Position numbers and translations under genes: made by a program | DNA from: Euglena gracilis | Lineage: Eukaryota | Assembly: GCA_039621445.1 (NCBI GenBank) | Contig: CP154954.1 | Location: 31,024,012 to 31,088,011 of the forward strand | Direction: 5' to 3' | DNA: 64,000 nt | Part shown: positions 1-64,000 of the stretch, one piece after another | Layout of the letters: each line of letters opens with the position of its first letter | How positions within the stretch are numbered: position 1 is the stretch's first letter | Notes under the pieces: generated by a model | What the model saw: only the letters and a program-made list of their open reading frames with translations | What the model was told of the DNA's origin: nothing | The model's database searches: none

Positions 1-3000
1 ATCCCGTACCGGAGGGACTGGTGCCGCACGAGGCGCTGCCGCGGCTTCCCGCGGACGAGCGCTTCAGGCACTGTCAGACGTCGGGGGAGGGTTTCCCTCC
101 ACAGGACGTCGTGGCATAGGGTCAGGTATGGTTGAGTGGGGTTGAGGTGGATACACGTACTGATCCCGTGGCATTGGCGCCTCCTGGGGGTATTCCCCAG
201 AGACGGTGTACTGAGACACATGCTCCTGCGCAGGATAATCCCGCCGGGGCATGCGCTCAGGGGATCAAAAAATACTTTCTTTTACACGTGGGTGTTCACT
301 CCGGACAGGTGCTTCCACTGTCTCTTCCTCGGGTAATCCGGGGGAGTGGGCACGAAAGTGTGCGGTGTAAGTGCCAACTGGTGGTACCTGCCGTGCTACC
401 TGTGGCGGGACGTCCAGGCCCAGGTCACACATGGTAATGTCCGCCGCGAATCCCGACGTGTCCGGGTCGGTGTAATACACCACAGGGCTGGAGGGGTGTT
501 CGCGATGGTCAAAATTTTACGGCAGTGGTCATCCCACAATGCCTGGGTTAGGTGGTCTGGCGCCGGGTTTGCGCTCATACGCATAACCCGGTTCATCGTC
601 CCCGCCGTGCGGTGGATCATCACACCCGCATACAGTGGGAGGCGACGAGAGCCTGATGGCTGAGATGGCCGCGCTTCCGCGGACATCGGGGTCATCCTGC
701 TACTGCTGCTGGCTTCAGGGTTTCCCCGAGCCGCAGTCCGTGCAGGTGGCTGCGTACCGTATCGGTACGCATACTGATCATATTGAGGGTGAGCGGTGGG
801 GTGGTAAGGCGGTCCTCCGCCTGGCTCCCTTCCACCGGTCAGCATGATACCGCCCGGGGTCGGTACGGTGGGATGGTTGGGTTGTTGGGTGTAAGTTGGT
901 AAAGGTAACCGCTTGAGGATTGTTTGCTAAAAAGTCAACGGAAAGAAAGAATGATAAGAATCAATGATAAAAAGAAGAGAAAACAACATGGGTTTCCCAT
1001 GCGTTCTCAAAAACTTGTCATGGAAACATCAATGTTATGCTTCTTGTTTCACAGCTTCCAATCTTGCTGGACATACCCAACAAAACTGGTTGCTGGCTCC
1101 CAAGTGTCCTCCTCGGGCCCCTACCCTTTCCAGCGGACTTTCCAAAGGTGCATACCTTTGTCGATTTTGTGGTCGATAATTTTATCGACTACAAAGTCGT
1201 CCGTCTCAGGTAATCTGGAACGGGGTTTGAAGTGCAGACAAGGGATGGGTTTCCCATCCGGCGGTGACAGGTATGGTTTGAAGTCGTCCATATGAACGTC
1301 CTCAACACCATTCGGTAATGCAACCTTGAACAATTAACGCCCGCTGGTACCTAGTCTTTCTAGGATTTCACAGGGGCCGAGCCAGAGGGGGTCCAGCTTG
1401 GAGGACTGCATGCGAGTACGGCTATTCCGCACCCACACGCGGTCACCGGGACTATACCCCGGTGACTTGAAATTCTGCAAAAACGATTTCCGTTTAGTTG
1501 CATGAATATCAGTCACGCGTTTCTGGACTGCAGAACGTAGATTTTCTACTTCCGCAAACCAGGTCTCGCAACTGACACTCGTTCGGGCGGGTCTCTTTGA
1601 AGGGACATCCCCTATGGCCGGAGGGTCCCGTCCGAAAACTAATTTATAGGAGGAGTGTGGTAAAACCAACCCTGGTGGGGTATTGATATGAAACAAAGAC
1701 CATGGTAGCACTGATATCCAGCTGCTGCGCGAGTCAGCCAGTGAAAGGCGAAGCATATTCACGACGGATTTCACGGCTGCCTCGGCTCTACCATTGCCTT
1801 TGGGTCGGTATATAATGGAAAAATGTTGCTCGATTCCGAGTAAACCTCACAAAGTGCTGAAAAACCTTGAAGAAATCAAATGGTCTTGATCACTCACGAT
1901 TTCATTCGGTAAACCCGTTAAGCAAATACATTTCTCCAAAAATATAACTGCGAAACTTTGGGCAGTCAGCCCTGACTTCTGGCACGGAAAGGCTACAATG
2001 TACCCACTCAGCCTGCAGACGACAACAAAAACGTAATCGTAAATTTTGTCGTCTGTTCCTTTGCACGGTTCTAATTCCAGAAAATCCATGCAGAGGGATG
2101 TAAAAATGTCAGGGGGTACGGGGAAAAAGTCCATCGTACCAGGGGGGGTACCTCTGCGGGGCTTTACCGCTTGACAAATTTGACTCCGTTGCGCTATTGG
2201 CAAACAGCGTGAGTAAAGCTCTTTCTCGCTCAGGGTTGTGCAATACCTGCGGCCCACCAACGAAAGAAGTTTGGGGGCCCCAGGGTGACCGTGGTTGTGA
2301 TAGCACAAAATCACATCATCAACCAGGTCCTGAGGGATACAATATTTGTAACCCGATTCATTGCGAAAAACCAACCGTAAAGGTGAAAGAGTGTAATTGT
2401 CCAGCACTTCGCCATTACGAAGCCTGGTGACAATGGTGTCATACACCGGATCACGAGTATAATCCCGTTCGCGAAAGAACAGCGGGGAAGGGGACTCCAT
2501 GCGCGTAATACGCCAGGGTCCGGACGTGCTTCCACGTCGGCGCCTTCCGTGCACTGGTGCGACCAGGAATAGTTGTGAAACGGGAAAAGAATCCAAAAGA
2601 TTATCCACAGCGTCATTTCGACGTGCGTATTCGTCAGCTTCCTGACTTCCACGAAAAGTCGCGTCTCCCTCATCCGGGTTCCCAGGGTAACACCAAGGGG
2701 CCCGACTGAGCGGATCCGCTACTTTTTGTGTGTGACCAGGGGTATAAATAACCACAAGGTTGAATTGACTCAAGAACTCATGCCATCTGCATCGCCTTCC
2801 GACCGATGAAATGGCCTTGTTCAAATCATCGGTGTACCAGTGTTGGAGACTCTCATGGTCGGTCTTGACGAGGATCTAGACGAGGCTGCTGGCGACCCAG
2901 CTGCGAAATTTCTGGAGTATAAGTACGATTGTGTAGGTTTCCTTCTCGCGTATACTCCACTTGACTTGACCCTTTCCGTCGTCGCCCTGTAATTTTCTGC

Positions 3001-4266
3001 TGAAGAAAGCCACAGGTCGGAGTTCATTCGCCGCGTTTTGCTGGCTAAGAACTCCGCCAACAGCGTAATCGCTGCTGTCGACTTCCAGCACATATGGTTT
3101 GTACGGGTCCGCGATTTCTAGGACAACATTCTCCAAAAGCAAAACCTTCATTTTCTCAAGGGCCTCGCGCATTTGGTCATCCCAAATGACTTTGGTGTTT
3201 TCAACAGCCCAGTTCTTGAGCTGTTTTGTGAGGGGCACCCTGATTTTCGCGAAGTCCTTCATATATATCGCGTAATATTGGGCTATTCCCAAAAATCCTT
3301 TGAGGTGTGTAGTCGTTTTGATTACCTCAGGGGTCCAATTCCTAATGGCTTCGAGTTTACTCGGAGCGGCTTTCCGCTGTCCATTGCTGAGGATGTGACC
3401 GCAAAATGTTATGAGTATCCGAAACAAATACATTTTCGCGCGTTTCACGAAAAGCACATGTTTTGGAAAAGGAGTTAATACCGCGCAAACATGGTGGAAG
3501 TGTGTGACGAGGATATCCTCGCTCGGTTTTGCGGATGGTGGTGGTGTTCCCACCGGCACATCATCAATGTACACAATTGCAAACGGTAAATCGCGTAGAA
3601 CCCATTGTGTCATGCGTTGAAACATGGCTGGCCCATTCTTAACACCCATGGGCAGTACCGTCCATTGGTACACACCCTTGGATGTCACGAATGCCGTGTA
3701 TGGTTGGGAGTCAGGGTGCCAGTGCATTTGGTGAAAACCGTCCTCCAGATCGAAAATTGACCACAACCGGTTTTACGATTGTTTGGTGATCAAATCCTCG
3801 ATCAGGGGGAGTGGGAAGGGATCATCCCTTGTTTGGGAGTTCAGGTACCGGTAATCCAGCACCAGTCTCCATTTCTTCTGACCTGGGGGGTCTGGGGGTT
3901 TAGGAACTACAAATGCCTGGGATGTCCACTCGCTTTTCGAGGGCACAATCCACTTGCGCTGAATAAGCTTCTCAATCATTTCATTGAGAGCTTGTTCGCG
4001 TTCTCCCGAACAACGAAAAAATTTTCGGTGCATTGGTTTAGCTCCTTCCTTAAGCTCGATCTTACAAACACCGAACGGACCGCGTATCGCGGGGTCGATG
4101 TCGCACGCGTATACTGGATTTTCCAGCACACCGTGAAAGTCCGGGTAATCCGGGAACAGAATTCGGCTGACTTAGGATGCTGACTTGCACTCTCGATGAC
4201 CGCGGAAACCGCCAGGGTATCCCTGGGGCTACCGAGCTTCCTCGGCACCGCAAATTCGGACATTCC
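1..4266 (-). mobile_element. G0: 3' half of a degenerate Ty3/Gypsy chromovirus (RT-RNaseH-integrase-chromodomain-ORF3); continues beyond the left window edge
   Basis: Minus-strand ORFs 3773-4129 (WRLVLDYRYLN, FPLPLIED), 2876-3766 (LPMGVKNGP, YIDD, EVDSSDYAVGGVL, RPVAFFSRKL, EKE), 1847-2824 (HxxxH..CxxC, CMDF, IVSDQ), 1334-1774 and 1121-1333 (chromodomain VDKIIDH..WKVRWKG..EDTWEP). Broken by stops and frameshifts. Confidence 0.95.
64..845 (-). pseudogene. G0 ORF3: sense ORF downstream of the chromodomain, Pro/Gln-rich with a conserved unknown domain
   Basis: Frames 396-845, 265-483 and 64-252 join into RMSA..WDDHCR..W..GF..DITMCDLG..VPP..VGTYTAHFRAHSPGL, which matches the ORFs at 17813-18774 and 29464-29865. 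Confidence 0.8.
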
Positions 4267-6924
4267 GATCATAAGCGGGTTTTGGTGGGTGGTGCACGGG
4301 ACCTCCTGGTAAAACGAATGTGCGAGTCAAAGCCCCATAGTATATCGTCAAATGAAGCAGGCCGATTTGTGGACATTTGGTGAATAGCCACAATCTCCCT
4401 CCCGCTTGTGGAGTTTTTGGCCATTACTTTAATTTTGATGTAGGGTGCCTTTCCCAACACACTGGTTGTACGCTTGATTCTACCAAGATCAGATGGTCGA
4501 TATAAACACAGGATTAGTGAACAAAAAATACACTGTCAAAGTAATGTACATATATCATTGGGGAAAGGGGAATTGGAGGGGTTTACAAAGTTCGCTCATA
4601 TCTCCAAATTTTGGATTCAAAGTGTTTTGTAAGCTGCTAACACGGCGTGGAATCTTAGTCCACTAAACCACAGGATTCGAAAGCATTGCATTATACGCAT
4701 TACGGGCTTGGGCCTTGGAAAATTGAAATCGTCAGCTAGTTGGTCGGTGGTAGCTTCAGGTGGGGAAGGCTCCCCATTTTCTAAAAACAGACCCAAAAGA
4801 ATAGTGAAGGCAATGTAATGCATTAGGCTGAGATTTCTCCCCAGGAAAGCGTCAATGGTTCTTTTTTACAAACCTGTTTCCCATCCAATATTTTCCTGGG
4901 CAAATCATGTTCGTAGGGGCCACCTGGGAGGTGAAAATTCCACCCCCCCTGCAGTTGGTCAATTTTTTCAAGCAGGCGGTTCCTGGCACTTTCATCTTTA
5001 TCATTTGGTGTCACCATGTGGCTGAATCCCAAAGGGTATGACCATCAGCCTTCTGGTCGGGGGAAACTTCTTCAATCGTGGGAGTATTTTCTTGATCGAC
5101 CAGAGCTGGTTTGCGTAAAGTCCGCCGATGTTATCCAGTGGGCACTGCAGGGCATATCACTGCTGTGGCCCCCCAGTGGGTCTATCTTGCAACCAAACAG
5201 GGTAGTTTTTTGATGTCTCTGGAGGCAAATAAATCTGGTTCTAAATTTATTAAACCTTTGAACTGCCACCTTAGCCATTGAAAGGGCTGTGATCCGCCGA
5301 GAAAGTCCCCTTGTCTGACTCCCACCAGCGTATGGTCGGTGATTCCTGTGAAGGAACCCATTTCACTAGTAGATTCAATTTCCATGCCCCATTTGAAAAA
5401 TGGAGTTATAAGGCTATTGAAAGGGTCATTTCTTCCACTCCCTTTTTTCAGGCAGCAATTAATACACCTGATTGTCCACTGAAAGGGAAAATGTTTCCAC
5501 TGGCCTGCTTATGTGCTGATGGCTGCACGCACTTAATTTACATTGATATGTAAAGTTGAGGTTTCTCTCCAAACTCCACCATCCCCTCTCCTCAGGCATG
5601 GTTCAGGTCCAGGTTGCATCTGGTGTTTGGATGTGTTGATAAGTTTTGGCTGACCCCAAGGGGGTGGAAATCTATCTTTTATTCTTTGAAAGGGGCTTTT
5701 TTCAGCCACAGTTATATATTTTTTCGAAGTCTCTGGTGCAGGGGGGTGTACACTCAATTTTCCTCCATTCAATTTGTATACCCGACCAATTGATTTTCTG
5801 GGAAATGGATTAAAGTTGTAGGACATTTCCTAGCCTTTCGTGCCACTGGGATTCGATCTTTCCCAAAGTTTACTTGATTGGGGGGGTGCACGCACTCAAC
5901 CTCTCTCTCACAGTATCACGGGTCATCCATGTTGTCCTTTTTGTTGTGTGACGACGTACCATGGGTTGGCCACTGTGGGTTCCCGTCGTGATTTCCGCTC
6001 CCATAGGAATAAAGATTTAATCTTGGGGGTTTACCCCCTTGTCCTCCTTTGCCCCGTCTTGGGCAGCCTCCTGTGGCTGCTGGGGTTTTTTGATATAACG
6101 TTGGCACCTTTGCTTATGGGGAACCATGGCCGCCATGGCCCTGCAATTTTATGGCCTCCATGGCCGTGTAAATAAAAATATTTCGAATTCTGGCCTCCAT
6201 AGCCATGATCTTTTCACCCTGGGGAGGAGCTTGACGTTGGTCTGCACCTCCACTTGAAATCTGTGGTGCTGGTATTGCCCCCCCCCTCCCCTTGGGAGGG
6301 TGTTGGAAGAATTGTTGGAATTTGACAGACCTTTTACTCCCCTCCTAGAAGGGAACTGTTTTTTGTAATTGGGCACCGTGTCCACCACCTTTGCCTTGAT
6401 TCCATCTGCCCCCCTTCTGTGAGAATTTTGACCTGGCGGCTTGGTGCCATTGTGGGACTTGCTTTTGGAATCCTGTGGTCTTCTTTGTCCCATTTTTTTT
6501 CAACGGACCCCGTTGTGCAGGTGTGCATGTAGTGTTCTGGGGGTTCCTCGTTCCTTTTGTTTTTCCTGGCAACTGTAGTCCACAGGCCGTGGGAGGGGTT
6601 TTGTGCTGAAAAATGAAGGTGGAATCTGGGGGGGGGGGGTGGAGACCACGGTTCGCCACATGTTGTCCGCACCTCCAGGTCCTCCAGCTGCCGCGGCGAC
6701 AGCTCCTCCAGGCATTTCACGTCGACTGCGTAATTGCTTTTTATCCACTTCATTGTTCACCGAAGTCGAACTCGAAATTAATATCTACTTTATTAAACTG
6801 AAATTCGTCTGGTTCGTTTCTTTCGGGATATTATTTTGATGTTGACTTCTTATGTTGGTTATTTTGCGTACCACTCTGCCACGCTGTCGTAAGGACATGG
6901 TACTGTGTACGTAGGTAAAAGCCT
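4267..6924 (-). mobile_element. D1: DIRS-like element, 5' part (gag, RT deleted, RNaseH, Dam-like MT, N-terminal part of the tyrosine recombinase)
   Basis: RNaseH LHINV (5533), MT PDLFAS (5182-5385), YR region colinear with 51803-52178. Gag MKWIKSNYAVDV (6334-6753) matches 49449-49805. Confidence 0.85.
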
Positions 6925-7224
6925 ACCGCCAGATATAGCTCTGACCTCCATACACAGTACTATGCTCTGTGATATTCTTAAAGATGGCCAACGGCCTGAA
7001 TTAGGAATACATGGATCCATAGAGCAAAACCTTATTCTGGTTTCTCCTCTCCGCAGGTGGTATCTTACTATTCTTTTCTTCACTTGATTTCAAGTTTTGA
7101 CTTCTTCTTCGAAGTCCTACAGGACAGCCAAATAACTTGGATTTATTGGTTGTAGCCTATAGGGCTCTTTCGCCTGCCTTGTGCTCTGCATACAGGTGAA
7201 TGGTTCGACTTCTATATATACAGA

Positions 7225-7238
7225 TGAGAGAGACACAC

Positions 7239-7273
<35 letters not shown>

Positions 7274-7317
7274 GAGAGAGGAAGAGAGAGAGAGAGAGAG
7301 AGGGAGAGAAGAGAGGG

Positions 7318-7404
<87 letters not shown>

Positions 7405-7454
7405 AAGAGAGAGAGAGAGAGAAAGAGAGCGAGAGTGAGAGAGAGGAGAGAGGA

Positions 7455-7492
<38 letters not shown>

Positions 7493-7771
7493 AGAGAGAG
7501 AAAGAGAGGAGAGAGAGATAGATAGAGAGAGAGAGAGAGATAGAGAGACGCAGGAGAGAGAGAGAGGATAAGAGGAGAGAGAGAGAGAGAGAGAGAAGAT
7601 AGAGAGGAGATATAGAGGAGAGAGGAGAGAGAATAGATCGAGAGGGAGATATATATATATATAGAGATAGATATATTATGATATATATAGATATAGATAT
7701 ATATTATATTATAGAGATAATGATAATATATATTGAATATATATATATCATCCTATATATATATATATATT
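7225..7771. repeat. Degenerate (AG)n microsatellite followed by (AT)n
   Basis: Directly visible; AG to about 7648, then AT. Confidence 0.98.
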
Positions 7772-7773
7772 TC

Positions 7774-7836
7774 TGTTACTCCAACTTTTACCTTTTGCGC
7801 ACCAAAGGGCGAAAACGAGTAAAGGTTGGACGTACA
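7774..7836 (+). repeat. Putative 63-bp 5' LTR of G1, foldable into one hairpin
   Basis: TGTTACTCC...GGACGTACA termini shared with 30544-30654 and 44419-44483; TCCAACTTTTAC pairs with GTAAAGGTTGGA; followed by a PBS. Confidence 0.7.
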
Positions 7837-7838
7837 CT

Positions 7839-7847
7839 TGGTAGCAG
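7839..7847 (+). promoter_or_regulatory. Primer-binding site TGGTAGCAG (complementary to an initiator tRNA-Met 3' end)
   Basis: 2 nt after the LTR-terminal CA; same motif at 30657-30666. Confidence 0.75.
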
Positions 7848-9238
7848 TTTAGCTTTTTGGTTCCTTTTGACCAGTGTAGATTCCGGTGAAAAAAAGCAGA
7901 AACAGGTGTAAAAAGAGGGGATTGTATAAAAAGTAAGAAGAGACCCGAACTCTGAGGTTTGAAGGAGCGTATGCTGCGAACCGTCAGAGTTCGTGTCCGT
8001 GCGTACGGCTTTGCCCGGAAACGGCTGGTAGAGCCTCTGATAGACTATAGGCGGGGCACCACACCGCCTTTTTCTTGTTTTTTTGTGCTTTCCTGCAGAA
8101 ATGCAGATCACAACACCAACAGGCATTGACTACGCTGCATTGATTGGTTCACTTCGAGGAACTGAACCTGCAGCATCATTGAACAGCTCTAATGAGCATT
8201 CTCAACCCCATAGGGATACACAAGCATTGAATTATTCCACAGGTAATCCACCTTCTAAGCGTGTGTCACACCTATCGGTGTCTGTGTCAAGTATTCCTCC
8301 CCTCGCCCAATGGGCACCCCCACACATATCCCAATGCCCAACAGGCACAACCCCTTTGTTAGAGAGCCGATCGGCTGATAGCTATTCCTCCCGGCGAGAT
8401 CACGCACTCGTGCTGATTCTCATATTTGACTCTGAGGCGGATGCGCCACGACAGCTTTTGTCGAGGTTGGTTTAGAAACACCATGTTTTTCCAGCCCCCC
8501 CACCTGTGCCTCCACCGATAAGTCTGCTAGGACAACTGCCAGCACCACCAAATACGGGTTCTTTTCTGGCATTGCCATAGCACCCGGAGATGGGTTTGAC
8601 AGTACCCGCTTATGCAACCCCCGGGCAATCTATGAGCAATGATGTGGAAGAGTTGGGAAATATTTCCTTCCATCCCATTACCGTGATTCAGTGCATAGTC
8701 GCAATTTTTGCAGCGTAACACCCGCTTATGCGGCAAATTTCCCATGTGCACACTTGTGTAGCGGATTGCTCTATGACGCTTAACAAGGGTTTGGTTTTTT
8801 ATGAAAACAACCAAAAGGTTGTAGAATACAAGCTGGATTACCTTTGGTGTTATGTGCGTGATGTTGGTGAATATTGCCAAAACAATTTTTCAATCCACCA
8901 ACATGGACCTAGCCACTTTGCGTCAAGGTTTGGAGACACATTCGCAGACACATTTGCCACAACACTTCCAAAGAGTCAGTGAAGCCATGTGTGAAACACA
9001 ATCCCGCAATGATGCGATTTTGTCCAGCATACAACATATTTTACAAGCTTTATCCCATTGTGGGCGCTGGGAAAGAGATTAAGATTCCAGCAGAGGAATT
9101 AGGAATTACACAAAATTTTGTCTGTGTTTGTGTTTGTGTTTACAGTGGCAAGCAGCATGTTCAGTTTGACTTTGGTTGTTCAGTTCTGGGAAGTATCTTG
9201 ATTTGTGCCAGCGCTGGGAATTGGGAAGTGGGATTACC

Positions 9239-10009
9239 ATGAAAAGTTCCAAGGAAAGTCCCAGGTGGGTGCCAGGCCCCCTGGGTGAATTGATGGATCC
9301 CAGCCAGTGGCAGGGCCTGCAGGCGCCAAGTGCCAGCCGCCAGGGGGTTGTGGGAGTGGTGAGGCCCACACCCCCTACACAAACTGAACACTGCCAGTCA
9401 AACAACATGCCTACCAGCCACGTGGCGGCTGTCCGGCATGCCGGGATCAGGCATGGCATGTGCCTGCAGGAGATCATCAAGAAGGCGTGGACTGAAGGGG
9501 TGAACATCAACCTGATGGAGTATTATTCAAGTTTTGATGCAGATTGTGGCTGTTCGTGGTGTGCCAGTCGTGCAGCGGCTGCTGCTGCTGGCAGGCTCAG
9601 GGCCCATGGCAGGGTGGCCTCTGATGCCAGACTGGTGGATGCTGTGGAAGGACATGTCAGAGACGGGAATGCCAAGGATGGAAATGCCAGAGATGCGAAT
9701 GCCAAGGATGGAAATGCCAGAGACGGGAATGCCAAGGATGGAAATGCCAGAGATGGACATTCCAGACATGCGGATGGGCGAGATGGACATTCCAGACATG
9801 GAGATGGTCGAGATGGACATTCCAGACATGGAGATGGTCGAGATGGACATTCGGGAGATGGTCGAGATGGACATTCGGGAGATGGTGATGACGGAAGTTG
9901 GCATTGGGCCCCAGTGGGGCATGGCGAGGGCGGAGGCTCGCCGGAGAAGTCAAGAAGAATGAGAAGGAAGGAGCGCCGACAGAAGGCGAAGGAGGCCCCG
10001 AGGGGCTGA
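9239..10009 (+). CDS. Intact 256-aa ORF of mini element A: K.A..EG..EY..CxCxxC motif, D/G/R/H repeats, basic C-terminal tail
   Basis: First ATG after the predicted transcript start; no stop codons; shares its motif and architecture with the ORF of element B. Confidence 0.6.
   Translation: MKSSKESPRWVPGPLGELMDPSQWQGLQAPSASRQGVVGVVRPTPPTQTEHCQSNNMPTSHVAAVRHAGIRHGMCLQEIIKKAWTEGVNINLMEYYSSFDADCGCSWCASRAAAAAAGRLRAHGRVASDARLVDAVEGHVRDGNAKDGNARDANAKDGNARDGNAKDGNARDGHSRHADGRDGHSRHGDGRDGHSRHGDGRDGHSGDGRDGHSGDGDDGSWHWAPVGHGEGGGSPEKSRRMRRKERRQKAKEAPRG
9380..9390 (+). promoter_or_regulatory. Self-priming PBS CAAACTGAACA
   Basis: Exact reverse complement of TGTTCAGTTTG at 9158-9168 inside the 5' LTR; no TGG tRNA-type PBS. 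Confidence 0.85.
9659..9890 (+). repeat. Tandem 30-bp and 24-bp in-frame minisatellite within element A
   Basis: GAGACGGGAATGCCAAGGATGGAAATGCCA x3, GAGATGGACATTCCAGACATGGAGATGGTC x3, GAGATGGACATTCGGGAGATGGTC x2. Confidence 0.9.
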
Positions 10010-10220
10010 GGCCGAAGCCCTGCCTGGGATGGTGTGGGCTGGGTCCCCCTCCCGCATGCCCTGGGCCGAAGCCCTCACCAGCTGTGGCCGAAGCCCGCCG
10101 GGATGGTGTGGGCTGGGTCCCCCTCCCGTATGCCTGGGTCGAAGCCCTCAGGCGTTGTGGCCGAAGCCCGCCGGGACGGCGTGGGCTGGGCCCCCCTCCC
10201 AGGCCTGTGGCCGAAGCCCT
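10005..10220 (+). repeat. GC-rich ~75-80 bp tandem repeat (about 3 copies) in the 3' internal region of element A
   Basis: Recurrent GGCCGAAGCCC...GGGATGGTGTGGGCTGGGTCCCCC. Confidence 0.8.
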
Positions 10221-11371
10221 CCCCGCGGTAACCCCCTCCCGCTGCACCTGCGAGCCCCCTCCCCAGGACCCCCACCAGCCCCTGGACCCCCATCTCTGGA
10301 CGGGCAAAAAAGGGCAAAAAGAGGGGGAAAACGAGAAGAAAAAAAAAACCAGAGATGACGGCCCAAGGGGTATCTTTGGGCTGTTCTGGGGGGGAACCCC
10401 CGCCAGAACGGCCCAAGGCGGTGCGGATGCCTGCTGCTCCCCCCTGCTGCTGTAGGAGACCGATCCCCCTAAGGGTCGGCCTTCGACCCCCGCCCCGCCC
10501 CACAGAAAAAAAAATAAAACAGACAGACAGAAAGAAAGATTCAAGATTGTGTTCGTGAACGAAAAAAAAAAAACTCCCAGCGCCTTTTTGCCGAAGGCAG
10601 GTTTAGCTGCCCGGGGCAGCTTTTTAAGGAGGGGAGTGTGGGCGCTGGGAAAGAGATTAAGATTCCAGCAGAGGAATTAGGAATTACGCAAAATTCTGTC
10701 TGTGTTTGTGTTTGTGTTTACAGTGGCAAGCAGCATGTTCAGTTTGACTTTGGTTGTTCAGTTCTGGGAAGTATCTTGATTTGTGCCAGCGCTGGGAATT
10801 GGGAAGTGGGATTACCATGAAAAGTTCCAAGGAAAGTCCCAGGTGGGTGCCAGGCCCCCTGGGTGAATTGATGGATCCCAGCCAGTGGCAGGGCCTGCAG
10901 GCGCCAAGTGCCAGCCGCCAGGGGGTTGTGGGAGTGGTGAGGCCCACACCCCCTACACCATCAACTGGAGCCAATTAGGGCAATTTTTCCAGAATTACAG
11001 CAAAAGTTGCATGAACCCCCCATCAAAAATAATGATTTGGGACAATTCATCACATGGAGCACGTCTCCAGACTTGCAGCTGCGTTTCAGGAAGCGCTACA
11101 GCGCATTTTCCAATTGAGCGGTGATTCCGTGAATTTTGCCCATTTTGTTTGCCCAAGAAAACGAAAGTTTTACCCCCCGCACACATGTACAACAATTGGA
11201 CGGGAGACCTTCTCAGCTGGAGCATAATTCTTGCCATTGTGGCGACATTCCCGCTAAAATTGCGAGTTTTCATGCCCAAATCACGAATATCGCGAGTAGG
11301 ATTGAGAATTTGCAACAACAGTGGCAAAAAGGCACATCGGAAATATGAATCGCCATCGCAGATTTGCAGAA

Positions 11372-11945
11372 AAAGTTGAGAGAGGGAACAAAACAATCAA
11401 AAGAACGATGCGGAGGGATGAAGAGCAAAAAATGGGAAACAACGAAATCAACCCCACAAAGATCGCGGAAATTGTTAAACAATGCTTGGAGAGATTGATC
11501 AACAAAAAAGGGCGCAACATCAAGAAGGAACAAAATAGATTTGAAAAAATCATCCGAAAAAATATAAAGAACAAAAACAAAGGCGCTTCAAATGAAAACA
11601 CGCAAAACAAATCAAAAAGAAATTTGAGCATTTGCAAGTCAGTGTATATAAAGAACATTGCAAAGAAAAGGTGATGATAGCAACGTACCGAAAAAAGAAC
11701 GAGGGAAAACGAGATCAAAGTTAGAACAAGGCATGAGGAAAATAAACGGGATCGAAAAATGAGAGCACAAGATGCAGGACGTGGTTGTTCCATGAAGCAG
11801 AGGTTGAAGGGGGGAGGAAAGCGGGGAAAAACGGTGCGGATTGAATGGTCGGGGCGGAGTAAAGAAAAGGTCGAGGATTTGAAAGGCCATGGGAGAGGGG
11901 CGGAGCATCGGAATTTTGGAGAAAGGGAGACCACCGTATCAAGGA
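11372..11945. other. 574-bp A-rich foreign insert in G1 gag flanked by a 17-bp direct repeat
   Basis: ATCGCAGATTTGCAGAA at 11355-11371 and 11946-11962. Confidence 0.85.
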
Positions 11946-14329
11946 ATCGCAGATTTGCAGAACCGCAATGCGGCAACCCGTGCACCAACACCACGTATTA
12001 GCGGACTAAAGGCCACAATGACCGATTTGCACCAAAAGCTGCAACAGGATGTTGGTAACATTGAAGCCGCATTGGCTAAGGTGCATGCACGCTATGCGGA
12101 AGTAGCTGGCAGAATCCCGGATGTCACCGGCGTTCAAAAAGTGTTAGCGGATTTGCACAAACGCATGCAAGATTTAATCATAAAAGTGCTTCAGGTGCAA
12201 TCACCAACCAAAGGCGTATTGCCATCAACATTACAAACTCCCAAAACCGCACCCGCACACTTGGAGCAATTTAGTGCATAAATGCGTGCGGAAAATCACC
12301 AAATCATGCAAGGAATCTGTGATAGTCTCATGAAAACCGAAAAAAAATCGGTGAAACAGGATGTCGCAAAACTGCAAAAATGACCTTACCGCGCTATCCG
12401 CGCAAGTTCCAGTGTTGAAGGAACAACCAATGGCTGAAAAAGTCAAAGAAAAGCATTCGGACCATCCCACCAAGCCATTTACACAACTGGAGGCCATTTC
12501 CACTTCGATGCGCACTTTGGCGGTACGAGTACAGGTATTGGACACAGGTTCCGGTGCAATTTCGAAAGATTTGCAGCCGATTTCCGACAAAATCCTGCTT
12601 TTGGATGAGTTACCCTCATACCGTAGGCGGAGTAAGCGTTTGCAGGAGGACGTGGGTCGGATAACCGACAATTGGCAGGTTGCTGACCATTTGGAGCAAC
12701 GTGTGCATCAGTTTGCTACATACTCGGACCAAGTACAAGCACTACCGCGTTCCATACATCAAAACCTGCTATCGGGTATGGTTGACACACTTGCTACATC
12801 TTCCGGCGGTCGAGCGGATACCCGCTCCCCGCGTCGTCATGATGCCAAAAGGCAATCACAATCGCGAAACTGCTGTTGCCTTTGTAGGTCTGAAGACCTC
12901 CACTCATCCAAGTGCCCACGTTCCCGTTCTCCCCGCCCTGGCCATGGTCGTCGCGATTGCAATTGCGGTTCTGCCAGTAGGCAGCGGGTTGGTTTCAAAA
13001 TATCCTGTATCGAGGAGAAACACCTGGCTTCGGGCAGGAGGAGGACGAGAGCACCGAGGATGAGTTGGCGGAAGACAGGAGTGCGATTCGCGCGACACGC
13101 GCAGTTTATTCCAGAAGTCCACCACAGGCCAAAGGGACGACTCCGATATGGAGTAGGGGAGCCCGAGGTCTGAGGGCACAGACATCTGGGCAGATGAACA
13201 GATGGAGGCAGGAACTGATCACCCCTGCCCCCCCTGCCAATCGGTCTTTTTGGTCGGTACCCAGAAAATGTTCAGGTCCTCCACTCCCCCCTCCAAGTTT
13301 TTGCTTGGAATGTTGAGCAAAGTAAGCAAATGGTCATGGAACAGTTGGCGCGACAACAATTTTACCTCTGACGCTCCGCTTTGCGTACCCCCCATGGAAC
13401 TATGGTTTGAGCCAAAATCAAAACACAAAATTTCTGTGCACAAGCCAAAATTTTAATCGACACAGTGTGTTGAATCCCGCTTATTTTCCGCAAAGGACTG
13501 ATACCCAACTCCCTCTTGGTTCATGCCAAGAATCCCATCAAAATTATGCCCTCTGAAAACAGCCCCATGTGCGGTGGTGACTTGGGATGCCTTTTTGGAC
13601 TGCCCAGCGGCACAACTTTTTTGTTTTCAACCAGGTGTGTTGATTTCAGACAGCTAACCCAACCTACACCAACTTATGCAGTGACACCCACACAAACGCG
13701 CACCTCAAGCACCAACCCTCCTACCAAAGCGCTCACTGTTCTGAGAATCTCCGCTTACCCTTATTTTGATTGTGAATGTCTAGTTGAATATTCCAAACTA
13801 ATCCGATTGGATCCCGGAACCGGGAATTTTTCATCCCCTACCCAAACCTTTACACTTGTTAGTGGTAGTTTCGGTACTTATTTAATAGATAACCAAAAGG
13901 TACAGAGCCAGAGTACAATGGGTGATACACTCATCCGTACACTTGTTATTTTTTCACATCTCACAACTGCACTTGTCCGGTTTTTCGCAATTTGCGGATG
14001 CTATTCAAGCACTACAGTGCAAATGCATGGCCTCCCTCTTCAGATTTGCGCCTAGCGCTCCCCACGCGCCTATGGCGCTCTCCACACACCCCGCGCATAT
14101 CGTGCTTCACGCACACAGTGCGAATTGAGACATATTACGCATTCTGCACTATTGCACATCACCGATGACTGCAGGTATGCCCAACCCACACATGCCCCGT
14201 CTGTATCGAGTCCTATGGACATGTGTGTGGATGATTCACAATTCTGTTGGTCTGTTTTACAGCATGTACCACCCCTTCAGGATGTTGAGCAGGTCTCCAA
14301 GAACACAAAGGACAATTGGAATGCTTTTC

Positions 14330-14720
14330 AGTTTGGTCAATTTCCAAAATCGCCGATATGGCGGTTTGCTTTGATTTGACCTTAGAATGATGATACATTC
14401 TCTTCCAACGGACATTCGCGATTACCGCGACGTTGGTCGCAGCATTCTAACGCTTTTGATAAGTTTTGTTGAGACACTATCCTTTGGATGCATCCCCCTA
14501 AAGCTTATCCCCCTTGTAAAAAAAATTTCCAGGATCAAGTGCGAGGCGCATTACTTCTTCCTGTGAATCACAGAAGCTGAATGGTTCAAAATTTGAATTA
14601 TGTCACCTTTTTTGGTGGGACCTGCCAAACGGTGTCCCTCTATTCGAGGATTTCCGTGGAGTAGCGTTACCACCTGTTCAAGAAAACAAATTTCGCGTTT
14701 GTTTCTTTGACAATTTTAAT
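14330..14720 (+). pseudogene. Dam-like (DIRS-type) N6-adenine methyltransferase domain in G1 pol
   Basis: DTFSSNGHSRLPRRWSQHSNAFDKF..LWMHPP..DQVRGALLLPV..EW..WWDLPNGVPLFE..FRVCFFD, lying between protease and RT. Confidence 0.75.
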
Positions 14721-17372
14721 TCTTCCCAAACTTCCCCCCTGAATGTTAGTGTTGGATGATACCGACCATGTAGGAGCCGATATGGCTTTGCTCCATTCTG
14801 CTGATAGGCATCGCCGTTCGGCCCCCTCTAGGGTTAATATGACCCATCAACAGGTTTCCGCTATCATTCAAAGTGCAGGACAGCACACCAATTCAGCAGA
14901 ACTTAATACGCGGATCAGTCACAAATTTTCTGGTGTTTCAGAGAATCCTGTTTACGCATGTGATATAGACCCCGCATATTAGCGGGCCTTTTGGTGTCTG
15001 TAACATTCAGCTTAAGGAAGGCGTAAAGCCAATGCATCGGAAATTTTTCCGTTGTTCAAGAGAAAGAGAGATATCTCTCAATGAAATGACTGAAAAGCCC
15101 ATAGAGCGGAAGTGGATCAACCCTTCGAAGAGTGAATGGACCTCATAGGCTTTTGTTCTTTCCTCAGCCCCCAGACCCAACTGGTCAGAAAAAGTGGAGG
15201 CTGGTACTGGATTATCGGTACTTAAACTCGCAAACGAAGGATGACCCATTCACGTTACCTCTATTTGAGGACCTCGTCGCAAAACAAGCGGATAACCGCT
15301 TGTGGGCAATTTTCGACCTGGGGGATGGATTCCACCGAATGCATCTGGATCCTGTTTCACAAGCCTATACGTCATTTGTAACATCCAAAGGTGTTTACAA
15401 ATGGACGGTTTTTCCAAGGGGTGTTAAAAATGGGCCAGCAATGTTTCAGCTCATGATCCAATGGATCTTCCGGGATTTACCGTTTGTGCTGGTATACATT
15501 AATGATGTTATGGTCGGAACCAGCCCTCCATCAGCGAATACACATTAGAATACTCTCGATGTTCAATATTGTGATGTTTGAGCTGTGTTAACCGCTTATC
15601 TCAAACACAGACGTTTCGTCAAACGTGCTAAAATGCCCTTATTTCGCGAAACAATAAAATTTTGCGGTTACATTCTGGATAATGGCCAACGCCGAGTTGC
15701 GCGTAGCAGACTTGAGGCTATTAAGAAATGTACACTGAAGTCATCAAGACCATCACTCATTTGAACGGGTTTTTGTGAATAGCCCAATACTACGCCGTTT
15801 ATTTGAAAGATTTGGCGAAAATCGCGGTACCTCTAACGAGGCAGCTCAAAATATTGCGCACCAGAAAATACAAAATTCAAATTGGACGCAGACATGCGTT
15901 AATCTCTAGAGAGCATTAAAAAGCTAACGCTTGAAAAGGTCGTACTCAACATCGGGGATCTCTACAAGCCTTATGTGCTCGAAGTCGATAGCAGCGATCA
16001 TGCTGTAGGCGGTGATCTAAGCCAGCGTGACGCAGACAACGAGTTACGCCCTGTAGCATTTTTCAGCCGGAAGCTACAAGTGAAGATTGCAAAGGCCAAG
16101 TCAAATGGAGTAAAAGCGGTGAAACCGCGCAGAGGTACCCTCCCTGGTACCCTTGACGTTTTCCGCGTACCCTCCGACATTTTTACGTCCCTCCGTATGG
16201 ATTTGTTTAAATTACAACCTTGCAAAGGATCAGACGGCAATCTTTACGACTATGTCTTTGTCGTCGTCTGCAGGCTGAGTGGTTACATAGTAGCCATTCT
16301 ATGCCAAAATGCAGGGTTGACCGCGCAAATTTTAGCACTTATATTTATCGAGAAGTGTATTTGCCTAATGGGTCTACCGAATGAGAATGTCAGTGATTGA
16401 GATCATTTCATCTCTTCCGGATTCTTGACTGGGAATCACTGGGAATCGAACATCATTTTTCCATTATATGTATCGCCCGAACGGCAATGGCCGCGCCGAG
16501 GCAGCAGTGCAGGCTGTTGTAAATATGCTCCGCCTCTCACTGGCTGACTCGCGCCAGGCCTCAGTCCAGGTTTTGCCATGGTCCCTCTATTATATAAACA
16601 CCCCACCGGGTTTAGTTTTGCCGCACTCCCCATACATAACTGTTTTTGGGCGAGAACCGCCGGCGATTGGTGATATACCATCAGAGAGACCGGCTGGAAG
16701 TATCGTAACCTGTGAGACATGGTTCTCTGAAGTAGTGACTCTCAAAACTACTGTTCAAAACCGTATCAATGATATCTATTCTCAAAATAGAAACAAATTT
16801 TTGCAAGTATTGAAAGCACATAGCTACATTCCTGGTGGCCGCGTATGGGTACGAAATAGTCGCACAAGCATGCAAGCTTCCAAGCTAGACCCCCTCTGGC
16901 TGGGACCCTGTTAAAATCCTGAACGCGCTGGTAACAATGGCCGCTATAGGATGGCACTGCCGAACGGGATCGAGAATGTTCACATGGATGATTTCAAGCC
17001 ATATCTGTCCCCGCCTAATAGCAAAGCACTACCGTGCCTTTTTTTTAAGCCCTGTACAAAATTACTAGAAACGGAGGATTTTGTGGAAGACAAAATTCTC
17101 GATAACAAAATTGATAGGGGTGTTCATTACTGGAAGGTCAGTTTGAAAGGATATGGGCTATAGGAGGACACCTGGGAGCCAGCCTCCAGTTTTGTCGGTT
17201 ATGTACAACAGGACTGGAAGCTGTGGAATAAAAGAAAAAACATAGACTTTTTTGTGAATGATTTTTGAAACTGGACTATAGGCCTTTTCCCCGCCTCTCT
17301 GTTTTCTTCCCACCCCCAATTAATGTTTCTCTTCCTTTTCCACACCTCAAAAAGTTACTTTTTCTCGCCAGA

Positions 17373-18774
17373 ATGCAGGACCCAGGTGGGAGCGGCCCAG
17401 GCCTGATGCTCTCCCTCCCTACCTGCCAAACTCCTATGCGGCGGCCCCACCGGCCAAAGGGACGCCAGCATGTGCGGTATACGAACCCCATCCTGCCGCT
17501 TATGCGGCTCAGGCACGAATGCCACCCCCCCCACTCAAATGGCTCAGGCACAGATGCCATACCCCTCTCAGTCACATATGTCAGCGCCCTCTCGGGTACA
17601 AATGTCGCCCCCCTCTCAGGCACAACCGGCATCTGTCGCTCCTGCGGCCCCGGTGCCAATGGGAGCTGCATATGCGGCACAGCCTCAACAGGCATATCAA
17701 GTTTCAACGCAACAACCACCACCTCAGCTGGCACACCAGGTTCCGATGGAACAACAACAGCACGTGAGGCAATGACAGGAACGTCCAATGGGGCAGGCGC
17801 ATTCTGCCATGCATGCCTCACCTCCCATCCTGTATACACCACTATGCAATCTCTCAGCAACCCCAACCACAACCCGTACAGGGTGTGCCACCACCACACC
17901 TTGTACACGCCGTACAGGCGACGGCACCTCCTCCTGCTGCTCATCCCGTCCGGGAACCCGCGGCCAAGACCGCAGTCAGCAGCAGTGGTATATCCGCTTA
18001 TGTGATCCTTGCGGCGCATGAGACACCCCAAGAAGCACCAACGGTGCCATACCCCGCATTCACCGCGGAATTGGTGAATCTCGCCGAGAAAACCCTGGGG
18101 ACCGCCTTGCGCGTTAGCGCAATCGAAAGAGCAGATCCATCCTTGGAGGTGATGTGGGATATCCACTGTCGTCAGATTTTAGTCCTGGCCAATGGACCTA
18201 TTGCACAATGGTACGCGTGTGGCAAACTCCGATGACAGGAAAAGTGTACGTCATGCCAGGGGAATATCCCCCCGACGTCAGCATGTGTTCACTGGGTATC
18301 CAGGTACCGCCGATTCCGCGGATACGTCATCGCACAGGTGCATTCACCGAAAAAATGCGAGAACAGAGCCCCTCAACAGAGGAAAACAGGACAGGTGATA
18401 TTCCAGCACAAACATTGCAACCATCACGAATTTTTCGCGACTCCCAGTCCCCACCTCATATGCCGAGACCACCCCCACCCGAATATCGAAAACCCCCAAC
18501 GCAATATGCATATCAGCCAATTACGCAACCGTCAGCTGACCAACCACGTTTCCCTTTTCCTGCGCATCTGGAAGCTGGAAGCCAGATTCCTGTACAACGG
18601 GACCAGCCTGTGGCTCAGGAGTCCACACCCTGGGCTGAGGAAGTGGATCAAGCTGAGGCCGATTGCCGAAGGCATGGATGTGGAAGAGGAAGTACCAATG
18701 GACATGAACCTCTTCAAGAACCCCGCTTAACCTCACATCAGCAACCCATCCAATACTACCAATCCCTGGAATAA
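17373..18774 (+). pseudogene. G1 ORF3
   Basis: Pyrimidine tract-AG-ATG at 17373; RVSA..MWDIHCRQ..W..DVSMCSLGIQVPP..TGAFTEKMREQSP. Confidence 0.8.
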
Positions 18775-20991
18775 CTCCAAGGCCCTCGGTCTAGAGAACG
18801 CAGACATGCGTCACAGCGTTACAGGCCGGCAGATCTGTTTGCGGATTTACACAAACGGTGCAACGGTATTCAAAAATCATTTCCGGATATCACCGGCATT
18901 GAAACCGCGCTTGCGGATTTGAATACCCAACACAAAAACTTACAAACCACCACTTCCCATTTACAAAAAAGCGTTCAAGCACTTTCTACAAGGGTCTCCG
19001 GACTCCAACCATCCTTAGATGGACAAACTGTTCGCGAAGTCGAACTACCCCCTGATTATCAGACATTTTACGACTAAATGCTTGCAAAAAATCAGAAAAA
19101 CTAAAAAGAATTTTGTGAAACCTTGATGAGGAACGAAAATTCGGTCCCCCAACAAACTCTCACACTATAACGACAAATTTCGATGTTGCAGAACCGACTT
19201 TCTACAATGATGGACGGCAGAACCGCTGAAAAGGCGGTAGGGGTAACCCAACCCACGTTGCGCACCTCAACCACACAAACCGAGAATCGGATGAACGCCA
19301 TTACAACCGCGATGGAAACTTTGGCTAAACGGGTCCAATTCTTGGACACCGTTTTCCAAAGCTTCAGCGCATTTTAACACCGTTGTTGACAAACTACCAC
19401 TTCTGGATAAGTTACCCCTATACCGCAAACGTATTAAGCGTTTGCAGTGTGACGTTGAACGAATTTGGGTCCTTTTCCAAGTGGTCGGTTCGTTAGAACA
19501 AAGTATCCAAGATTTTGCATTGAGTCTGGATAAGATTCATGCAAAGTCCTGCAACCCCCCGCACATTGCCCATGAAAACACAGCTTTCGGTGGTCAAAAT
19601 TCGACTCCCAGTTCACAAAGTGCTGTTCGCGCTTCAACAGAAGCATCTTCGGATGGCAGACATCCAACTCGCGAATTTGTGCATCAAATTCGCGACTCGT
19701 TGGATGCCAATCCTTCCAGAGGCGCAGTATGCACACCTCTACAAGCATCTTCGGATGCATATGCCCTACAAGCATCAACGGATGCACGTGATCATGCACA
19801 TGCTTAGAATCGCGATTACAATCGCTTGTTTATACTCCAACTTAAGATGCCCCCCGTAACGGTGAATCTTCAGATGAGGAACCGGTTTTTCACAAGGACC
19901 GCGAATCCTGGGGTTTTACAACAAGACCTCCTTGAATCGGGACTGATTCGTGGTACGAGCCATCCCCATACCCCGGGTATTGGCCATGGATCGCGAGCGC
20001 GAAACGGGGGAATCGCCGGCGGTTCCCCGCTTTGTGGGTGAACAACAGGCTTCCTACCTCCCTGGGATGTTACCAGTCCCCGAATCGCGGAACCGCGAAA
20101 CACAACCACAAAATTAGCAGAATCGCGATATACCAAACACCCTGTAGGGGGGGGGGGGCCAATCTGGCCCCCACTTTGTCTTTTCCATTGGCAGATCTGA
20201 CATTTGCAGGTTTTTCTGTAGCAATTCTTGTACTCCCCAGCCAGCATGAATCCTTCCCTTTCAGCTACCTTCAGCGCCCAGGGGCCACAGACATTTGTAG
20301 GGTCTTTCCCCAGGTACTTGACACACTGCCTCAAATTTTCCTTTTCAATCTGCTCCTCCCTGCGCCTTGATTCCTCCATCAGCCAATTCATTGCGCCAAA
20401 CCTTCCCAAAACCACAGCAAGAAACAAACCAGAAGTCAAAGCCCCAAAGGGTTCATACTGCTTGCCACCTGCACAAAGTTACAGATGACAGATTGTGGAA
20501 TGTACAAATTAGGAATCTCTGGCCTGGCTCTGCTTTATTCTGCTGCACATCTGGGAGCGAATCCCACACTCCCCTCCTCAAAAACCTTCCCAAGCTATGT
20601 CAGCCTTTGGCATCTGGGAGTCGCTCAAAGATGGGCTTCACCTGTGCCACCTGCCTTTCCCCCGCCCTCGAGCCACACAAGTCGTTTTTCGAGCAATTGC
20701 CGACCCCACCATGCCACACCCGTGCATGCCGTGGCCCACTGCCTGCGGTTTGTGCACAGGGGGCAATTGGTTCCCTGGAGCAATGGCTACCTGAGCAATC
20801 GTCGAAGACGTGCCACCAGGGCCTGCCACACAGGGGGGGGGAGGGTTTGGGGCAAAAGTTACCTGGGCAATCATCCCGGAAGATGTGCCACCAGGACTTG
20901 CCACACAAACCGGCATGCCACTGAAAATTCGACCCGGAGCTTTCGACAGGGGGCAAAAAGAACAAGGCAATCAGGTTAACACCCGGTCCGC

Positions 20992-21687
20992 TTAGTCCTC
21001 GAGTCGCTTGGCAGCCTTAAGCTTCAGCCTTCTCCTTCTCCGCTTCCAACTGGTCGTCTCATTCTTCACTCTTGACTTTGGTTCGTCTGCACCTGGCTCA
21101 GCCACATCCTTCTTCGGGACTTCCCAGTTGAACGGTTCTTCCTCGTCGGTGGACTCGCATCTGACCTTTGACAGCTCCTTCTGGCTTGCTTCTTGCACTG
21201 CATCACCAGCATGTACACCTGTGGCATGCACAGCTTGAGCATCTTCTCCATCACCACTTCTGGCATGCAATGGGTCCCCATGGCCCAGCTGTACATCCCC
21301 ACATCCGCCTTCATCAACTTCAATGTCACCATGTCCAGGGCTGTAATGCCCGATGCTGGCATTACACACCTCAGCATTCATTGACTTGTCATCTTCAGCA
21401 TGCACAACTTGGACATCTCTGCAAGGCTCATGAACCCTTTGTGTAGGGGGGGGGCCAATCTGGCCCCCACTTTGTCTTTTCCATTGGCAGATCTGACATT
21501 TGCAGGTTTTTCTGTAGCAATTCTTGTACTCCCCAGCCAGCATGAATCCTTCCCTTTCAGCTACCTTCAGCGCCCAGGGGCCACAGACATTTGTAGGGTC
21601 TTTACCCAGGTACTTGACACACTGCCTCAAATTTTCCTTTTCAATCTGCTCCTCCCTGCGCCTTGATTCCTCCATCAGCCAATTCAT
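20992..21687 (-). CDS. Intact 231-aa ORF of mini element B: KVAEREG..EY..CKCQIC, acidic region, basic tail KRRRRRLKLK
   Basis: Part of the listed 247-aa ORF, taken from the first usable ATG; crosses the LTR/internal border as in element A. Confidence 0.6.
   Translation of the reverse strand: MNWLMEESRRREEQIEKENLRQCVKYLGKDPTNVCGPWALKVAEREGFMLAGEYKNCYRKTCKCQICQWKRQSGGQIGPPPTQRVHEPCRDVQVVHAEDDKSMNAEVCNASIGHYSPGHGDIEVDEGGCGDVQLGHGDPLHARSGDGEDAQAVHATGVHAGDAVQEASQKELSKVRCESTDEEEPFNWEVPKKDVAEPGADEPKSRVKNETTSWKRRRRRLKLKAAKRLED
21430..21441 (-). promoter_or_regulatory. Self-priming PBS CAAAGGGTTCAT of element B
   Basis: Plus-strand ATGAACCCTTTG (21430-21441) is the exact inverted copy of CAAAGGGTTCAT at 21741-21752 inside the 5' LTR. 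Confidence 0.85.
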
Positions 21688-24600
21688 TGCGCCAAACCTT
21701 CCCAAAACCACAGCAAGAAACAAACCAGAAGTCAAAGCCCCAAAGGGTTCATACTGCTTGCCACCTGCACAAAGTTACAGATGACAGATTGTGGAATGTA
21801 CAAATTAGGAATCTCTGGCCTGGCTCTGCTTTATTCTGCTGCACATCTGGGAGCGAATCCCACAACCCATGATACTTACGGTAGCATGAGTACCATCCTG
21901 GATGCGCATTTGCGCACGCCACCACAACAACACCACACAAACAATTACAATGGAAATCGCCGATAGCAACGCTACTTCAAAGGTACAATTACAATTGCTA
22001 ATAAGGTCAAGCCACAATGGGACGGAGATCCCACAACTTGGAAACTATTTTGGCGTGACTGGGTACACTACTTGGACTTGAAGGGTCCAGCCCAACACGG
22101 GAACCCCGATGTAATCAAAATGGAATTTATTGGTTGCCTCTCCAAGGAAGAAAAAGAACGTGCCCGAAAACTTGTGATCCGGGTTCGGATTTCTTTTGAT
22201 GAACTGGTTGACCAATACGCGTCAACTTGTTCAAGCCTGATTTCGTGAATTACGCTGGAGAAAAAATGGCGGTAATTCGCGCCTACTGACAGAAAATGGA
22301 AGGCAATGGTATTCCAAATGGTTGGATTGGATGCTGAAGTTGATGAACTGGGAGAGAACAAAATGAAAGAGCAATTCGCTTCGGTTCTTCTCCTTTTCAT
22401 TTATACAATTATCAAGGACATTGACCGTGATGAACTCGCGGACAAAAAACTTACACTTGACCAACGGTGGAATTATTTTTCCAAACAAATGAAACTCTCA
22501 CAACTTTTGGGACATATTCAATCGGCTTATACCCACCACCCAACCGCTGGTCTCCCTAGCGGTACGGTAAGTGCCCTACAAAGGACGTCTTCTCCAAAAT
22601 CTCCGCGGGAATACGACAAACATACAAACTCCCCAAGTGGAGACACAAAAACGCGCTACCCGTGCTACACTGACCAATCTACTGACAAAACGTGCTTTTT
22701 GTGCAACAAATCGGGGCATACGCGCCGTGAATGCCCCCACCCTGATACACGAAAGCGGTATCAGAGTCCAAGGGGATCGCAATCCTTGCCGATCTCACGC
22801 TCCTCTGGATTTCACACAAATCTGGACAATCACAGTATTTGGGTTTTCTGCGGACGTGATTGCGCACCTTGTGGTCGCTCACCCCGACCCCCTTACAAAC
22901 ATGATACAAATCGCGATTCATCGCGGTCACGTTCGCAAAGTGGGTCATCTTCTGCGCGATCGTCATCCGGGAAACCGGATTACAACAGCCGTGGTCGAAC
23001 AGGATAAGGTTCACCAAGACCTCCAAGGGGTGAAAGCCCATCAACGTCACAAAACCGACAAAAGTGTTCCCTTTGTGGATCACACACCCATCACTCGTCC
23101 AAATGTTACTGTTCTCGCTCTCCCCGCCCGAACCAACGTCACCGTAGTGAAACAAAACACAACAAAATACTCAAGGTCGGGTTCAAAATCTCCTCTTTAG
23201 AGGAGGGAACCCCGGCTTCGGGCAGGGAGGTGGATGAGAACTCCAAATACTCGCTGGAGGAATACCGCAATGCGGTCCGCGCATTATGCGCTATCTATTC
23301 ACACAAGAAAACGATAAACAGCCGAAGTGCTGAATCGGACCTGGAGTAGGGGAGCCCGAGGTCTGTGGGCACGAACCTCTGGGCTGATGAACAGAGAGAA
23401 GTAGGACCTGATAAACCTTACTTTCCCTGCTCACCTGCCTTTTTGGTCGGTACCCGGAAAATGTTCACGTACCCCACCCCCCACCCCGAATTTTTGCCTG
23501 GAATGCTGAGCAACGTAGGAACGGGATCGTAGGACAGTTGGAGAGACAACAATTTTACACCGGATCCTGCACTTTGCCTACCCCCATGAAACTTATGGTC
23601 TAAGCGGAAATCTGAACACAAAATTTTTCTACCAAGTGCAAACTTTGGTTGACACAGGGTGTCACATTCCCCTTCTCTTTCAAAAGGGGTTACTTCCAAC
23701 CTCCCCATGTGCCCCATGTGCTGTGGTGACTTGGGATGCTTTTTGGACATGGTCCTCCCCATAATACCCAAGCACCACTCACAACCCCCACACATACAAG
23801 TATTTCTGGGTACCTGGAGTTATGAAGCGGGTATCCGCGGGTCTGACACAATTTTTGGTTTTCCGTTCTTCCGTCAGAACCGCCTTGTTGTGGACTGCCC
23901 CTCCCTCGGTTTGCACACTACTTCACGCACACAACCCACACCACCGAATTGCCCCCCAAGGCGACTTCCCAGACCTCCCCCCGCCTTTCAACAGACGCCC
24001 AACTGTGCTGATGAGATTTTTTTTACGTTGCATGGTACTCTTATTCCAAAACAACACAACACAACTTTTTTTGAACCGAAAACACCGTTTCCTACACCAG
24101 GGGTGAAGAAAAAGCTGCCACCCTACACACTACACTTTTACAGAACGATTTCACATGCGGTAGGGAAAGCCAGTAGCTTAACTCCCCACGTTTCACTGGG
24201 TTCCAAGGTGAAAGCGCAAGGGCCTGAAGTTATAAAGGTGTCGAGTAGCCGCCCAGCCGCACAACGTTTACGTTTTCCACCAGGTGTGTCGACTTCGGAC
24301 ACCCCTGTACACCCCCCAGCAGCTACAACTTTCAACACACCCGTACACACACTACACATGACTGACATGCAGTACCAGACCGACACTTCCTGCCAATGCG
24401 CACATTGTAGGAGAATTTCCAAACAACCTGATTTTCATTGTGGATGTATTGTTGAACCTTCCAGACTAACCGCTTTACTCAACGATCAGAGTACACTTGA
24501 TAGAAGAACCGGTACCGAGTTTACCCTGACAACCGAACGAGAACACAACACACCGGGTTGTTACCCGTTGTGTGTTGAAGTACATCGACAACTGGACAAA

Positions 24601-24869
24601 TGCGGAATCGCGTCCTTATTCGGAATCGCGAGAATCGCACAGGAGCATCTCCAATGGCAGAAAGCTAATTTCTCTAACCACGAATGGCAGAATGCCAATC
24701 CGTCCAATGTCCCCGGTTCCAAATGGCAGAATGCAAACAACAAGTGTACTTTTCACAAAACCCTTGTTACACTGGGTACAATGTCTGATGAAGTGTCTGC
24801 GGACACACCGCATTACCAAGTAAACTGTGTTTCAGCCCTCCACAGGACTGAAACCGCGACAGTTTTCAA

Positions 24870-25320
24870 GAAAGGCATTTGGAATGTACTCAACTTTGGA
24901 CAAGATCGCATTTTGGAAACCTGGTTTTCCAAAATGGCTCCAATCACGAAGCGGATGGACCTACAATTGGACATTGATGCATTTTTGTGCAAAGCACGTT
25001 CTCGTTTGCCCAATTACCGCTCAAGTCATTCAAATGTGTTTGATAAGTTTTGGGGTGATGTAGCCCTGTGGCTACATCTACATCTGTAATTCACTTCTCT
25101 TGTATTTTCACAAGATACTTCGGGATCAAGCACGCGGTGCGCTGCTCATACCGATATATCCCGAAGCGGAATGGTTCCAACAACTGACGTATGTCACTTT
25201 TCAGTGGTGGGATTTACCAAATGACACCCATTTATTTGAATATTTTTGTGATGTCATTTTACCTCCATTGAAAGAAGTCATTTTTCGTGTTTGTTTCTTT
25301 GATGCATTCGGAACTGTTGA
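24870..25320 (+). pseudogene. Dam-like N6-adenine methyltransferase domain in G2 pol
   Basis: LDIDAFLCKARSRLPNY..NVFDKFWGDVALWLH..KILRDQARGALLIPIYPEAEWFQQL..WWDLP..FRVCFFDAF. Confidence 0.8.
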
Positions 25321-28300
25321 CCACGCCGACAAATTTCTACGGGAAAAAGGTCAGAATGACCAAAAATTCCAACTATCCGTAGTGATAGAAAGCGGTGGTC
25401 AACATCGCAAACCACAAGAACTTATGTACAACGATCAATCGCGAATTGAGTGATGTTCTAGAACATCCTATCGATGCGCATGACATAGATCCTGCAAATC
25501 GCGGACCTTTTGGTGTCTGTAAAATCGAACTCAAAGAAGGTGAACAGCCCATGCACCGGAAATTATTCGATTTTCAGGCGGAAGAGAACAGGCTCTCCAT
25601 ACAATGATCGAAAAACTGCTTGAACGCAAATGGATCATACCACCCAAAAGGGAGTGGACCTCACAAGCTTTTGTGGTACCCAAGCCTCCCGATGCTTCTG
25701 GACAGAAGAGGTGGAGACTTGTGCTGGATTACCGATAGTTGAACTCACAGACAAAGGACGATCCATTTCCGTTACCGCTCATCAGGGACTTAATTAAAAA
25801 ACAGCCTAAAACCGACTCTGGTCTATTTTCGACTTAGAGGACGCTTTTCACCAGATTCACTTACACACTGACTCACAACCATACACCGCATTCGTCACCT
25901 CCCGCGGAGTTTACCAATGGACGGTGTTACCAATGGGTGTAAAGAATGGCCCAGCCATGTTCCAAAGAATGATACAATGGATTATACGAAACTTACCGTT
26001 TGCAATGGTATACATTGATTATGATGTGCTGATAGCCACACACCCTCCAATTACAAATTTGGGTTGCGGTATCCTTGATATCCACTAACGCGATGAGCGA
26101 TCAGTACTGACAACGTTTCAAAAACATTTGCTGTTCGTCAAAGGTGTGAAAATGTATTTTTTTTACTGAAACGATCAAATTTTGTGGACGTTGTTAAGAG
26201 AAAGGAGAGCATCTCAAAGCAAACTTAAAGCCAAAAAAGAAGTGGACACCTGAAAACATCAAAACAATCACACGTTTAAATGGATTGTTTGGTTTATGGC
26301 AGTAGTACGCGATTTCATTGAAGTATTTCGCGAAAAAAGCGTTACCACTGACGCGACAACTCAAAAAACGCGCTCCTGACACTACAAAGATACAATGGGA
26401 TGATACAATGCCAGAATCGCCAACGAAAATTAAACAACTGATGTTGGAAAACGTTGTACTTGACATTGCTGACCCGTACAAACCTTATTTCCTGGAAGTC
26501 GACAGCAGTGACTGTGCTGTCGGCGGTGTGTTGAGTCAACATAACTCGTCCAATGAACTGCGCCCTGTAGCATTCTTGAGCAGAAAGCTACAAGGTGAGG
26601 ACGGAAAAGGACAAGTCAAATAGAGCATACGAGAAAAGGAGACGTATTCCATTGTCCTTTTCCTACAAAAATTTCGAAGTTGCGTCTCCAGTTCACTCGT
26701 ACAAATACTTGTATTGACAGACCATGAGTCTCTCCAACATTGGTACACCGAAGACTTGAACAAAGAGATGTCCACAGTTTGCCGAAGATGCCGTTTGCAC
26801 GACTTTTTTTAGTCAATTCAACTTGGTGGTAGTTTACGCACCAAATCATAGTCAAAATATCGCAGACAGATTTTCCTGTGCACCCTGGCATTACCCTGGC
26901 AAACCTGGCGAGGGTGATGCCACGTTCCACGGAGGTCCCGAAACCGTCAATTTCACAAAGCGCGCAGACGTCGCTGACAACTTACTTGAAAAATTTCCTG
27001 TTTCGCATATTTGGCGGCGGATGCTGATCACCTCCATACGGGGAGAACGGCAACGCGGCAGAAAGCCGGGCCCCCGCGGCGTTGCGCCATCAGAATCCCC
27101 ATCCCCTCTCTTTATTCGCGAATGGGATTATTCCAAGGATGATTTTTACAATGGTATCGTACAAAGACCGCGTAATGGGAAATTGGTTGAGAATTGTACC
27201 TTATCGCCTTTACCTTTTGTTTTCCGAAATTATACTGGCTACAAATACTGCATACCCTGTGACTTGGTTGATGATGTACTTTTATGTTATCACAACCAAG
27301 GTCACCCTGGGCCCCCAAACTTCTTTCTTTGGTGGGTAGCAGGTACTGTACAACTCTGACCGAAAAAGAATTGTACAAGCACTGTTTACAAATTTCGCAA
27401 CGGTGCCAAATTTTTCAGGCTGTCAAACGCGCACAGGAACCCCCCCTGGTACGATGGACTTCTTCCCCGTACCAAATGACATTTTTACTTCCCTTAGCCT
27501 GGATTTTGTGGAGTTAGAACCTGGCAAAGGAACAGATGAAAAATTGGATTACGTTCTTGTTATCTTCTATCGGCTGAGTGGGTACATCGTAGCCATTCCA
27601 TGCCAGAAAGCAGCGTTGACAGCACAAGTTTTGGCACAAATGTTTTTAGAAAGATGCATTTGCCTCACTGGTTTACCCAATGAAATCGTGGTTCATCAAG
27701 GCCATTTGAGTTCTTCCCGAATTTTAACCACTATTTCTGGTTTACTCGGAATTGAGCAGCATTTTCTATCATTTACCGTTCCAAAGGTAATTTTCGCGCT
27801 GAAGCAGCAGTGAAAGCTGTAGCTAATACGCTACGAGTTTTACTGGCCGAATCGCACAACGCCTGGCTACAAGTAATACCCTGGTGTTTATTTTACATCA
27901 ACACTTTACTGGGTCTGATATTACAATACTTACCATACAAAATCGTCTTCAGACGAGACCCTCCAGCCATTGGCGACATACCGTAAGAACAACCCGCTCG
28001 TTTTAGTGTGAGCTGTGAAACATGGTTCTCTGAAGTGGAATCACTGCACACGGATGTGCAAAATCGCGCAGCCGCTGTACACTCACAAAAACAACGAAAA
28101 TTCTTACAGCATTCCAATTCACCGATATACAACCCAGGTGACCGCGTGTGGGTTCGGAATAGTAGAACCTGCATGCAATCCACGAAGTTGGACCCCCTCT
28201 GGATCGGACCATGTGATATCCTCGATCAGTTGGGTACAAGCGCTAGAAAGTCGCTGTACCCAATGGTGTTGAGGATGTGCACACGGATGACTTCAAACCA

Positions 28301-28876
28301 AACCTGATTCCACCAAATGGTAAAGCAACACCCTGCCTCTACTTCAAACCACGGTCAAAACTGCCTAAAACAGATGATTCTGTCGTTGACATAAATCACA
28401 ACCACAGGGATGGACATTACTGGAAGGTGCAGTGGAAAGGGTATGGTCCCGAATAGGACACATGAGAACCAGCAAATAGTTTTGTTGGTTATATCCAACA
28501 AGATTGGAAACTATAGAACAACTGAAACAACATAAACATTTCTGTAAATACCTGCTAAGGGACAATCTACAAAATGTCCAAGATTTTGTCCATTGTATGG
28601 AATTTTGACAAAATGTATGATGGGCGGACGTCAAAATGTATAACGGGCGGATGCCAGATCATTTGTCCCAAGCGAAGGACTTTCTGCTAAAGGACTACGG
28701 TCCTATACAACACACTTTTACACTTGGAGCTACAATTTTCATTTCCCACTGGTTGCAGACATATAAATATTTGTGTGTGTACACATTTGGTTGCACGCGT
28801 ACAATGTTTTCGTACAACGTCTCATTTCTCTACTTCCCCACAGCTTAGTGCTGGATTCTATCTGCTTTCTCTCAAG

Positions 28877-30155
28877 ATGGATTCTGGAGGAAGGGGACCT
28901 GGTCCCCCATCATCCCTACCGTATGTTCCCCCAGGACAACCTCCTACAGGAGGAACCCCTCACTCACAACCTCCTTTTGGAGGAAGAGCACTTGCACTCC
29001 CTCGTGGAGGGCAAGTCCCCGTTCGGCATGTACAAGCTGCTTCGGCAGCAAAGCCCGCAGTGGCAGCCCCTCATATACAAGCTGCTTCGGCAGCAAGACC
29101 CGTAGCGGCAAATCTCACTCTGACACAACATGCGGTCTCACGTGTTGCTCCAGAGCAACCTACACTTGGTGGCTTAAAATCTCAACCTACGATTCCACAA
29201 AAAAAAAGGAATCTGCATACGAACAGTTTGCGGTGCCGCAGCCGCGGCCCCCGAGAAGATACGATACGGCTACCAGTAGCCATCACGCTGCTTTTGCGAC
29301 AGTAGAACAACAGTATGTCGAATATGTACAACGACAATAGACCGAACAACTTCGTAGTCAATTCCACCAGACTAAAACTCCACAAAGGCAGTATGCCACT
29401 GAACAACTTCCACAAGGGCAGTACGCCGCACAACCGGGACCTCAAAGGCAGTACGCCACTCCTGTGATGCCTCGGTTCCCCAAGCACATGGGTGAACTGA
29501 TAACGGCCTCCACATATACAATTTGCAACGCTCTGCGCATGAGCGCAGAGGACAGACCGGCTCCATTCATCCGAGTGATGTGGGATTCGTACTGCCGAAA
29601 TTTGCCTGCAATCGTCAAAAAACCTATCACAACCTGGGACATGTGGTCCCAGAGTACGATAGCGGGTAGAATATTCTTCCAACCCGGAGAATCCGGATTT
29701 CCAGAAAACGTAACCCTCAGGGACCTGGGAGTCCTGGTCCTGCCTGTGCTGCGCGGAGTGCATCCTGTGGGTGCTTACGCGGAACACGTGCGTCGTTATA
29801 CCCCCGGCCTCACAGAAAGTGAGATGGGTGACGTTCAAATGCTAGAACCAATATACCTACCATAAAAACGCCCCCACGCATGCTGCCTGTCCGGAACTGG
29901 GAGGCTGGTGTGCAATCACAATACGTCACTGAGGCCGAAGAGCCATACGACGACAAATATGCTGACGAAATGGCCGAAGATCCTTATGACGAGTATACAA
30001 CGGCAGAACGTGAGCCGGAGTATACAACGGAAACAGACGAACAACCTCACCCACAACCTGTACAACCTCAACCACAACCACCGACAACCCCCTACGTACC
30101 GCTGCCGGAACCGACAGGGATACGGGTTGTCGGAGAAAACCCCCTGCGTCCATAG
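28877..30155 (+). pseudogene. G2 ORF3
   Basis: Pyrimidine tract-AAG-ATG at 28877; LRMSA..MWDSYCR..W..GFPENVTLRDLGVLVLP..PVGAYAEHVRRYTPGL. Confidence 0.8.
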
Positions 30156-30543
30156 AGGACTACATTCACTGTGAACGAGTGCCACAATCTTTGGTTTTCG
30201 CTCACAGAACAAAAGGCGAACCATACCGTTGTGTAGCAGGCATGTCCCAGCTCTGTGGGATATCTGCAGAGTGGGTTCTGTGACGGTCGCACCTCTGTGG
30301 AAACCACAGCAGGTAAGATCGTGGCAGACCCTTCTGGGATCTCCCCCTGGACACGTCAGCACTTTTCTCTCCTTCCCCCACAGGTGGTATTCTTCACTGT
30401 CATCAATTCCAAGTTGACCATTGGTTTTGTCAGAAGGAAAAACCTTCAGAACAATCGAACTTGACTCCAGAAGAAACTTCTGAAGTCTTTGTCTTGTGCT
30501 TTGTCTGTTGGGGAATTGGGAACAAAAGTGGAAAACCACTTTT

Positions 30544-30654
30544 TGTTACTCCAAAGACTTTTCCCTACCATAAGTAGGCTGCACACCAAGGTGGAAGCGA
30601 AGGGCTTTTTCAGAAAGTCCCAAAAAGGGGAAAAGGGAAAGCTTTGGACGTACA
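30544..30654 (+). repeat. Putative 111-bp hairpin LTR between the G2 3' end and the G3 5' end, followed by PBS TGGTAGCAGA (30657-30666)
   Basis: TGTTACTCCAAAG...CTTTGGACGTACA; the two ends pair. Confidence 0.72.
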
Positions 30655-33600
30655 CTTGGTAGCAGATTTAGGCAACGAACCTACACAGACGTTCCACACA
30701 GAGAACCTCTGTGGTTGACTGGTGGTGAGGATCGTACTGAGCCGTGAAACACGGTGAAAGCACTGTTCTTGACCCCTAGCCAACCTTTAAGCAAGGACAC
30801 AGGTCTCAGAAGGCTCTGTTCGGTATTCGCCGATACAACCTTTCTGGTCCCTGTTTCACTGCTTATTTGTGTGAATTTTTGGGTTTTTGCCTTTTTACCC
30901 ATCTCAAAAGATGCGGAGCACAACCCCCAACCACAAATTTGATTATGACTTGTTGATGAGTTCATTGACCAATATTGATGAAGATTGCGGGGATTGGAAC
31001 GGTTCGAATGAAACAAGTTCAAATTCCCGACTCCCCAAGCAACAAGAAGACACATTGCATCAATTGTCATTGTCACAAGGCGAAACGCCTTTATTGTTGC
31101 AAGGGGGCAATGAGCCTTCCTCATCATCATTGTTATTGATTGTGCGGGATGTGGGTGGCAACATGCCTTCCTCCATCCCGGTGCAGCCATCATTGATGCA
31201 GCGAGGGGATGAACCCCTTGCACCCTTACACTTGGATACTCATGTTACCCATGAACAGAGTGAGATGTATTTTCCCTTTGCTATGTGTACACCCAAAAGA
31301 TCCCCGGCGGAAGCACCGGTGGGCCTTTTGGAGTGCAACTCGGTGGAAGCACCGTGTTTTTTCCAACCCCTCCCACTCAATTACCAGCCCCCACACCATT
31401 TCGCGCATTGCCGGGATTACCCGCGGAAACTGCGGTTTTCCCTGCATTGCCGTGGAACCTGGATATGCGTCTGGTGGTGCCGGAAATCTCTGGTGCCGTT
31501 TCCGTTGTGGAGGATTATGGTGATGATTTGGGGGATAACCTCACCCCGGGTGATGTTTACCGAATTCTCGGTCAACTCCCAGCGGATCACCCGCTGAGCA
31601 AGCAAATTTTGCATGTCCACCAATGTGTTGCGGAATGCGCAACCATGCTCAACAAAGTTTTGCAGTTTGATGAGGACAATCAAAGGGTTGTCAACACCAA
31701 ACTGGAATATTGCTGGAATTATTTGCAGGAAATCGGCAAATATTGCCAACACAATTTTGAAAATGCGGGGAAAGACCTTCCGCGTTTTCGGGAAAGTGTT
31801 GACAGTATTTTGCGCATCCAACTCCCACAAAATTTCCAACGAATCACTGAAACCCTGCATGAAGCGGAAACACGGAATGATTCCAAGTTTCTGCATGTGC
31901 AAGATGGTATGAGCCATCTTTTTGGCAAAGTGGAATCATGTTCAACCATGCTACTGCAATTGCAGCAACAGTTACAAGCGCAAAATGCCACCCCCAAAAT
32001 GCCGGAAATCAGTAATTTTGTTGCGGTGGAGCATTTTGCCGCACTCACCACTTCTTTCCAAGAAGCCCAACATCTTTCTCGGAAATCGAGCATTTGAAGC
32101 AATTTCAGGCGAAAGTGAAAGAAAATTTTGTTCCCCGTACGCAAATCCAGCTTTTGGAGGAGCGAATTTCACATTTGTAGCCATTGTGCCGCAAACCAGG
32201 ATGGATTACCCTCCTTGAACGCGAAAATCGCGGATTGCGCAAAACGGTTGGATTTCGCGCAACAACAAATGCAAACGGACATTGGCGGTATTAATGTCAC
32301 CGTTGTCGGTTTGCAGGAGCATGTTTCCGCACTTTCCAAGCGAATTCCTGACATTAGCGGTATTCAAGCCGCTATTGGGGAATTACAAACCCGTTGCACC
32401 TTGTTGTCCACCACAGTAGCGCAAATTTGCTCAATTCCCAATGTTTCGCGCGCTCGGATATCCGAGTCACCGGAATTTCGCTCATTTTATAACAAAATGC
32501 TTGGTGACAACAAGGAAACCTTGCAAGCGTTTTGCACGAGTTTGATTCAACCTGAGGAATCTGTGAATCGGAATGCCCGATCCATGCAAGATGAGGTTTC
32601 ACGGTTGGATGGACGAATTTCTGCGTTGTTGGAAAAGCCAACCGCGGAAAATTCGCGCACCACCGCGGAAACTCCATTCAATTCACCCCACCAATTGCAA
32701 ATTGTCTCAAGTGCAGTAAAAGCGCTTGCGGGTCAACTCCGGAAGGTGGAGGAGTCCCAACGACAACTTGTCCAAGAACTACACTTGGTTTCTGAAAAGT
32801 TACCACACTTGGAAGATTTTTCCCGTTACTGCAAACGCATTAGGCATTTGGAGACTGAGGTTGACTGTATTTGCGGCCAACTCCAGTTGGTGGAACATTT
32901 GGAAGATACGGTGCATGACCTGTCCGCGAGTTTGGATAAAATGTCCGCTCCGGTACCGTTTGTGCCACCACCCACCGCGGTAAGCGCTGCAGTAGGTATT
33001 CCAAATGTCCCGGAATCGCGTCCTCAAATTACGGTTTCTGCAGTAGGAATCCCTACATCCACCGCGAATTTGGTACAACCACCCGCGAAAACGCGAATAG
33101 TACCACTTTTGCATTTGCCCACACCACAAACCCACTTTTCACAGGACATTTCCGATGGGGAAATTGGTCCACCGCTCGAAAATTCGAGTCTCCACCAAGA
33201 AATTCAACATTCCAACCTTGTACGAGGAATGAGCCAACACCCCACACCTGGTATTAGTCATGTGTCGCTTTCGCGATCATACCAACGGGTTCTGGATTAC
33301 CAGATCACCCATCGGGTTTTCAGCGGGAAACCCGCCCCACCGGGAGAATTTCACCGCATTTTTCGCAATTCCCGCAGGAAAATCCTGCTACCCCTACACT
33401 TGGTGCGGGAAATCCTGCACGGGGTACACGTGGAGCGGAAAATCCGCGAAACGCGTTTGGTGTTAAGATTTACCCGGACCAAAACCCCTGGAATACGACC
33501 GAGGGTCAACGGGTTACTCAGAGAGACTTCAAGGGCACCATCGTAATCGCGAACAATGTGAAGCCACAATGGGACAGGGATCCAACCACATGGAGACAAT

Positions 33601-36600
33601 TTTTTCGGGACCCACCCAAGACCGGAATCCCGAGGTAGTCAAGATGGAATTCATCGATTGCCCACCGAGGGAGGAGCGAGAACGCGCACGCAATTTGGTG
33701 ATACGTAATCATACTCGAGTCTGGTCACCAGGATTACCCTGGAGAAGAAATGGCGACAATGCGCGCCATCGGATCGCAAATGGAAATACATTGACCTTTG
33801 GTATGCCAAATGGTTAGCACTTGCTTCCGAAGATGATGAACTTAGCGAGAAGCAAATGCGCGAACAATTCGATGCGGTTTTGTTGCATTTCACACCATCC
33901 CTCGTGAAGGATATCCATCGCGAGGAGTCGGCAGGGCATGAGATGACTCTTGCCCAACGTTGGAATTATGTGTCAAAGCATCATAAGCTCACACAAGTTT
34001 TGGGACAAATACAGTCCTCTTTTCAAACGCATCCCACCGCGGGAATCCCTGCGGGTGCGGTTAATGCGTTGCAAAAATCACCCATGTCACCGAGATCACC
34101 CACCACGGACGGAAAACGCGGAATCAGCGTTCTTCGGACCAAGGCACGGATAAACTGTGCTTTTTGTGCAACAAATCTGGTCACATGTCTCGGGAATGCC
34201 CGAATCCCGATGCACGAAAGCGTACTAGAAGCCCAAGGGGCTCGACCTCCTCACGGGGATCGGGTTCCTCGTCGTTTTCATGTCAATTGGGAGTTTCATG
34301 GTCTTAGGAGAACCGCTTTAGCGGTAGTAGGCCCAAGTCACCATCGCGTGATGGTCGGGAAAACCGCCCCCCTCGCGGTCGGTCACCTGGTCCCTCTACC
34401 CGAAAACGGCATTTCAATCGCGACTCTTCACGATCTCGTTCGCGAGGTGGATCATCCTCTTCGCGCGAGTCATCGGGGAAACCCTGGTACACCGGTCATG
34501 GTCGACGGGAAACCCGTTCACCACGACGGTTTGATGGAAGAACGGAATACCGTTCCCCCTGTTATGCGGAATCCCGCCACAAAAGCCGTTGTTCACTTTG
34601 CGGTTCCAAAGACCATCACTCACCCAAATGTGCCAGATCTCGTTCCCCCCGGCCCGGCTACGGAAATCGCGGTAAGCGCCGCGAGGACCGTGGTAACTCC
34701 TCCATCCGGCAAAAAGTTGGTTTCAAGATTTCTTGTTTGGAGGAGGACACCCCAGCTTCGGGCAGGGAGGGGGATGAGACCTCGGATGGGGAATTTAATG
34801 AGGCCCGAATGGCGGTGCGCTCATTGAATTCCATCTATTCCACCAAAAAGTCCGTTGCCTGCTATGCGGCCGGTTCGGTTTTGGAGTAGGGGAGCCCGAG
34901 GTTCGAGGGCACGGACCTCTGGGCTGATGAACAGATGGAGGTAAAACCTGATCAACCTTGCCCCCCCTGCCCATCCGCCTTCACGGTCAGTACCCGGAAT
35001 TATTTCGGGTCCCCTACCACCCACTCCACATTTCCGCTCGGAATGCTGAGCAAAGTAGGAAAGGGTTCATGGGAAAGCTGGCATGCAAAAGTATTTCCGC
35101 CATACCCTTCACTTTGCGTACCACCAATGGAATCACTCGTCCAAGGGGAAATCCGCATTCAAAATTTTTCCACCAAAGTTAAAATTTGAATTGACACTGG
35201 TTGTCGCATTGCACTGCTTTTTTGGTTGGGGTTGATACCGACCCCTCTCTTGGTAAGCGCCAAGAAACCGATCAAAGTTACAACCGCGGATAACACCCCC
35301 ATGTGCGGTGGTGATTTGGGATGTGTGCTCGAGATACTCTTGCCCATCTTTCCGAAGCATCTCTCACACCCCCCACAATTACAACATTTCACCAATATTT
35401 GGGGTTACGAGTCCGGAATTCACGGGTCTGACGTAATTCTGGGATACCCATGTTTACACCAGTACCGATTGGTTGTGGATTGCCACTCCCACGGTTTGCG
35501 CACAGCACCCACCACCGCATTGCCACCCAAACCACCATTACCATTGGCATCCACTATGACGACCACCACTTTTCCAACACCGTTATCCACCACACCAACA
35601 ACCGTTTTCCACACCCGGGGTACGGAGAAAGCCTCCCGCCTACCCAATGAGACACCTACATGCGTTCCACATGGGGTAGGGCAAGCAAGTAGCGGTACCC
35701 CCGCCGTTTCACTGGGTTACAAGACGAAAGCCCAAAGGCCTGCAGTACGTACGGTGTCGAGTAGTCGCCCAGCTACACCACCACTCTGTTACCCACCAGT
35801 TGTGCCGAATCCAGGCACACCTGTACAAGACTCACCGGCTAATGCCACCGACACCCACTTACCCGCACACCCGTCACACCATCACACTTCCTTCCAATGT
35901 GTGCACTGCAGGAGAATTTCCACCCAAATCGGATTTCGATTGTGGATGTTTAGGTAAAAATCCGACACTAATCGCTGTTCCGAAAACGGAATCCACACCC
36001 AAGGATACACTTGGTTGTAGCCCGCAATGCGCGGAGATACACCGAGTAATCCAACAACGCGGATTAGCCTCGTTGTTTGGAAACGCGAAAAGCGTCATTC
36101 CTAAATACCATCCTGATCACACTTGGTATGGATTTGATGCGGAATGAGGAAAACCCCATACTGTCCAAACTACCTTGGTATTAACTCTTGAGGTAGTGGA
36201 AGACAGCCCGCATGTTTGTGGATCCATTCATTGTGTTTCTTCACTCCAACCCGGAAATCGGGTGCATGAATACACGAAACGCGTATGGAATGCTTTCAAT
36301 TTTGGTCAATAACGCATATTGGAACGATGGTTTTCCAAATTCGCGACATTTGCTGATTCCTTTGAATTGGCATTAGGAATCGATTCCTTTTCATCCAATG
36401 CACATGCCCGCTTGCCACGTTATTGGTCTCAACACTCCAACGCATTTGATAAATTTATCGGATGAGTGGTTGAGAAAATTCTGCGGGGTGAAGCCCGTGG
36501 AGTTATTCTCATACCTATCATTCCGGAAGCGGAATGGTTCACCCAACTATCGTATGTGTGTTTTCATTGGTGGGATTTACCCACTAATGAACCGATTATT

Positions 36601-36601
36601 G
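30544..36601 (+). mobile_element. G3: 5' half of a Gypsy element (gag, protease, Dam-like MT), truncated at 36601
   Basis: Gag ORFs 31285-32097 and 32128-33546 are homologous to G1/G2; CFLCNKSGHMSREC ~34157; IDTGC ~35190; MT GIDSFSSNAHARLPRYWSQHSNAFDKF..KILRGEARGVILIP..EAEWF..WWDLP 36370-36600. Confidence 0.92.
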
Positions 36602-39500
36602 AATTGCTTCAAAAACCAAAACAATTAGGCCAGAATGGGGAACCCCCCCTTCCAGGATTGCGGTGCCGATTCTACAAGAGGGGCATGAGTTGGTTTACTC
36701 AAAAGATTGCACCTTTCTGCCCAAGAAGTTTGTGAAATTGGCCTGTTTGAGGGTTTTATCAACGACTTGGTGCCCCAAGCGTTTTAGAAGGTGCCCTGAC
36801 AGCCCTAATTTCAGTGCACAATCAGGCCTCAAAGGGCAAAGTGCGTAACCAGAGGTGTCTCATACTCCCTCGAGGAAAAACGACAAGGGAGGAAGGGACA
36901 CCGAGGGCGAAGCACAAAGGCCCTGTGAGCCCAAGATCCCCACCCCTAAAAAAAAATTTGTCTTCAAAAGCACTCGGGATGCAGGATAAGGGAGCCGGGA
37001 GGGCGTGGAGGGAACCCACCCAGGGGCAAGAAGCCATGTCGCCATGTCGGAGCAGAAGCGTCAGCCAACTCCGGCGAGACGGCAGTGCAGTGTGATTGTT
37101 CGCTGCCCCGGGTTAGGTGTACTCTTTTGGTGCCCTTTTTCGCCGGGGGTTAGCTAAATCATAAATAGCCCTTCGACAACCCAGAAGAAAGCAACTGGTT
37201 TTCAAACAAAGGAAAACCAAAGGATAAGTCAATGTGAAGGGAATATTCAGAAGTACACAGACCAGAAAAATCTCAATTTACACGTCAATAATTCATTTTA
37301 ATTTCGTCTGTAATGAACAATGAAGATCTATAAGAAGCTGCAGTTATGCAGTCGACGTGAACTACCTGGAGCAGCTGTCGCCGCTGCAGCCGGAGGACCT
37401 GGAGGTGCAGACGACATGACGTGAACCGGGGCCGCAGATCCGAGTTTCAGCGATTACCCAGCAGAAAACCCCAGCCAGTGACGGCCAAGGCCTGTGGAGG
37501 TAAACCTCCAGCCCAGCAGAAACGCCTGGTAATTTTTGTCCAACGAAGAAAGATGGGACAAAAGCACACCACACGATTCCAAAGACATTTTCCACAATGG
37601 CGCCAAAACGCCAGAACAAACTTCGAACAGAAGAGGAGAAGATGGAATCAAGGCCAAGGTGGAGGCCATGGTGGCCAATCCCAAAAGCATTTCTTTTCAG
37701 AAAGGGGACGAAAAGGTGCGCCAAAAAAACCAAAACCATCTAACACAACTACCACCACCAAGGTGAAGAGGCGGGGGCACAGCAGCCCCGCCAGATTTCA
37801 TTCAAGTATATCTGAAGACCAACGTCAATGCCAGCCCCAGGGAGGAGAGATCAAGTGCCAATGACGTCAGAATCCAAAAAAAATTTCTTTTGAACGGCCA
37901 TGAATGTCAAAAAGTGCAAGCCCGCGGAGGCCATCATCTTCAGGACCAAATGGCCAGAACTCACAGGGCCATGAAGGCCAAAGGGGTGGTCCAGAATTGG
38001 ACCCCCAGAAGCTAAGGTGCCACCCCAAATATATCAATCCATTTCGGCAGCCGCAGTAAGATGCCCCAGAGGAGGCACAGGAGGACAACGGGGTCAGCCG
38101 CCCAGATCAATTCTTTATTCCCAAGGAAGGAAAAATCAAGGGGGGCACACTAAAAGGCCCCTCTATAGTATGTAAGCAGACAAACTGCATAAAAAGATGG
38201 AGGACCAGAGGGTCTGTGAGAGAGAGGGTGAATCCCCTCCCGTCGATTACATTCAGGAAACCATCAAAACACCAGGGAAAACGAGGGTTGTGAAATGTCG
38301 CACAACCACAACCAATTTCCCAGAAAACATATTGATCAGGGATAAAAATTACATTGAGAAAAAGTGGGGGGGCACCCCCTTGGACCAGAGACTGCAAAAA
38401 GTCTGAAATGGTGGCTGAAAACTGCCGCCGGAGCGGCCTCGAACTCAACAATGATAGCATTCACCCCCCTTGGGTCAAACCACAAAAATTATACAGATAT
38501 CCGAAACCAAAAGCCATCCTGAACCTGAACCAGGCGGGAAAAAATCATGTTGGACTATGAAAAAAATGGGTCCATAAAGATAGTTCACGATTCAGTAACC
38601 AAACATGTAATTCACTGGTTCCTGATACCAAATCCAGAAGAGGAAAAAACGAAGAGGCGGTTCACATGGGTCTGCAGGGAAATAAGCCACAATTTTCCTG
38701 TGAAAGCCTTCACATTTGATCACGTTCAAAACATTTTTGAACGTTTTGAAGAAAGACAACTCGGAGGCAAAATGGGCTTAAAAGACGCATATTATCACCT
38801 TGCAGTTAACCCGGTCCTAAACACCTTTCTTGCATAAGGTGGGCGGGCAAAACTGGGAATTCAAGGCGAGCTGTTTCTGCCTAAATGTGATACCCAAAAT
38901 TTTTACGTCAGTCATGAACACATTCGAAAAGCGTTGGACTACAAAATGATTCCAGGTTGTCTTTTACCTGGACAACATTTTTGTGGTAGCCCCCTACCAA
39001 AAATGCATTGCAAAAACACTTGAACGGGGTTGTCAGAGACCTAATCGATTCGGGTTTCAAAATAAATGTCAAAACGTCAACCCTACAGCCCACACAAGTT
39101 GTAGGACATTTGGGCTTTCAGTTAAATTTGCAGGAGGGAAAATTTTACATTCCTCCCAAAAGGTGAAAACAATAAAAAGCAAACTGGGAAAGTTGTGAAA
39201 AAAATATTTCGTTTCGAAAAGGCAGTTCGTAACCACTTTGGGCCCAATTAGATACAACCTCGTGCCCCTGCCCTTCCTAAGCGCTTTCACAGATTCCCTA
39301 ACATTATTTTTCGTCAAAAAGCCAGCAGCACCATGGGACTCGAAGCATTCCATTTCACAGGACATAAAAGCCCAATTGGGAAAATAGTTTAAAATCTGCT
39401 GGACACCTGCGGGAGGAGGCCATTCACCAACAATGCAACAAGGTTGTTACCCTCAGACATCAGCACCCAAGCCTGGGGCAGGCTGTATATTAGTACTGGA
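36602..39500 (+). mobile_element. D2: DIRS YR C-terminus and 3' end, joined head-to-tail (~37140) to the next DIRS copy (gag, RT, start of RNaseH)
   Basis: YR xSTRGA ~36670; RT 38547-39000 (LKDAYYH, FYLDN); colinear with 52195-55090. Confidence 0.9.
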
Positions 39501-40374
39501 GGTACACTATTCCCCCATATACCGTCTCACCTTTGCGCCGCACTTTTTGCTTTTTCTTACCCTCACCCTTTCACCTTTTCTGTCGCGAATTGGAAAGGAA
39601 TGCCTGGGTTTCTCTTTTTCTTTCCCCGCACAAGTCATTTTCTGAGGCACTGTTGGCCAACGTCCCTGAATTTTTTTTAAAAAAATCGAAATCGCAGTCT
39701 CGCTGAATGAAAGCTGCCAAAAAAAAGGAATTTCACCGAGGGGGTATCGTGGGACTTAAGCCTTGGGGTAGAGTGCCCAGAGTTGGTTTCGCTCATAATT
39801 TTCAGATTTTGTGTTCAAAGACCCGTTTCCCATGCTTGTCGGAGGAAAGGGGTGGGGGGGCTTCCCCCGAAGACCTGATTTTTCAGAGTCCCCCAAGGTG
39901 CCCGATATTATGGCTGGGGGGGGTCAGACTCTTAACAACGATTTTAAAAAAAAGCGACAGGATCCGTTTCAAAAAAAAACACAGAATTTTCGCCCCCCCC
40001 AAAAAAATTCTATTTCACTCTCCCCGTTTTTGTTCGGCGGGGGGGCAGAAAAACAGGTCCGACTGACGTCGCAAGGGAGGGGGTGGCGGCTGCCGCGGGC
40101 GTCGGCAGCCAAAAAAATTCCCAAAAATCTCAAAAAAAAACCCCGGTAGGATTACCCAAAGTAAGTCAACCGCCACGCCAGTTGAATTGGAACCCCAGCA
40201 AATTTCAAGAAGAATTTGAGATTTCGATTTGAGAATCAGAAAAGAAGAAAAGTCAATTGGAGACTTGAAGAGCAAAAAGATTAATTCAAATATCAAAAGG
40301 AAGCCAAGGCGTTCATTTCCACATTCTTTTTCCCACTCAACACCTGAATTAAAAGGTGATTGCCCACCATCTCA

Positions 40375-43300
40375 ATGCCCGCCAGCAAAGCGCACTACTT
40401 GCCACATCCAAAGCTACAAAACGGATGGGAATCATCCCTTGACGCACTGAAGACAATGTTCGACAATGTCCGAGAATTCGGACCACAAGGCATACAATTG
40501 GAAGTATTCCCACTTCCAAAGGATATACAATTGGTGACACACGAAACGTTCTGTTACAATTACCAAATTTTCCTCAACGAACACTACGGGGCCCACTTCC
40601 AAGTGGTCGGAATCGACCTGACATGCCCACAAAAATTCGTCGTTTGGCGCACCGACTGCCTCCACAAGTTCCTGGTGGACTTCTGGGGCTTTGGTGTGCG
40701 CGGTCGGACAACCGACCGCCCAAACGCACAAAGGGCGCAGCCACACCAACGGGAATGGGCGGAGGCCCAACAACAACGGAGACTACTTGGACACATCTGC
40801 CACAATCCCCTTTGAAGTTAGGAAAATCGGATACGCCAGACGAAACCACCGACAAATGCATCTGCACATGCAGACGTTCCAATGGAGAGCATGGGTGTCC
40901 TATGCTCTGGAAATCTACAATGTATTCAACCCAAAACAACAACTCCCATAAGAATACCTCCCTCTTCGCTTCGACCTGAATGGGACGAAGACGGAAAACG
41001 GAAGTACATCAAACGCCTGTTTGGCGAAACCCTCCGAAGAGAGGACTTTGCCCCACTTTTCAAGGGCAAACGTACAAATAAGGATGGGTTGGCCATCCCG
41101 ATACTGGACTGCCTTCCTCGCGGATCCTCGGGAGGAAACAAAATTTTCGTATGGCAAAACTTCCGTCTGCGACCACGTATAAAACTCCCTGAACCCCAGG
41201 AGACGGAACCCGAAACAGCACAGTCTGCAGTTGAACAACCTCCAACGGTTGCATCTACAACGTCACCAGCCACAGCAGCAGCGAAGCCTGCAACCAAACG
41301 TCCGGAAGAACGTTTGCCACAACCTCCACCTACACCTACCATGTCTGTGGAACACACTCCCGTACACTCTTCAGACTCTTCGTCCGTTTCCTCTTCCGGG
41401 GTCACCCAGCGATGAGGAAATGGAAGAAGGGACAGACAATGAACACAGTAAACGCTCCGTCTCCTCCGCATCTGTGGAGTCTAAACCCGAAGATGCCGGC
41501 GTACAACATGCTGTAAGGGCCGAAGTACCAACTACAACGCCTGCTCAAACACGACCACAAACACCATTGCCAGACGCGGAACCTGACGCGCCTGCAGAAT
41601 TTACAATGGCCGAAGTGCCTGCAGACTCCACAACGGCCGTAGCACCTTCGGCAGACGTGGTAGCACCTACTCCCGCACATGCGGAAGCTGGACAGGAAGC
41701 AACTGATGCTGAGATAATCGCATTTCGCGAACTGATCACAAAACAACAACGGGAAGGTATCGAAAGATACCAAGACCCCGACGACGTTATACTCATACCA
41801 CCACAAGTTGGACGCGCTGCAGAACGCGTCCTCGGAAGCGTCCGAAGTGGCGTAGCCTCGATGGTTGCAATGGTGCGATCGAGGTCCTCCTTCCACGCGA
41901 AGTCCCCGTGACACGGGACTTGGCGAACAACTCATACAAGAAGTCCCGACTTCAGCCCCAGCATTGGCAGCACACGCGGCCAGTTCTACTGCTGACGTCC
42001 ACACACCCGAAGCGGTGACACCAACCGAATCGACTACGGTCGAACAAACGCCACCACATGACACAACACCCGTAGTGGTACACACACCTGAACAGGTGGT
42101 ACCGACGGCTCCTGACGTACCACCTACCACCACACCAACGGTCAAACCTGCTCCAAAGTCGCCTGCAGAACGCCCCCTTCTGCCACAGCGGAAAGAGAAA
42201 GGCAGTAAGCCTAAAGCTAAACCACAGCCTGCAGAACCCTGCAAACCTGCTGATTGACACAACAAACAAAAACCACCTCCACCTGGGAGTGGTAGCAAAT
42301 CAGGAAAGCGGGCGAAGACCCCAGCTGCTACCACACCAGCACCAACATATACCGAAGTGGCCGGGAAAAGCCGGGTAACTTCTACCCTCCGAAGTAGAAC
42401 TCGACAAGATACAACGTCTGAGACCTCGCAAGAGAAAAACATGCCGGTTGACGATAATGCCACCCTTTGGCTAGAGGACATTATCTCCAACCTGCCGAGC
42501 GTCGAAGAACGCATTACCATGATACAATCAGCCCGCGAACGCAGAATTTTGTTGAACAAGTGGATTGAACCACTGTTCTTCAACGAACAGAAGTACAACT
42601 ACTATGTTCGCCATATTTGGCGATTCTACAGTGCCAGATCACCAAGAGTGTTTGCCCAATACCTTGGGGAAACATTCCTGTTTGATAATAGGCCGAATGG
42701 TCAAACAACGTGGCCCTGTACTGTTTGTCACAACATTCGTAACAGCATGCCAGCTGTGCATGTCTGTTATGCCGACAACAAACGGAAAAATTTTCACCAG
42801 AATGAGTTCGTTCCAAATACAGCCGCTTTGAATTGCGGTGATTCCATCCTTGCCTGGAGAAAACTGAACAACTTCCGGTGTTCGGAAGAGGACAGTGACC
42901 GTGACGTACCAGTTTTCTGTGTCAACTGCCTACGGGCAGACACATGGTTGGCCGCAGATGGCGGAAATCTCAAGATCGTACCCGGAAGCGAGGACGTTCT
43001 GGAAGATATCCTGAAATTCTAAAAAACAAAACGACAAATGTACCAGCACAAAAGCTTCAAGAAAGCTGAAGATTTTGACCGTGGCGGAATCGCCTTTGAC
43101 TTCCAAACTGAATCCGGCGGAATCAGAATTGCTGTGGAATGTACAAAAGGGCGATTGCCCCTACTCTTCAATGATGATGACTGGAAACGAGTCATTTACC
43201 CACTCTTTACAAAGCCTTCAACGGTTTCTGAAACCACACAACGATGGTTATTGCTTGACTATCCACCTGAACGACATGGTTACAAACATTATTCAGAAGG

Positions 43301-44200
43301 GGTTGGTACCATTCTGAAACCACATATACCCCGCTGTGCCTGTGCATCCCGCGCGCACAACGTTGATTTCAACGCTCTGCCTGGGATGCCACCACAGGTA
43401 CCAGCAAACCATCCAAGATGGAACTATTTCATATGGCCTGCAACTTTTCCGAGAGTTTTCTGGGAAAATTTGCAGATTTACCTCCACAAGCGAGCTGAAA
43501 CGCTCAAAACCGAACTCCCCAAGGAAATACAAGAAGTCAAAAGTTGGGTTATCTCACGGATCAACATGGATGATCCTGACAGGCATACCTTAGACTTACG
43601 TCCAACCGAAATGACCTTGGTACAAGACCCACACATGGGTGAGTACTTCAAGGAAACCCGCAAACGTTGAGGGTTTCCTGCTCCGTACAATCAGCTACGG
43701 CTGAGATGGGCGTAGTCCCACATAATGAGCGAAGTCTCGAGCGTGAATACGCACTTCATCATCGGATTCAACACCATTTCAAGACCCTGTGGCGGAATCG
43801 CCTTAAGTTCGGTCGACAACACGTTGATCGCGAAGATTCAAGACTACAAAGACACTACGGTGTCAAGTAAGATCACGCACAAAGCACAGCATGCGCGCCA
43901 GAATTCTTTTGCGCTTTGTGCTCCAAACACGGTAAGCGTAATTGGGAACCAGACAATGGTATCCTGGTACTGTCTCCCTGAACGTGGGACTGTGCCTGGC
44001 ATCCCGACTGGCCTGGTCCAGAAGGGGAATCGGGCAGAGCCCTGGGAGGGGGATGTGTACCAGGCAGCCATTCTGCCATGGCACTGTGTACCAGATACAA
44101 TGGGCTACGGCCTACAATCTGGCTATGGCCGGGATGTACACAGTGGCATGGTTAAACCATAAGACAAAGAGAGAATCTCAGAGCTAGCGAAAGCATAGCG
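40375..44200 (+). pseudogene. Long interrupted ORF (about 1200 codons) of unknown function: globular N-terminus, P/T/A-rich linker, Cys-containing C-terminal domain; probably the 3' ORF of another Gypsy relative
   Basis: Consecutive protein-like plus-strand frames 40360-40815, 40882-41415, 41231-41911, 41865-42257, 42357-43022 (CTVC, CVNC), 43038-43670 and 43667-43870, ending ahead of a hairpin LTR. Confidence 0.6.
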
Positions 44201-44418
44201 AAAGTAACTGGTTCCGAATCCAAGGTTACAGGGTTTGGTGCTTTGCAAATATCTTTTAGAATTCTGAGCGCGAAGTCCCATTTGAATAGAAGTTTTATTT
44301 CTTTCTTCCACAAAGCACGAAAGAGCAAAAGTCACTTTCATATAAAGGACTGCGGTCCCACCAACTCTTCTGCTTGTGTGCTTTGCATTCAAAAGGGGAA
44401 AAAGGAAACAAACTTTAC

Positions 44419-44483
44419 TGTTACTCCCCCCACGGGCTTTTCGGGAGGAAAGCATAGGTAGAAAAGCCGGGGCGGGACGTACA
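44419..44483 (+). repeat. Putative 65-bp hairpin 3' LTR
   Basis: TGTTACTCC...GGACGTACA; GGCTTTTC pairs with GAAAAGCC; purine tract at 44391-44408 upstream; no PBS downstream. Confidence 0.65.
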
Positions 44484-45620
44484 CCGTTTGACAATGCTGG
44501 ATTTACTATCTGAAGACGAGGCGAAGTACAACAGTGCCTGGGGCACTTTCGTTTTGAACACAGACCTGGTGGGAGCATTTCTACGAGACACCTCTGGAGA
44601 AGATGTTCAAGGAGTTTTGACGGCGGGCTTGCGTTGGCAAGGAGAAGGCTGGGCTGTGGGCGGCGAAGGAGCTGCGAGCTGTCAGCGGCACATCACTCGT
44701 CAGCGCCAGATGGGTGGAGTATCTCATGTCCTTCTTGTAAACACTCGCCTTGGTGCGTGGGATCGAAGTACTGCAGTTGGAGCTAAGCGAGAGGGCTTAA
44801 GAGTGTGCCATCAGGCTGGCCGAGACATGGACAACGCTACTGGAAGACGCCACCGCCGAGAAGAAGGGGAAGCAGAAGGTCGCGACAAGCGCCGCGATGG
44901 CGGAGGACGACGAGGAGGACGAGGAAGAAGCGGCGGAGACAACGGTGGAGCGGCTCCCCTGGCAAGATGACATGACCCCACTTTCCCAGGAGCTGTCAGC
45001 CTGCCTCAAGAAGGCGGCGGCAGGTACAAGATTACCATGGAAACACGTCCTGAAGGAGCTGCCGCTCTTCCAGGACCTAAAAACGCGAGCTTGGGACAAA
45101 AAACACCACCAGTACGCCAAGACCCCATGGACAAGATGCTCAAAGGGGTGCAAAAAAAGGTAATACATTTGGGGAGGATGATGGCCACAATCCACAGTGA
45201 AGTGGATGCATTCCCAGAGGACTATCGAGTCCTCTCCCAGCAACTCTTTTTCGCCATGGCGGAATTAGAACAAGGCCCTCTATGAGAACGGAAGCGTCGA
45301 AGTATACCTGGAGTGATACCTTCGACATCAAACAGTATCTTTTCAAAAGAATATCTGCAGGTGGAGAGGACTCAGCAGCAGCTGAACAGTGCTGGTACGA
45401 ACACACCTGTGGGTAGGGTGGAATCGTGGCATTTTCCCACCACCACAGGCAGCCGAGTCTGGAAATTCAAAGGATGATTCAAGGGGTTCAGAGGAGGATT
45501 CAAGGGTGGAAGCGGAGGCTATGGCAGCCAAGTCTGGAGAAGTCCCTGGACATCCAAAGGGTGTGGCACCCAGTCAAATCTCATTCCTCCCTCCTGGTCC
45601 ATTGCAGGACAACGGGCAGA
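44484..45620 (+). pseudogene. Gag-like fragment, possibly from another YR retroelement family
   Basis: Frames 44488-, 44897-45163 and 45037-45285 give a helical protein ending in FKG/RGG repeats; the family assignment is an impression only. Confidence 0.35.
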
Positions 45621-45624
45621 GTTA

Positions 45625-46800
45625 AGTGTTGGGGGATGGGGACCCTGCTCGCCCGGTGGGGCTGCCGCTTTCGCTGGGGCTGCAACTTCCCTTTTCCGGC
45701 CCTGGTGGGCTCAGGCCAGGGCCTTTGTGAAAGTGGGCCCCGTTTTCCAGTAAATCAACAGACTGTGAAGGGTGTGAGGTGTGCCCCCCCGACCCAAGGT
45801 CCCCAGTTTCCCCGCGTAGGATCTTTTTTTCTTTCCACTGTTGGTTTTTTCCCATTTCTCAACTTTGGTCCAAAGGGTGGACAAAAACAAAACCAACCCA
45901 CCTACTTAGGATCAAACAGCAGAGCACAACAAACCTGGGACTTGGGGGGGGGCTGTGTTTAGCCCTGTTTTTTTGTTGGTGTGGATCAAAATCAGTTTTT
46001 TTGGCTTTGTGGTTGGAATTTTTGACTCAGGATTGGATACCCTGTGAGACGTTTGGGTGGGGACAGGAATGCATCATTTTGTGACCGTGACTGTTTTTGG
46101 TCACACCCCAGAGTGTGACGGGGTTTGATGAAATTTCCATTTTTCCATTTCTTTCGTCAAGTGGGGATTCCGGTTTTGCAGACAGGAATTTTTAACCCGT
46201 GGCCCTTCCCCACACTAGTTCGGTGGGGGGGCGGGCGACATTGTGAAGGCCCGTCCGTTGACATGTGAGATTTGAGCCGGTTTGTATATTACGGCCCAGG
46301 TTTGTGATTTTTTTGTTTGGAGGCTGAAGCCAGATTGACCCCCATGGCCCCATGTGACTGGGGGGGGGGCAGCGAAAAATCGCCTTGGCTGAGAAAATTG
46401 CATTTGCATTTTCAGTATTCTTGAGTTTGCCATGTCATTTGACCCCCATTGCCCCGTGTGATTGGGGGGGGGGGGCAGTTAATTTTAATTGGCAACCTGA
46501 ATTGGTTGGTTTCGGCTGTGAATTGGTGGTGCCCAGGGTTGGGCTGAAATGGCCTGGCCCCTATACAACGGTATGCTGCTGGATGTTGCTTCTGTTGGGT
46601 TGGTTGCTCTCGGTTGGACTTTGTTTGTTGGATGTGGCAGGTTGGAATTGTCGATGTTGAGGGCTCTTGTAGGCCCTAGACTTGTGGGTTGGACCCAGAT
46701 TTTTGATTTTTTGAGGATTTTTTTGTTGCTGGAGGATTTTTATTCAAAGAGTTGGAAAAACCTGGGATTTGATAATTTTTCTGGTGGACAACAAAATGAG
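45625..46800 (-). mobile_element. Highly degenerate relative of the G4 3' region or LTR
   Basis: Shares GCGTAGGATCTTTT (~45815 vs ~61592) and GGCGAC.TTGTGAA (~46234 vs ~62267) in the same order. Confidence 0.35.
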
Positions 46801-49800
46801 TTGGCGTTTTAAAACTCTGTTTTTTGATTCGGTTTGGACTATTGGATATTGGCCAAAGGCATATTTTTCATGGAACACAGCTTGGAGGTATCCGAACTCG
46901 GGGGGGGGGTACCCTGGACCGGAGAGGCCCTGTTGTGGGACAATGAAAAAAAAAACAGCCACGTGGGCACTAAAGCCCTGTGACATAGTGGCTGAGGGCC
47001 AATGTGAAGCCCTGTTCTCTTGGCGTTCAAAAAAAAAATTCGATCAACCCAGTCATTTTCAGTTGGAATGCATGACAAGGAAGTGAGCGTGCACACACAC
47101 AAAACACACAACCGCACACGAACCCGCACACCCATCTGGGTGGCCCCTCCTTTTGCATGATTTCCTGAGGAAAATATTGTGGGGAGAACAAATAACCAAT
47201 AAAACCGTTTACTATTTCCTGGGGAGAAATCCGAGCCTGAGACAATATCAAAGTGCGTTTGCACTCCTTTCGGACATTTTGGACAATCAGGGGGTACCCC
47301 CCCCTCAAGCCACCACAGATAACGTGATTGACGCCTTAATACGTTTGTTTCAAAATTCCAAGGCCGAAGCTGGTAATGCACACAGTGCTATGCTTTTGAT
47401 CTCTGTGTTTGGTGGATTGAGATTCCATTGCGTTTTGTCCCCATACAAAATTCTTTGGAACCGAAACCTTGAAATATATGGGACGTTCTAGTATCCCCTC
47501 CCAATCCTCCAGGGGCTGGCCCAAACCCCTTTTACAGCTGATATATGTAATTTGCGTACACAACGTTTTTTTGTACTCACGAGTCCTCTGTTTATACAGA
47601 TCTTCAGACTTAGAGAGAGTAAGGTGAACCACAAGTGTGTTGGGCAAGGCTATCTTCAATCACAAAATAATTTTGGGCTAAACATGCGGTATCCCCCTGG
47701 CACAATCCACCAGAGGGGCAAAAGTTAGTTTACCCAAAGAAACTGCGTCATTCTGCCCGGAAACTGTCGTGAAATTGGCCAGTGGAGGGGGGTGGAGACT
47801 TTTACAGCCCGTTACCAATGACTTGCAGCCCAAAGCATTTTAGAAATTGTCCTGGACCCCCTAATTTCAGTGCACAATCAGGCCTGACAAGAGCAAAGTG
47901 CGGGGCCCGAGGTGTGCCGTACTCCCTCGAGTAAAATTGACAAAAGAGGAAGGGACACCGAGGGCGAAGCACAAACAGCCTGTGAACCCGCCCCCCCCCC
48001 AACACGTAAAAGAAAGTGTGTCTTCAAGATCAGCAGAAAATGGGGGCCATGGGGGGCAGAGTGGGTGTCCACCCCCAGGGGCAAGAAGCCACGTCGCCAC
48101 GTTGAAGCAGCATCGTCAGCCAACTCCGGGGAGGTAGCGCCAAGCAGGGACTTCTAACCCAGCGCACCAAAACAACCCAAAAAAAAAACCGCCGGCGAAC
48201 AGGCAATGGCCTCCCAACGACTTTGTGCTTCTCTCTCAGTGTCCCTTGCTCCCTTGTCATTTTTCCTCCAGGGATTAGGGGTTTTGCTCCTTAGTGCCCT
48301 TCTTCGCTGGAGTTGGCTGACTCTAATGGGTCTCTTCCTAGTAGACGGGCAAGAAAATACCAGGTCCACCCAGAACCAGAGGCAAATCAAGGACCCACCA
48401 GGCTAATCTCTTCCCCTACGTGAAGCGAGGATTTTGGGAAGGTTAGGCTTTTCCGCCTTTTCCTGAGTTGGATAATCCTAATTGCCCTATGGCGGAAGAA
48501 TTGCTGGCCAATCTCATCACAAGTGCTGATACACTGGAGCTGCAGAACACTTACGACGGTATTCTTCTATGGCGGGAGACCGCGTGTGCCATTTGAAGGC
48601 CATAAAGAAATTCGTTGCAAACTTCCTGGCGAAGGCGCCTGCGGTGTTTACAAACTGAACGATTTGACCTTCCAACCCTGCTTCAGCAGTATTAAGTAGA
48701 AAACCAGAGCACCTTTGACAAAAAGCAATGCCTTGGGCTGTTTTGGGTTTTATTCCCATATTTGGGACTCCCCACTCTTCCAGGAGGGCGGAGGAGAAGA
48801 TGATGAAATAACTGCGTTTGAGCTCCAAAACGGCGTTGGAGGTTGCTCGGTTGAAACGTGTGGGGGCCTCTACTTCCCACTGTCAGTTGGGGGCCCAAGA
48901 AAACTTGGAGCACACTTCGCTACAAAAAAATTTTTGTGGGTCCGACCCCCGGGGGGGGGGGGCCAGTTGTCTTCCTTTGGGAGGCAGTTCCGAGCCCGTG
49001 GTGTCTCACACTTCCCTGCGGCAGACCGAGAGGGGAGGAAGAGACACCAAGGGCGAAGCAGAAACACAAGTGAGCCCTCCCGTCCTTACAAAGAAAAATA
49101 AAAAAAATGTTCCGCTACCCTCATGGAATCGGCAACGCCGGGCGAGGAGCGAGCAAGCTCCGGCAAACATGCGGCACTAAGGGGGCAAAGACCAAACTTC
49201 CCAAAAGAACATTGCCTTCAAAAAACCTGAAAACAAGGCATTGGTGTTTGTGCTTCGCCATGGGCGTGTTCATCAGACTTGGTTTCGCGCTTATACCTAC
49301 AAACACAGTACCGTGGCCTTACGGCAGCCTGGTATACATAAGAACCCACATAAGAAGTCAACATTAAAGTAATATCCCGAAAGAAACGAACCAGACGAAT
49401 TTCAGTGGATAAAACAATTATCAATTTCAAGTTCGACTTCAGTGAACAATGAAGTGGATTAGAAGCAATTACGCAGTCGACGTGAACTGCCAGGAGTTGC
49501 TGTCGCCGCGGCAGCTGGAGGACCTGGAGGTGCGGACAACATGTGGCGAACCGTGGCCGCCACCTCCCCCGCCAGATTCCACCTTCATTTTTCAGCACAA
49601 AACCCCTCCCACGGCCTGTGGATTACAGTGGCCCGGAAGCCCAGAAGGAAGAAGGAACCCCCAGAACCACTACATGCACACCTGGACAACGGGGTCCGTT
49701 GAAACAAAATGGGACAAAGAAGACCACAGGGTTCCAAAGGCAAGTCCCACAATGGCACAAAGCCGCCAGGTCAAAATTCTCACAGAAGGGGGGCAGCTGG

Positions 49801-52800
49801 AGTAAAGGCAAAGGTGGTGGACACGGTGACGAATTCCAAAAACAGTTCCCTTCTCGAAAGGGAAGAAAAGGTTTGTCAAATTCCCACAATTTTTCCAACA
49901 CCCTCCCAAGGGGACGGCGGGCGGGGGGGCAATACCAGCCACCACAGATTTCAAGTGGAGGTGCAGACCAACGTCAAGCTCCTCCCCAGGGAGAAAAGAT
50001 CATGACTATGGAGGCCAGAAGTCGAAATATTTTTTTTACACGGCCATGGAGGCCATGAAATTGCAGGGCCATGGCGGCCATGGTTCCCCAGAAGCAAAGG
50101 TGCCAACCTTATATCAAAAATCTCCAGCAGCCACAGGAGGCTGCCCAACAGGGGGCAAAGGGGGACAAGGGGGTAAACCCCCCAGATTAAATCTTTATTC
50201 CTATGGGAGCGGAAACAACGAGGGGGACCCATGGTACGTCTTAACGCAACACAAAGGACAGCATGGACTTAGTCCACTAAACCCAGGAATCGAGAGCGTT
50301 GCACTACACGCATTACGGGCTTGGCCGTTAAAAAAAATGAAAACGTCAGCTAGTTAGTCTGTGTTAGCTTCAGGGGGGGCAGGGACCCCATTTCCTACAA
50401 AAAGACCCAGAAAAAATAGTGAAAGCAATATAATGCGTTAGGCTGAGATTATCCCCAGGAAAGCGTCAATGGTTTTTTTTACGAATTTGTTTCCCCTCCC
50501 ATAATTTCCTGGTCAAATCATGTTCGGAGGGGCCACCTGGGAGGTGGAAATTCCTCCCCCCCCCTCTGCAGTTGGTCAATTTCTTCAAGCAGGAGGTTTG
50601 GCACTTTCATCTTTATCATTTGGTGTCACCACGTGGCTGAATCCGAAAAGGGTATGACCATCAACACTTTGGTCTGGGGAAACTTCTTCAATCGTGGTAG
50701 TGTTTTCTTAATGATCGACCAAGGGTGGTTTGAATAAAGTCCCCCCATGTTATCCATAGCACTGCAGGGCATCCACCGCTGTGGCCTCCCAGTGGGTCCA
50801 TCTGGCAACCAAACAGGGTAGTTTTTTGATGTCTGTGGAGGCAAATAAATCTGGTTTTAAATTTATGAAATCTTTGAAGTGCCGCCATAGCCAATGAAAG
50901 AGCTGCCATCCGGTGAGGCCTTGTCTGACCTTGTCTGACTCCCACCAGCTTATGGGCTGTGCTAAGCATTCCTGTGAAGGAACCCGTTTCACTAGCGGAT
51001 TCAAATTTTTACTGTGCACCATTCGAAAAATTGTATTAGAATGACTTTGAAAGGGTATTTTCTGCCCCTTCTCTTTTTCAGTAGAAATAAATTACACCTG
51101 ATTGTCCATTGAAAGGAAAACTGTTTCCACTGGCCTTCTTGTGTACTGATGGCTGCATGCAATTCTTTTACATTGATATGTAAAATTGAGGTATCTCTCC
51201 AGAACTCCTGGACAATTTCTCCAGTTCGAATGTCCAACCGCCGTCCTCAGTCGTTGGTGCGGCTGTCAACGTGTAACTCGCTTGTTTAATTGTGGTGGTA
51301 AATGTGTGAATGTGATCAAATTTGAAGGTTATCACAGGAAAATTGTGGTTTATTTCCCTGCAGTCGCCTTTGAACCTCCACTTCGTTTGCTCCCATTCTG
51401 ATTTTGATATCAGGAATCAGCGAATTACATGTTTGGTTCGTGAATCCTGAATTATCTTTATGGAACCAGTTTTTTCGTAGTCCTATATTATTTTTTTCCG
51501 CCTGGTTCAGGTTCAGGTTGGCTTTGGTATTTGGATGCCTGTATAATTTTGGAGTTTTGACCCAACGGGGTGGATTTATACCTTTTATAAGTTGGCAGGT
51601 TGCTGGTGGGGCATTTCTCAGCAACAATTATAGGTTTTTTTGAAGTCTCTGTTGCAGGTGGGTGTACACCCAATTTTCCTCCATGGAATTTCTATCCCTG
51701 ATCATTTCATGTTCTGGGAAATAGATTAAAGTTGTAGGACATTTTACAGCCCTTTGTTCCGCTGGGATTTGTTCTTTCCCAAAGTTTACTTTATTGGGGG
51801 GGATTCCACGCCGTGTTAGCAGCTTACAAAACACTTTGAATCCAAAGTTTGGAGATACGTGGTGAACTTTGGAATCCTCTCCAAACCCTCTTGGGGCTTG
51901 CCCAAGCCCCTTTCCCCAATGGTATATGCACATTACTTTGACAGTTAATTTTTTGATCTGGATAGAATCAACCGTACAACCAGTGTGTTGGGAAAGGCAC
52001 CCTACATCAAAATTAAAGTAAGGGCCAAAAACTCTACAAGCGGGAGGGAGATTGTGTCTAGTAGCCAAATGTCCACAAATCGACCTGTTTCATTTGAAGA
52101 TGTCCTGTGGGGCTTTGACTCGCACATTCGTTTTACCGGGAGGTCCCGTGCTCCACCCACCAAAACCTGCTTATGATCCCATAAGTGCTGACACAATTGC
52201 TTCAAAAAAAATAGGCCAGAATTGGGTACCCCCCGGATTGGGGTGCCGATTCCACAAGAGGGGCAGGAGTTGGTTTACTCACAAGATTGCACCTTTCTGC
52301 CCAAGAAGTTTGTTAAATTGGCCTGTGGAGGGTGTTTTCAACGATTTGGTGCCCAAAGCGTTTTAGAAAGTGCCCTGGCAGCCCAAATTTTAGTGCACAA
52401 TCAGGCCTCAAAAGGGCAAAGTGCGGAACCAGAGGTGTCTCATACTCCCTCGAGGAAAAACGACAAGGGACACCGGGGGCGAAGCACAAAAGGCCCTGTG
52501 AGCCCAAGCTCCCCACCCCTAAATGAAAATTTGTCTTCAAAAGCCTCGCGATGCAGGATAAGGGAGCCATAAGGGAGTGGGGCGGACCCCCCCAGGGGCA
52601 AGAAGCCATGTCACCATGTCGGAGCAGAAGCGTCACCCAACTCCGGCGAGACGGCAGTGCAGTGTGATTGTTCGCTGGAACGGGTTAGGTGTACCCTTTT
52701 GGTGACTTTTCGCCGGGGGTTAGCTAAAACTTAAATAGCCCTTCGACAACCCAGAAGAAAGGAACCGTGTTTCAAACAATGGAGAACCAAAGAAGAAGTC

Positions 52801-54169
52801 AATTTTAAAGGAATATTCAGAAGTACACGGACCAGAAACATCTCAATTTACACGTCAATAATTACTTTCAATTTCGACTGCGTTGAACAATGAAGATCTA
52901 TAAGAAGCTGCAATTATGCAGTCGACGTGAACTACCTGGAGCAGCTGTCGCCGCGGCAGCCGGAGGACCTGGAGGTGCAGACGACATGTGACGGACCGTG
53001 GCCGCCCCTAACCCCAGATCCAAGTTTCAGAGATTCCCCACCAGAAAAACCCAGCCAGTGACGGCCAAGGCCTGTTGACCACAGTGGTCAGAAAGATCAG
53101 AAAGTCCAGAAGGAAGAATGAACCTCCAGCCAACCAGAAACGCCTGGGAATTTGTGCCCAATGAAGGAAGACTGGAGAAAAGCATACCACACGATTCTAA
53201 AGACATTTCCACAATGGCGCCAAAACGCCGGAACAGACATCGAACAGAAGAGGAGAAGATGGAATCATGGCCAAGGTGGAGGCCATGGTGGCCAATCCCA
53301 AACGAATTTCCCTTTTAGAAAGGGGACGAAAAGGTGCGCCAAAAAACTCAAAACCATCTAACACAACTACCACTCCCAAGGGGAGGGGAAGAGGCGGGGG
53401 CACAGCAGCCCCGCCAGATTTCATTCAAGTATATCCGAAGACCAACGTCGATACCAGCCCCAGGGAGGAGAGATCAAGGGCCAATGCGGTCAGAATCCAA
53501 AAAAATTTCTTTTGAACGGCCATGAATGTCAAAAAGCGCAAGGCCGTGGAGGCCATCATCTTCAGGACCAAATGGCTAGAACTCAGGGCCATGGGGGCCA
53601 AAGTGGTGGTTCAGAATTGGCGCCCCAGAAGCCAATGAGCCACCCCTATTATATGAGACAAATCTGGCAGTCGCAGAGAGATGCCCCAGAGAGGGCACTG
53701 GAGGACAAGGGGGTCAGCCACCCAGATCAATTATTTATTCCCAAGGAAGGAAAAATCAAGAGGGGCACACTGAAGGGCCCCTCTATAGTACGTTAGCGGA
53801 CAAGCCACATAAAAAGATGGAGGACCAGAGGGTCTGTGAGAGAGAAGGTGAATCCCATCCCATCGATTACATTCAAAAAAACCATCAAAACCCCAGGTAA
53901 AACGAGGGTTGTGGAATGTCCCAAAACCCGAAACCCATTTCCCAGAAAATATGTTGATCAGGGATCTCAATTACACGGAGGAAAAGGGGGGGGACACCCA
54001 TTGGACCAGAGACTGCAAAAGTCTAAAATGGTGTCTGAAAGTTGCCGCCGGAGCAACCTCCAACTCATAAATGATGGCATTCACCCCCTTTGGGTGAAAC
54101 CTCCAAAATTGTACAGACATCCGAAAACCAAAGGCAACCTGAACCTGAACCAGGCAGGAAAAAATAACA

Positions 54170-55350
54170 TTGGACTACGATAAAACCGGGTACGTAAAGA
54201 TAGTTCAGGCTTCAGTAACCAAACATGTAATTCCCTGGTTCCTGGTATTAAAACCAGAAGGGGAGCAAACGAAGTGGCTGTTCACAAGCAACTGTGGGGA
54301 AAAAAACCACAATTTTACTGTGAAAGCGTTCAAATTTGATCACGTTCAAAACATTTTTGAATGTTTTGAAGAACGGCCACTGGGAGGTAAAATACACTTA
54401 AAAGACGCATATTATCACATTCCAGGTAACCCGGTCCTAAAGCCCTTTCTAAGGCATCAAGTGGGCGGGCAAATGCGATGCCAAAATTTTTTACGTCACT
54501 CATGAAAATATTCAAAAAGCGTTGTATTACAAAAATGAATCCAGGTTTTTCTTTACCTGGACGACACTTTTGTGGTGGCCCCCTACCAAAAATGCATTGC
54601 CAAAACACTTGAACGGGGTTGTCAGAGACCTAATCGATTCGAGGTTCAAAATAAAAGTCAAAAAGTCAACCCTACAGCCCACACAAGTTGTAGAACATTT
54701 GGGCTTTCAGTTAAATTTGCAGGAGGGAAAATTTTACATTCCTCCCAAAAGGTGAAAACAATAAAAAAACCTGGGAAAATTGTGAAAAAAATATTTCGTT
54801 TCGAAAAGGCAGTGTGTAACCACTTTGGGCCCAATTAGATACAACCTCGTGCCCCTGCCCTTTCTAAGCGCTTTCACAGATTCCCTAACATTATTTATGG
54901 TCAAAAAGCCAGCAGCACCATGGGACTCGAAGCATTCCATTTTCCCAGGACATAAAAGCCCAATTCGGAAAGTAGTTTAAAATCTGTTGGACACCTGCGG
55001 GAGGAGGCCATTCACCAACAATGCAACAAGGTTGTTACCCTCAGACATCAGCACCCAAGCCTGGGGCAGGCTGTACATTCGTACTGGAGAAAGTGTCCAG
55101 AAGTTCTGGAGAGAAAGCTGCATTTTACATATCAATGTAAAAGAATTGCGTGCAGCCATCAGCACAGTGAAAAGTCTAAGCAGTCCGGTGAAGACGGTAT
55201 ACTTTTCAGTGGACAATCAGGGAAAATTTATTATTGACTGACATAATGTGGGGAGGCAGAAAAGACCCTGTCAGCAGCGTTCTGATTAATCTTATTTTGC
55301 AAATGCTGCATGGAACAAATTGAAGAAGTAAAATGAGTTCCTTCACAGGA
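54170..55350 (+). pseudogene. DIRS reverse transcriptase and RNaseH
   Basis: LKDAYYH, YLDD (54554-54565), SD.S..AWG, HINVKELRAA, SVDNQ. Confidence 0.92.
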
Positions 55351-55353
55351 ATA

Positions 55354-55996
55354 GGTGTATGAAAAAATGGGTTTCGAGGTGGTGACGGTGGATTCAGACC
55401 CCAGGTGGAAAGCAGATTACCAGGTGGACGTACTGGACTGGGACTTCAGAAAACACTTCAAACCTGGTGAATTCCACACGGTGGTGTGTGGAGTTCCCTG
55501 CACAGAATTCAGCATTGCCCTGACGACAAGACCCAGAAACCTAGAAAAGAGAGACAACCTTGCAAAGAAAGCCCTGGAAATTGTGGAATTTCTGCAGCCG
55601 CAGAAATGGTGGTTGGAAAACCCAAGGTACGGATACCTGGGAAAACGAGATTACACGAAACCGTACCCGTACATTGACGTGGATTACTGTCAATACACAG
55701 ACTGGGGTTACAAAACACCAACACGAATCTGGGGCAGCCCTGACATCCTACAGGTACCAGCAAAACGGTGTGACGGGAAAACCTGCAAGAACCTTGACCC
55801 GAACGGTGGTGGTCACCTGGTGAAACTCAGCAACAAACACAACATTCCAGCCTTCAAAAAATTAAGGATCCCAGAACAACTGATTCAGGACATGGCGGGG
55901 TTCCACGAACGGCTACGGCAAACCAGCCAAGCCCAGGACGCGCAGCAACAACCGCTGCAGCAGCCCAGCCCTGCCCAGACGGCACGACAATACATG
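55354..55996 (+). CDS. C5 cytosine DNA methyltransferase fragment lacking motif I, inserted with an 8-bp duplication
   Basis: VVTVDSD (II), VDVLDW (III), GVPC (IV, catalytic), WLENP (VI), YKTPTRIWG (VIII), RIPEQL (X). No internal stops. CAGGAATA at 55346-55353 and 55997-56004. Confidence 0.88.
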
Positions 55997-56451
55997 CAGG
56001 AATACTTAGCATCCCCATAAGCAGGTGGGACTCAGACAGGGGGGATTACTCACCGGACCCCCAGCTCTTTGGGTGGCTAAGGTGGCAGTTCAAAGGTTTC
56101 ATAAGTTTGGAAACAGATTTATTTGCCTCCCCAGGCAACAAAAAGTTGTCGAATTTTGTAGCCAGGTAACCCCACTGGGAGGCCACAGGAGTGGATGCCC
56201 TGCAATGTCCACTGGATAACGTGGGGTGGCTTTGTGCAAACCTCCCCTTGGTGACTCGTTCAGATGTTTCTCCCAAGATTGAAGAAGCCTTCCCAGATCA
56301 AATTTTGTATGGTCACCCCCTTTGGATTTCAGCCACGTTGTGTCCCCAATTAATAAAGATGAAAATACCAGGAACCACCTTCCTGAAAATCACTCCCTAC
56401 AAGGTCATTTTTTTTTACCAGTTGCAGGGGTGAACCAATGCCACCACCCAG

Positions 56452-57190
56452 GTGGCTCCTCTTTTGCATGATTTGCTCAGGACAATACGGGGGGAAAAAC
56501 AAATAACCAATAAAACTTTTGACTATTTCCTGGGGAGAAATCCGAGCTTGAGACTTTATCAAAGCGCGTTTGCACTCCTTTCGGTCATTTTGGAAAATCT
56601 GGGGGTATCCCCCCTCAAGCCACCACAGATAAGGTGGTTGACGCCTTAATACATTTATTTCATTTTTTCGAGGCCCAAGCTTGTAATGCATACGGTACTT
56701 TTGATATCTGTGTTTGGTGGATTGAGATTACATTCCATTTTGTCCCCATACAGAACACTTTGGAACCAAAACCTTGAAAAATATGGGGCAATCTACTTTC
56801 CCTTCCCAATCCTCCTGGGGCTGACCCAAGCCCCTTTTACAGCTGACATATGTACATTGCGTACACAACGCATTTTTGTCCTCACGAGTCCTCTGTTTAT
56901 ACAGATCTTCATACTTAGAGAGAGTAAAATGAACCACATGTGTGGGGCAAGGCTCTCTTCAAACACAAAGGAATTTTGGGCTAAACACGGGGTCTCCCCC
57001 GGGGACACTCCACCAGAGGGGCAAAAGTTGTTTTCCCTAAAAAAAAATGGCCATTCTGCCCTGAAAGTGTCATGAAATTGGCCAGTGGAGGGGGGTGGAG
57101 GATTTTACAGCCCGTTACCAATGAGTTGGATCCCAAAGCGTTTTAGAAAATTCCATGGATCCCCTAATTTCAGCACACAATCAGGCCTCA
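56452..57190 (+). pseudogene. DIRS tyrosine recombinase with an internal deletion
   Basis: LCLYRSS, HSTRGA (57005), LGQWRG..F..RY; same deletion as in 47153-47880. Confidence 0.85.
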
Positions 57191-60100
57191 CAAGGGCAAA
57201 GTGCGGAACCCGAGGTGCGCCGTACTCCCTCGAGTAAAAATGACAAAAGAAGAAGGGACACCGAGGGCAAAACACAAAGACCTTGTGAGTCCGCCCCCCC
57301 CAACCCGTATAAGAAAGTTTGTCTTCACGAGCAGCAGAAAATGGGGCCATGGTGGGCAGAGGAGGGGTCCACCCTCAGGGGCAAGAATCCACTTCGCCAC
57401 GTTGAAGCAGCATCGCCGGACAACTCCGGCGAGGCAGCGCTAAGCAGGGACACCTAACCCAGGGCACAAAAAAATCCAAAAAACACCGCCGTCGAACAGG
57501 GCTTGGCCTCACAAGGTCTTTGTGCCTCGCCCTCAGTGTCCTTTACTCCCTTGTCCTTTTTCCTCCAGGGATTAGGGGTCCACCAAAAAACAGCAGTAAA
57601 TCAAGGAACACCAGGCTCCTCACTTCCCCTACGTGACGTCAGGCTTTGTTTGCCGGCATATTGAAGTTGAACGTTTTTTGGGAAGGTTAAGCTTTTCCCC
57701 CTTTCCCTGAGTTGGATGCTCCTAATTGCCCTATGGCGGAAGAACTGCTGGTAAAATTCATCACAAGTGTTGATACACCGGAGCTGCAGAACATTTCCGA
57801 CGCTATTTTTCTATCGCGGGATCGCGGGAGACCGCGTGTACCCTTTTGAGGCCCCAAAGAAATTCGTTGCAAACTTCGTGGCGAAGGCGCCTGCGGCGTT
57901 TACAAACTGAACGATTTGACCTTACAACCTAGCTTCAGCGGTATTAAGGCAGAATGCAGAGCACCTTTGACATAAAACAAAGCCTTGGGCTTTTTTGGGG
58001 TTGATTCCAATATTTCGGATTCCGCACTCTTCGACGAGGGTGGGGACGAAGATGATGAAACAACTGTGTTTGAGCTTTAAAACGCTTTTGGGGTTGCTCG
58101 GTCGAAAGTGTGGGGGCCTTTTCTTCCCACAATCAGTTGGATGCCCAAGAAAACTTGGAGCACGCTTCTCCGCAAATATCATTTGTGGGTCCGACCTCCC
58201 CCGGGGGGGGGGGGGGGGTGCGCAGTTGTCTTCCTTTTGGGGGCAGTTCTGAGCCCGAGGTATCTCGCACTTTCCTGCGGCAGGCTGAGTGGTGAGGAAG
58301 AGACACCAAGGGCGTAGCAGAAACACAAGTGAGCCCTCCCATCCCTGCAAGGAAAAAAAATACTCGGCCACGTCCTGGAATAGGCCCAGCCAGGGCGAGG
58401 AGCGTGCAAACACCGACAAATAGCGGCATAAAGGGGCGAAGTCCAGCCTTCCCAAAAACAATCCCTCCAAAGAACCTGAAAACAGAGTATTACCACACTT
58501 GGTGTTTGTACCTCGCCCTCTGCATGTTCATCAGACTTTCATTTAGTGCGCCGCCGCGAAGTTTTCCACGCGGCACAAAAAACGCGGCGCGCAGACGAAT
58601 TTTTTGCCGCGGCACAGGCGCGGCGCACCTTGAGATCTCGGGCTCCGCACTTTGCCATTGTGAGGCCATGCCTTGCTTGCCGGCGGTGTTTTTTTGGTTG
58701 TGTTGTTGCGCTGGGTTAGAAATCCCTGCTTAGTGCCGTTTTTTTGCCAGAGTTGGCTGATTTTTAAAGTGCCCTTCGACACCCAGAAGAAAGGAACTAC
58801 ATCTCAAACGAGGAACAACCAACAGGAGAAGTCAACATAAAAAGAGTATATAGAAGGAATCAAACCTGACAAATTTCAGTTGATAATTCAATCATAAATT
58901 TCAAAGTTCGACTTCAGTGAACAACGAAGTGGATAAGAAGCTTGTATTATGCGGTCGACGTGAACTGCCTGGGGCAGCTGTCGCCGCGGCAGTTGCAGGA
59001 CCTGGAGGTGCGGACAACGTGTCGCAAACCGTGGCCTCCCAACCCCCACTGATGCCACCTTCAGAAATTTCCCAGCATGAAACCCCAGCCCTTGACGGCA
59101 ACGGCCTGTGGACCACAGTGGCTAGTAAGACCAGAAGGTAGAAGGAACCCCCATTATACTATGGGCAGAAACACCTGGGAAACGGGGTCCGATGAAACAA
59201 AATGGGACAGAAGAAGACTGCAGGTTTCCAAAGGCAAGTCCCACAATGGCGCCAAGCCGCCAAAACACAAATTTCACAGAAGTCGGGAAGATGGAATAAA
59301 GGCCAAAGTCGTGGAAATGGTGGCCAATTGCAAAAGCAATTCCCTTCAGGCAGGGGAGGAAAGGTCTGTCAAATTCCCAAACATTTTCCAACACAACAAC
59401 CCATCCCAAGGGGAAGAGGGGGGGAAAAACCACCCCAGATTTCAAGTCGAGCTGGAGACCAACGCCAAGCTCAGCCGCAGGGAGAGGATATCATGGCCAA
59501 GGAGGCCATAATTGGAATCATGTTCATTTACACGGCCATAGAGGCCAAGAAGTGCAGGGCCATTATCTGGGCCATTATCTTCAGGGCCAAAAAGGCCACA
59601 ATTTTCGCGGACGTGGCGGCCAAAAGGTTCGTCCAGAAATGGTCCCCAGAAGGCTGCCCAAGAGGGGGCAACGGAGAAGAGCGGTTAACCCCCAGATCAT
59701 TCATTTCTTCCCATGCGAGGAGATATCAAGGGGCGGAGTCACGGTTGCCGGCCTATTGTACGTCGTCAGACAACACAAAGGACAAGACGGAGTACCCGAG
59801 ATCCTGTAAGAGAGATATTGAGTGCGTGCACACCGGTCCGTCACATGTTTTCTGCACCTCCAGGTCCTCCGGCTGCCGCGGCGACAGCTGATGCAGGTTG
59901 ATCACGTTGACCACAAACATTGAAGTCGAATATGAAAATTGATCATTGAGTTGCCAATTGAAATTTGTCTGGGAATTCTACTTCTTAATACCCTTTTGAT
60001 TCTGTCTTCTCCTTTGGTTCAACTTCGTTTGAAACTCAGTTCGTTTCTTCTGGGTCGTCGAAGGGGTATTTACGAATCAGCCAACTCCGGCGAAAAAAAG

Positions 60101-61536
60101 GCACCAAACGGGGGCACCTATACCAGCGCAACGAACAATCAGACAAAACTGACGCCTCGCCGGAGTTCGCTGACGATGCTGCTCCGACGTATTGACGTGG
60201 CTTCTTGCCCATGTGGTGGTCCCTTTCGTTCCGATGGCATTTGAAGACAAATTTTCTTTTTAAGGTGAGGGGGTTCGGGCTCACAGGGTCTTTGACCTTC
60301 GCACTCGGTGTCACTTCCTCCCTTGTCGTTATTCCTCCAGGGATTACAAGACACCTCGGGCTCCGCACTTGGCCCTTGTGAGGCCTGATTGCGCACTGAA
60401 ATTAGGGGGGCCAGGGCACTTTGTAAAACGCTTTGGGCACCAAGTCACTGGTACTGGGCATTATAAAGCCTCCGCCACCTTCCACTGCCCAATTTCACAA
60501 CCTGCTTAGGAAGAAAGCCCACTTTTTTGAGTAAACCATCTTTCTGCCCCTCTTGTTGAATGCGCCCCTAATACCTGGGGTGGTACCCATTCTTGCCTAA
60601 TTTTTTTTGGTTATTGAAGCAATTGTGTCGGCACTTATGTGGTTTTAGTGAGATGAGTACGGGACCTCCCGGTAAAACAAATGGGCGAGTCAAAGCGACA
60701 TATGACATCATCAAATGAAACCGGCTAATTTGTAGACATGTGGGGAATTGCCACAAACTCCCTCCCGCTTGTAGAGGTTTTGACGTTTACGTTTAATTTT
60801 TGTGTAGGGTGCCTTTCGGAACAAATTGGTTGTACGCTGGACTCTTTACAGATCAGAAGGTTGATATAAACAGAGTGGAAAGGGGCTTGGGCCAGCCCCA
60901 AGAGAAATGGGAGGGTACCCCAAAGTTCACCATATTTCTCCAGGTTTGGTTCCAAAGTCTTTCGTAAGGTGCTAACGTGGGTTGGAACCTCAGTCCACCA
61001 AACCCAGGGATCGAAAGCATTGTACTATATGTGTTACGGGCTTGAGAATTATGAAATTGAAATTATTTCATCAAAGCGTCAGCCAGTTGGTGTCTGGTGG
61101 CTTCAGGGGTGGGGGAACCCTATTTTTTTCCAAAAAAAAAAGACCACAAAAACTGTAACAGCACTTATGTAACGCGTTAGGCTGGGATTTCTCCCTAGGA
61201 AATCGTCAGTGGTTTTATTCTGTGTTTGTTTCCCCTCCAATATTTCCCTGAGCAAACAATGTAAAGGAGGGGCCACCTGGGGGGTGGCCTTTCCTCCCCC
61301 GCTGCAGTTCGTACTTTGTTTGCAGGCAGGCTGTTCCTGGCACTTTCATGTTCATTAGTTGTCGCAACCACGTGCCTGAATCCCAAAAGAGGATGACCAT
61401 CAACCCTTTGGTATGGGGGAACGTCTTCGATTGTGGAAGAACTTTCTGAATGATCGTCCAAGGGTGGGTTGCATAAAGGTCCCCCATGCTATCCAGAGGG
61501 CCCTGAAGGACATCCACTGCTGTGGCCTCCTAGTGT

Positions 61537-64000
61537 TGTAACCGTGGTACCTGCCCTGGAGTTTCCAGTCCCTCGGGGCCGGCACCCCTTTGCGTAGGAT
61601 CTTTTACCCTGCCCAGGGTATTTTCAATTCCCCTCGCGGCTTGTTTCAAAAATTGCATTTTCTTTGTTTTTATGGGTCTTTTTGGGTGAAAACAGGTGGT
61701 TTGGTTGGCTCACACCTTTCCTTTGATAAAACATCCACAAGCAATCAGCAAATCCACCAGCACAATACAAGCAAACCACAAAGGATGAAAGTACCAAAGT
61801 CCAAACCAAGGGTAAGAGAATGATAGGTTCCATATAGTTGACCAGATAATTCTTGGACCCCAAATTGACAGTGTGACAGAGAGACAGACAGAGGACAGAG
61901 CCCTGCACAGGGACAGATGGAGTCAGTGATTGAAAACAGTAACTGAAGAGTCATCAGGTTGGGTTGGGTTAGGTTGTGTTTTTTTGGGCACTCAGCAACC
62001 CTGACTCACACCCCCCTTCCCGAAGGAGTTGTTTACAACTCTTCACAACTCCAACAGGAAGGGGTGCGGAGTGCACTCGTTGTGAGGAGGGGGCGAGCGA
62101 GGGGACAGTTGTTCAGGCCCCCCCCCTCAGGGGGCTGTGCCGTTCAGGTTCGTTTTCTGACCGTGGGGCTGAGTCAAATGTTCTCCTTTGGCAGTTGGGT
62201 CGGTTTGGTGTGTTGTCCCCCCTCCCAGCCCGCCTAGGGCTGTGTGGCGTTGGGGGGGAGGGGGCAGGCGACGTTGTGAACCAAGCGCCAGCCACGGGTA
62301 AAAATTTCAGGAAATTCTAATTCCCAGGCCAGGTGAGTTGTTTTGTCACGGTCAGGGTCCTAGACAGCCGTTTTTGGTTCGGTTAGCCAATACGGTGTTT
62401 GGGGTTGGTGTCCGTTCGGTGGGGGGTAGGTCCCGTTGGGGTCTTCAACCCCCCCCCCCCCCAGGCCAGGCGGTCAGGCTCCGGCCGGGGACGAATTTTT
62501 ATAAGAATCAGGTGAATGCTGGGTTTCAGTTAAAAATAAGGCTGGGTCAAGGACAATGTTTTTTTTGTATTTTTGTTGTTTTTCTGGGGGGTAGACTGGT
62601 TTGTGTGAGGTCAGGTGTTGCGGAGGGTCCTCGCCCCCCCCCCCCCCCAGGCCGGTGGCCCGGGGTCGGCCAGGTCTGCGTTTTTTGCGTTTTTGGGTCA
62701 AAGTCAGGTTCCCCTTCCCCCGTTTGCCCAGTTTTGGCTGGCTGCTACGGTTGGGGTTGGGGGCTGTGTTTTGTTTTTTTTTTACAGGTAGGCTGGCCAA
62801 GTCCAGGGGGGAAGGTTGGTTCTCCTCGGGGGGTCCCAACCCACAACAACAACGCTGAAGAATTGAAGAATGGATTGATTGGCTGTTGAGGGGTACTTGA
62901 GGTCAGTGAATTCGGGTCGGGTCGGGTCTTGTTCAGGTCCGTTGGGCTGGATCAAGTTAAGCTGGCCAGCGGTTCAGGTTCAGGTGGGCTGGCCAGGGGT
63001 GCTGCCCGGGCCCGTTTTGTCGTTTTGGTTAAGCAGGTTTTGTATCAGGTATAATTGTTCAAATCGATTGAGGTTAATGTGAGCAGTAGGGTTGGGGTTG
63101 GCTTCGGGGTCGTTCGGGGTGTCGACGTTACGGTGTCTGTGAGGGGCCCACGGGTATGTGACATGCGTCACTCCATCCCATCAAGCAACACCCTCACATC
63201 CACAGCCAGGACCCGTTTTTTGCAGTATTGGACCACATCTTTGTTTGTTCGGAGGAAGAAGTCGTTCAGGGGTTCCCACTGAATATCAGATGGGTCCCAG
63301 TTTTTCCACTGAATCAAAAATTGAAGTTTTCCGACTTTTCTGCGGTGGTTCAGCACTTTTCAACATCCCACTCGTCCGGTCCGACCTCCAACTCCTGTTC
63401 CTTGCCCCACCAAAAGTAGAGGGGGACAGGGGTTGTGTTGTAGAGGTCCTCCTTGTGGGGTTTGAGTTGTGAACGGTGGGCAGGTTGTCGGTTTCCAGGT
63501 CGTAGTTCAACCACGTAGGAGTGTTGTCCTACCCGTTCCAACACCACCGCAGGTCCTTTCCACTTCGGTTCGAGTTTGTCGCTGCCGGGTTGTCTTTCGG
63601 GTTGATACCAGACTTTGGGACCGATTTCCAAGGCAGGTGGTTCTCTGCGTTTTTGGTTCACCGTTTAACCCCTTTCACGCTGTTTTTCGTTCAGGACCAG
63701 ACTGACCCACTGGTCTTGTTCCTTCATCTTTTCCAAGAACGCTGTGGCCCCTTCCGCTTCCTTTTGTGGTTGGTATGGCAATCCCGCCAACGGTCTGTGC
63801 CTGCCAAACACAATTTCGTACGGTGACAATCCCGTTTCACCTGGGACGCAACCTTTTCTGCTGTGAGTCCCTTGGCCAGGTGGGGGGTTGCAACCATCCA
63901 CCCACTCAGCCTGTCCACACACAACGACAACGTGTCGTATTTCTTCCCTTCAAAGGTCGTTTCAGGTGGTGAGAACAAATCGATAGCAACACTGTCCATC
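61537..64000 (-). mobile_element. G4: 3' end of a different chromovirus family (integrase, chromodomain, 3' region, putative 3' LTR 61537-62010) inserted in a DIRS MT domain
   Basis: VAIDLF, CVDRLSG, GLSPYEIVFG, KLEPKWKGP, EWDVEK..HR..FLIQWKNW..WEP. Minus-strand PPT GGGAAGGGGGG (62011-62021), then TGTGAG...GTTACA. Confidence 0.88.

Follow-up and report, generated by a model that had tools for sequence, protein, structure and literature searches.

In the retrotransposon Tf1 of S. pombe, the first 11 nt of the RNA pair with the primer site and RNase H cuts between bases 11 and 12; the title of a reference cited in the same article names a requirement for the U5-IR (PMC7175516). Self-priming was likewise inferred from sequence for Tj1 of S. 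japonicus (PMC4600332). In plants, Neumann et al. predicted self-priming for 12% of the analysed elements, the lineages being the Tcn1 clade of chromoviruses and the TAR clade of Ty1/copia (PMC6317226). TRIM elements are described as shorter than 1000 bp, their terminal repeats measuring 100-250 bp and their primer site being complementary to a tRNA (PMC6934838). Here we analysed a 64-kb stretch of DNA (the window) containing two small elements, designated A and B, whose primer sites are complementary to their own LTRs. We know of no experimental demonstration of self-priming except in fission-yeast elements; elsewhere it has been inferred from sequence.

Two small LTR elements inserted in a chromovirus

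A and B are true LTR-element insertions with intact target-site duplications. Their features are as follows.

Element A (+ strand)
9055-9058, +, left target-site duplication CCAT
9059-10957, +, element A, a complete small LTR element of 1899 bp
9059-9379, +, 5' LTR, 321 nt, TGTGGG..CCTACA, 2 mismatches to the 3' LTR
9145-9155, +, motif GTGGCAAGCAG, common to B and directly 5' of the self-primer site, putative promoter/initiator
9158-9168, +, putative self-primer TGTTCAGTTTG, exact complement of 9380-9390; R predicted to begin at 9157/9158
9177-9185, +, partial second primer copy TGTTCAGTT, 9 nt, rival pairing partner in some folds
9239-10009, +, ORF, 256 aa, with its N-terminus encoded by U5, followed by the primer-site codons, a Cys motif, repeats and a basic tail
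9343-9375, +, U5-end hairpin stopping 4 nt short of the LTR boundary, with a presumed U5-IR-like role
9380-9390, +, primer-binding site CAAACTGAACA, doubling as ORF codons Q-T-E
9624-9890, +, 15/30-nt coding repeats of the ORF
10005-10221, +, 73-nt tandem repeat, 2.9 copies, 3' of the ORF
10626-10636, +, polypurine tract AAGGAGGGGAG
10637-10957, +, 3' LTR, 321 nt
10958-10961, +, right target-site duplication CCAT

Element B (- strand)
20139-20142 and 21865-21868, -, target-site duplication GGGT (element strand; ACCC on +)
20143-21864, -, element B, a complete small LTR element of 1722 bp
21442-21864, -, 5' LTR, 423 nt
21754-21764, -, motif GTGGCAAGCAG
21741-21752, -, putative self-primer ATGAACCCTTTG, exact complement of 21430-21441
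20992-21687, -, ORF, 231 aa: Cys motif inside the LTR (U5), then an acidic stretch and a basic tail
21450-21468, -, hairpin at the U5 end, GGGGGCCA..TGGCCCCC
21430-21441, -, primer-binding site CAAAGGGTTCAT, doubling as codons Q-R-V-H
20569-20579, -, polypurine tract GAGGAGGGGAG
20143-20568, -, 3' LTR, 426 nt

Both elements have direct TG..CA LTRs with the termini TGTGGG..CCTACA, flanked by 4-bp duplications, with the polypurine tract AGGAGGGGAG directly 5' of the 3' LTR and the primer site exactly at the 5' LTR. The 16-mer spanning the tract/LTR junction occurs exactly twice in the window, once in each element. The two LTRs of A are mismatched only at 9110 and 9118 (2/321), and those of B by one mismatch and a 3-nt indel in a C run. 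The coordinates, termini, tract, duplications and near-identical LTRs of the original prediction were all recovered. It had also described the LTR bodies of A and B as different, which is largely the case; they nevertheless have in common a 15-nt block, GTGGCAAGCAGYATG (14/15 identical), followed by a TTTGACTT.TGGTT block.

Neither A nor B carries pol, and the first 43 nt (A) or 60 nt (B) 3' of the LTR contain no TGG and hence no TGG-type tRNA primer site, in agreement with the predicted lack of a tRNA site; no tRNA genes or Rfam families were found in the window. The description of A and B as non-autonomous miniature elements thus holds with regard to pol, but they are not bare, each carrying an ORF that crosses the primer site. 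Like TRIM, SMART and LARD elements, they are small, LTR-bounded and pol-less and would depend on a helper. However, compared to TRIM as described in PMC6934838, they are longer (1899 and 1722 bp), have LTRs of 321-426 bp, lack a tRNA site and contain a conserved ORF.

Both elements are inserted in a chromovirus of the G family, in which the site TGGTAGCAG is present at 7843-7851 and, homologously, at 30657-30665, in each case two bases after an LTR end ..GTACA. We take this site to fit the 3' end of initiator tRNA-Met, and the primer sites of A and B differ from it, as was predicted for a tRNA-Met-primed host. G shares LTR ends ..TACA and the genome with A and B, but lacks the AGGAGGGGAG/TGTGGG junction, and its copies in the window are old (66-73% mutual identity), whereas LTR identity within A and B is 99.4-99.8%. 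When the Atlas was searched with the RT of the G family, the matching clusters were from mixed eukaryotes, most commonly Oomycota, Chordata and Arthropoda.

In fission yeast, wtf genes sit between Tf LTRs (PMC7175516). If A and B had arisen similarly, they would be small genes caught between solo LTRs by recombination rather than mobile units, and each indeed has one small conserved ORF and no pol. This origin is extremely unlikely given the matching 4-bp duplications, the tract and primer site placed exactly at the LTRs, and ORFs that begin inside the LTR and cross its end. In addition, paralogous copies in a DNA run provided a precise empty site for each unit, joining 9021 to 10962 and 20119 to 21865 with one duplication copy left; within the window, no empty sites were found, the paralogous G copies being too diverged at the insertion points. 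DNA depth over A matched that of the high-copy repeat around it, which also speaks against this origin, although summed contig depth is a poor measure of copy number.

Complementarity between primer sites and LTRs

In A, LTR positions 100-110 have their exact reverse complement in the 11 nt that immediately follow the 5' LTR, and in B, the same holds for LTR positions 113-124 and the corresponding 12 nt. This confirms the complements originally reported at 9158-9168 and 21741-21752. In both cases, the offset from the LTR end is 0, the primer 3' end pairs beside the LTR, and both primer sites are equidistant from a shared motif, GTGGCAAGCAGY, which each follows. On the strand searched, the complements were restricted to the elements' own LTRs. 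Each site is complementary to its own LTR and, having no TGG nearby, does not look like a match to a tRNA 3' end. When A and B were aligned, 22 of 23 cells paired and 4 of 12 pairs were altered on both sides, compared to 17-46% pairing in slid controls; the shuffle control had a floor of 27/500, set by the number of sequences (n=2). The predicted covariation is therefore present as four double changes that keep the pairing, but in two sequences only.

We considered the possibility that this complementarity arose by chance or as a by-product of local duplication or inversion, A and B being ordinary non-autonomous elements with an unrecognised primer. Only two elements are involved, and the partial second primer copy in A indicates a local duplication in this region. 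By arithmetic, however, the expectation per element is approximately 7e-5 for an exact 11-mer complement in 321 nt and approximately 2.5e-5 for a 12-mer in 423 nt. Among 20,000 random 40-mers from the window, 100 (A LTR) and 143 (B LTR) had matches of at least 11 nt, of which 86 and 130, respectively, were at the 24-nt ceiling because the 40-mer had been drawn from an LTR copy itself. Only 8 (A) and 7 (B) of the 20,000 draws gave a match of exactly 11-12 nt. The LTR-end/primer-site junction pattern gave 3 loci each in prokaryotic and viral contigs, all chance occurrences, and 0/6 had a complement of at least 7 nt within 600 nt upstream. Considering also that both matches are exact and occupy a homologous LTR place beside a conserved motif at offset 0, a chance origin appears very improbable.

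Another explanation is that a host RNA, such as a tRNA fragment or small RNA, serves as primer, and that the LTR complement masks the primer site, circularises or dimerises genomic RNA, or regulates translation of the ORF. As would be expected for a fixed trans-acting primer, QTE(H/Q) codons are kept in three diverged A-type relatives, and the predicted pairing varies with context. Conservation of the site among these relatives would fit a host-encoded primer, and also a protein constraint. However, the B site differs and has an exact match of its own in the B LTR, at the homologous position, so that two host primers and two matching LTR sites would be needed. Moreover, neither site begins with TGG, the complements are confined to the elements' own LTRs on the searched strand, and pairing of the primer 3' end beside the LTR end is the geometry that priming requires. 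We regard a host primer as unlikely.

Tf1-like self-priming is probably the best reading of A and B, judging from their sequences, and it is this explanation, jointly with the assignment of the two elements to separate subfamilies of one group of small pol-less LTR elements, that we favor. Transcription would start just 3' of GTGGCAAGCAGY (A, 9157/9158; B, 21752), and the first 11-12 nt of the RNA would fold back to pair with the site adjoining the 5' LTR, the U5-end hairpin lying beside the resulting duplex. The RNase H of a putative helper may then cleave the RNA at the end of the duplex, leaving a 3' OH that would prime minus-strand synthesis through U5 and R, as in Tf1. Strong-stop DNA is expected to cover 9169-9379 in A (211 nt) and 21740-21442 in B (299 nt), with the RNA primer attached in both cases. 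A polyadenylation site that would delimit R was not located. The plus strand would be primed at AGGAGGGGAG, integration would generate the 4-bp duplications, and protease, reverse transcriptase/RNase H and integrase would be borrowed from the helper. By extension from retroviral and Tf1 replication, the primer would be copied during plus-strand synthesis and the primer site rewritten each cycle, so that perfect pairing could be kept in both subfamilies without separate compensatory mutations. The covariation may thus reflect copying by the mechanism and not selection.

Minimum-energy folds of 9158-9395 (A) and 21752-21425 (B) close the duplex between the 5' end and the primer site, with weak z-scores (-1.7 and -1.4 for the two elements). 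Pair probabilities in A were 0.06-0.08 for 9157-9400, in which the copy at 9177-9185 competes, versus 0.81-0.94 for 9059-9400; in B, they were 0.62-1.0 for 21752-21420 versus 0.0 for 21864-21420. Thermodynamic folding therefore neither supports nor refutes the pairing, the outcome depending on the ends chosen. The minimum-energy folds also contain a U5-IR-like stem-loop at the U5 end beside the primer site in both A (9343-9375) and B (21468-21450), with different sequences.

Compared to Tf1/Tf2 of S. pombe and Tj1, as far as the cited accounts describe them, A and B are similar in having a post-LTR site complementary to 11-12 nt at the presumed RNA start, a U5-end hairpin beside this site and no tRNA site. 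They differ in lacking gag-pol, in their size (1.7-1.9 kb) and in having one ORF of no known family, which extends through U5 and across the primer site. The target duplication is also different, 4 bp in A and B and 5 bp in Tf1. Membership in the Tf1/sushi clade of Ty3/gypsy chromoviruses is a matter of pol phylogeny (RT, RNase H and IN sequences, with a chromodomain on IN); as neither A nor B has pol, the likeness concerns the proposed mechanism and carries no clade placement. The plant Tcn1 and TAR lineages resemble A and B in that self-priming was inferred from sequence alone, but, as described in PMC6317226, they are autonomous and classified by polyprotein, whereas A and B are pol-less.

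Self-priming frees a retroelement from host tRNAs. It is widely known and the mechanism itself is not new; what is new here is the small protein encoded by an unusually small pol-less carrier. Short, young and apparently transcribed, with two subfamilies that have different primer pairs, such elements would provide a compact natural test case, in which the predicted starts, the strong-stop products and the pairing are directly checkable.

Library contigs and searches for a helper

A contig from a leaf-litter RNA library (X17) covered 9198-9522 of A, including LTR, primer site and part of the ORF, with 5 differences in 325 nt. X17 had no contigs 5' of 9198, over 10211-10647 or on B. Contigs from X15 covered the U3 of A from position 9106 onwards as well as the greater part of B (depth 2), so that X15 may be DNA; the RNA nature of X15 and X20 is only a guess. 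These data are assembled contigs, which cannot show transcript starts, and neither the gaps in X17 nor the X15 and X20 data are evidence either way.

No helper was found in the window, in which the other large ORFs had no pol domains. Scanning for the tract/LTR-start junction gave 13 loci in metagenome contigs, none with the LTR, the promoter motif or a pol match, and 0 in viral contigs; several of the 13 resembled bacterial ribosome-binding sites. A profile of the A-type ORF gave 25 pattern matches in genome contigs and 164 in viral contigs, none of them confirmed. Among 3737 candidate proteins screened for the Cys domain of the ORF, 2 matched, both small, so that no longer protein with this domain was found.

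An ORF crossing U5 and the primer site

A and B each contain a single ORF of 200-256 aa that starts in the LTR and reads through U5 and the primer-binding site. In A, the Cys motif is C-x27-CxCxxC. Relatives of these ORFs were found only in metagenome assemblies and match no known family; in three A-type relatives with 36-47% protein identity, the primer-site peptide is kept (QTEH or QTEQ) while its neighbours vary. The ORFs of A and B had no Pfam match, and Pfam searches over nine ORF members gave a weak DUF7574 match in 2/9 (best E 0.0096) and a deaminase match in 1/9 (E 0.082). The best E value was 1.5 in a PDB sequence search and 4.1 in a Foldseek search of PDB with the ORF model, and a Protein Atlas search gave no usable match. 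The ORF thus represents an unexplained protein family tied to elements of the A/B type, with relatives only in environmental assemblies.

Homology between the A and B ORFs was not established: BLASTP gave E 2e-4, mostly over low-complexity sequence, and hhalign gave a probability of 1.9% (E 0.026, 20 columns). The Cys motif lies 3' of the primer site in A versus inside U5 in B, and a shift of the LTR boundary relative to one common gene is a lead only. If the element primes with its own 5' end, the primer site, together with the LTR boundary, could shift with respect to the gene. It is possible, though doubtful, that A and B belong to a separate type of compact LTR retroelement, whose sole gene would be a Cys-motif, basic-tailed protein without known relatives, translated through U5 and a movable primer site that doubles as codons (QTE in A-type elements, QRVH in B), and whose protein would be its own packaging factor, only the enzymes of a helper being parasitised. 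A packaging or nucleic-acid-binding role for the small protein is a guess. The AlphaFold model of the ORF has three helices, with a mean pLDDT of 70.7.

Anatomy and insertion of elements A and B

The two miniature LTR elements of the window lay in copies of G, an older Ty3/gypsy family, and had the following layout.

9059-10957, + strand: element A, two 321-nt LTRs with 2 mismatches (9110, 9118), CCAT flanks on both sides
20143-21864, - strand: element B, LTRs of 423 and 426 nt with one mismatch and a 3-nt indel in a C run, GGGT flanks (element strand)

The LTRs of A and B had a common start (TGTGGG) and a common end (CCTACA), and AGGAGGGGAG was present directly 5' of the 3' LTR in both. The 16-nt junction composed of AGGAGGGGAG and the start of the 3' LTR occurred exactly twice in the window, and A and B were identical at 26 positions of a 29-nt stretch around it. 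We also identified contigs of one DNA run in which A was absent and 9021 was linked to 10962 through a stretch of 37 different letters (the length of 9022-9058), and contigs of the same run in which B was absent and 20119 was joined to 21865. Such contigs represent paralogous host-repeat copies that lack the insertion and in which the duplicated 4 nt are present once; thus, both A and B are true, precise insertions. Next to such empty sites, a gene that is immobile and merely flanked by LTRs would be a most improbable reading of these pol-less units. Near-identical LTRs, matching flanks and empty sites in paralogous copies bore out the original prediction of two LTR elements with 4-bp duplications; what it had not noted was an ORF in each element that extends from the LTR across the primer site.

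In both elements, the segment separating the ORF from the polypurine tract contained tandem or near-tandem repeats.

10005-10221, + strand: tandem repeat of A, 73-nt unit, 2.9 copies
20590-20920, - strand: twofold repeat of B, approximately 60 nt, containing GTGTGGCA.G.CCTGGTGGCAC, recognized by eye (none reported here by Tandem Repeats Finder)

At positions 9956 and 10139 of A, every covering contig of the DNA run and the RNA library had another base (differences from the window copy: A>G, 37 DNA contigs; T>C, 15), so the window copy carries changes of its own that set it apart from most of the family.

Complementarity between primer site and LTR

The primer sites, which started at the first base past the LTR in both elements, were exact reverse complements of a stretch within the LTR: 9380-9390 (CAAACTGAACA) of 9158-9168 in A, and 21441-21430 (CAAAGGGTTCAT) of 21752-21741 in B. 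The complementarity of 11 nt (A) and 12 nt (B) was found as originally claimed. By arithmetic, the chance expectation per element was ~7e-5 (A) and ~2.5e-5 (B). In a random control with 20,000 window 40-mers, matches of exactly 11-12 nt were obtained 8 times with the LTR of A and 7 times with that of B; matches longer than 12 nt (92 and 136 draws, of which 86 and 130 were at the 24-nt ceiling) arose mostly when the 40-mer had been sampled from an LTR copy. The junction pattern was also matched by chance at six places in prokaryotic and viral contigs, and an upstream complement was present at none of the 6. That the complementarity is a coincidence or a by-product appears very unlikely beside these figures.

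The putative self-primer sites within the LTRs of A and B were positionally homologous, each directly 3' of a common motif, GTGGCAAGCAGY, and read ATG-TTCAG-TTTG in A and ATG-AACCC-TTTG in B. An alignment of the two elements showed pairing in 22 of 23 cells, with 7 of the 12 pairs invariant and 4 altered on both sides, which agrees with the claim that the sequences differ while pairing is kept, as far as two sequences can be compared. Pairing fell to 17-46% when partners were shifted by 1-3 columns; a shuffle control gave 27/500 and, with only two sequences, cannot be strong.

We also examined predicted RNA structures. Minimum-energy folds of 9158-9395 and 21752-21425 closed the duplex between the 5' end and the primer site, and placed a hairpin at the extreme end of U5, adjoining the primer site (9343-9375 in A, 21468-21450 in B), whose sequence differed between the elements. 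Fold z-scores were weak (-1.7 and -1.4). Pair probabilities depended on the chosen ends. Those of the A duplex were 0.81-0.94 for 9059-9400 but 0.06-0.08 for 9157-9400, in which another, partial copy of the primer (9177-9185) competed, and those of the B duplex were 0.62-1.0 for 21752-21420 versus 0.0 for 21864-21420. Such modeled folding is compatible with self-priming but provides no evidence for it.

With regard to tRNA priming, the first 43 nt (A) and 60 nt (B) past the 5' LTR contained no TGG, consistent with the predicted lack of a tRNA primer-binding site, and neither a tRNA gene nor an Rfam family was detected in the window. Priming by a host RNA, with a structural role for the LTR complement, is an improbable alternative, to be set against the exact match and its position. 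Tf1-like self-priming is the best-supported reading of these sequences and probably the correct one. The putative primer would pair by its 3' end with the base adjoining the LTR, which is the right geometry; the conserved motif just upstream of the putative self-primer site may set the transcript start; and the U5-end hairpin would adjoin the primer duplex. In retroviruses and Tf1, the primer is copied into the plus strand, and by this mechanism itself perfect pairing may be kept in both subfamilies.

Self-priming is established for Tf1 and Tf2; in Tf1, bases 1-11 of the RNA anneal to the primer site and RNase H cleaves between bases 11 and 12 (PMC7175516). Predictions of self-priming are widespread for fungal to vertebrate Tf1/sushi elements and for the Tcn1 and TAR lineages, and extend to 12% of plant elements in one survey (PMC6317226). 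For Tj1, self-priming was assigned on comparable sequence evidence (PMC4600332). A and B have no pol by which they could be placed in the Tf1/sushi clade. They fall outside the definition of TRIMs in PMC6934838. Among the papers listed by full-text literature searches, none described a self-priming non-autonomous LTR element; supplements of the plant survey may list some. A and B would represent a known priming mode in a small carrier: 1.7-1.9 kb, pol-less, with a single ORF and a primer site that is also coding sequence.

The ORFs, their relatives and occurrence in sequencing runs

9239-10009, + strand: ORF of A, 256 aa
21687-20992, - strand: ORF of B, 231 aa

Both ORFs began within the 5' LTR and continued past its end and across the primer site, where the peptide was PPTQTEH in A and PPTQRVHE in B. 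No Pfam family was found for either, and fold or family searches with the proteins matched nothing known. Among 121 candidates, the B ORF had one relative, metagenome protein P0001 (163 aa, E 4e-33), with a Cys-rich N-terminus and a basic tail in common. An exhaustive search with the A ORF yielded 165 proteins at E up to 0.001. Eight of the 150 listed were examined: five were true relatives (P0005, P0015, P0021, P0041 and P0092), whose best stretch fell within residues 7-127, and three were simple-repeat proteins; the other 142 listed had best stretches in or overlapping the repeat region. A profile search for the A type added P0154 (4 matches among 8000 candidates). All these relatives of the two ORFs were encoded in metagenome assemblies of ENA or JGI; their contigs measured 788-1258 nt and their clusters had 1-2 members. 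A-type proteins had the pattern GMCLQ..W..G.N..L..Y.S.D..C.CSWC..R, along with a middle part that was acidic or repetitive and a basic tail, and the peptide across the primer site was kept (PTQTEQ, LTQTEQ, SQTEH) with varying flanking residues. Between A-type and B-type proteins, BLASTP gave E 2e-4 with an alignment that lay mostly in low-complexity sequence, and the probability from hhalign was 1.9%.

A was found in part in 20 of the 24 runs listed (16 studies), 15 of which held at least half its words; one run with A, a leaf-litter metatranscriptome, is recorded as RNA. RNA-library contigs covered 9198-9522 (5 differences in 325 nt, spanning LTR, primer site and ORF), 9493-9702, and 9820-10154 with deletion of a 24-nt repeat unit; transcript starts are not visible in these contigs and DNA carry-over is possible. 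In the DNA run, the summed depth of A equaled that of the surrounding high-copy repeat and that of B was roughly ten times lower, a poor copy measure from which we conclude only that both are repeated. The 15/30-nt coding repeats of the A ORF (9624-9890) varied in copy number between public contigs: an RNA-library contig lacked 24 nt at 9830, and a contig of X15, a run whose type (RNA or DNA) is a guess, skipped 9800-9853.

The G family and the helper question

No pol was present in A or B. The only pol genes in the window belonged to G, whose features are listed below.

1847-3772 (-), ~15294-16430 (+) and ~25810-27735 (+): pol genes
1060-1300 (-), 16915-17160 (+) and ~28300-28450 (+): integrase end, chromodomain-like stretch
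7838-7851 and 30648-30666, + strand: LTR end ..GGACGTACA (..GTACA), then 2 nt, then TGGTAGCAG, at two homologous places
7843-7851 and 30657-30665, + strand: primer-type site TGGTAGCAG, two bases past the LTR end

G had the reverse transcriptase (RVT_1), RNase H and integrase domains of Ty3/gypsy elements, and its copies were 66-73% identical among themselves. A partial Pfam Chromo match (E 4.3e-4, 20.6 bits) fell short of the cut-off owing to truncation by an in-frame stop; the chromodomain-like end of the integrase suggests that G is probably a chromovirus. We take TGGTAGCAG to fit the 3' end of initiator tRNA-Met. Since G carries this tRNA-type site at two places and A and B have none, the proposed contrast between two priming types holds. 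The junction AGGAGGGGAG|TGTGGG was absent from G and, together with the tRNA-type site, this makes G an unlikely helper of A and B, in line with the original prediction. Longer proteins with the Cys domain of the ORF were not found (2 hits among 3737 candidates, both small), and scans of metagenome, viral and prokaryotic contigs revealed no DNA related to A or B.

G elements had a long coiled-coil ORF upstream of a zinc-knuckle gag, at 32119-33546 (+; Pfam NPV_P10, E 3.9e-8) and, more weakly, at 12033-12374 and 18847-20005. The insertion point of A, in G copy 1, corresponded by homology to 31580-31758 and was immediately 5' of this ORF. The LTR region of G also contained, upstream of its tRNA-type primer site, a long microsatellite at 7214-7740 that consisted of (GA)n and then (TA)n. 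Finally, a weak match to C-5 cytosine DNA methylase was detected at 55355-56020 (+; E 4e-4, 20.4 bits, cut-off 22), and ORFs tried beside it had no Pfam match. It was located inside a 2.9-kb repeat common to 36602-39501 and 52195-55089 (86% identity), which may be another type of retroelement.

Follow-up and report, generated by a model that had tools for sequence, protein, structure and literature searches.

Nonautonomous LTR elements are usually treated as noncoding (TRIM, LARD) or as encoding Gag only (TR-GAG). LARDs are nonautonomous LTR elements that depend on a partner and are defined as noncoding. Among retroelement accessory proteins, HIV Rev and Tat carry arginine-rich helices and come from autonomous elements with gag and pol. 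TRIMs are described as small LTR elements that rely on the enzymes of a partner and are defined as noncoding (PMC6934838). Plant TR-GAG elements, terminal-repeat retrotransposons with a GAG domain, are described as nonautonomous and shorter than 4 kb; their LTR features are normal, their one ORF is recognizably Gag (Copia- or Gypsy-like), they lack pol, and they are thought to be still active (PMC4350172). Self-priming is described for Tf1, the primer binding site of which is complementary to the first 11 bases of its RNA (PMC7175516). In Tf1/Tf2 and the Tf1/sushi group, an LTR stretch of 11 to 12 nt is exactly complementary to the adjoining primer site; Tf1 itself is described as autonomous, with one Gag-PR-RT-IN ORF starting behind the primer site (PMC7175516, PMC6934838). 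The element Cer1 is described as encoding CERV, a small accessory protein with a basic helix (PMC10309623).

The window (the whole 64,000-nucleotide stretch of Euglena gracilis DNA analyzed here) contains two mini elements, element A (9059 to 10957, forward strand, 1,899 bp) and element B (20143 to 21864, reverse strand, 1,722 bp). Like TR-GAG elements, both are short, show the usual LTR features, and have one ORF and no pol; unlike them, they are predicted to be self-priming and to encode a protein of 150 to 256 amino acids (aa) that has no Gag, capsid, or CCHC match and starts inside the LTR. They resemble TRIMs in size and in their predicted reliance on partner enzymes, but at 1.7 to 1.9 kb they keep a conserved ORF. 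The exact complement between LTR and primer site is shared with Tf1, whereas pol is absent and the ORF starts within R/U5 and continues across the primer site. As small element-encoded proteins whose basic helix might contact RNA or serve as a nuclear signal, the putative products are comparable to CERV, Rev, and Tat; in contrast to them, CERV, Rev, and Tat are encoded by autonomous elements with gag and pol, and no sequence or fold similarity of the Rev, Tat, or CERV type was found for the ORF A and ORF B products. In this case, a mini element of very high abundance appears to keep a different, conserved, unnamed protein, encoded partly inside the LTR and across the primer site.

Elements A and B are genuine LTR retroelements, inserted recently and flanked by target duplications of 4 bp (Table 1). 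Both have direct LTRs with TG..CA ends, a target-site duplication (TSD), a primer site that follows the 5' LTR, and a polypurine tract ahead of the 3' LTR. The LTR pair of element B differs by one mismatch and a poly-G length change (423 versus 426 bp). Shared sequence between the two elements is limited to the 29-nt tract, the LTR end CCCCCTACA-CAAA, and the GTGGCAAGCAG motif, exact matches to which number four and occur only in the four LTRs of A and B. Because these parts are shared, the two elements probably use the same partner machinery. No protease, reverse transcriptase (RT), or integrase was found in the mini elements (Pfam scan of the ORF A and ORF B products, E ≤ 1), and no autonomous partner was found in the window: none of its other LTRs carried the start-site motif, the shared LTR end, or the tract joined to the LTR start, and the protein-family profile described below matched no six-frame piece apart from those of A and B (next best, E = 0.047). 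Ty3/gypsy remnants are present within the same window, and one of them, a Tf2-type integrase SH3 remnant at 1337 to 1846 (reverse strand), gives a circumstantial hint of the partner lineage.

TABLE 1 Features of elements A and B, with positions counted along the window
Feature	Position	Strand	Remark
Element A target-site duplication CCAT	9055..9058	+	Second copy at 10958-10961; read from sequence
Element A 5' LTR, 321 bp, TGTGGG...CTACA	9059..9379	+	2 mismatches versus 3' LTR
GTGGCAAGCAG motif	9145..9155	+	Just upstream of predicted RNA start; common to A and B
Element A self-primer TGTTCAGTTTG, LTR position 100-110	9158..9168	+	Predicted first RNA bases; exact complement of 9380-9390
ORF A, 256 aa	9239..10009	+	From first ATG after predicted RNA start
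Element A primer binding site CAAACTGAACA	9380..9390	+	Within ORF A; codes QTEH
ORF A Cys motif, residues 75-108	9461..9562	+	C75, C103, C105, C108; aligned to family N-terminal domain
Minisatellite, 15/24/30 bp	9646..9890	+	Codes D/G/H/N-rich part of ORF A
ORF A basic tail SRRMRRKERRQKA	9950..9988	+	Predicted helix 239-252
73-bp tandem repeat, 2.9 copies	10005..10221	+	From ORF A stop codon on; 3' noncoding region
Element A polypurine tract AGGAGGGGAG	10627..10636	+	Adjoins 3' LTR
Element A 3' LTR, 321 bp	10637..10957	+	
Second copy of ORF B start, 3' LTR	19870..20391	-	Runs into flanking DNA; 173 aa
Element B 3' LTR, 426 bp	20143..20568	-	TSD ACCC at 20139-20142 and 21865-21868
Element B polypurine tract AGGAGGGGAG	20569..20578	-	Adjoins 3' LTR
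ORF B basic C-terminal helix TTSWKRRRRRLKLKAAKRLED	20995..21057	-	Conserved; helix 211-228
ORF B, 231 aa	20992..21687	-	Member of conserved unnamed family
Element B primer binding site CAAAGGGTTCAT	21430..21441	-	Within ORF B; codes QRVH
Element B 5' LTR, 423 bp	21442..21864	-	
ORF B Cys-rich domain core, residues 23-67	21487..21621	-	C23, C35, C57, C62, C64, C67; encoded inside LTR
Element B self-primer ATGAACCCTTTG, LTR position 113-124	21741..21752	-	Predicted first RNA bases

The primer site of each element starts at the first base after the LTR and is the exact complement of a stretch of that element's own LTR (11 nt in A, 12 nt in B). Complements as good were found in 18 of 5,000 shuffled LTRs for A and in 0 of 5,000 for B. 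The primer and primer-site sequences differ between A and B, yet they are complementary within each element, a natural case of covariation for Tf1-type self-priming outside the model yeast. In both elements, the self-primer was paired with the primer site in the minimum free energy (MFE) and the centroid folds. Rfam and tRNA scans of the window returned no match, so no tRNA-type primer was found. These features are best read as reverse transcription primed in the manner of Tf1, with the RNA predicted to start at the self-primer. A single long contig from run X15 (presumed RNA) begins at 9106, ahead of position 9158, where the RNA is predicted to start, and contigs from run X17 that fall on element A start at 9198.

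The ORFs of 256 and 231 aa reported for the two LTR mini elements in a first-pass annotation were present as described. Their start codons lie roughly 180 nt inside the 5' LTR, both frames cross the LTR end and the primer site (..PPTQ..), and the cysteine motif falls in the internal region of A and within the LTR of B. Given the RNA start predicted from the primer site, each ORF begins at the first usable ATG after it. The accompanying statement that almost every other ORF is broken was too strong (the window holds 18 ATG-initiated ORFs of at least 200 aa, the longest of 460 aa), and uninterrupted length, also offered as a signal, was not one. ORFs at least as long were obtained in 456 of 3,000 dinucleotide-preserving shuffles (15%) for A and in 160 of 3,000 (5%) for B, and ORF length by itself proves nothing about coding. 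The dinucleotide TA occurs 13 (A) and 19 (B) times per kb, versus 36 in the window. The minisatellite periods within ORF A (15, 24, 30, and 60) are all multiples of 3, as had been noted, but the minisatellite is stop-free in four of six frames, and its unit lengths are therefore uninformative on coding. Outside the minisatellite, the ORF frame alone is open, with 1 to 7 stops in each of the other five frames for A (first 135 codons) and 4 to 17 for B. The 460-aa neighboring ORF (23707 to 25086) gave no usable match in the ESM Atlas.

ORF B is very likely a real, conserved gene of the element, since nine diverged relatives share its domain, linker layout, and tail. These relatives are unnamed, are 28 to 55% identical to ORF B, and come from contigs of <2 kb; they comprise P0001 (E = 4e-33) and eight more at E ≤ 1e-3 in a search of 1.84 billion representative proteins. 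The eight are 88 to 216 aa long and their contigs span 680 to 1,988 bp; none of the nine is functionally named. The family layout runs from an N-terminal domain rich in cysteine through an acidic/His linker that varies to a KRRRRRLKLK tail. Conservation is highest in the cysteine columns (at least 90% for C34, C56, C61, and C66), and the start region, the stop position, and the S.KRR.RRLKLK tail are kept despite very different linker lengths. Five relatives are full length (P0001, P0002, P0006, P0008, and P0009; 148 to 216 aa), with a stop 4 to 13 residues past the LKLK/LRLK/LKLR motif. P0005, which is nearly identical to P0001, is cut at the N terminus and has its tail in the same frame, and three of the nine (P0003, P0004, and P0007) are truncated or frameshifted. 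Compared to a family profile built without it, ORF B scored E = 3.6e-53. The family block TQ.VHE corresponds to the LTR end plus primer site, and part of the N-terminal conservation could reflect RNA constraints in R/U5.

No Pfam match at E ≤ 1 was found for ORF A, ORF B, or the nine relatives (10-row alignment A1, ORF B plus relatives), the family profile matched no PDB sequence at E ≤ 1, and ORF B had no usable match in the ESM Atlas. DNA-level searches for the family returned 104 pattern matches (alignment A2) and 221 (P0006) in metagenome_contigs and 30 in viral_contigs, with no relative among them. Among 40 matches in genome_contigs, a single weak one (L001, from a bacterial metagenome-assembled genome) was rejected, as its translation was a chance GRDPRNVCG in a GC-rich frame.

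Structure prediction, one of the checks proposed with the first-pass annotation, yielded a confident domain fold and no fold match in the PDB (Foldseek, E ≤ 1e-3). In the AlphaFold model of ORF B, the domain of which was built from 10 sequences, helices were predicted at residues 2 to 26, 35 to 45, 51 to 54, 64 to 71, and 211 to 228. The domain part is confident only over residues 1 to 70 (pLDDT, 89 to 97 for residues 1 to 50 and 78 to 81 for residues 51 to 70), and the C-terminal helix had a pLDDT of 86 (residues 211 to 220) and 74 (residues 221 to 230). ORF A reached a pLDDT of 85 to 94 over residues 60 to 120, with matching helix order and a C-terminal helix, a confident fold that is driven by the family alignment. 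A wide fold search with VIA gave a best Z score of 4.5, which was unspecific and reflected common helical arrangements only. The idea of a minimal Gag agrees with the position of the gene; similarity to Gag, capsid, or zf-CCHC was found for neither ORF nor for the relatives (Pfam, E ≤ 1; PDB sequence and fold searches), and the family cysteine pattern C..C..CxCxxC does not have the His spacing of the CX2CX4HX4C knuckle. Judged from the cysteine pattern, the N-terminal domain probably binds zinc, and zinc binding together with a nuclear role would fit this pattern and the arginine-rich C-terminal helix.

ORF A probably belongs to the ORF B family as a distant member. The motif shared by the two ORFs lies above chance, as had been supposed, with a pairwise BLASTP E value of 3e-4. 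With a profile of the nine relatives without B, the ORF A piece ranked first among the non-B pieces (1,442 six-frame pieces in total; E = 0.0017, versus 0.047 for the next best), and its score was matched by 1 of 5,000 shuffles of the whole ORF and 2 of 5,000 of the first 135 aa. MAFFT placed the domain, an [FW]xW motif, and the tail in the same order in ORF A and the family. ORF A has four of the six family cysteines and a tail that is similar, not identical, to the family tail; its cysteine domain lies behind the primer site, versus before it in ORF B. The hhalign comparison with the family gave a probability of 12% (E = 0.0024), and no relative of ORF A was found among 5.8 billion proteins at near lengths (3,229 candidates) or, for residues 48 to 140, at shorter lengths (20 candidates). 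A split-domain reading of ORF A, from a MAFFT alignment with a 50-aa insert containing the LTR end, was rejected (AlphaFold pLDDT of 35 to 62 for residues 1 to 57).

The 24 ORF variants listed for close A-type copies comprised 7 synonymous and 17 nonsynonymous changes and no stop, compared to 23%, 73%, and 4%, respectively, expected for random change; these copies vary almost neutrally, and purifying selection is not visible among the variants listed. All indels listed within ORF A are in frame (3, 24, and 54 nt), and those outside it are of 1 and 2 nt; in-frame indels are expected anyway, as they are sited in trinucleotide or minisatellite repeats. A selected cargo protein, as suggested in the first-pass annotation, is supported for B (nine relatives down to 28% identity, with cysteines, start, tail, and stop kept), and the case for A is weaker (E = 0.0017, hhalign 12%, and 7:17:0).

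We propose that each element carries a single gene at the usual gag position, starting in R/U5 of the LTR, and that its product would combine three parts: a small helical domain in which cysteines are conserved, an acidic/His-rich disordered linker whose length is free, and a conserved C-terminal helix rich in arginine. The first 11 to 12 nt of the RNA would fold back onto the primer site behind the 5' LTR. The basic helix would bind the element RNA or act as an import signal, and the N-terminal domain would attach to an autonomous Ty3/gypsy partner's particle or proteins, this partner supplying protease, RT, and integrase; the mini-element RNA would thereby be packaged and copied. The explanation as a whole (anatomy, self-priming, family, and helper), with A and B as young copies of two related nonautonomous LTR retrotransposon families of 1.7 to 1.9 kb without pol, has in our estimate an even chance of being correct, and the specific assignment of the protein as the element's own RNA-binding or nuclear-import helper is tentative. 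More doubtful is a further-reaching form, in which the mini elements would be undescribed coding parasites of self-priming LTR retrotransposons that have lost gag and pol and have their own zinc-binding, arginine-rich adaptor, partly encoded in the LTR, that tags the RNA in cis and passes it to the partner's particles and nuclear-import route. As self-priming needs only an 11-nt self-complement, the boundary between U5 and primer site could shift across the gene, and under this adaptor reading such a mobile boundary would account for the location of the domain, which lies within the LTR of B and past the primer site of A. An RNA-binding adaptor would show how a retrotransposon parasite competes for partner machinery and would enlarge the retroelement protein repertoire by a new small domain family.

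That the frames are open by chance in young, stop-poor repeats, with the similarity of the relatives reflecting a cis constraint on the nucleic acid (R/U5 structure, primer site, and purine-rich 3' signal), would be in line with the equally long ORFs in 15% and 5% of shuffles, the TA-poor elements, the minisatellite open in four of six frames, the near-neutral A-type copies, and the coincidence of TQ.VHE with LTR end and primer site. Youth, raised in the first-pass annotation as a possible sole reason for the open frames, suffices for ORF length by the shuffles but leaves the diverged relatives of B unexplained. The five full-length relatives, at 28 to 55% identity, keep domain and tail in one frame and stop 4 to 13 residues past the tail motif despite differing linkers, the tail of P0005 is in frame, cysteines are the best-kept columns, the ORF frame alone is open in B and nonrepeat A, and AlphaFold is confident on the domain from 10 sequences; chance frames are accordingly quite unlikely. 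There is a substantial, less than even chance that only ORF B belongs to the family and that ORF A is a chance motif in a chance ORF lengthened by the minisatellite. The hhalign probability of 12%, the lack of a database relative of ORF A at the lengths searched, the presence of four of six cysteines, the opposite placement of the domain relative to the primer site, and the neutral-looking copies are what such an origin would predict, whereas the rank of the ORF A piece among non-B pieces (E = 0.0017 versus 0.047 for the next), reached by 1 to 2 of 5,000 shuffles, the same order of domain, [FW]xW, and tail, the 135 nonrepeat codons open in the ORF frame only, and the cis-acting ends common to A and B argue for kinship.

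The protein may instead be real and regulatory, an accessory factor rather than a substitute for Gag, exporting RNA like Rev or CERV or suppressing silencing through its arginine-rich helix. Its small size, disordered acidic linker, and arginine-rich helix, with no capsid-like fold seen, suit this role, for which CERV of Cer1 is a described precedent (PMC10309623); the role is nevertheless unlikely for a sole ORF in gag position, in an element that, being nonautonomous, needs packaging above all. Capture of host gene pieces by LTR retrotransposons has been described (PMC3726574), and the ORF could be a host fragment acquired by transduction and kept or not by chance. Against such an origin, which we consider very improbable, the only relatives in 1.84 billion proteins are eight short ones plus P0001, on contigs of <2 kb, none is longer or functionally named, no Pfam domain was found, and the LTR itself encodes the ORF B domain.

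Copies of A-type elements are very numerous in the host DNA, and an RNA library contains them as well. Contigs of the leaf-litter metatranscriptome X17 cover positions 9198 to 10154 of element A, with none at 9110 to 9164 or past 10154, and 5,090 contigs of DNA run X1 fall on element A.

Elements A and B, the two mini LTR retroelements of the window, were LTR elements without pol, with primer sites of the self-priming type and one gene each in the gag position. Their LTRs ended alike (TGTGGG...CCCCCTACA), and the polypurine tract AGGAGGGGAG lay directly before the 3' LTR in both. DNA identity between A and B was limited to the polypurine tract (29 nt at 90%), the LTR end, and the 11-nt motif GTGGCAAGCAG, which occurred without mismatch only in the four LTRs of A and B; that nothing beyond these three items is common argues for two families with common cis-acting ends rather than copies of one element. 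In both elements, 73-75-nt tandem repeats separated the ORF from the polypurine tract; their sequences were unrelated in the two elements, and the array in A began exactly at the ORF A stop codon. These repeats could be RNA signals.

Coordinates of the mini elements and of other features of the window
Feature	Position	Strand	Description
Element A	9059-10957	+	LTRs 9059-9379 and 10637-10957, 321 bp, 2 mismatches; 4-bp target duplication CCAT
ORF A	9239-10009	+	256 aa, in element A
ORF A minisatellite	9646-9890		periods 15, 24, 30, 60
Element A flanking repeat	9000-9058 and 10958-11000		loose contig ends at 9058/9059
Element B	21864-20143	-	LTRs 423 and 426 bp; 1 mismatch and a poly-G length change; target duplication ACCC
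ORF B	21687-20992	-	231 aa, in element B
Tandem repeats of mini elements	10005-10221 (A), 20772-20904 (B)		non-coding stretch
Broken Ty3/gypsy pol pieces	1337-3772 (-), 15903-16397 (+)		RVT_1, RT_RNaseH_2, rve, Integrase_H2C2
Repeat of ~10-11.5 kb	12355-14052, 22276-25089, 32119-35957		copies at 13128, 23321, 34861, 69-75% alike

The primer site began directly behind the 5' LTR in A and in B and was exactly complementary to an LTR stretch, the self-primer, at which the RNA is predicted to start. The site at 9380-9390 in element A complemented LTR positions 9158-9168 (11 nt; matched by 18 of 5000 shuffled LTRs), and that at 21441-21430 in element B complemented positions 21752-21741 (12 nt; 0 of 5000). 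The pairs differed in sequence between the elements and kept their complementarity within each, which, on the sequences compared, amounts to natural covariation. The self-primer started 2 bases after GTGGCAAGCAG in both elements. For each RNA, the predicted structures, minimum free energy and centroid alike, paired the 5' stretch with the primer site; the total folding energies were unexceptional (z-scores, -1.7 and -1.4). No tRNA gene or Rfam family was found across the window. With the RNA beginning at the self-primer, ORF A starts at the first ATG and ORF B at the second, because the first is formed by bases 1-3 of the RNA; the "first usable ATG" proposed in the first-pass annotation was borne out for both ORFs, given this RNA start. 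The PPTQ residues in both proteins corresponded to the LTR end and the start of the primer site.

Coordinates and lengths of ORF A and ORF B were exactly those first annotated. Both elements were GC-rich, with sparse TA dinucleotides (13 and 19 per kb versus 36 in the window), and dinucleotide-preserving shuffles produced ATG-initiated ORFs of at least 256 aa in 456 of 3000 cases for element A and of at least 231 aa in 160 of 3000 for element B. Open frames of these lengths are unsurprising, and the statement that almost every other ORF is broken was overstated, as the window contained 18 ATG-initiated ORFs of at least 200 aa (longest, 460 aa). The minisatellite units within ORF A were multiples of 3, as had been noted, but carried no weight for coding because four of the six frames were free of stops there. 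Beyond the minisatellite, only the ORF frame was open, with 1-7 stops in the other five across the first 135 codons of A; in element B, each of the five other frames had 4-17 stops across ORF B.

Searches of protein databases revealed relatives of the ORF B protein. A word-indexed search (121 candidates) returned P0001 as the sole match (E = 4e-33), and phmmer, run exhaustively against 1.84 billion representatives, returned eight proteins at E ≤ 1e-3, five of them at 1e-10 or better and one at 1e-30 or better. The nine relatives (P0001-P0009; 88-216 aa, 28-55% identical to B) each formed a singleton cluster; they came from ENA, JGI, or Logan assemblies, in which their contigs were 680-1988 bp long, and none had a functional name, the sole label being "hypothetical protein" on P0004. 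The family comprised an N-terminal block (C.KYLG.DPTNVCG.WAMKV.AREGFMLAG.Y..CYR..C.C..C), with C34, C56, C61, and C66 among the most conserved columns; a second block (GHSETQ.VHE.C), which in ORF B corresponds to the end of the LTR plus the primer site; a linker rich in acidic and His residues, of very unequal length; and an end block (S.KRR.RRLKLK[SA]), preceded in some relatives by F.WEVP and followed by the stop codon 4-13 residues past the LKLK-type motif. The N-terminal domain and tail stood in a single frame in P0001, P0002, P0006, P0008, and P0009; P0005, nearly the same as P0001, retained the tail with its N terminus cut, and P0003, P0004, and P0007 were truncated or frameshifted. The exhaustive search, run with no length limit, yielded no longer or fused forms. 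ORF B, which belongs to a conserved family of unnamed proteins, is in our view very probably a real gene, because neutral sequence so diverged would not keep its start, frame, and stop.

In the AlphaFold model of ORF B (10-row alignment), pLDDT was 89-97 over residues 1-50 and 78-81 over the next 20 (51-70), with predicted helices at 2-26, 35-45, 51-54, and 64-71, predicted disorder at residues ~80-205, and a C-terminal helix at 211-228. Pfam contained no family for ORF A, ORF B, or the alignment members; a PDB sequence search with the family profile returned no relative, Foldseek with the predicted ORF B structure returned no PDB match at E ≤ 1e-3, the best Z in a VIA fold search was only 4.5, and ESM Atlas gave no neighbor of ORF B. 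The C..C..CxCxxC pattern may bind zinc, and the arginine-rich C-terminal helix may bind RNA or mediate nuclear import.

ORF A is moderately likely to be a member of the ORF B family. Pairwise BLASTP between the two gave an E value of 3e-4, in an alignment extending into low-complexity sequence. Among 1442 six-frame pieces of the window, searched with a profile of the nine relatives without B, an ORF A piece ranked highest of the non-B pieces (E = 0.0017, 15.1 bits; runner-up, E = 0.047). Its score was matched by 1 of 5000 shuffles of ORF A (none of 5000 when the profile included B) and by 2 of 5000 shuffles of its first 135 residues (3 of 5000 with B), placing the shared motif claimed at first reading above chance. 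MAFFT aligned the Cys motif, WHW with F.W, and the basic tail collinearly between ORF A and the family. The ORF A model, which leans on the family alignment with ORF A as its first row, reached pLDDT values of 85-94 for residues 60-120, with predicted helices (59-67, 76-86, 92-95, and 106-116) ordered as in B and a C-terminal helix at 239-252. Other results spoke against membership. By hhalign, ORF A matched the family at an E value of 0.0024 but with a probability of only 12% over 44 columns; ORF A had four of the six family cysteines, and no database relative of it was found at the lengths searched. Also against membership, the Cys domain lay behind the primer site in A and before it in B, as in the relatives judging by the TQ.VHE block.

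Sequencing runs, all as contigs, were compared with element A. In DNA run X1, 5090 contigs fell on 9000-10636 and summed depth in LTR bins was ~2x that of internal bins; the A family is therefore highly repeated. Contigs of X15, X17, and X20 matched 9000-9058 and then ran on into sequence resembling that downstream of the 3' LTR of A, so element A lies within a different repeat, which also occurs free of the insertion. RNA library X17, a leaf-litter metatranscriptome, had contigs over 9198-10154, including all of ORF A. A 1339-nt contig of X15, for which the RNA label is a guess, covered 9106-10499 at ~98% identity and began upstream of the predicted RNA start. X20, labeled as a second organism, contained A-type pieces at 9430-10127 with 0-7 differences per piece; either the A family occurs in at least two labeled organisms or both labels cover close relatives.

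Selection on ORF A had been proposed for testing across copies. Among the indels listed, those inside the ORF (3, 24, and 54 nt) were all in frame and those outside were of 1 and 2 nt, but in-frame changes were expected anyway because they lay in trinucleotide or minisatellite repeats. The 24 variants listed inside ORF A, from a table with 21 further rows, comprised 7 synonymous, 17 nonsynonymous, and 0 stop-creating changes, near the random expectation (23%, 73%, and 4%); two control frames gave 6/17/1 and 2/22/0 for the same variants. Among the variants listed, purifying selection was not visible in close copies by this low-power test, and such a neutral-looking pattern is what decay after insertion would leave in young copies. 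The annotation of an intact, selected, unrecognized protein in both elements was confirmed in part as an observation and partly supported as an interpretation.

A and B are coding, nonautonomous LTR elements with an unnamed protein family. The protein would be translated from the element's own RNA; its basic helix may attach to this RNA or bring it to the nucleus, and the cysteine domain may dock on the particle, or on proteins, made by an autonomous Ty3/gypsy partner, which would provide protease, reverse transcriptase, and integrase and recognize the LTR ends and polypurine tract common to A and B. TR-GAG elements are the closest kind, being likewise short and having LTRs and a single ORF (PMC4350172); the mini-element ORF is not recognizable as Gag, which sets A and B outside that group. 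Because A and B are coding, they are neither TRIM nor LARD elements, and they resemble Tf1-type elements in their predicted priming but lack pol and have an ORF across the primer site. Among the titles and abstracts listed in literature searches, no self-priming nonautonomous element with such a protein was found, a weak basis for claiming novelty.

Because the ORF B domain is encoded inside the LTR, the 3' LTR contains the ORF start a second time, and from there a 173-aa ORF (19870-20391, minus strand) extended into flanking DNA; any insertion or solo LTR of the B family could create such a read-out fusion. No LTRs were found for the Ty3/gypsy pol remnants, which did not share the ends of the mini elements; a Tf2-type integrase SH3 domain among them matched below the Pfam cutoff. 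The ~10-11.5-kb repeat had long ORFs, the largest of 460 and 425 aa when counted from ATG and of 478 and 475 aa between stops; their only Pfam matches were a CCHC knuckle just under the cutoff (22306-23007) and an NPV_P10-like coiled coil (32119-33543); ESM Atlas returned nothing for the 460-aa ORF. A weak C-5 cytosine DNA methylase match (E = 4e-4, 20.4 bits versus a Pfam cutoff of 22) lay at 55355-56017 on the plus strand, surrounded by repeat-rich sequence. A long (GA)n-type microsatellite at 7200-7600 read as an ERERER ORF.

Follow-up and report, generated by a model that had tools for sequence, protein, structure and literature searches.

The window, i.e., the whole 64-kb stretch of Euglena gracilis DNA analysed here, very probably harbors old, dead insertions of a single Ty3/Gypsy chromovirus family, represented by three copies (G1, G2 and G3) and a fourth, 5′-truncated one (G0), whose Pol would comprise protease (PR), a variable linker, a minimal Dam-type domain of ~165 aa, reverse transcriptase (RT), RNase H, integrase and chromodomain. 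The PR-Dam-RT element found in G1-G3 is of a kind already in print as DAM-LTR retrotransposons, with and without chromodomains, which are described in a preprint of May 2026 (bioRxiv 10.64898/2026.05.21.726589); this layout, which a previous sequence-only reading could not confirm as unreported, is thus already known. All the window copies are pseudogenes, and nothing functional is encoded by them today. Along its whole length, the pol of G2 is interrupted by no fewer than 6 frame changes and no fewer than 27 stops, and next to no RNA reads were found on this copy. The features of the four copies were as follows:

1025-4138, minus strand: G0, RT to chromodomain in one frame with 6 stops (tblastn, self-blastn)
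12355-13173, plus strand: G1 gag-like ORF, 272 aa between stops, retaining the remnant of a Cys/His knuckle (ORF list)
13336-13590, plus strand: G1 protease region with 3 stops, L-I-D-T-V-C at 13453-13470 (tblastn, P0094 residues 16-108)
14305-14756, plus strand: G1 Dam-like domain, in three frames with stops (tblastn, HMM, motif reading)
15186-16082, plus strand: G1 RT (RVT_1, 15186-15674) and RNase H (15894-16082) (Pfam: RVT_1 69.5 bits, RT_RNaseH_2 46.5 bits)
16113-17244, plus strand: G1 C-terminal part of the integrase, SH3_Tf2-1-like region (16843-16989) and chromodomain (17089-17190) (tblastn, Pfam)
22276-23007, plus strand: G2 gag-like ORF, containing a CX2CX4HX4C knuckle (translation; homologous DNA in G3 33733-34244)
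23494-24447, plus strand: G2 protease (L-V-D-T-G-C at 23645-23662), fast-evolving linker and CxxC-x10-CGC motif (24397-24447) (tblastn, motif coordinates)
24865-25354, plus strand: G2 Dam-like domain, in two frames (24865-25086 and 25112-25354) (tblastn, HMM, motif reading)
25750-28549, plus strand: G2 RT (25750-26166), RNase H (26396-26701), integrase and chromodomain (Pfam: RVT_1 58.9 bits, RT_RNaseH_2 66.4 bits; tblastn)
33709-34889, plus strand: G3 gag-like ORFs (ORF list; DNA homology to G2)
35040-36270, plus strand: G3 protease (I-D-T-G-C at 35190-35204), linker and decayed CxxC motif (35898-35927) (tblastn, motif coordinates)
36271-36600, plus strand: G3 Dam-like domain, in one frame with 2 stops (tblastn, HMM, motif reading)

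The assignment to a Gypsy chromovirus, already made from the sequence alone, was corroborated. Besides RVT_1 and RT_RNaseH, G1 presented weak matches to SH3_Tf2-1 (E 0.12) and Chromo (E 0.072; 13.5 bits), and its chromodomain region aligned in tblastn with that of P0094, an open relative of 1677 aa. P0094 displayed the full order PR-Dam-RT-RNaseH-IN-Chromo, with Dam at residues 459-529, RVT_1 at 712-882 and RNaseH at 952-1092, followed by Integrase_H2C2, rve, SH3_Tf2-1 and Chromo at 1616-1651; its Chromo scored 38.4 bits, and that of P0095 35.8 bits, the cut-off being 25.1. In tblastn, G1 and G2 aligned colinearly with P0094, although a counterpart of P0094 residues 1025-1291 was absent from G1. 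The gag-like ORF of G1 shared DNA-level homology with G2 23175-23662 and G3 34882-35323. G0 was 69.8% identical to P0094 residues 634-1672 over 1041 aa (tblastn), and it is uninformative on the Dam domain, since its 5′ truncation falls just downstream of the place where the domain would be expected. Neither an LTR pair nor a target-site duplication was found flanking any of the window copies, which are old, and the label of LTR element therefore rests on the pol domains. The units are arranged head to tail, without detectable LTRs.

The same block of ~165 aa was found upstream of RT in G1, G2 and G3, and direct sequence inspection, tblastn and HMM searches agreed on the three copies and on the common pol position that the sequence-only reading had proposed. 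This position was identical in the three copies, following the D-T-G site of the protease (13453, 23645 and 35190), and preceded RVT_1 in G1 (15186-15674) and G2 (25750-26166). The G1 block read D-T-F-S-S (D-x-F at 14392-14406), RLPRRWSQHSNAFDKF and LWMHPPK (motif IV, 14482-14502), with WWDLP appearing after frameshifts. In G2, DAFLC and SNVFDKFWG were followed by LWLHLHL-stop, a mutated motif IV (25066-25086), while the next frame presented KILRDQARGALLIPIYPEAEWF, WWDLP and FRVCFFD, continuing in frame into the RT N-terminus. The G3 block harbored DSFSS and SNAFDKFIG, then VVEKILRGEARGVILIPIIPEAEWF and WWDLP, with 14 alignment positions absent, those containing the W..LW.NPP part (motif IV). 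Thus, the earlier description of this motif as HPP in G1, mutated in G2 and deleted in G3 was exact. When the G3 peptide was used in tblastn, the only relatives of the block were G2 (E 2.5e-31) and G1 (E 6.7e-15). When the 64 kb were translated in six frames and searched with an HMM of 41 homologous domains from other sources, unrelated to the window copies, G1 (E 3.5e-14 and 7.8e-08), G2 (E 6.9e-11 and 5.6e-22) and G3 (E 2.4e-26) were recovered. No further Dam-like domain was detected by this HMM in the window, the next best match having an E-value of 0.58, and the DIRS methyltransferases of Dam type presumed to lie nearby were not recovered. A DIRS-like element in the same window carries instead a C5-cytosine-methyltransferase-like ORF, and in P0108, a homologue of this ORF, a Dam domain is part of the same protein as a fusion.

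A profile of the three window copies retrieved 92 proteins at E≤1e-3, 31 of them at E≤1e-10. Of the 20 homologues scanned, 19 matched Pfam Dam (PF05869) at the aligned position (E≤0.01), and 9 reached the 28.1-bit cut-off. Dam was N-terminal of RVT_1 in all nine scanned proteins having both, and followed RT in none of the 20. Dam and a Ty3/Gypsy-type RT were present in one Pol in P0094, P0095, P0096, P0022, P0046, P0010, P0043, P0024 and P0057, a protease lay N-terminal of Dam in P0011, P0019 and P0038 by weak RVP or Peptidase_A3 matches, and P0094, P0095, P0022 and P0046 were open full-length polyproteins with the same domain order. The proposed placement of a Dam-like methyltransferase between PR and RT was thus sustained. 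However, the Pfam evidence came from the homologues rather than from the window copies, whose Dam pieces matched zero families even at E 10 and whose whole frames presented no Dam at E 1; the nearest intact relatives, P0094 (16.8 bits) and P0095 (16.7 bits), also remained below the cut-off of 28.1. In the tree, the window copies formed one clade (SH-aLRT 95) within a 17-row clade (97) with P0094, P0095 and P0096.

The methyltransferase fold expected for the domain was recovered in a model of the relative P0094 (AF2, residues 405-591; pLDDT 88.9, pTM 0.82), not of a window copy, and is predicted to be a class I SAM-dependent methyltransferase nearest to N6-adenine enzymes. The best Foldseek match was PCIF1/CAPAM (E 2e-4), and VIA-align Z scores were 10.2 for PCIF1, 8.3 for METTL5, 8.3 for T4 Dam, 7.4 for EcoDam and 7.3 for M.TaqI. 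PCIF1/CAPAM (6irx, 6irw), the closest solved structure, shares a Rossmann-type N6-adenosine methyltransferase core (rmsd 2.9 over 129 residues), but it is an RNA cap methyltransferase with crystallised chains of ~480-490 residues and 11-12% identity, and this modelled likeness speaks to the fold class rather than to the substrate. PF05869, which describes small phage-type DNA N6-adenine methyltransferases, was matched over model positions ~22-117 of 169 in the 19 homologues, although this partial match had low scores (16.7-39.7 bits).

The Dam domain evolved under purifying selection between the window copies, with dN/dS of 0.20 for G2-G3 (CI 0.11-0.41, 109 codons), 0.22 for G1-G2 (CI 0.19-0.75, 125 codons) and a CI of 0.12-0.32 for G1-G3 (71 codons), against 0.78 (CI 0.48-1.15) in the adjoining linker, figures that are rough, given the saturation of dS and the use of protein similarity as a guide for aligning the codons. 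The presence of DIRS-like elements in the same window, recognised by eye, and the end of G3 exactly at its junction with another repeat family, which interrupts it at 36601/36602 (self-blastn, 36602-39501 = 52195-55089), could suggest that the block is a DIRS fragment that landed by chance inside Gypsy copies, or the product of a chimeric assembly. Such an origin is highly improbable, being contradicted by the same position of the block in three copies with saturated dS, by the G2 domain running in frame into RT, and by the nine independent proteins, from other assemblies, with Dam before RVT_1; the lack of another Dam-like domain in the window also argues against it. In a scan covering G1 and the part of G2 up to 26998, Phage_integrase was not matched in any of the three frames of G1 13401-18502 (E≤1) or in the two frames, out of three, examined for 12001-26998 (E≤0.01). 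The Dam domain is therefore better regarded as a heritable part of the family, since it occupies the same place in anciently diverged copies, evolved under purifying selection and keeps its order in open relatives, in agreement with the stable acquisition advanced previously.

Motif IV of N6-adenine methyltransferases is defined as (D/N)PP(Y/F/W), and every window copy falls outside this canonical form, with HPPK in G1, HLHL-stop in G2 and a deletion in G3. The catalytic Asn position is occupied by His in the window lineage (HPP in G1, with the H also present in G2), and the nearest intact relatives read HPMF and HPPA; enzyme activity may therefore have been altered or lost. Of 43 homologous domains, 33 had N at this position, four H, five C and one Y, with at least three origins of H by starred branches and C marking one clade. 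A serious possibility, if short of an even chance, is that the domain became a pseudo-enzyme in the window lineage and was retained to serve Pol without catalysis, e.g., by binding nucleic acid or SAM, by recruiting a methyltransferase of the host, or as a structural spacer separating PR from RT. This variability of the catalytic position and the persistence of selection in the H-bearing window clade favor such a loss of catalysis, but the rest of the pocket is conserved, including the P-P that follows the variable residue, which would fit retained chemistry equally well.

It seems unlikely, on the other hand, that the domain functions in living members of the lineage as an active N6-adenine DNA methyltransferase, placing 6mA on the element cDNA although Asn is replaced by His. 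To our knowledge, the residues described at the catalytic position of motif IV (D/N/S-PP-Y/F/W) do not include His, and the nearest relative of all even reads HPM. Activity is supported, however, by the purifying selection, by the residues that are near-invariant over 38 aligned domains, H variants included (D49, F51, W63, W74, L79, W80, P83, P84, G102, P107 and W114), and by the modelled fold, which appears closest to N6-adenine enzymes. According to the preprint, DAM-LTR insertions presented 6mA above that of other LTRs in three species, a point in favor of an active enzyme, but eukaryotic DAMs caused no rise of 6mA in dam-deficient E. coli, a negative result that is also consistent with a pseudo-enzyme (bioRxiv 10.64898/2026.05.21.726589).

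The same preprint distinguishes five DAM-LTR lineages (Chlorophyta DAM-chromovirus-like, Chloro-Ochrophyta, ichthyosporean, Pyropia and Euglena), attributes 30.9% of its DAM-TEs to chromodomain-bearing LTR elements, derives the LTR-borne DAMs from DIRS DAMs in a phylogeny that is the basis for the DIRS-type origin put forward from the sequence, and already proposes the writer-plus-reader idea (bioRxiv 10.64898/2026.05.21.726589). As in those DAM-LTRs, the Dam-like domain of the window family lies inside a Ty3/Gypsy Pol, here also with a chromodomain. However, the window lineage reads HPP/HPM, whereas Asn-Pro-Pro is termed ‘almost universal’ in that text, and most of its nearest clade scores weaker than the screening threshold used there (Pfam Dam, E 1e-5), which only P0096, one of the eight scanned members, reached. 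Since its Dam mostly falls below this threshold, the window clade may be an undescribed lineage. It is conceivable, though rather doubtful, that G1-G3 and their metagenomic relatives (P0094, P0095 and P0001-P0011) constitute a DAM-chromovirus lineage outside those five, missed by the screen. In such a lineage, the catalytic Asn would have become His (Cys in a sister clade) while the domain stayed under purifying selection, leaving a module derived from a methyltransferase whose function is altered or no longer catalytic; the domain would follow a lineage-specific CxxC-x10-CGC motif, in units arranged head to tail.

The domain also resembles the methyltransferase of the DIRS1 group in its motif series (D-x-F-A/S-S, W...LW-NPP-F, a hydrophobic strand with W-F, and WWD-P), a likeness at the level of motifs. 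In DIRS elements, however, the methyltransferase follows RNase H and is accompanied by a tyrosine recombinase (PMC5890265; bioRxiv 10.64898/2026.05.21.726589), whereas in the window family Dam precedes RT, with a DDE integrase (rve, in P0094) and a chromodomain. Retrotransposons with C5-cytosine methyltransferases are also known, such as SymbioDIRS-Dnmt3 and KnitGypsy-Dnmt3 (PMC5890265), which, together with the EpiLTRs of the preprint, share the capture of a DNA methyltransferase into Pol; no C5-MTase-like domain was found in G1-G3 or P0094.

The mode of action of PR-Dam-RT elements can be outlined only conditionally. In active relatives, the domain would be made as part of Pol and, following the model of the preprint, would put 6mA on reverse-transcribed DNA or on an RNA-DNA hybrid, so that new insertions would enter permissive chromatin (bioRxiv 10.64898/2026.05.21.726589), while the chromodomain would guide integration. 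In the His lineage, the domain would perhaps be retained for binding or another role.

Retrotransposons carrying their own DNA-modifying enzyme along with a chromatin reader offer a view of how mobile elements engage host epigenomes, and this locus adds a divergent clade whose domain remains conserved despite the natural replacement of its catalytic Asn. It also illustrates that part of the diversity can escape profile screens run at E 1e-5. If the clade were indeed a separate lineage, and its host lacked AMT1 and 6mA (e.g., an animal), this would speak against the link between DAM-LTRs and 6mA-bearing hosts proposed in the preprint. The natural variants NPP, HPP/HPM and CPP provide material for asking whether the domain is an enzyme at all, the question that the negative E. 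coli assays in that text left open.

Four copies of one Ty3/Gypsy chromovirus family were delimited in the window, a eukaryotic, transposable-element-rich sequence containing no N, by self-comparison and by tblastn with P0094, an open close relative of 1677 aa recovered by database search.

Copies of the chromovirus family
gag 12355-13173 and pol up to 17244, plus strand: G1, interrupted by at least 18 stops and by several frame changes, the counterpart of P0094 residues 1025-1291 being absent
gag 22276-23007 and pol 23494-28549, plus strand: G2, with at least 27 stops and at least 6 frame changes
gag 33709-34889 and pol starting at 35040, plus strand: G3, ended at 36601/36602 by another repeat family
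4138-1025, minus strand: G0, RT through chromodomain in a single frame with 6 stops, its 5′ end lost downstream of the expected Dam-like site

G0 shared 69.8% identity with P0094 across 1041 aa. At least 90% likeness to G2 was found for 16570 contig pieces of one DNA run. Reads on G2 at 90% likeness numbered 8 and 7 in two RNA-seq runs of 12.9 million records each, and 52, on both strands, in a size-fractionated RNA run, counts that are too few to judge family expression.

Within pol, the series of Dam-like motifs quoted by the sequence-only reading was found at all three of its sites, in a segment of about 165 aa.

Dam-like motif series
14305-14756, plus strand: G1
24865-25354, plus strand: G2
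36271-36600, plus strand: G3

As had been claimed, this block lay between protease and RT, being preceded by the protease D-T-G site and followed by RVT_1 (15186-15674 in G1, 25750-26166 in G2). A chance resemblance to the motifs was rejected, because the G3 peptide used as a tblastn query recovered G2 (E 2.5e-31) and G1 (E 6.7e-15) with no other match of its kind, and because an HMM trained on 41 homologous domains of other sources matched the six-frame translation at these three sites only (E 2.4e-26 to 7.8e-08), the next match standing at E 0.58.

The window copies themselves gave no match in the proposed Pfam check, with whole frames at E 1 or pieces at E 10, so that homology to Dam was seen only through their homologues. 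A protein-homologue search with the G3 peptide, restricted to longer proteins, scored none of 52 candidates. A profile of the three copies, compared with 1.84 billion representatives, recovered 92 proteins at E<=1e-3, of which 31 reached E<=1e-10. When 20 of these 92 were scanned, Dam (PF05869) was found at the aligned site in 19 (E<=0.01), reaching the 28.1-bit gathering score in nine; P0078 was the one protein with no Dam match. Dam stood N-terminal of RVT_1 in all nine scanned proteins that held both, and in three a weak protease match lay N-terminal of Dam. The complete order was observed in P0094 (Dam 459-529, RVT_1 712-882, RNase H 952-1092, Integrase_H2C2 1237-1297, rve 1316-1415, SH3_Tf2-1 and Chromo 1616-1651) and was identical in P0095. 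It was also considered that the block might be a fragment of a DIRS element nested in a Gypsy pol; this was rejected, since none of the 20 scanned homologues presented the DIRS domain order and since the G2 block read through, from its second half, in the same frame to the RT N-terminus. Searches of metagenome contigs with the P0094 domain and with the whole protein found no relative. Taxonomic leads from the Atlas were weak, pointing to Mollusca and Preaxostyla for the domain and to Arthropoda for the integrase part.

P0094 residues 405-591, modelled in AlphaFold2 with 37 homologues as input, gave a confident structure (pLDDT 88.9, pTM 0.82). Its top Foldseek match was PCIF1, a cap-specific adenosine methyltransferase (E 2e-4), and VIA-align gave Z scores of 10.2 for PCIF1, 9.6 for PH1948, 8.3 for both METTL5 and T4 Dam, 7.4 for EcoDam and 7.3 for M.TaqI, with many other class I methyltransferases close behind. 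As modelled, the Dam-like domain thus shows a class I methyltransferase fold, a result that establishes fold class and not substrate.

The states of the catalytic motif IV were exactly those first described: LWMHPPK in G1, LWLHLHL followed by a stop in G2, and loss of the motif together with 14 alignment positions in G3. G1 and G2 therefore carried H at the catalytic Asn position, which was occupied by N in 33 of 43 homologous domains, by C in five (one clade), by H in four and by Y in one. Other pocket positions were almost invariant (D49, F51, W63, W74, L79, W80, P83, P84, G102, P107 and W114). In the available text of a preprint on DAM-LTRs, LTR retrotransposons with a Dam-like domain in Pol, Asn-Pro-Pro is called almost universal (bioRxiv 10.64898/2026.05.21.726589), a pattern from which the window lineage departs. 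Methyl transfer may or may not persist in this H-bearing lineage. About 130-200 residues upstream of the domain, a CxxC-x10-CGC motif was found in G2 (24397-24447, plus strand) and, decayed, in G3 (35898-35927, plus strand). It was kept in 8 of 18 examined homologues (P0094, P0095, P0096, P0003, P0004, P0010, P0011 and P0026), all of them belonging to the clade nearest the window, and may be a small zinc-binding module.

The same preprint, dated May 2026, describes in its available text Dam-like domains in Ty3/Gypsy elements, some of which carry a chromodomain and some of which do not, names five DAM-LTR lineages, proposes their descent from DIRS DAMs and states that they are absent from Metazoa and Streptophyta. 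It also reports higher 6mA on DAM-LTR insertions in three species and no activity found in E. coli. The earlier idea of a Gypsy element with a Dam-like methyltransferase was right, then, but had been published before. A 46-domain tree united the window copies in one clade (SH-aLRT 95), which was nested in a 17-row clade (97) with P0094, P0095 and P0096. The screen described in the preprint applied an hmmsearch threshold of E<=1e-5, a level reached by Pfam Dam in only one (P0096) of the eight proteins scanned from the clade closest to the window copies; by this measure, the window lineage may not belong to the DAM-LTR lineages set out there.

A second methyltransferase-like frame was found in the window, as its sole copy of this kind.

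C5-cytosine methyltransferase-like frame
55355-56017, plus strand: open frame of 221 aa with motifs P-C-T-E-F-S and E-N-P, inside the repeat unit 52195-56100

This frame matched Pfam DNA_methylase at E 4e-4 (20.4 bits, under the 22-bit cut-off), and phmmer against PDB sequences returned nothing meaningful. It was preceded by a DIRS-like RT/RNase H recognised by eye alone (K-D-A-Y-Y-H-I-P, Y-L-D-D), the unit giving no Pfam RVT_1 match at E 0.01. Among its 15 homologues, P0101 carried PF00145, P0102 ended C-terminally in a Gypsy-type pre-RT motif, and P0108 was a Dam domain directly fused to a C5-MTase-like domain. The unit resembles SymbioDIRS-Dnmt3 as presented in the available text of PMC5890265, and the EpiLTRs in that of bioRxiv 10.64898/2026.05.21.726589. 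Observed/expected CpG was 0.55 in this unit, 0.86-0.97 in the G copies and 0.72 in the whole window, where TpA was 0.55. Neither an Rfam family at gathering score nor a tRNA was found within the window, and a search for the dinoflagellate spliced-leader motif gave no match. Elsewhere, two adjoining open frames of 254 and 215 aa with one stop between them (42258-43670, plus strand) matched no Pfam family at E 0.01 and possibly derive from another mobile element, and what remains of the integrase and chromodomain of another, distant Gypsy element (63186-63826, minus strand) showed 28-31% identity to the P0094 C-terminus.

At the ends of the family units, repeat finding, self-blastn and word-7 blastn of the flanks revealed no LTR pair for any copy. 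Every unit presented before gag a long coding-like region that was P/Q-rich in one part and also contained the conserved block 'VMWD..CR' and a coiled coil.

Pre-gag coding-like region
7600-12355, plus strand
17245-19870, plus strand
28550-33708, plus strand
746-322, minus strand

This region was homologous between units, including the stretch after G0 (tblastx E 2e-13 to 1e-30). Within that of G2, an insertion at 19870-21870 with two 419-nt direct repeats, 99.8% identical (20150-20568 and 21446-21864), resembles a small, young element bounded by terminal repeats. Direct repeats of 322 nt, 99.4% identical and 1578 nt apart (9059-9380 and 10637-10958), adjoined low-complexity Gly/Asp/His-rich frames, and a long (GA)n tract occupied 7210-7604. 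In G1 and G2, only ~120-320 nt separated the pol stop from the start of the next pre-gag region, so that three anciently diverged units are placed head to tail, with their LTRs undetected.

Such an arrangement raised the possibility that a single dead copy had been tandemly duplicated in place, which was rejected because dN was far lower than dS across pol. With the codon register set through tblastn alignments to P0094, synonymous sites were saturated between copies (dS >1.2 or undefined), and the dN/dS values are rough for this reason and because protein similarity was used to guide the alignment of codons.

dN/dS between copies (bootstrap CI)
Dam block, G2-G3: 0.20 (0.11-0.41), 109 codons
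Dam block, G1-G2: 0.22 (0.19-0.75), 125 codons
Dam block, G1-G3: not defined (0.12-0.32), 71 codons
PR-Dam linker, G2-G3: 0.78 (0.48-1.15), 186 codons
Integrase, G0-G1, G0-G2 and G1-G2: 0.13-0.16

Even so, the contrast between the Dam block and the linker identifies the copies as insertions of long-separated active sublineages, in all of which the domain was retained, and not as duplicates of one dead chimera. In agreement with the stable acquisition proposed by the sequence-only reading, the family thus has the Dam-like domain as a stable component.

What the first reader, a model, noticed from the sequence alone, without database searches (positions are those of the whole stretch)
55346..56004. 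Intact cytosine-5 methyltransferase segment inserted in register between DIRS RNaseH and the adenine MT
Seen: empty sibling copies read GTTCCTTCACAGGAAT-GCTTAGCAC (minus strand, ~50960-50985). Here 643 bp plus a duplicated CAGGAATA (651 bp = 217 codons) are inserted, keeping the frame VPSQE..QEYLA, with a TAG formed at the left junction. The insert has PC, ENP, TRIW and IPxxL motifs and no stops, whereas the host copy is heavily decayed. Motif I (FxGxG) is cut off, so this copy is probably inactive. Known: C5-MTases have been captured by retrotransposons in dinoflagellates and charophyte algae. Inference: a snapshot of how such captures occur, and a sign that an intact DNMT donor (probably another retroelement) exists in this genome. 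Three methyltransferase lineages would then coexist in its mobilome.
Basis: partly seen in the sequence, partly recalled or inferred. Interest (0 to 1): 0.8.

Follow-up and report, generated by a model that had tools for sequence, protein, structure and literature searches.

The report
Methyltransferase gene fragment in dead retroelement
A 645-base piece of a cytosine-methyltransferase gene, copied from a very abundant jumping gene, was pasted into one long-dead copy of a different jumping gene; it looks like a one-off repair accident, not a working gene fusion.

Summary
Window 55353-55997 is an extra segment inside one DIRS-like relic. It is flanked by a duplicated CAGGAAT(A) and has an open 221-codon frame (55355-56020). 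It carries the PC, ENP, TRIW and IPxxL motifs but lacks motif I. Profile and fold searches show a C5 DNA methyltransferase.

The capture reading is only partly right. Three public DNA runs cover the segment at 1e5-4e5 summed depth, against about 40-120 for the flanks. It differs from that abundant family at 5 of 645 sites. Where homology stops upstream, the abundant copies run on into a motif-I coding stretch, so a full-length, very abundant donor exists. Relatives of the donor methyltransferase sit in Ty3/gypsy-type polyproteins next to Dam-like, protease, RT, integrase and chromo domains. That resembles the published "EpiLTRs".

The host copy is badly decayed: at least 20 stops per frame, and 86% identity to its nearest sibling. 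The insert splits the conserved RNase H end motif WVPS..C.AD.[IL]SR, which is unbroken in 20 of 23 intact relatives. None of the 23 carries the C5 motif, and the junction flank shows no amplification.

Most likely a young donor fragment was pasted into a dead copy during break repair. It is ordinary and non-functional.

The parts
55346..55352 (+). Left copy of the duplicated target CAGGAAT. The A at 55353 fits either target or donor.
   Evidence: this sequence aligns to the single CAGGAAT of the two empty siblings.
55353..55997 (+). Donor-derived insert: an internal, 5'-truncated fragment of a C5 DNA methyltransferase gene plus about 30 codons of downstream linker.
   Evidence: homology to the abundant family starts at 55353 and ends at 55997 (loose ends on both sides). 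Summed depth is 9e4-3.8e5. Five fixed differences; this is the only match to the family in the window.
55355..56020 (+). Open frame of 221 codons across the insert, preceded by the junction TAG (55352-55354) and ended by TAA in the host sequence.
   Evidence: Pfam PF00145 E 4e-4, 20.4 bits, below the 22-bit cut-off. phrog_757 'DNA methyltransferase' E 8.9e-9, starting at profile position 31 of 247. AF2 model pLDDT 88.9. All listed Foldseek PDB hits are C5-MTases.
55496..55501 (+). Motif IV Pro-Cys (GVPCTEFS), the catalytic cysteine.
   Evidence: Read. It aligns to PPCTEFS of the family and to PPCQGFS of DNMT1.
55616..55624 (+). Motif VI ENP (equivalent to ENV).
55721..55732 (+). TRIW, the family's conserved KPTRIWG block.
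   Evidence: Its equivalence to motif VIII of C5-MTases is my reading, not tested.
55997..56003 (+). Right copy of the duplicated target CAGGAAT. The C at 55997 fits either donor or target.
54158..55220 (+). Host DIRS-like relic: reverse transcriptase and most of RNase H, spread over several frames with stops.
   Evidence: tblastn of P0159 (1142 aa; RVT_1 E 1.3e-22) residues 163-528, in two frames, with 2 and 7 stops.
55996..56880 (+). Host DIRS-like relic continued: end of RNase H (LASPISRW), the Dam-like MT domain (DLFAS...) and the start of the recombinase-like part.
   Evidence: P0159 residues 570-868, 46% identity, 3 stops; 23 relatives at E<=0.001. Three of 4 relatives scanned show PF05869 Dam at E 3e-6 to 9e-4, below the cut-off.
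50968..50983 (-). Empty site in a sibling DIRS-like relic.
5342..5357 (-). Empty site in a second sibling DIRS-like relic.

Best explanation
A recent 645-bp internal piece of the C5-methyltransferase coding region of a very abundant, young retroelement family was pasted into one old, already dead DIRS-like copy. The donor is most likely an LTR element of the DAM+DNMT type. The piece starts just after motif I and ends about 30 codons past the domain.

The join duplicated 7-8 bp of target (CAGGAAT[A]) and shows only 0-1 nt of shared sequence at each junction. The most likely route is repair of a staggered double-strand break. The overhangs were filled in, and a stray linear DNA or cDNA fragment of the donor was ligated between them by end joining.

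Sense orientation and the reading register are coincidence. The result is a non-functional fragment: it has no AdoMet-binding motif I, a TAG lies at the left junction, a 1-bp deletion follows the right junction, and the host frames are dead.

Shown: the insertion, the duplication, C5-MTase identity, the truncation, donor abundance and near-identity, host decay, and the empty ancestral state.
Inferred: the repair mechanism, the cDNA nature of the fragment, and the LTR architecture of the donor in this particular genome.
For: Insertion and duplication.

C5-MTase identity:
- 8 of 16 family members hit PF00145 at E<=0.01.
- The family profile hits DNMT1 chains at E 4.4e-5 over motifs IV-VI.
- The AF2 model has pLDDT 88.9.
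- 26 Foldseek PDB matches reach E<=0.001, and the listed rows are all DNMT3, DNMT1, ZMET2, M.HaeIII or M.HhaI.
- phrog_757 matches at E 8.9e-9.

Truncation: full-length relatives carry (R)MLDLF.GTGS directly before the point where the insert starts.

Donor:
- In runs X1, X2 and X7 the bins 55340-56005 have summed depth 9.0e4-3.8e5. Listed flank contigs have depth 40-119.
- Contigs leave the window sequence exactly at 55353. The upstream consensus translates to ..LFCGTKSVS, a motif I stretch.
- They leave again at 55997.
- Only 5 places (55414, 55456, 55656, 55892, 55938) differ in all or nearly all abundant contigs.

Host age:
- 86.3% identity to the nearest sibling.
- 23 of 25 gaps are not multiples of 3.
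- 20-25 stops per frame in the host, against 0 in the insert frame.

Ancestral state: 20 of 23 relatives of the host MT region have an unbroken WVPS..C.AD.[IL]SR, and 0 of 23 have a PPCT/VPCT motif.

No amplification of the chimera: the left flank bins 55192-55339 have depth 0-25.

Retroelement context of relatives:
- P0077: DNMT, RT, RNase H, integrase, chromo.
- P0016: Dam-like, DNMT, DTGA protease.
- P0065: Dam, protease, DNMT.
- P0012: Dam plus DNMT.
- P0003 and P0009: DNMT plus protease.
Against: - No read or contig from an independent run was shown to bridge either junction. The bins left of the insert are nearly empty, so the join rests on the assembly alone.
- Sense orientation with register kept on both sides has about a 1-in-18 chance. 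This mildly favours a process acting on coding RNA.
- A 7-8 bp duplication is not specific to break repair.
- The donor's architecture in this genome was not seen. No genome is held, and the closest database relatives are only 55-80% identical.
- Depth sums over contigs are not copy numbers, as the tool itself warns.
Confidence: 0.72

Rival explanations
1. A retro-insertion of a truncated donor RNA. Target-primed reverse transcription, by a LINE-type or other endonuclease/RT, copied part of the donor transcript at a staggered nick and left a 7-8 bp target-site duplication.
For: Short variable target duplications and 5' truncation are typical of target-primed insertion (established knowledge, not tested here). 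The duplication and the internal-fragment nature are shown.
Against: There is no poly(A), no LINE 3' tail and no donor 3' end at either junction. Both ends of the fragment are internal to the donor ORF. No LINE was identified in the window, though I ran no LINE-specific search.
Confidence: 0.1
2. The chimera was born during reverse transcription. The DIRS reverse transcriptase switched template to a co-packaged donor RNA and back, re-priming 7 nt upstream. The chimeric cDNA then integrated as this copy. This would be a true, if failed, domain-capture intermediate.
For: The insert is in sense orientation, and the register is kept on both sides. The 2026 preprint infers repeated exchange of methyltransferase modules between DIRS and LTR elements and possible chimeras in Euglena (sections 7 and 8 read).
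Against: The ages do not match. The insert has 5 of 645 differences from the abundant family, no indels listed in the insert (table 4) and no stops. The host has 20-25 stops per frame and is 14% from its nearest sibling. A chimera as old as the host should have decayed alike. The insert also breaks the conserved RNase H end motif. There is no second copy with the junction.
Confidence: 0.07
3. An assembly or chimeric-read artefact joined a donor fragment into the DIRS relic.
For: No independent contig was seen across the left junction. The bins 55192-55339 have depth 0-25 in X1, X2 and X7. The donor is a very high-copy repeat, which invites misjoins.
Against: An exact 7-8 bp duplication of the target, with the host sequence resuming precisely, is a biological signature and not expected from a misjoin. 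The insert has 5 private differences from the abundant family, as expected for a real, separate copy. The tool states that a hole proves nothing.
Confidence: 0.06
4. The DIRS lineage originally carried the methyltransferase, and the 'empty' copies lost it by deletion between the CAGGAAT repeats.
For: Short direct repeats can mediate deletions (general knowledge). The empty siblings are only about 72% identical to the host.
Against: Twenty of 23 intact or partial relatives from other sources have the unbroken motif at this point, and 0 of 23 have the C5 motif. The insert lacks the start of its own domain and matches an unrelated abundant family at about 99%.
Confidence: 0.02

Closest known systems
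EpiLTRs and DAM-LTRs (Fernandez-Moreno et al., bioRxiv 10.64898/2026.05.21.726589; abstract and sections 6-8 read, further passages by term search)
   Same: Relatives of the insert's methyltransferase sit in Ty3/gypsy-type polyproteins together with a Dam-like domain, protease, RT, integrase and chromodomain. This is the combination the preprint describes for a subset of Euglena gracilis LTR elements. The preprint also notes nested insertions and chimeric TEs in that species.
   Different: The window holds only a 5'-truncated fragment inside a DIRS-like relic. I could not see the donor's architecture in this genome. I could not compare it with the preprint's sequences, because supplements are closed and no EpiLTR sequence was available. 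The preprint places its DNMT as sister to DNMT4. Here the nearest sequence relatives are small stand-alone viral methyltransferases.
SymbioDIRS-Dnmt3 of Symbiodinium (de Mendoza et al. 2018, PMC5890265; passages read)
   Same: A C5-MTase domain lies inside the Pol ORF of a DIRS-type element.
   Different: There the DNMT3-type domain is complete and conserved across many active copies, and it methylates CG. Here the domain belongs to another family, lacks motif I, and sits in one dead copy, where it interrupts RNase H.
KnitGypsy-Dnmt3 of Klebsormidium nitens (same paper, passages read)
   Same: An LTR/gypsy Pol carrying a C5-MTase. This is probably what the donor family works like.
   Different: It is DNMT3-derived, and it has no Dam-like domain.
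Capture of retrotransposon cDNA at chromosomal double-strand breaks (yeast Ty1 work of the 1990s; recalled, not looked up)
   Same: Internal or partial retroelement fragments are ligated into a break with little or no homology.
   Different: The mechanism was not tested here. The 7-8 bp duplication needs a staggered break.
Small stand-alone C5 methyltransferases of DNA viruses (phrog_757, phrog_363; IMG/VR contigs)
   Same: P0119 (208 aa) is 40% identical to the insert over 121 residues (E 2e-32). It lies on a 58.6-kb viral contig beside a ribonucleotide reductase and homing endonucleases. The window ORF hits phrog_757 at E 8.9e-9.
   Different: Those are free-standing viral genes. The insert's nearest relatives with known context are fused into retroelement polyproteins.

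Membership tests
C5 cytosine DNA methyltransferase (PF00145 fold and motifs) | Motif I (FxGxG, AdoMet binding) | tested here: not met
   It is absent from the window copy. The ORF starts at the residue after it, and the phrog_757 match begins at profile position 31. It is present in 9 of 16 aligned relatives and in the upstream consensus of the abundant donor contigs.
C5 cytosine DNA methyltransferase (PF00145 fold and motifs) | Motif IV Pro-Cys and motif VI ENV-like | tested here: met
   GVPCTEFS and WWLENPR align to PPCQGFS and LLENV of DNMT1 in the profile search.
C5 cytosine DNA methyltransferase (PF00145 fold and motifs) | Pfam gathering score | tested here: not met
   The window ORF scores 20.4 bits against a cut-off of 22 (E 4e-4). 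Eight of 16 family members match at E<=0.01, best 5.7e-7.
C5 cytosine DNA methyltransferase (PF00145 fold and motifs) | Fold | tested here: met
   The AF2 model has mean pLDDT 88.9 and pTM 0.78. Foldseek PDB gives 26 matches at E<=0.001; the listed rows are DNMT3A/B/C, DNMT1, ZMET2, M.HaeIII and M.HhaI, with TM 0.34-0.48.
C5 cytosine DNA methyltransferase (PF00145 fold and motifs) | Methyl transfer to cytosine C5 | not testable with these tools
   This needs an enzyme assay of a full-length donor copy.
DIRS-type retroelement (host copy) | RT, RNase H and Dam-like MT in one Pol | tested here: met
   The host maps to P0159 residues 163-528 and 570-868. P0159 has RVT_1 at E 1.3e-22. Three of 4 relatives scanned have sub-threshold Dam hits. 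Host fragments alone gave no Pfam hit.
DIRS-type retroelement (host copy) | Tyrosine recombinase instead of a DDE integrase | tested here: inconclusive
   No Pfam hit was found in read-through frames of 56401-58600 or 47101-49300, nor in P0159 at E<=0.01. The tail of P0159 shows an HSTRG...HY pattern by eye, and the host matches P0159 residues 978-1091.
DIRS-type retroelement (host copy) | Inverted or split terminal repeats | tested here: inconclusive
   An inverted match between 52001-52998 and 60808-59834 at 72% could be termini or neighbouring copies. I did not resolve it.
DNMT-bearing retroelement lineage (as in SymbioDIRS-Dnmt3) | Several copies sharing the same domain junctions | tested here: not met
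   The host is the only one of the 3 window copies covering the site that is filled. None of 23 protein relatives carries the insert. The junction flank depth is 0-25. The whole genome could not be searched.
DNMT-bearing retroelement lineage (as in SymbioDIRS-Dnmt3) | Open frame through a complete domain | tested here: not met
   TAG lies at 55352-55354, motif I is missing, and the frame shifts after 56012.
EpiLTR (LTR element with DAM, DNMT and chromodomain), for the donor | DAM, DNMT and chromo in one LTR element of this genome | not testable with these tools
   This was seen only in relatives from other sources. Of the donor in this genome, only about 30 nt upstream and 13 nt downstream of the insert were seen.

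The most novel reading that the evidence does not exclude
The donor is a retroelement family present in thousands of near-identical copies. Its C5-methyltransferase belongs to a small, virus-type clade. That clade is 40% identical to free-standing methyltransferases of DNA viruses and matches DNMT1 of the PDB only weakly, over motifs IV-VI. It would then be a separate, virus-derived acquisition of a DNMT by LTR retrotransposons, found in several domain orders (DAM-DNMT-PR, DAM-PR-DNMT-RT, DNMT...integrase-chromo). On this reading, the fragment in the DIRS relic is a by-product of the DNA traffic that moves methyltransferase modules between DIRS and LTR elements.
Probability: 0.25. Interest if true: 0.55.

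Novelty: new member of a known kind. Interest (0 to 1): 0.27.

Why it matters
The insert itself matters little. It is a dead fragment in a dead element, and it should not be counted as a DIRS-DNMT fusion or as evidence of selection for such a fusion.

It is useful as a pointer. It shows that this genome holds a very abundant, young repeat family encoding a full-length small C5-methyltransferase. That family's relatives elsewhere are fused to Dam-like, protease, RT, integrase and chromo domains. Retroelements that carry both an adenine and a cytosine methyltransferase were first described in a May 2026 preprint.

Two leads could help work on how such elements acquire and shuffle epigenetic modules. 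One is the link to small viral methyltransferases. The other is the variety of domain orders seen in metagenomic relatives. It also warns annotators that nested fragments can mimic domain fusions in TE-rich genomes.

Tried and rejected
- Whole-genome search for donor and junction copies: no genome is held.
- Pfam on host ORF fragments and on stop-as-X read-throughs gave no hits. Host identity had to come from a homology search instead.
- A 'longer' homolog search with the host RT fragment 54149-54505 found nothing among 32 candidates.
- Single-sequence PDB search with the ORF gave only a chance hit at E 0.92. The profile search worked.
With the single ORF it returned 2 distant loci at 29-33% identity, L001 and L002. 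I did not examine them.
- Genome contigs with P0119 gave one archaeal MAG locus at 29% identity, L003. I did not examine it.
- Earlier-findings look-ups gave nothing for this genome or this sequence. A word search returned one diatom finding in another genome, which I did not use.
- RNA: run X21 laid only 2 reads, both inside the insert. One carries the donor-type letter at 55656. This gives no evidence that this copy is expressed.
- My 3-sequence Dam HMM included the first residues of the DNMT. Its 'DAM' tags on family members may therefore be partly spurious, and I did not rely on them.
- A 5-bp inverted match near the insert ends (TGTAT...ATACA) was dismissed. The donor homology extends beyond it on both sides.
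- No tree against DNMT1/3/4/5 reference families was built, because no reference sequences were available to me.
Full report
WHAT IS THERE

Host sequence runs ...GTTCCTTCACAGGAAT up to 55352. An extra segment follows. Host sequence resumes with CAGGAATACTTAGC at 55997. The two CAGGAAT copies are 651 bp apart. TAG at 55352-55354 is created at the left join.

The 16-mer before the join occurs three times in the window, against 0.05 expected from shuffles. In the other two copies (50968-50983 and 5342-5357, both minus strand) the sequence runs straight on without the 645 bp.

The frame 55355-56020 is open for 221 codons. The other two plus frames of the insert have 6 stops each. Every plus frame of the host between 53200 and 55352 has 20-25 stops.

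IS IT A C5 METHYLTRANSFERASE?

- The ORF alone is below Pfam's cut-off for PF00145: 20.4 bits against 22, E 4e-4.
- A database search found 15 relatives at E<=0.001 among 64 candidates, 31-80% identical.
- Eight of the 16 aligned sequences hit PF00145 at E<=0.01.
- A profile of the alignment hits DNMT1 chains of the PDB at E 4.4e-5 over motifs IV-VI. A weaker stretch aligns over motif I.
- An AlphaFold model built from the alignment is confident: pLDDT 88.9, pTM 0.78.
- Its Foldseek matches in the PDB (26 at E<=0.001) are, in every listed row, C5 DNA methyltransferases: DNMT3A/B/C, DNMT1, ZMET2, M.HaeIII and M.HhaI.
- The ORF also hits the phage family phrog_757 'DNA methyltransferase' at E 8.9e-9, starting at profile position 31 of 247.
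- PC, ENP, TRIW and RIPEQL are all present.
- Full-length relatives carry (R)MLDLF.GTGS immediately before the point where the insert begins.

So the fragment lacks the first strand and the AdoMet-binding loop of its domain.

THE DONOR

No genome is held for this window. I therefore laid contigs from three public DNA runs of the coded 'organism A', and raw reads from one RNA run, on 54600-56800.

- The nine bins covering the insert have summed depth 9.0e4-2.5e5 in X1, 1.0e5-1.9e5 in X2 and 2.1e5-3.8e5 in X7.
- The listed flank contigs match with 0-6 differences over 88-254 bases. Their depths are 40-62 in X1, 41-65 in X2 and 82-119 in X7.
- The tool warns that these sums are not copy numbers. 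Even so, a thousand-fold excess means a very abundant repeat.
- In all three runs, abundant contigs leave the window sequence exactly at 55353. Their upstream consensus translates to ..LFCGTKSVS, a motif I stretch like that of relative P0013.
- In X1 they leave again at 55997.
- Only five places in the insert differ in all or nearly all abundant contigs (55414, 55456, 55656, 55892, 55938).

The insert is thus about 99.2% identical to a full-length, very high-copy family. The RNA run laid 2 reads, both inside the insert. One carries the donor-type letter at 55656, so nothing shows that this copy is expressed.

WHAT KIND OF ELEMENT IS THE DONOR?

This could only be judged from relatives in other sources. 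A profile search of 1.84 billion representatives gave 757 proteins at E<=1e-30.

Nine long ones were scanned against Pfam:
- 6 of 9 show PF00145.
- 4 of 9 show RVT_1.
- 2 of 9 show Dam.
- 2 of 9 show integrase core.
- 2 of 9 show Chromo.

Individual architectures:
- P0077 (2513 aa) reads DNMT, RT, RNase H, integrase, chromo.
- P0016 reads Dam-like, DNMT, DTGA protease.
- P0065 reads Dam, protease, DNMT, then the start of RT.
- P0012 and P0013 have a Dam-like part just before the DNMT.
- P0003 and P0009 have a protease after it.

This is the combination a May 2026 preprint names EpiLTRs, in Euglena gracilis and Cymbomonas tetramitiformis (sections 6-8 read). That preprint also mentions nested insertions and chimeric TEs in Euglena.

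The same family also has free-standing members of about 200 aa. P0119 lies on IMG/VR viral contigs of 33-182 kb, beside a ribonucleotide reductase and homing endonucleases. It is 40% identical to the insert over 121 residues, E 2e-32. Phage records match at E 2e-10. The nearest Atlas clusters are small viral C5 methylases.

THE HOST

Pfam saw nothing in the host fragments. A read-through of 55990-56421 (stops as X) found 23 relatives at E<=0.001 among 124 candidates.

- The best relative is 65% identical. Its source names it EG_transcript_6737.
- P0159 (1142 aa) has RVT_1 at E 1.3e-22. Then come RNase H-like, DLFAS...NPPW (Dam-like) and recombinase-like parts.
- The host maps to P0159 residues 163-528 (54158-55220) and 570-868 (55996-56880), in several frames and with stops.

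'DIRS-like relic' is therefore supported. The tyrosine recombinase and the terminal repeats were not firmly shown.

The insert lies between E and C of the motif WVPS..C.AD.[IL]SR.

- The motif is unbroken in 20 of 23 relatives, always 44 residues before DLFAS.
- The other 3 relatives (P0178-P0180) lack the pattern by my regular expression and were not examined further.
- None of the 23 has a PPCT or VPCT motif.

The empty state is therefore ancestral. The insertion cuts a conserved motif at the end of the RNase H region; it does not fall between domains. That this motif holds an RNase H catalytic residue is my recollection and was not tested.

TIMING

The host is 86.3% identical to its nearest sibling, and 23 of 25 gaps between them break the frame. 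The insert has no stops, no indels listed against the abundant family (table 4) and 5 substitutions. A chimera formed while the host was alive should have decayed with it. The piece therefore arrived late, in a dead copy, and its intact frame reflects youth, not selection.

The chimera is not amplified. The unique left flank (55192-55339) has depth 0-25 in the three runs. The high-depth patches at 55118-55191 and 56006-56153 are conserved DIRS stretches. Their contigs diverge into homologous but different sequence with an empty site: the loose ends at 55183, 56013 and 56144, and an X7 contig joining 55352 to 56013.

MECHANISM (INFERRED)

- Both ends of the fragment are internal to the donor ORF.
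- There is no poly(A) and no LTR end.
- Only 0-1 nt is shared at each junction.
- Seven to eight bp of target is duplicated.

The simplest account is a staggered double-strand break whose overhangs were filled in. A stray donor DNA or cDNA fragment was then ligated between them by end joining. Cases in yeast are recalled, not looked up. Target-primed retro-insertion and RT template switching are less likely alternatives. An assembly artefact cannot be fully excluded, because no independent contig was shown across the junctions. The exact target duplication and the five private differences argue against it.

VERDICT

The 'capture in progress' reading is not supported. This is a single, recent, non-functional fragment of a DNMT-bearing retroelement nested in a dead DIRS-like copy.

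The interesting object is the donor family, which resembles the EpiLTRs published in 2026. I could not test whether its DNMT is the same acquisition. Supplements are closed, and no reference sequences were available to me.

Literature searches were 18 papers; 4 papers. I make no claim that anything is absent from print.

Noticed in passing
window 23653-28235 (+), 14386-16397 (+), 36313-36732 (+): Ty3/gypsy-type RT and integrase relics lie at 25562-28235 and 14972-16397 (tblastn to P0077). Just upstream of them are stretches reading like the LTR-type Dam domain (D.F...R.P..W...S..F). These were hit by my own 3-sequence HMM at E 1e-4 to 0.18, but by no Pfam model. They are possible DAM-LTR relics without a DNMT.
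   Followed up: partly
window 63186-63999 (-): An integrase/chromo relic is 42-57% identical to the tail of P0077, the DNMT-bearing chromovirus-like polyprotein. Its 5' part, where a Dam or DNMT module would be, lies beyond the window end. It sits in several frames, so it is decayed.
   Followed up: no
window 39502-47138: A 7.6-kb stretch with no other match in the window replaces, in the 86% sibling copy, exactly the part homologous to host 55090-56450. That part includes the insertion site. ORFs there gave no Pfam hit.
   Followed up: partly
window 32119-33546 (+): A 475-codon open frame has a Pfam NPV_P10 match (E 3.9e-8, residues 50-108). It is probably a coiled-coil or low-complexity resemblance. 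Its neighbours 31264-32097 and 33709-34827 are open but gave no hits.
   Followed up: no
window 1082-4096 (-): The best-preserved Ty3/gypsy copy in the window. It has RVT_1 and RNase H (2876-3772) and integrase (1847-2875) in two long frames separated by one stop. No methyltransferase match lies upstream of it.
   Followed up: no
proteins P0016, P0065, P0039, P0051, P0031, P0097 (other sources): The same DNMT family appears in several domain orders: Dam-DNMT-protease, Dam-protease-DNMT-RT, protease-DNMT-(Dam?), and DNMT...integrase-chromo. The tags come from regular expressions and a crude HMM only. P0065 is filed in NCBI as a partial hypothetical protein of the plant Genlisea aurea.
   Followed up: partly
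window 54600-56800, runs X1, X2, X7: Short conserved stretches of the DIRS-like host (55118-55183 and 56013-56144) reach summed depths of 3e4-5e5. The DIRS-like family itself must also be present at very high copy in organism A.
   Followed up: no
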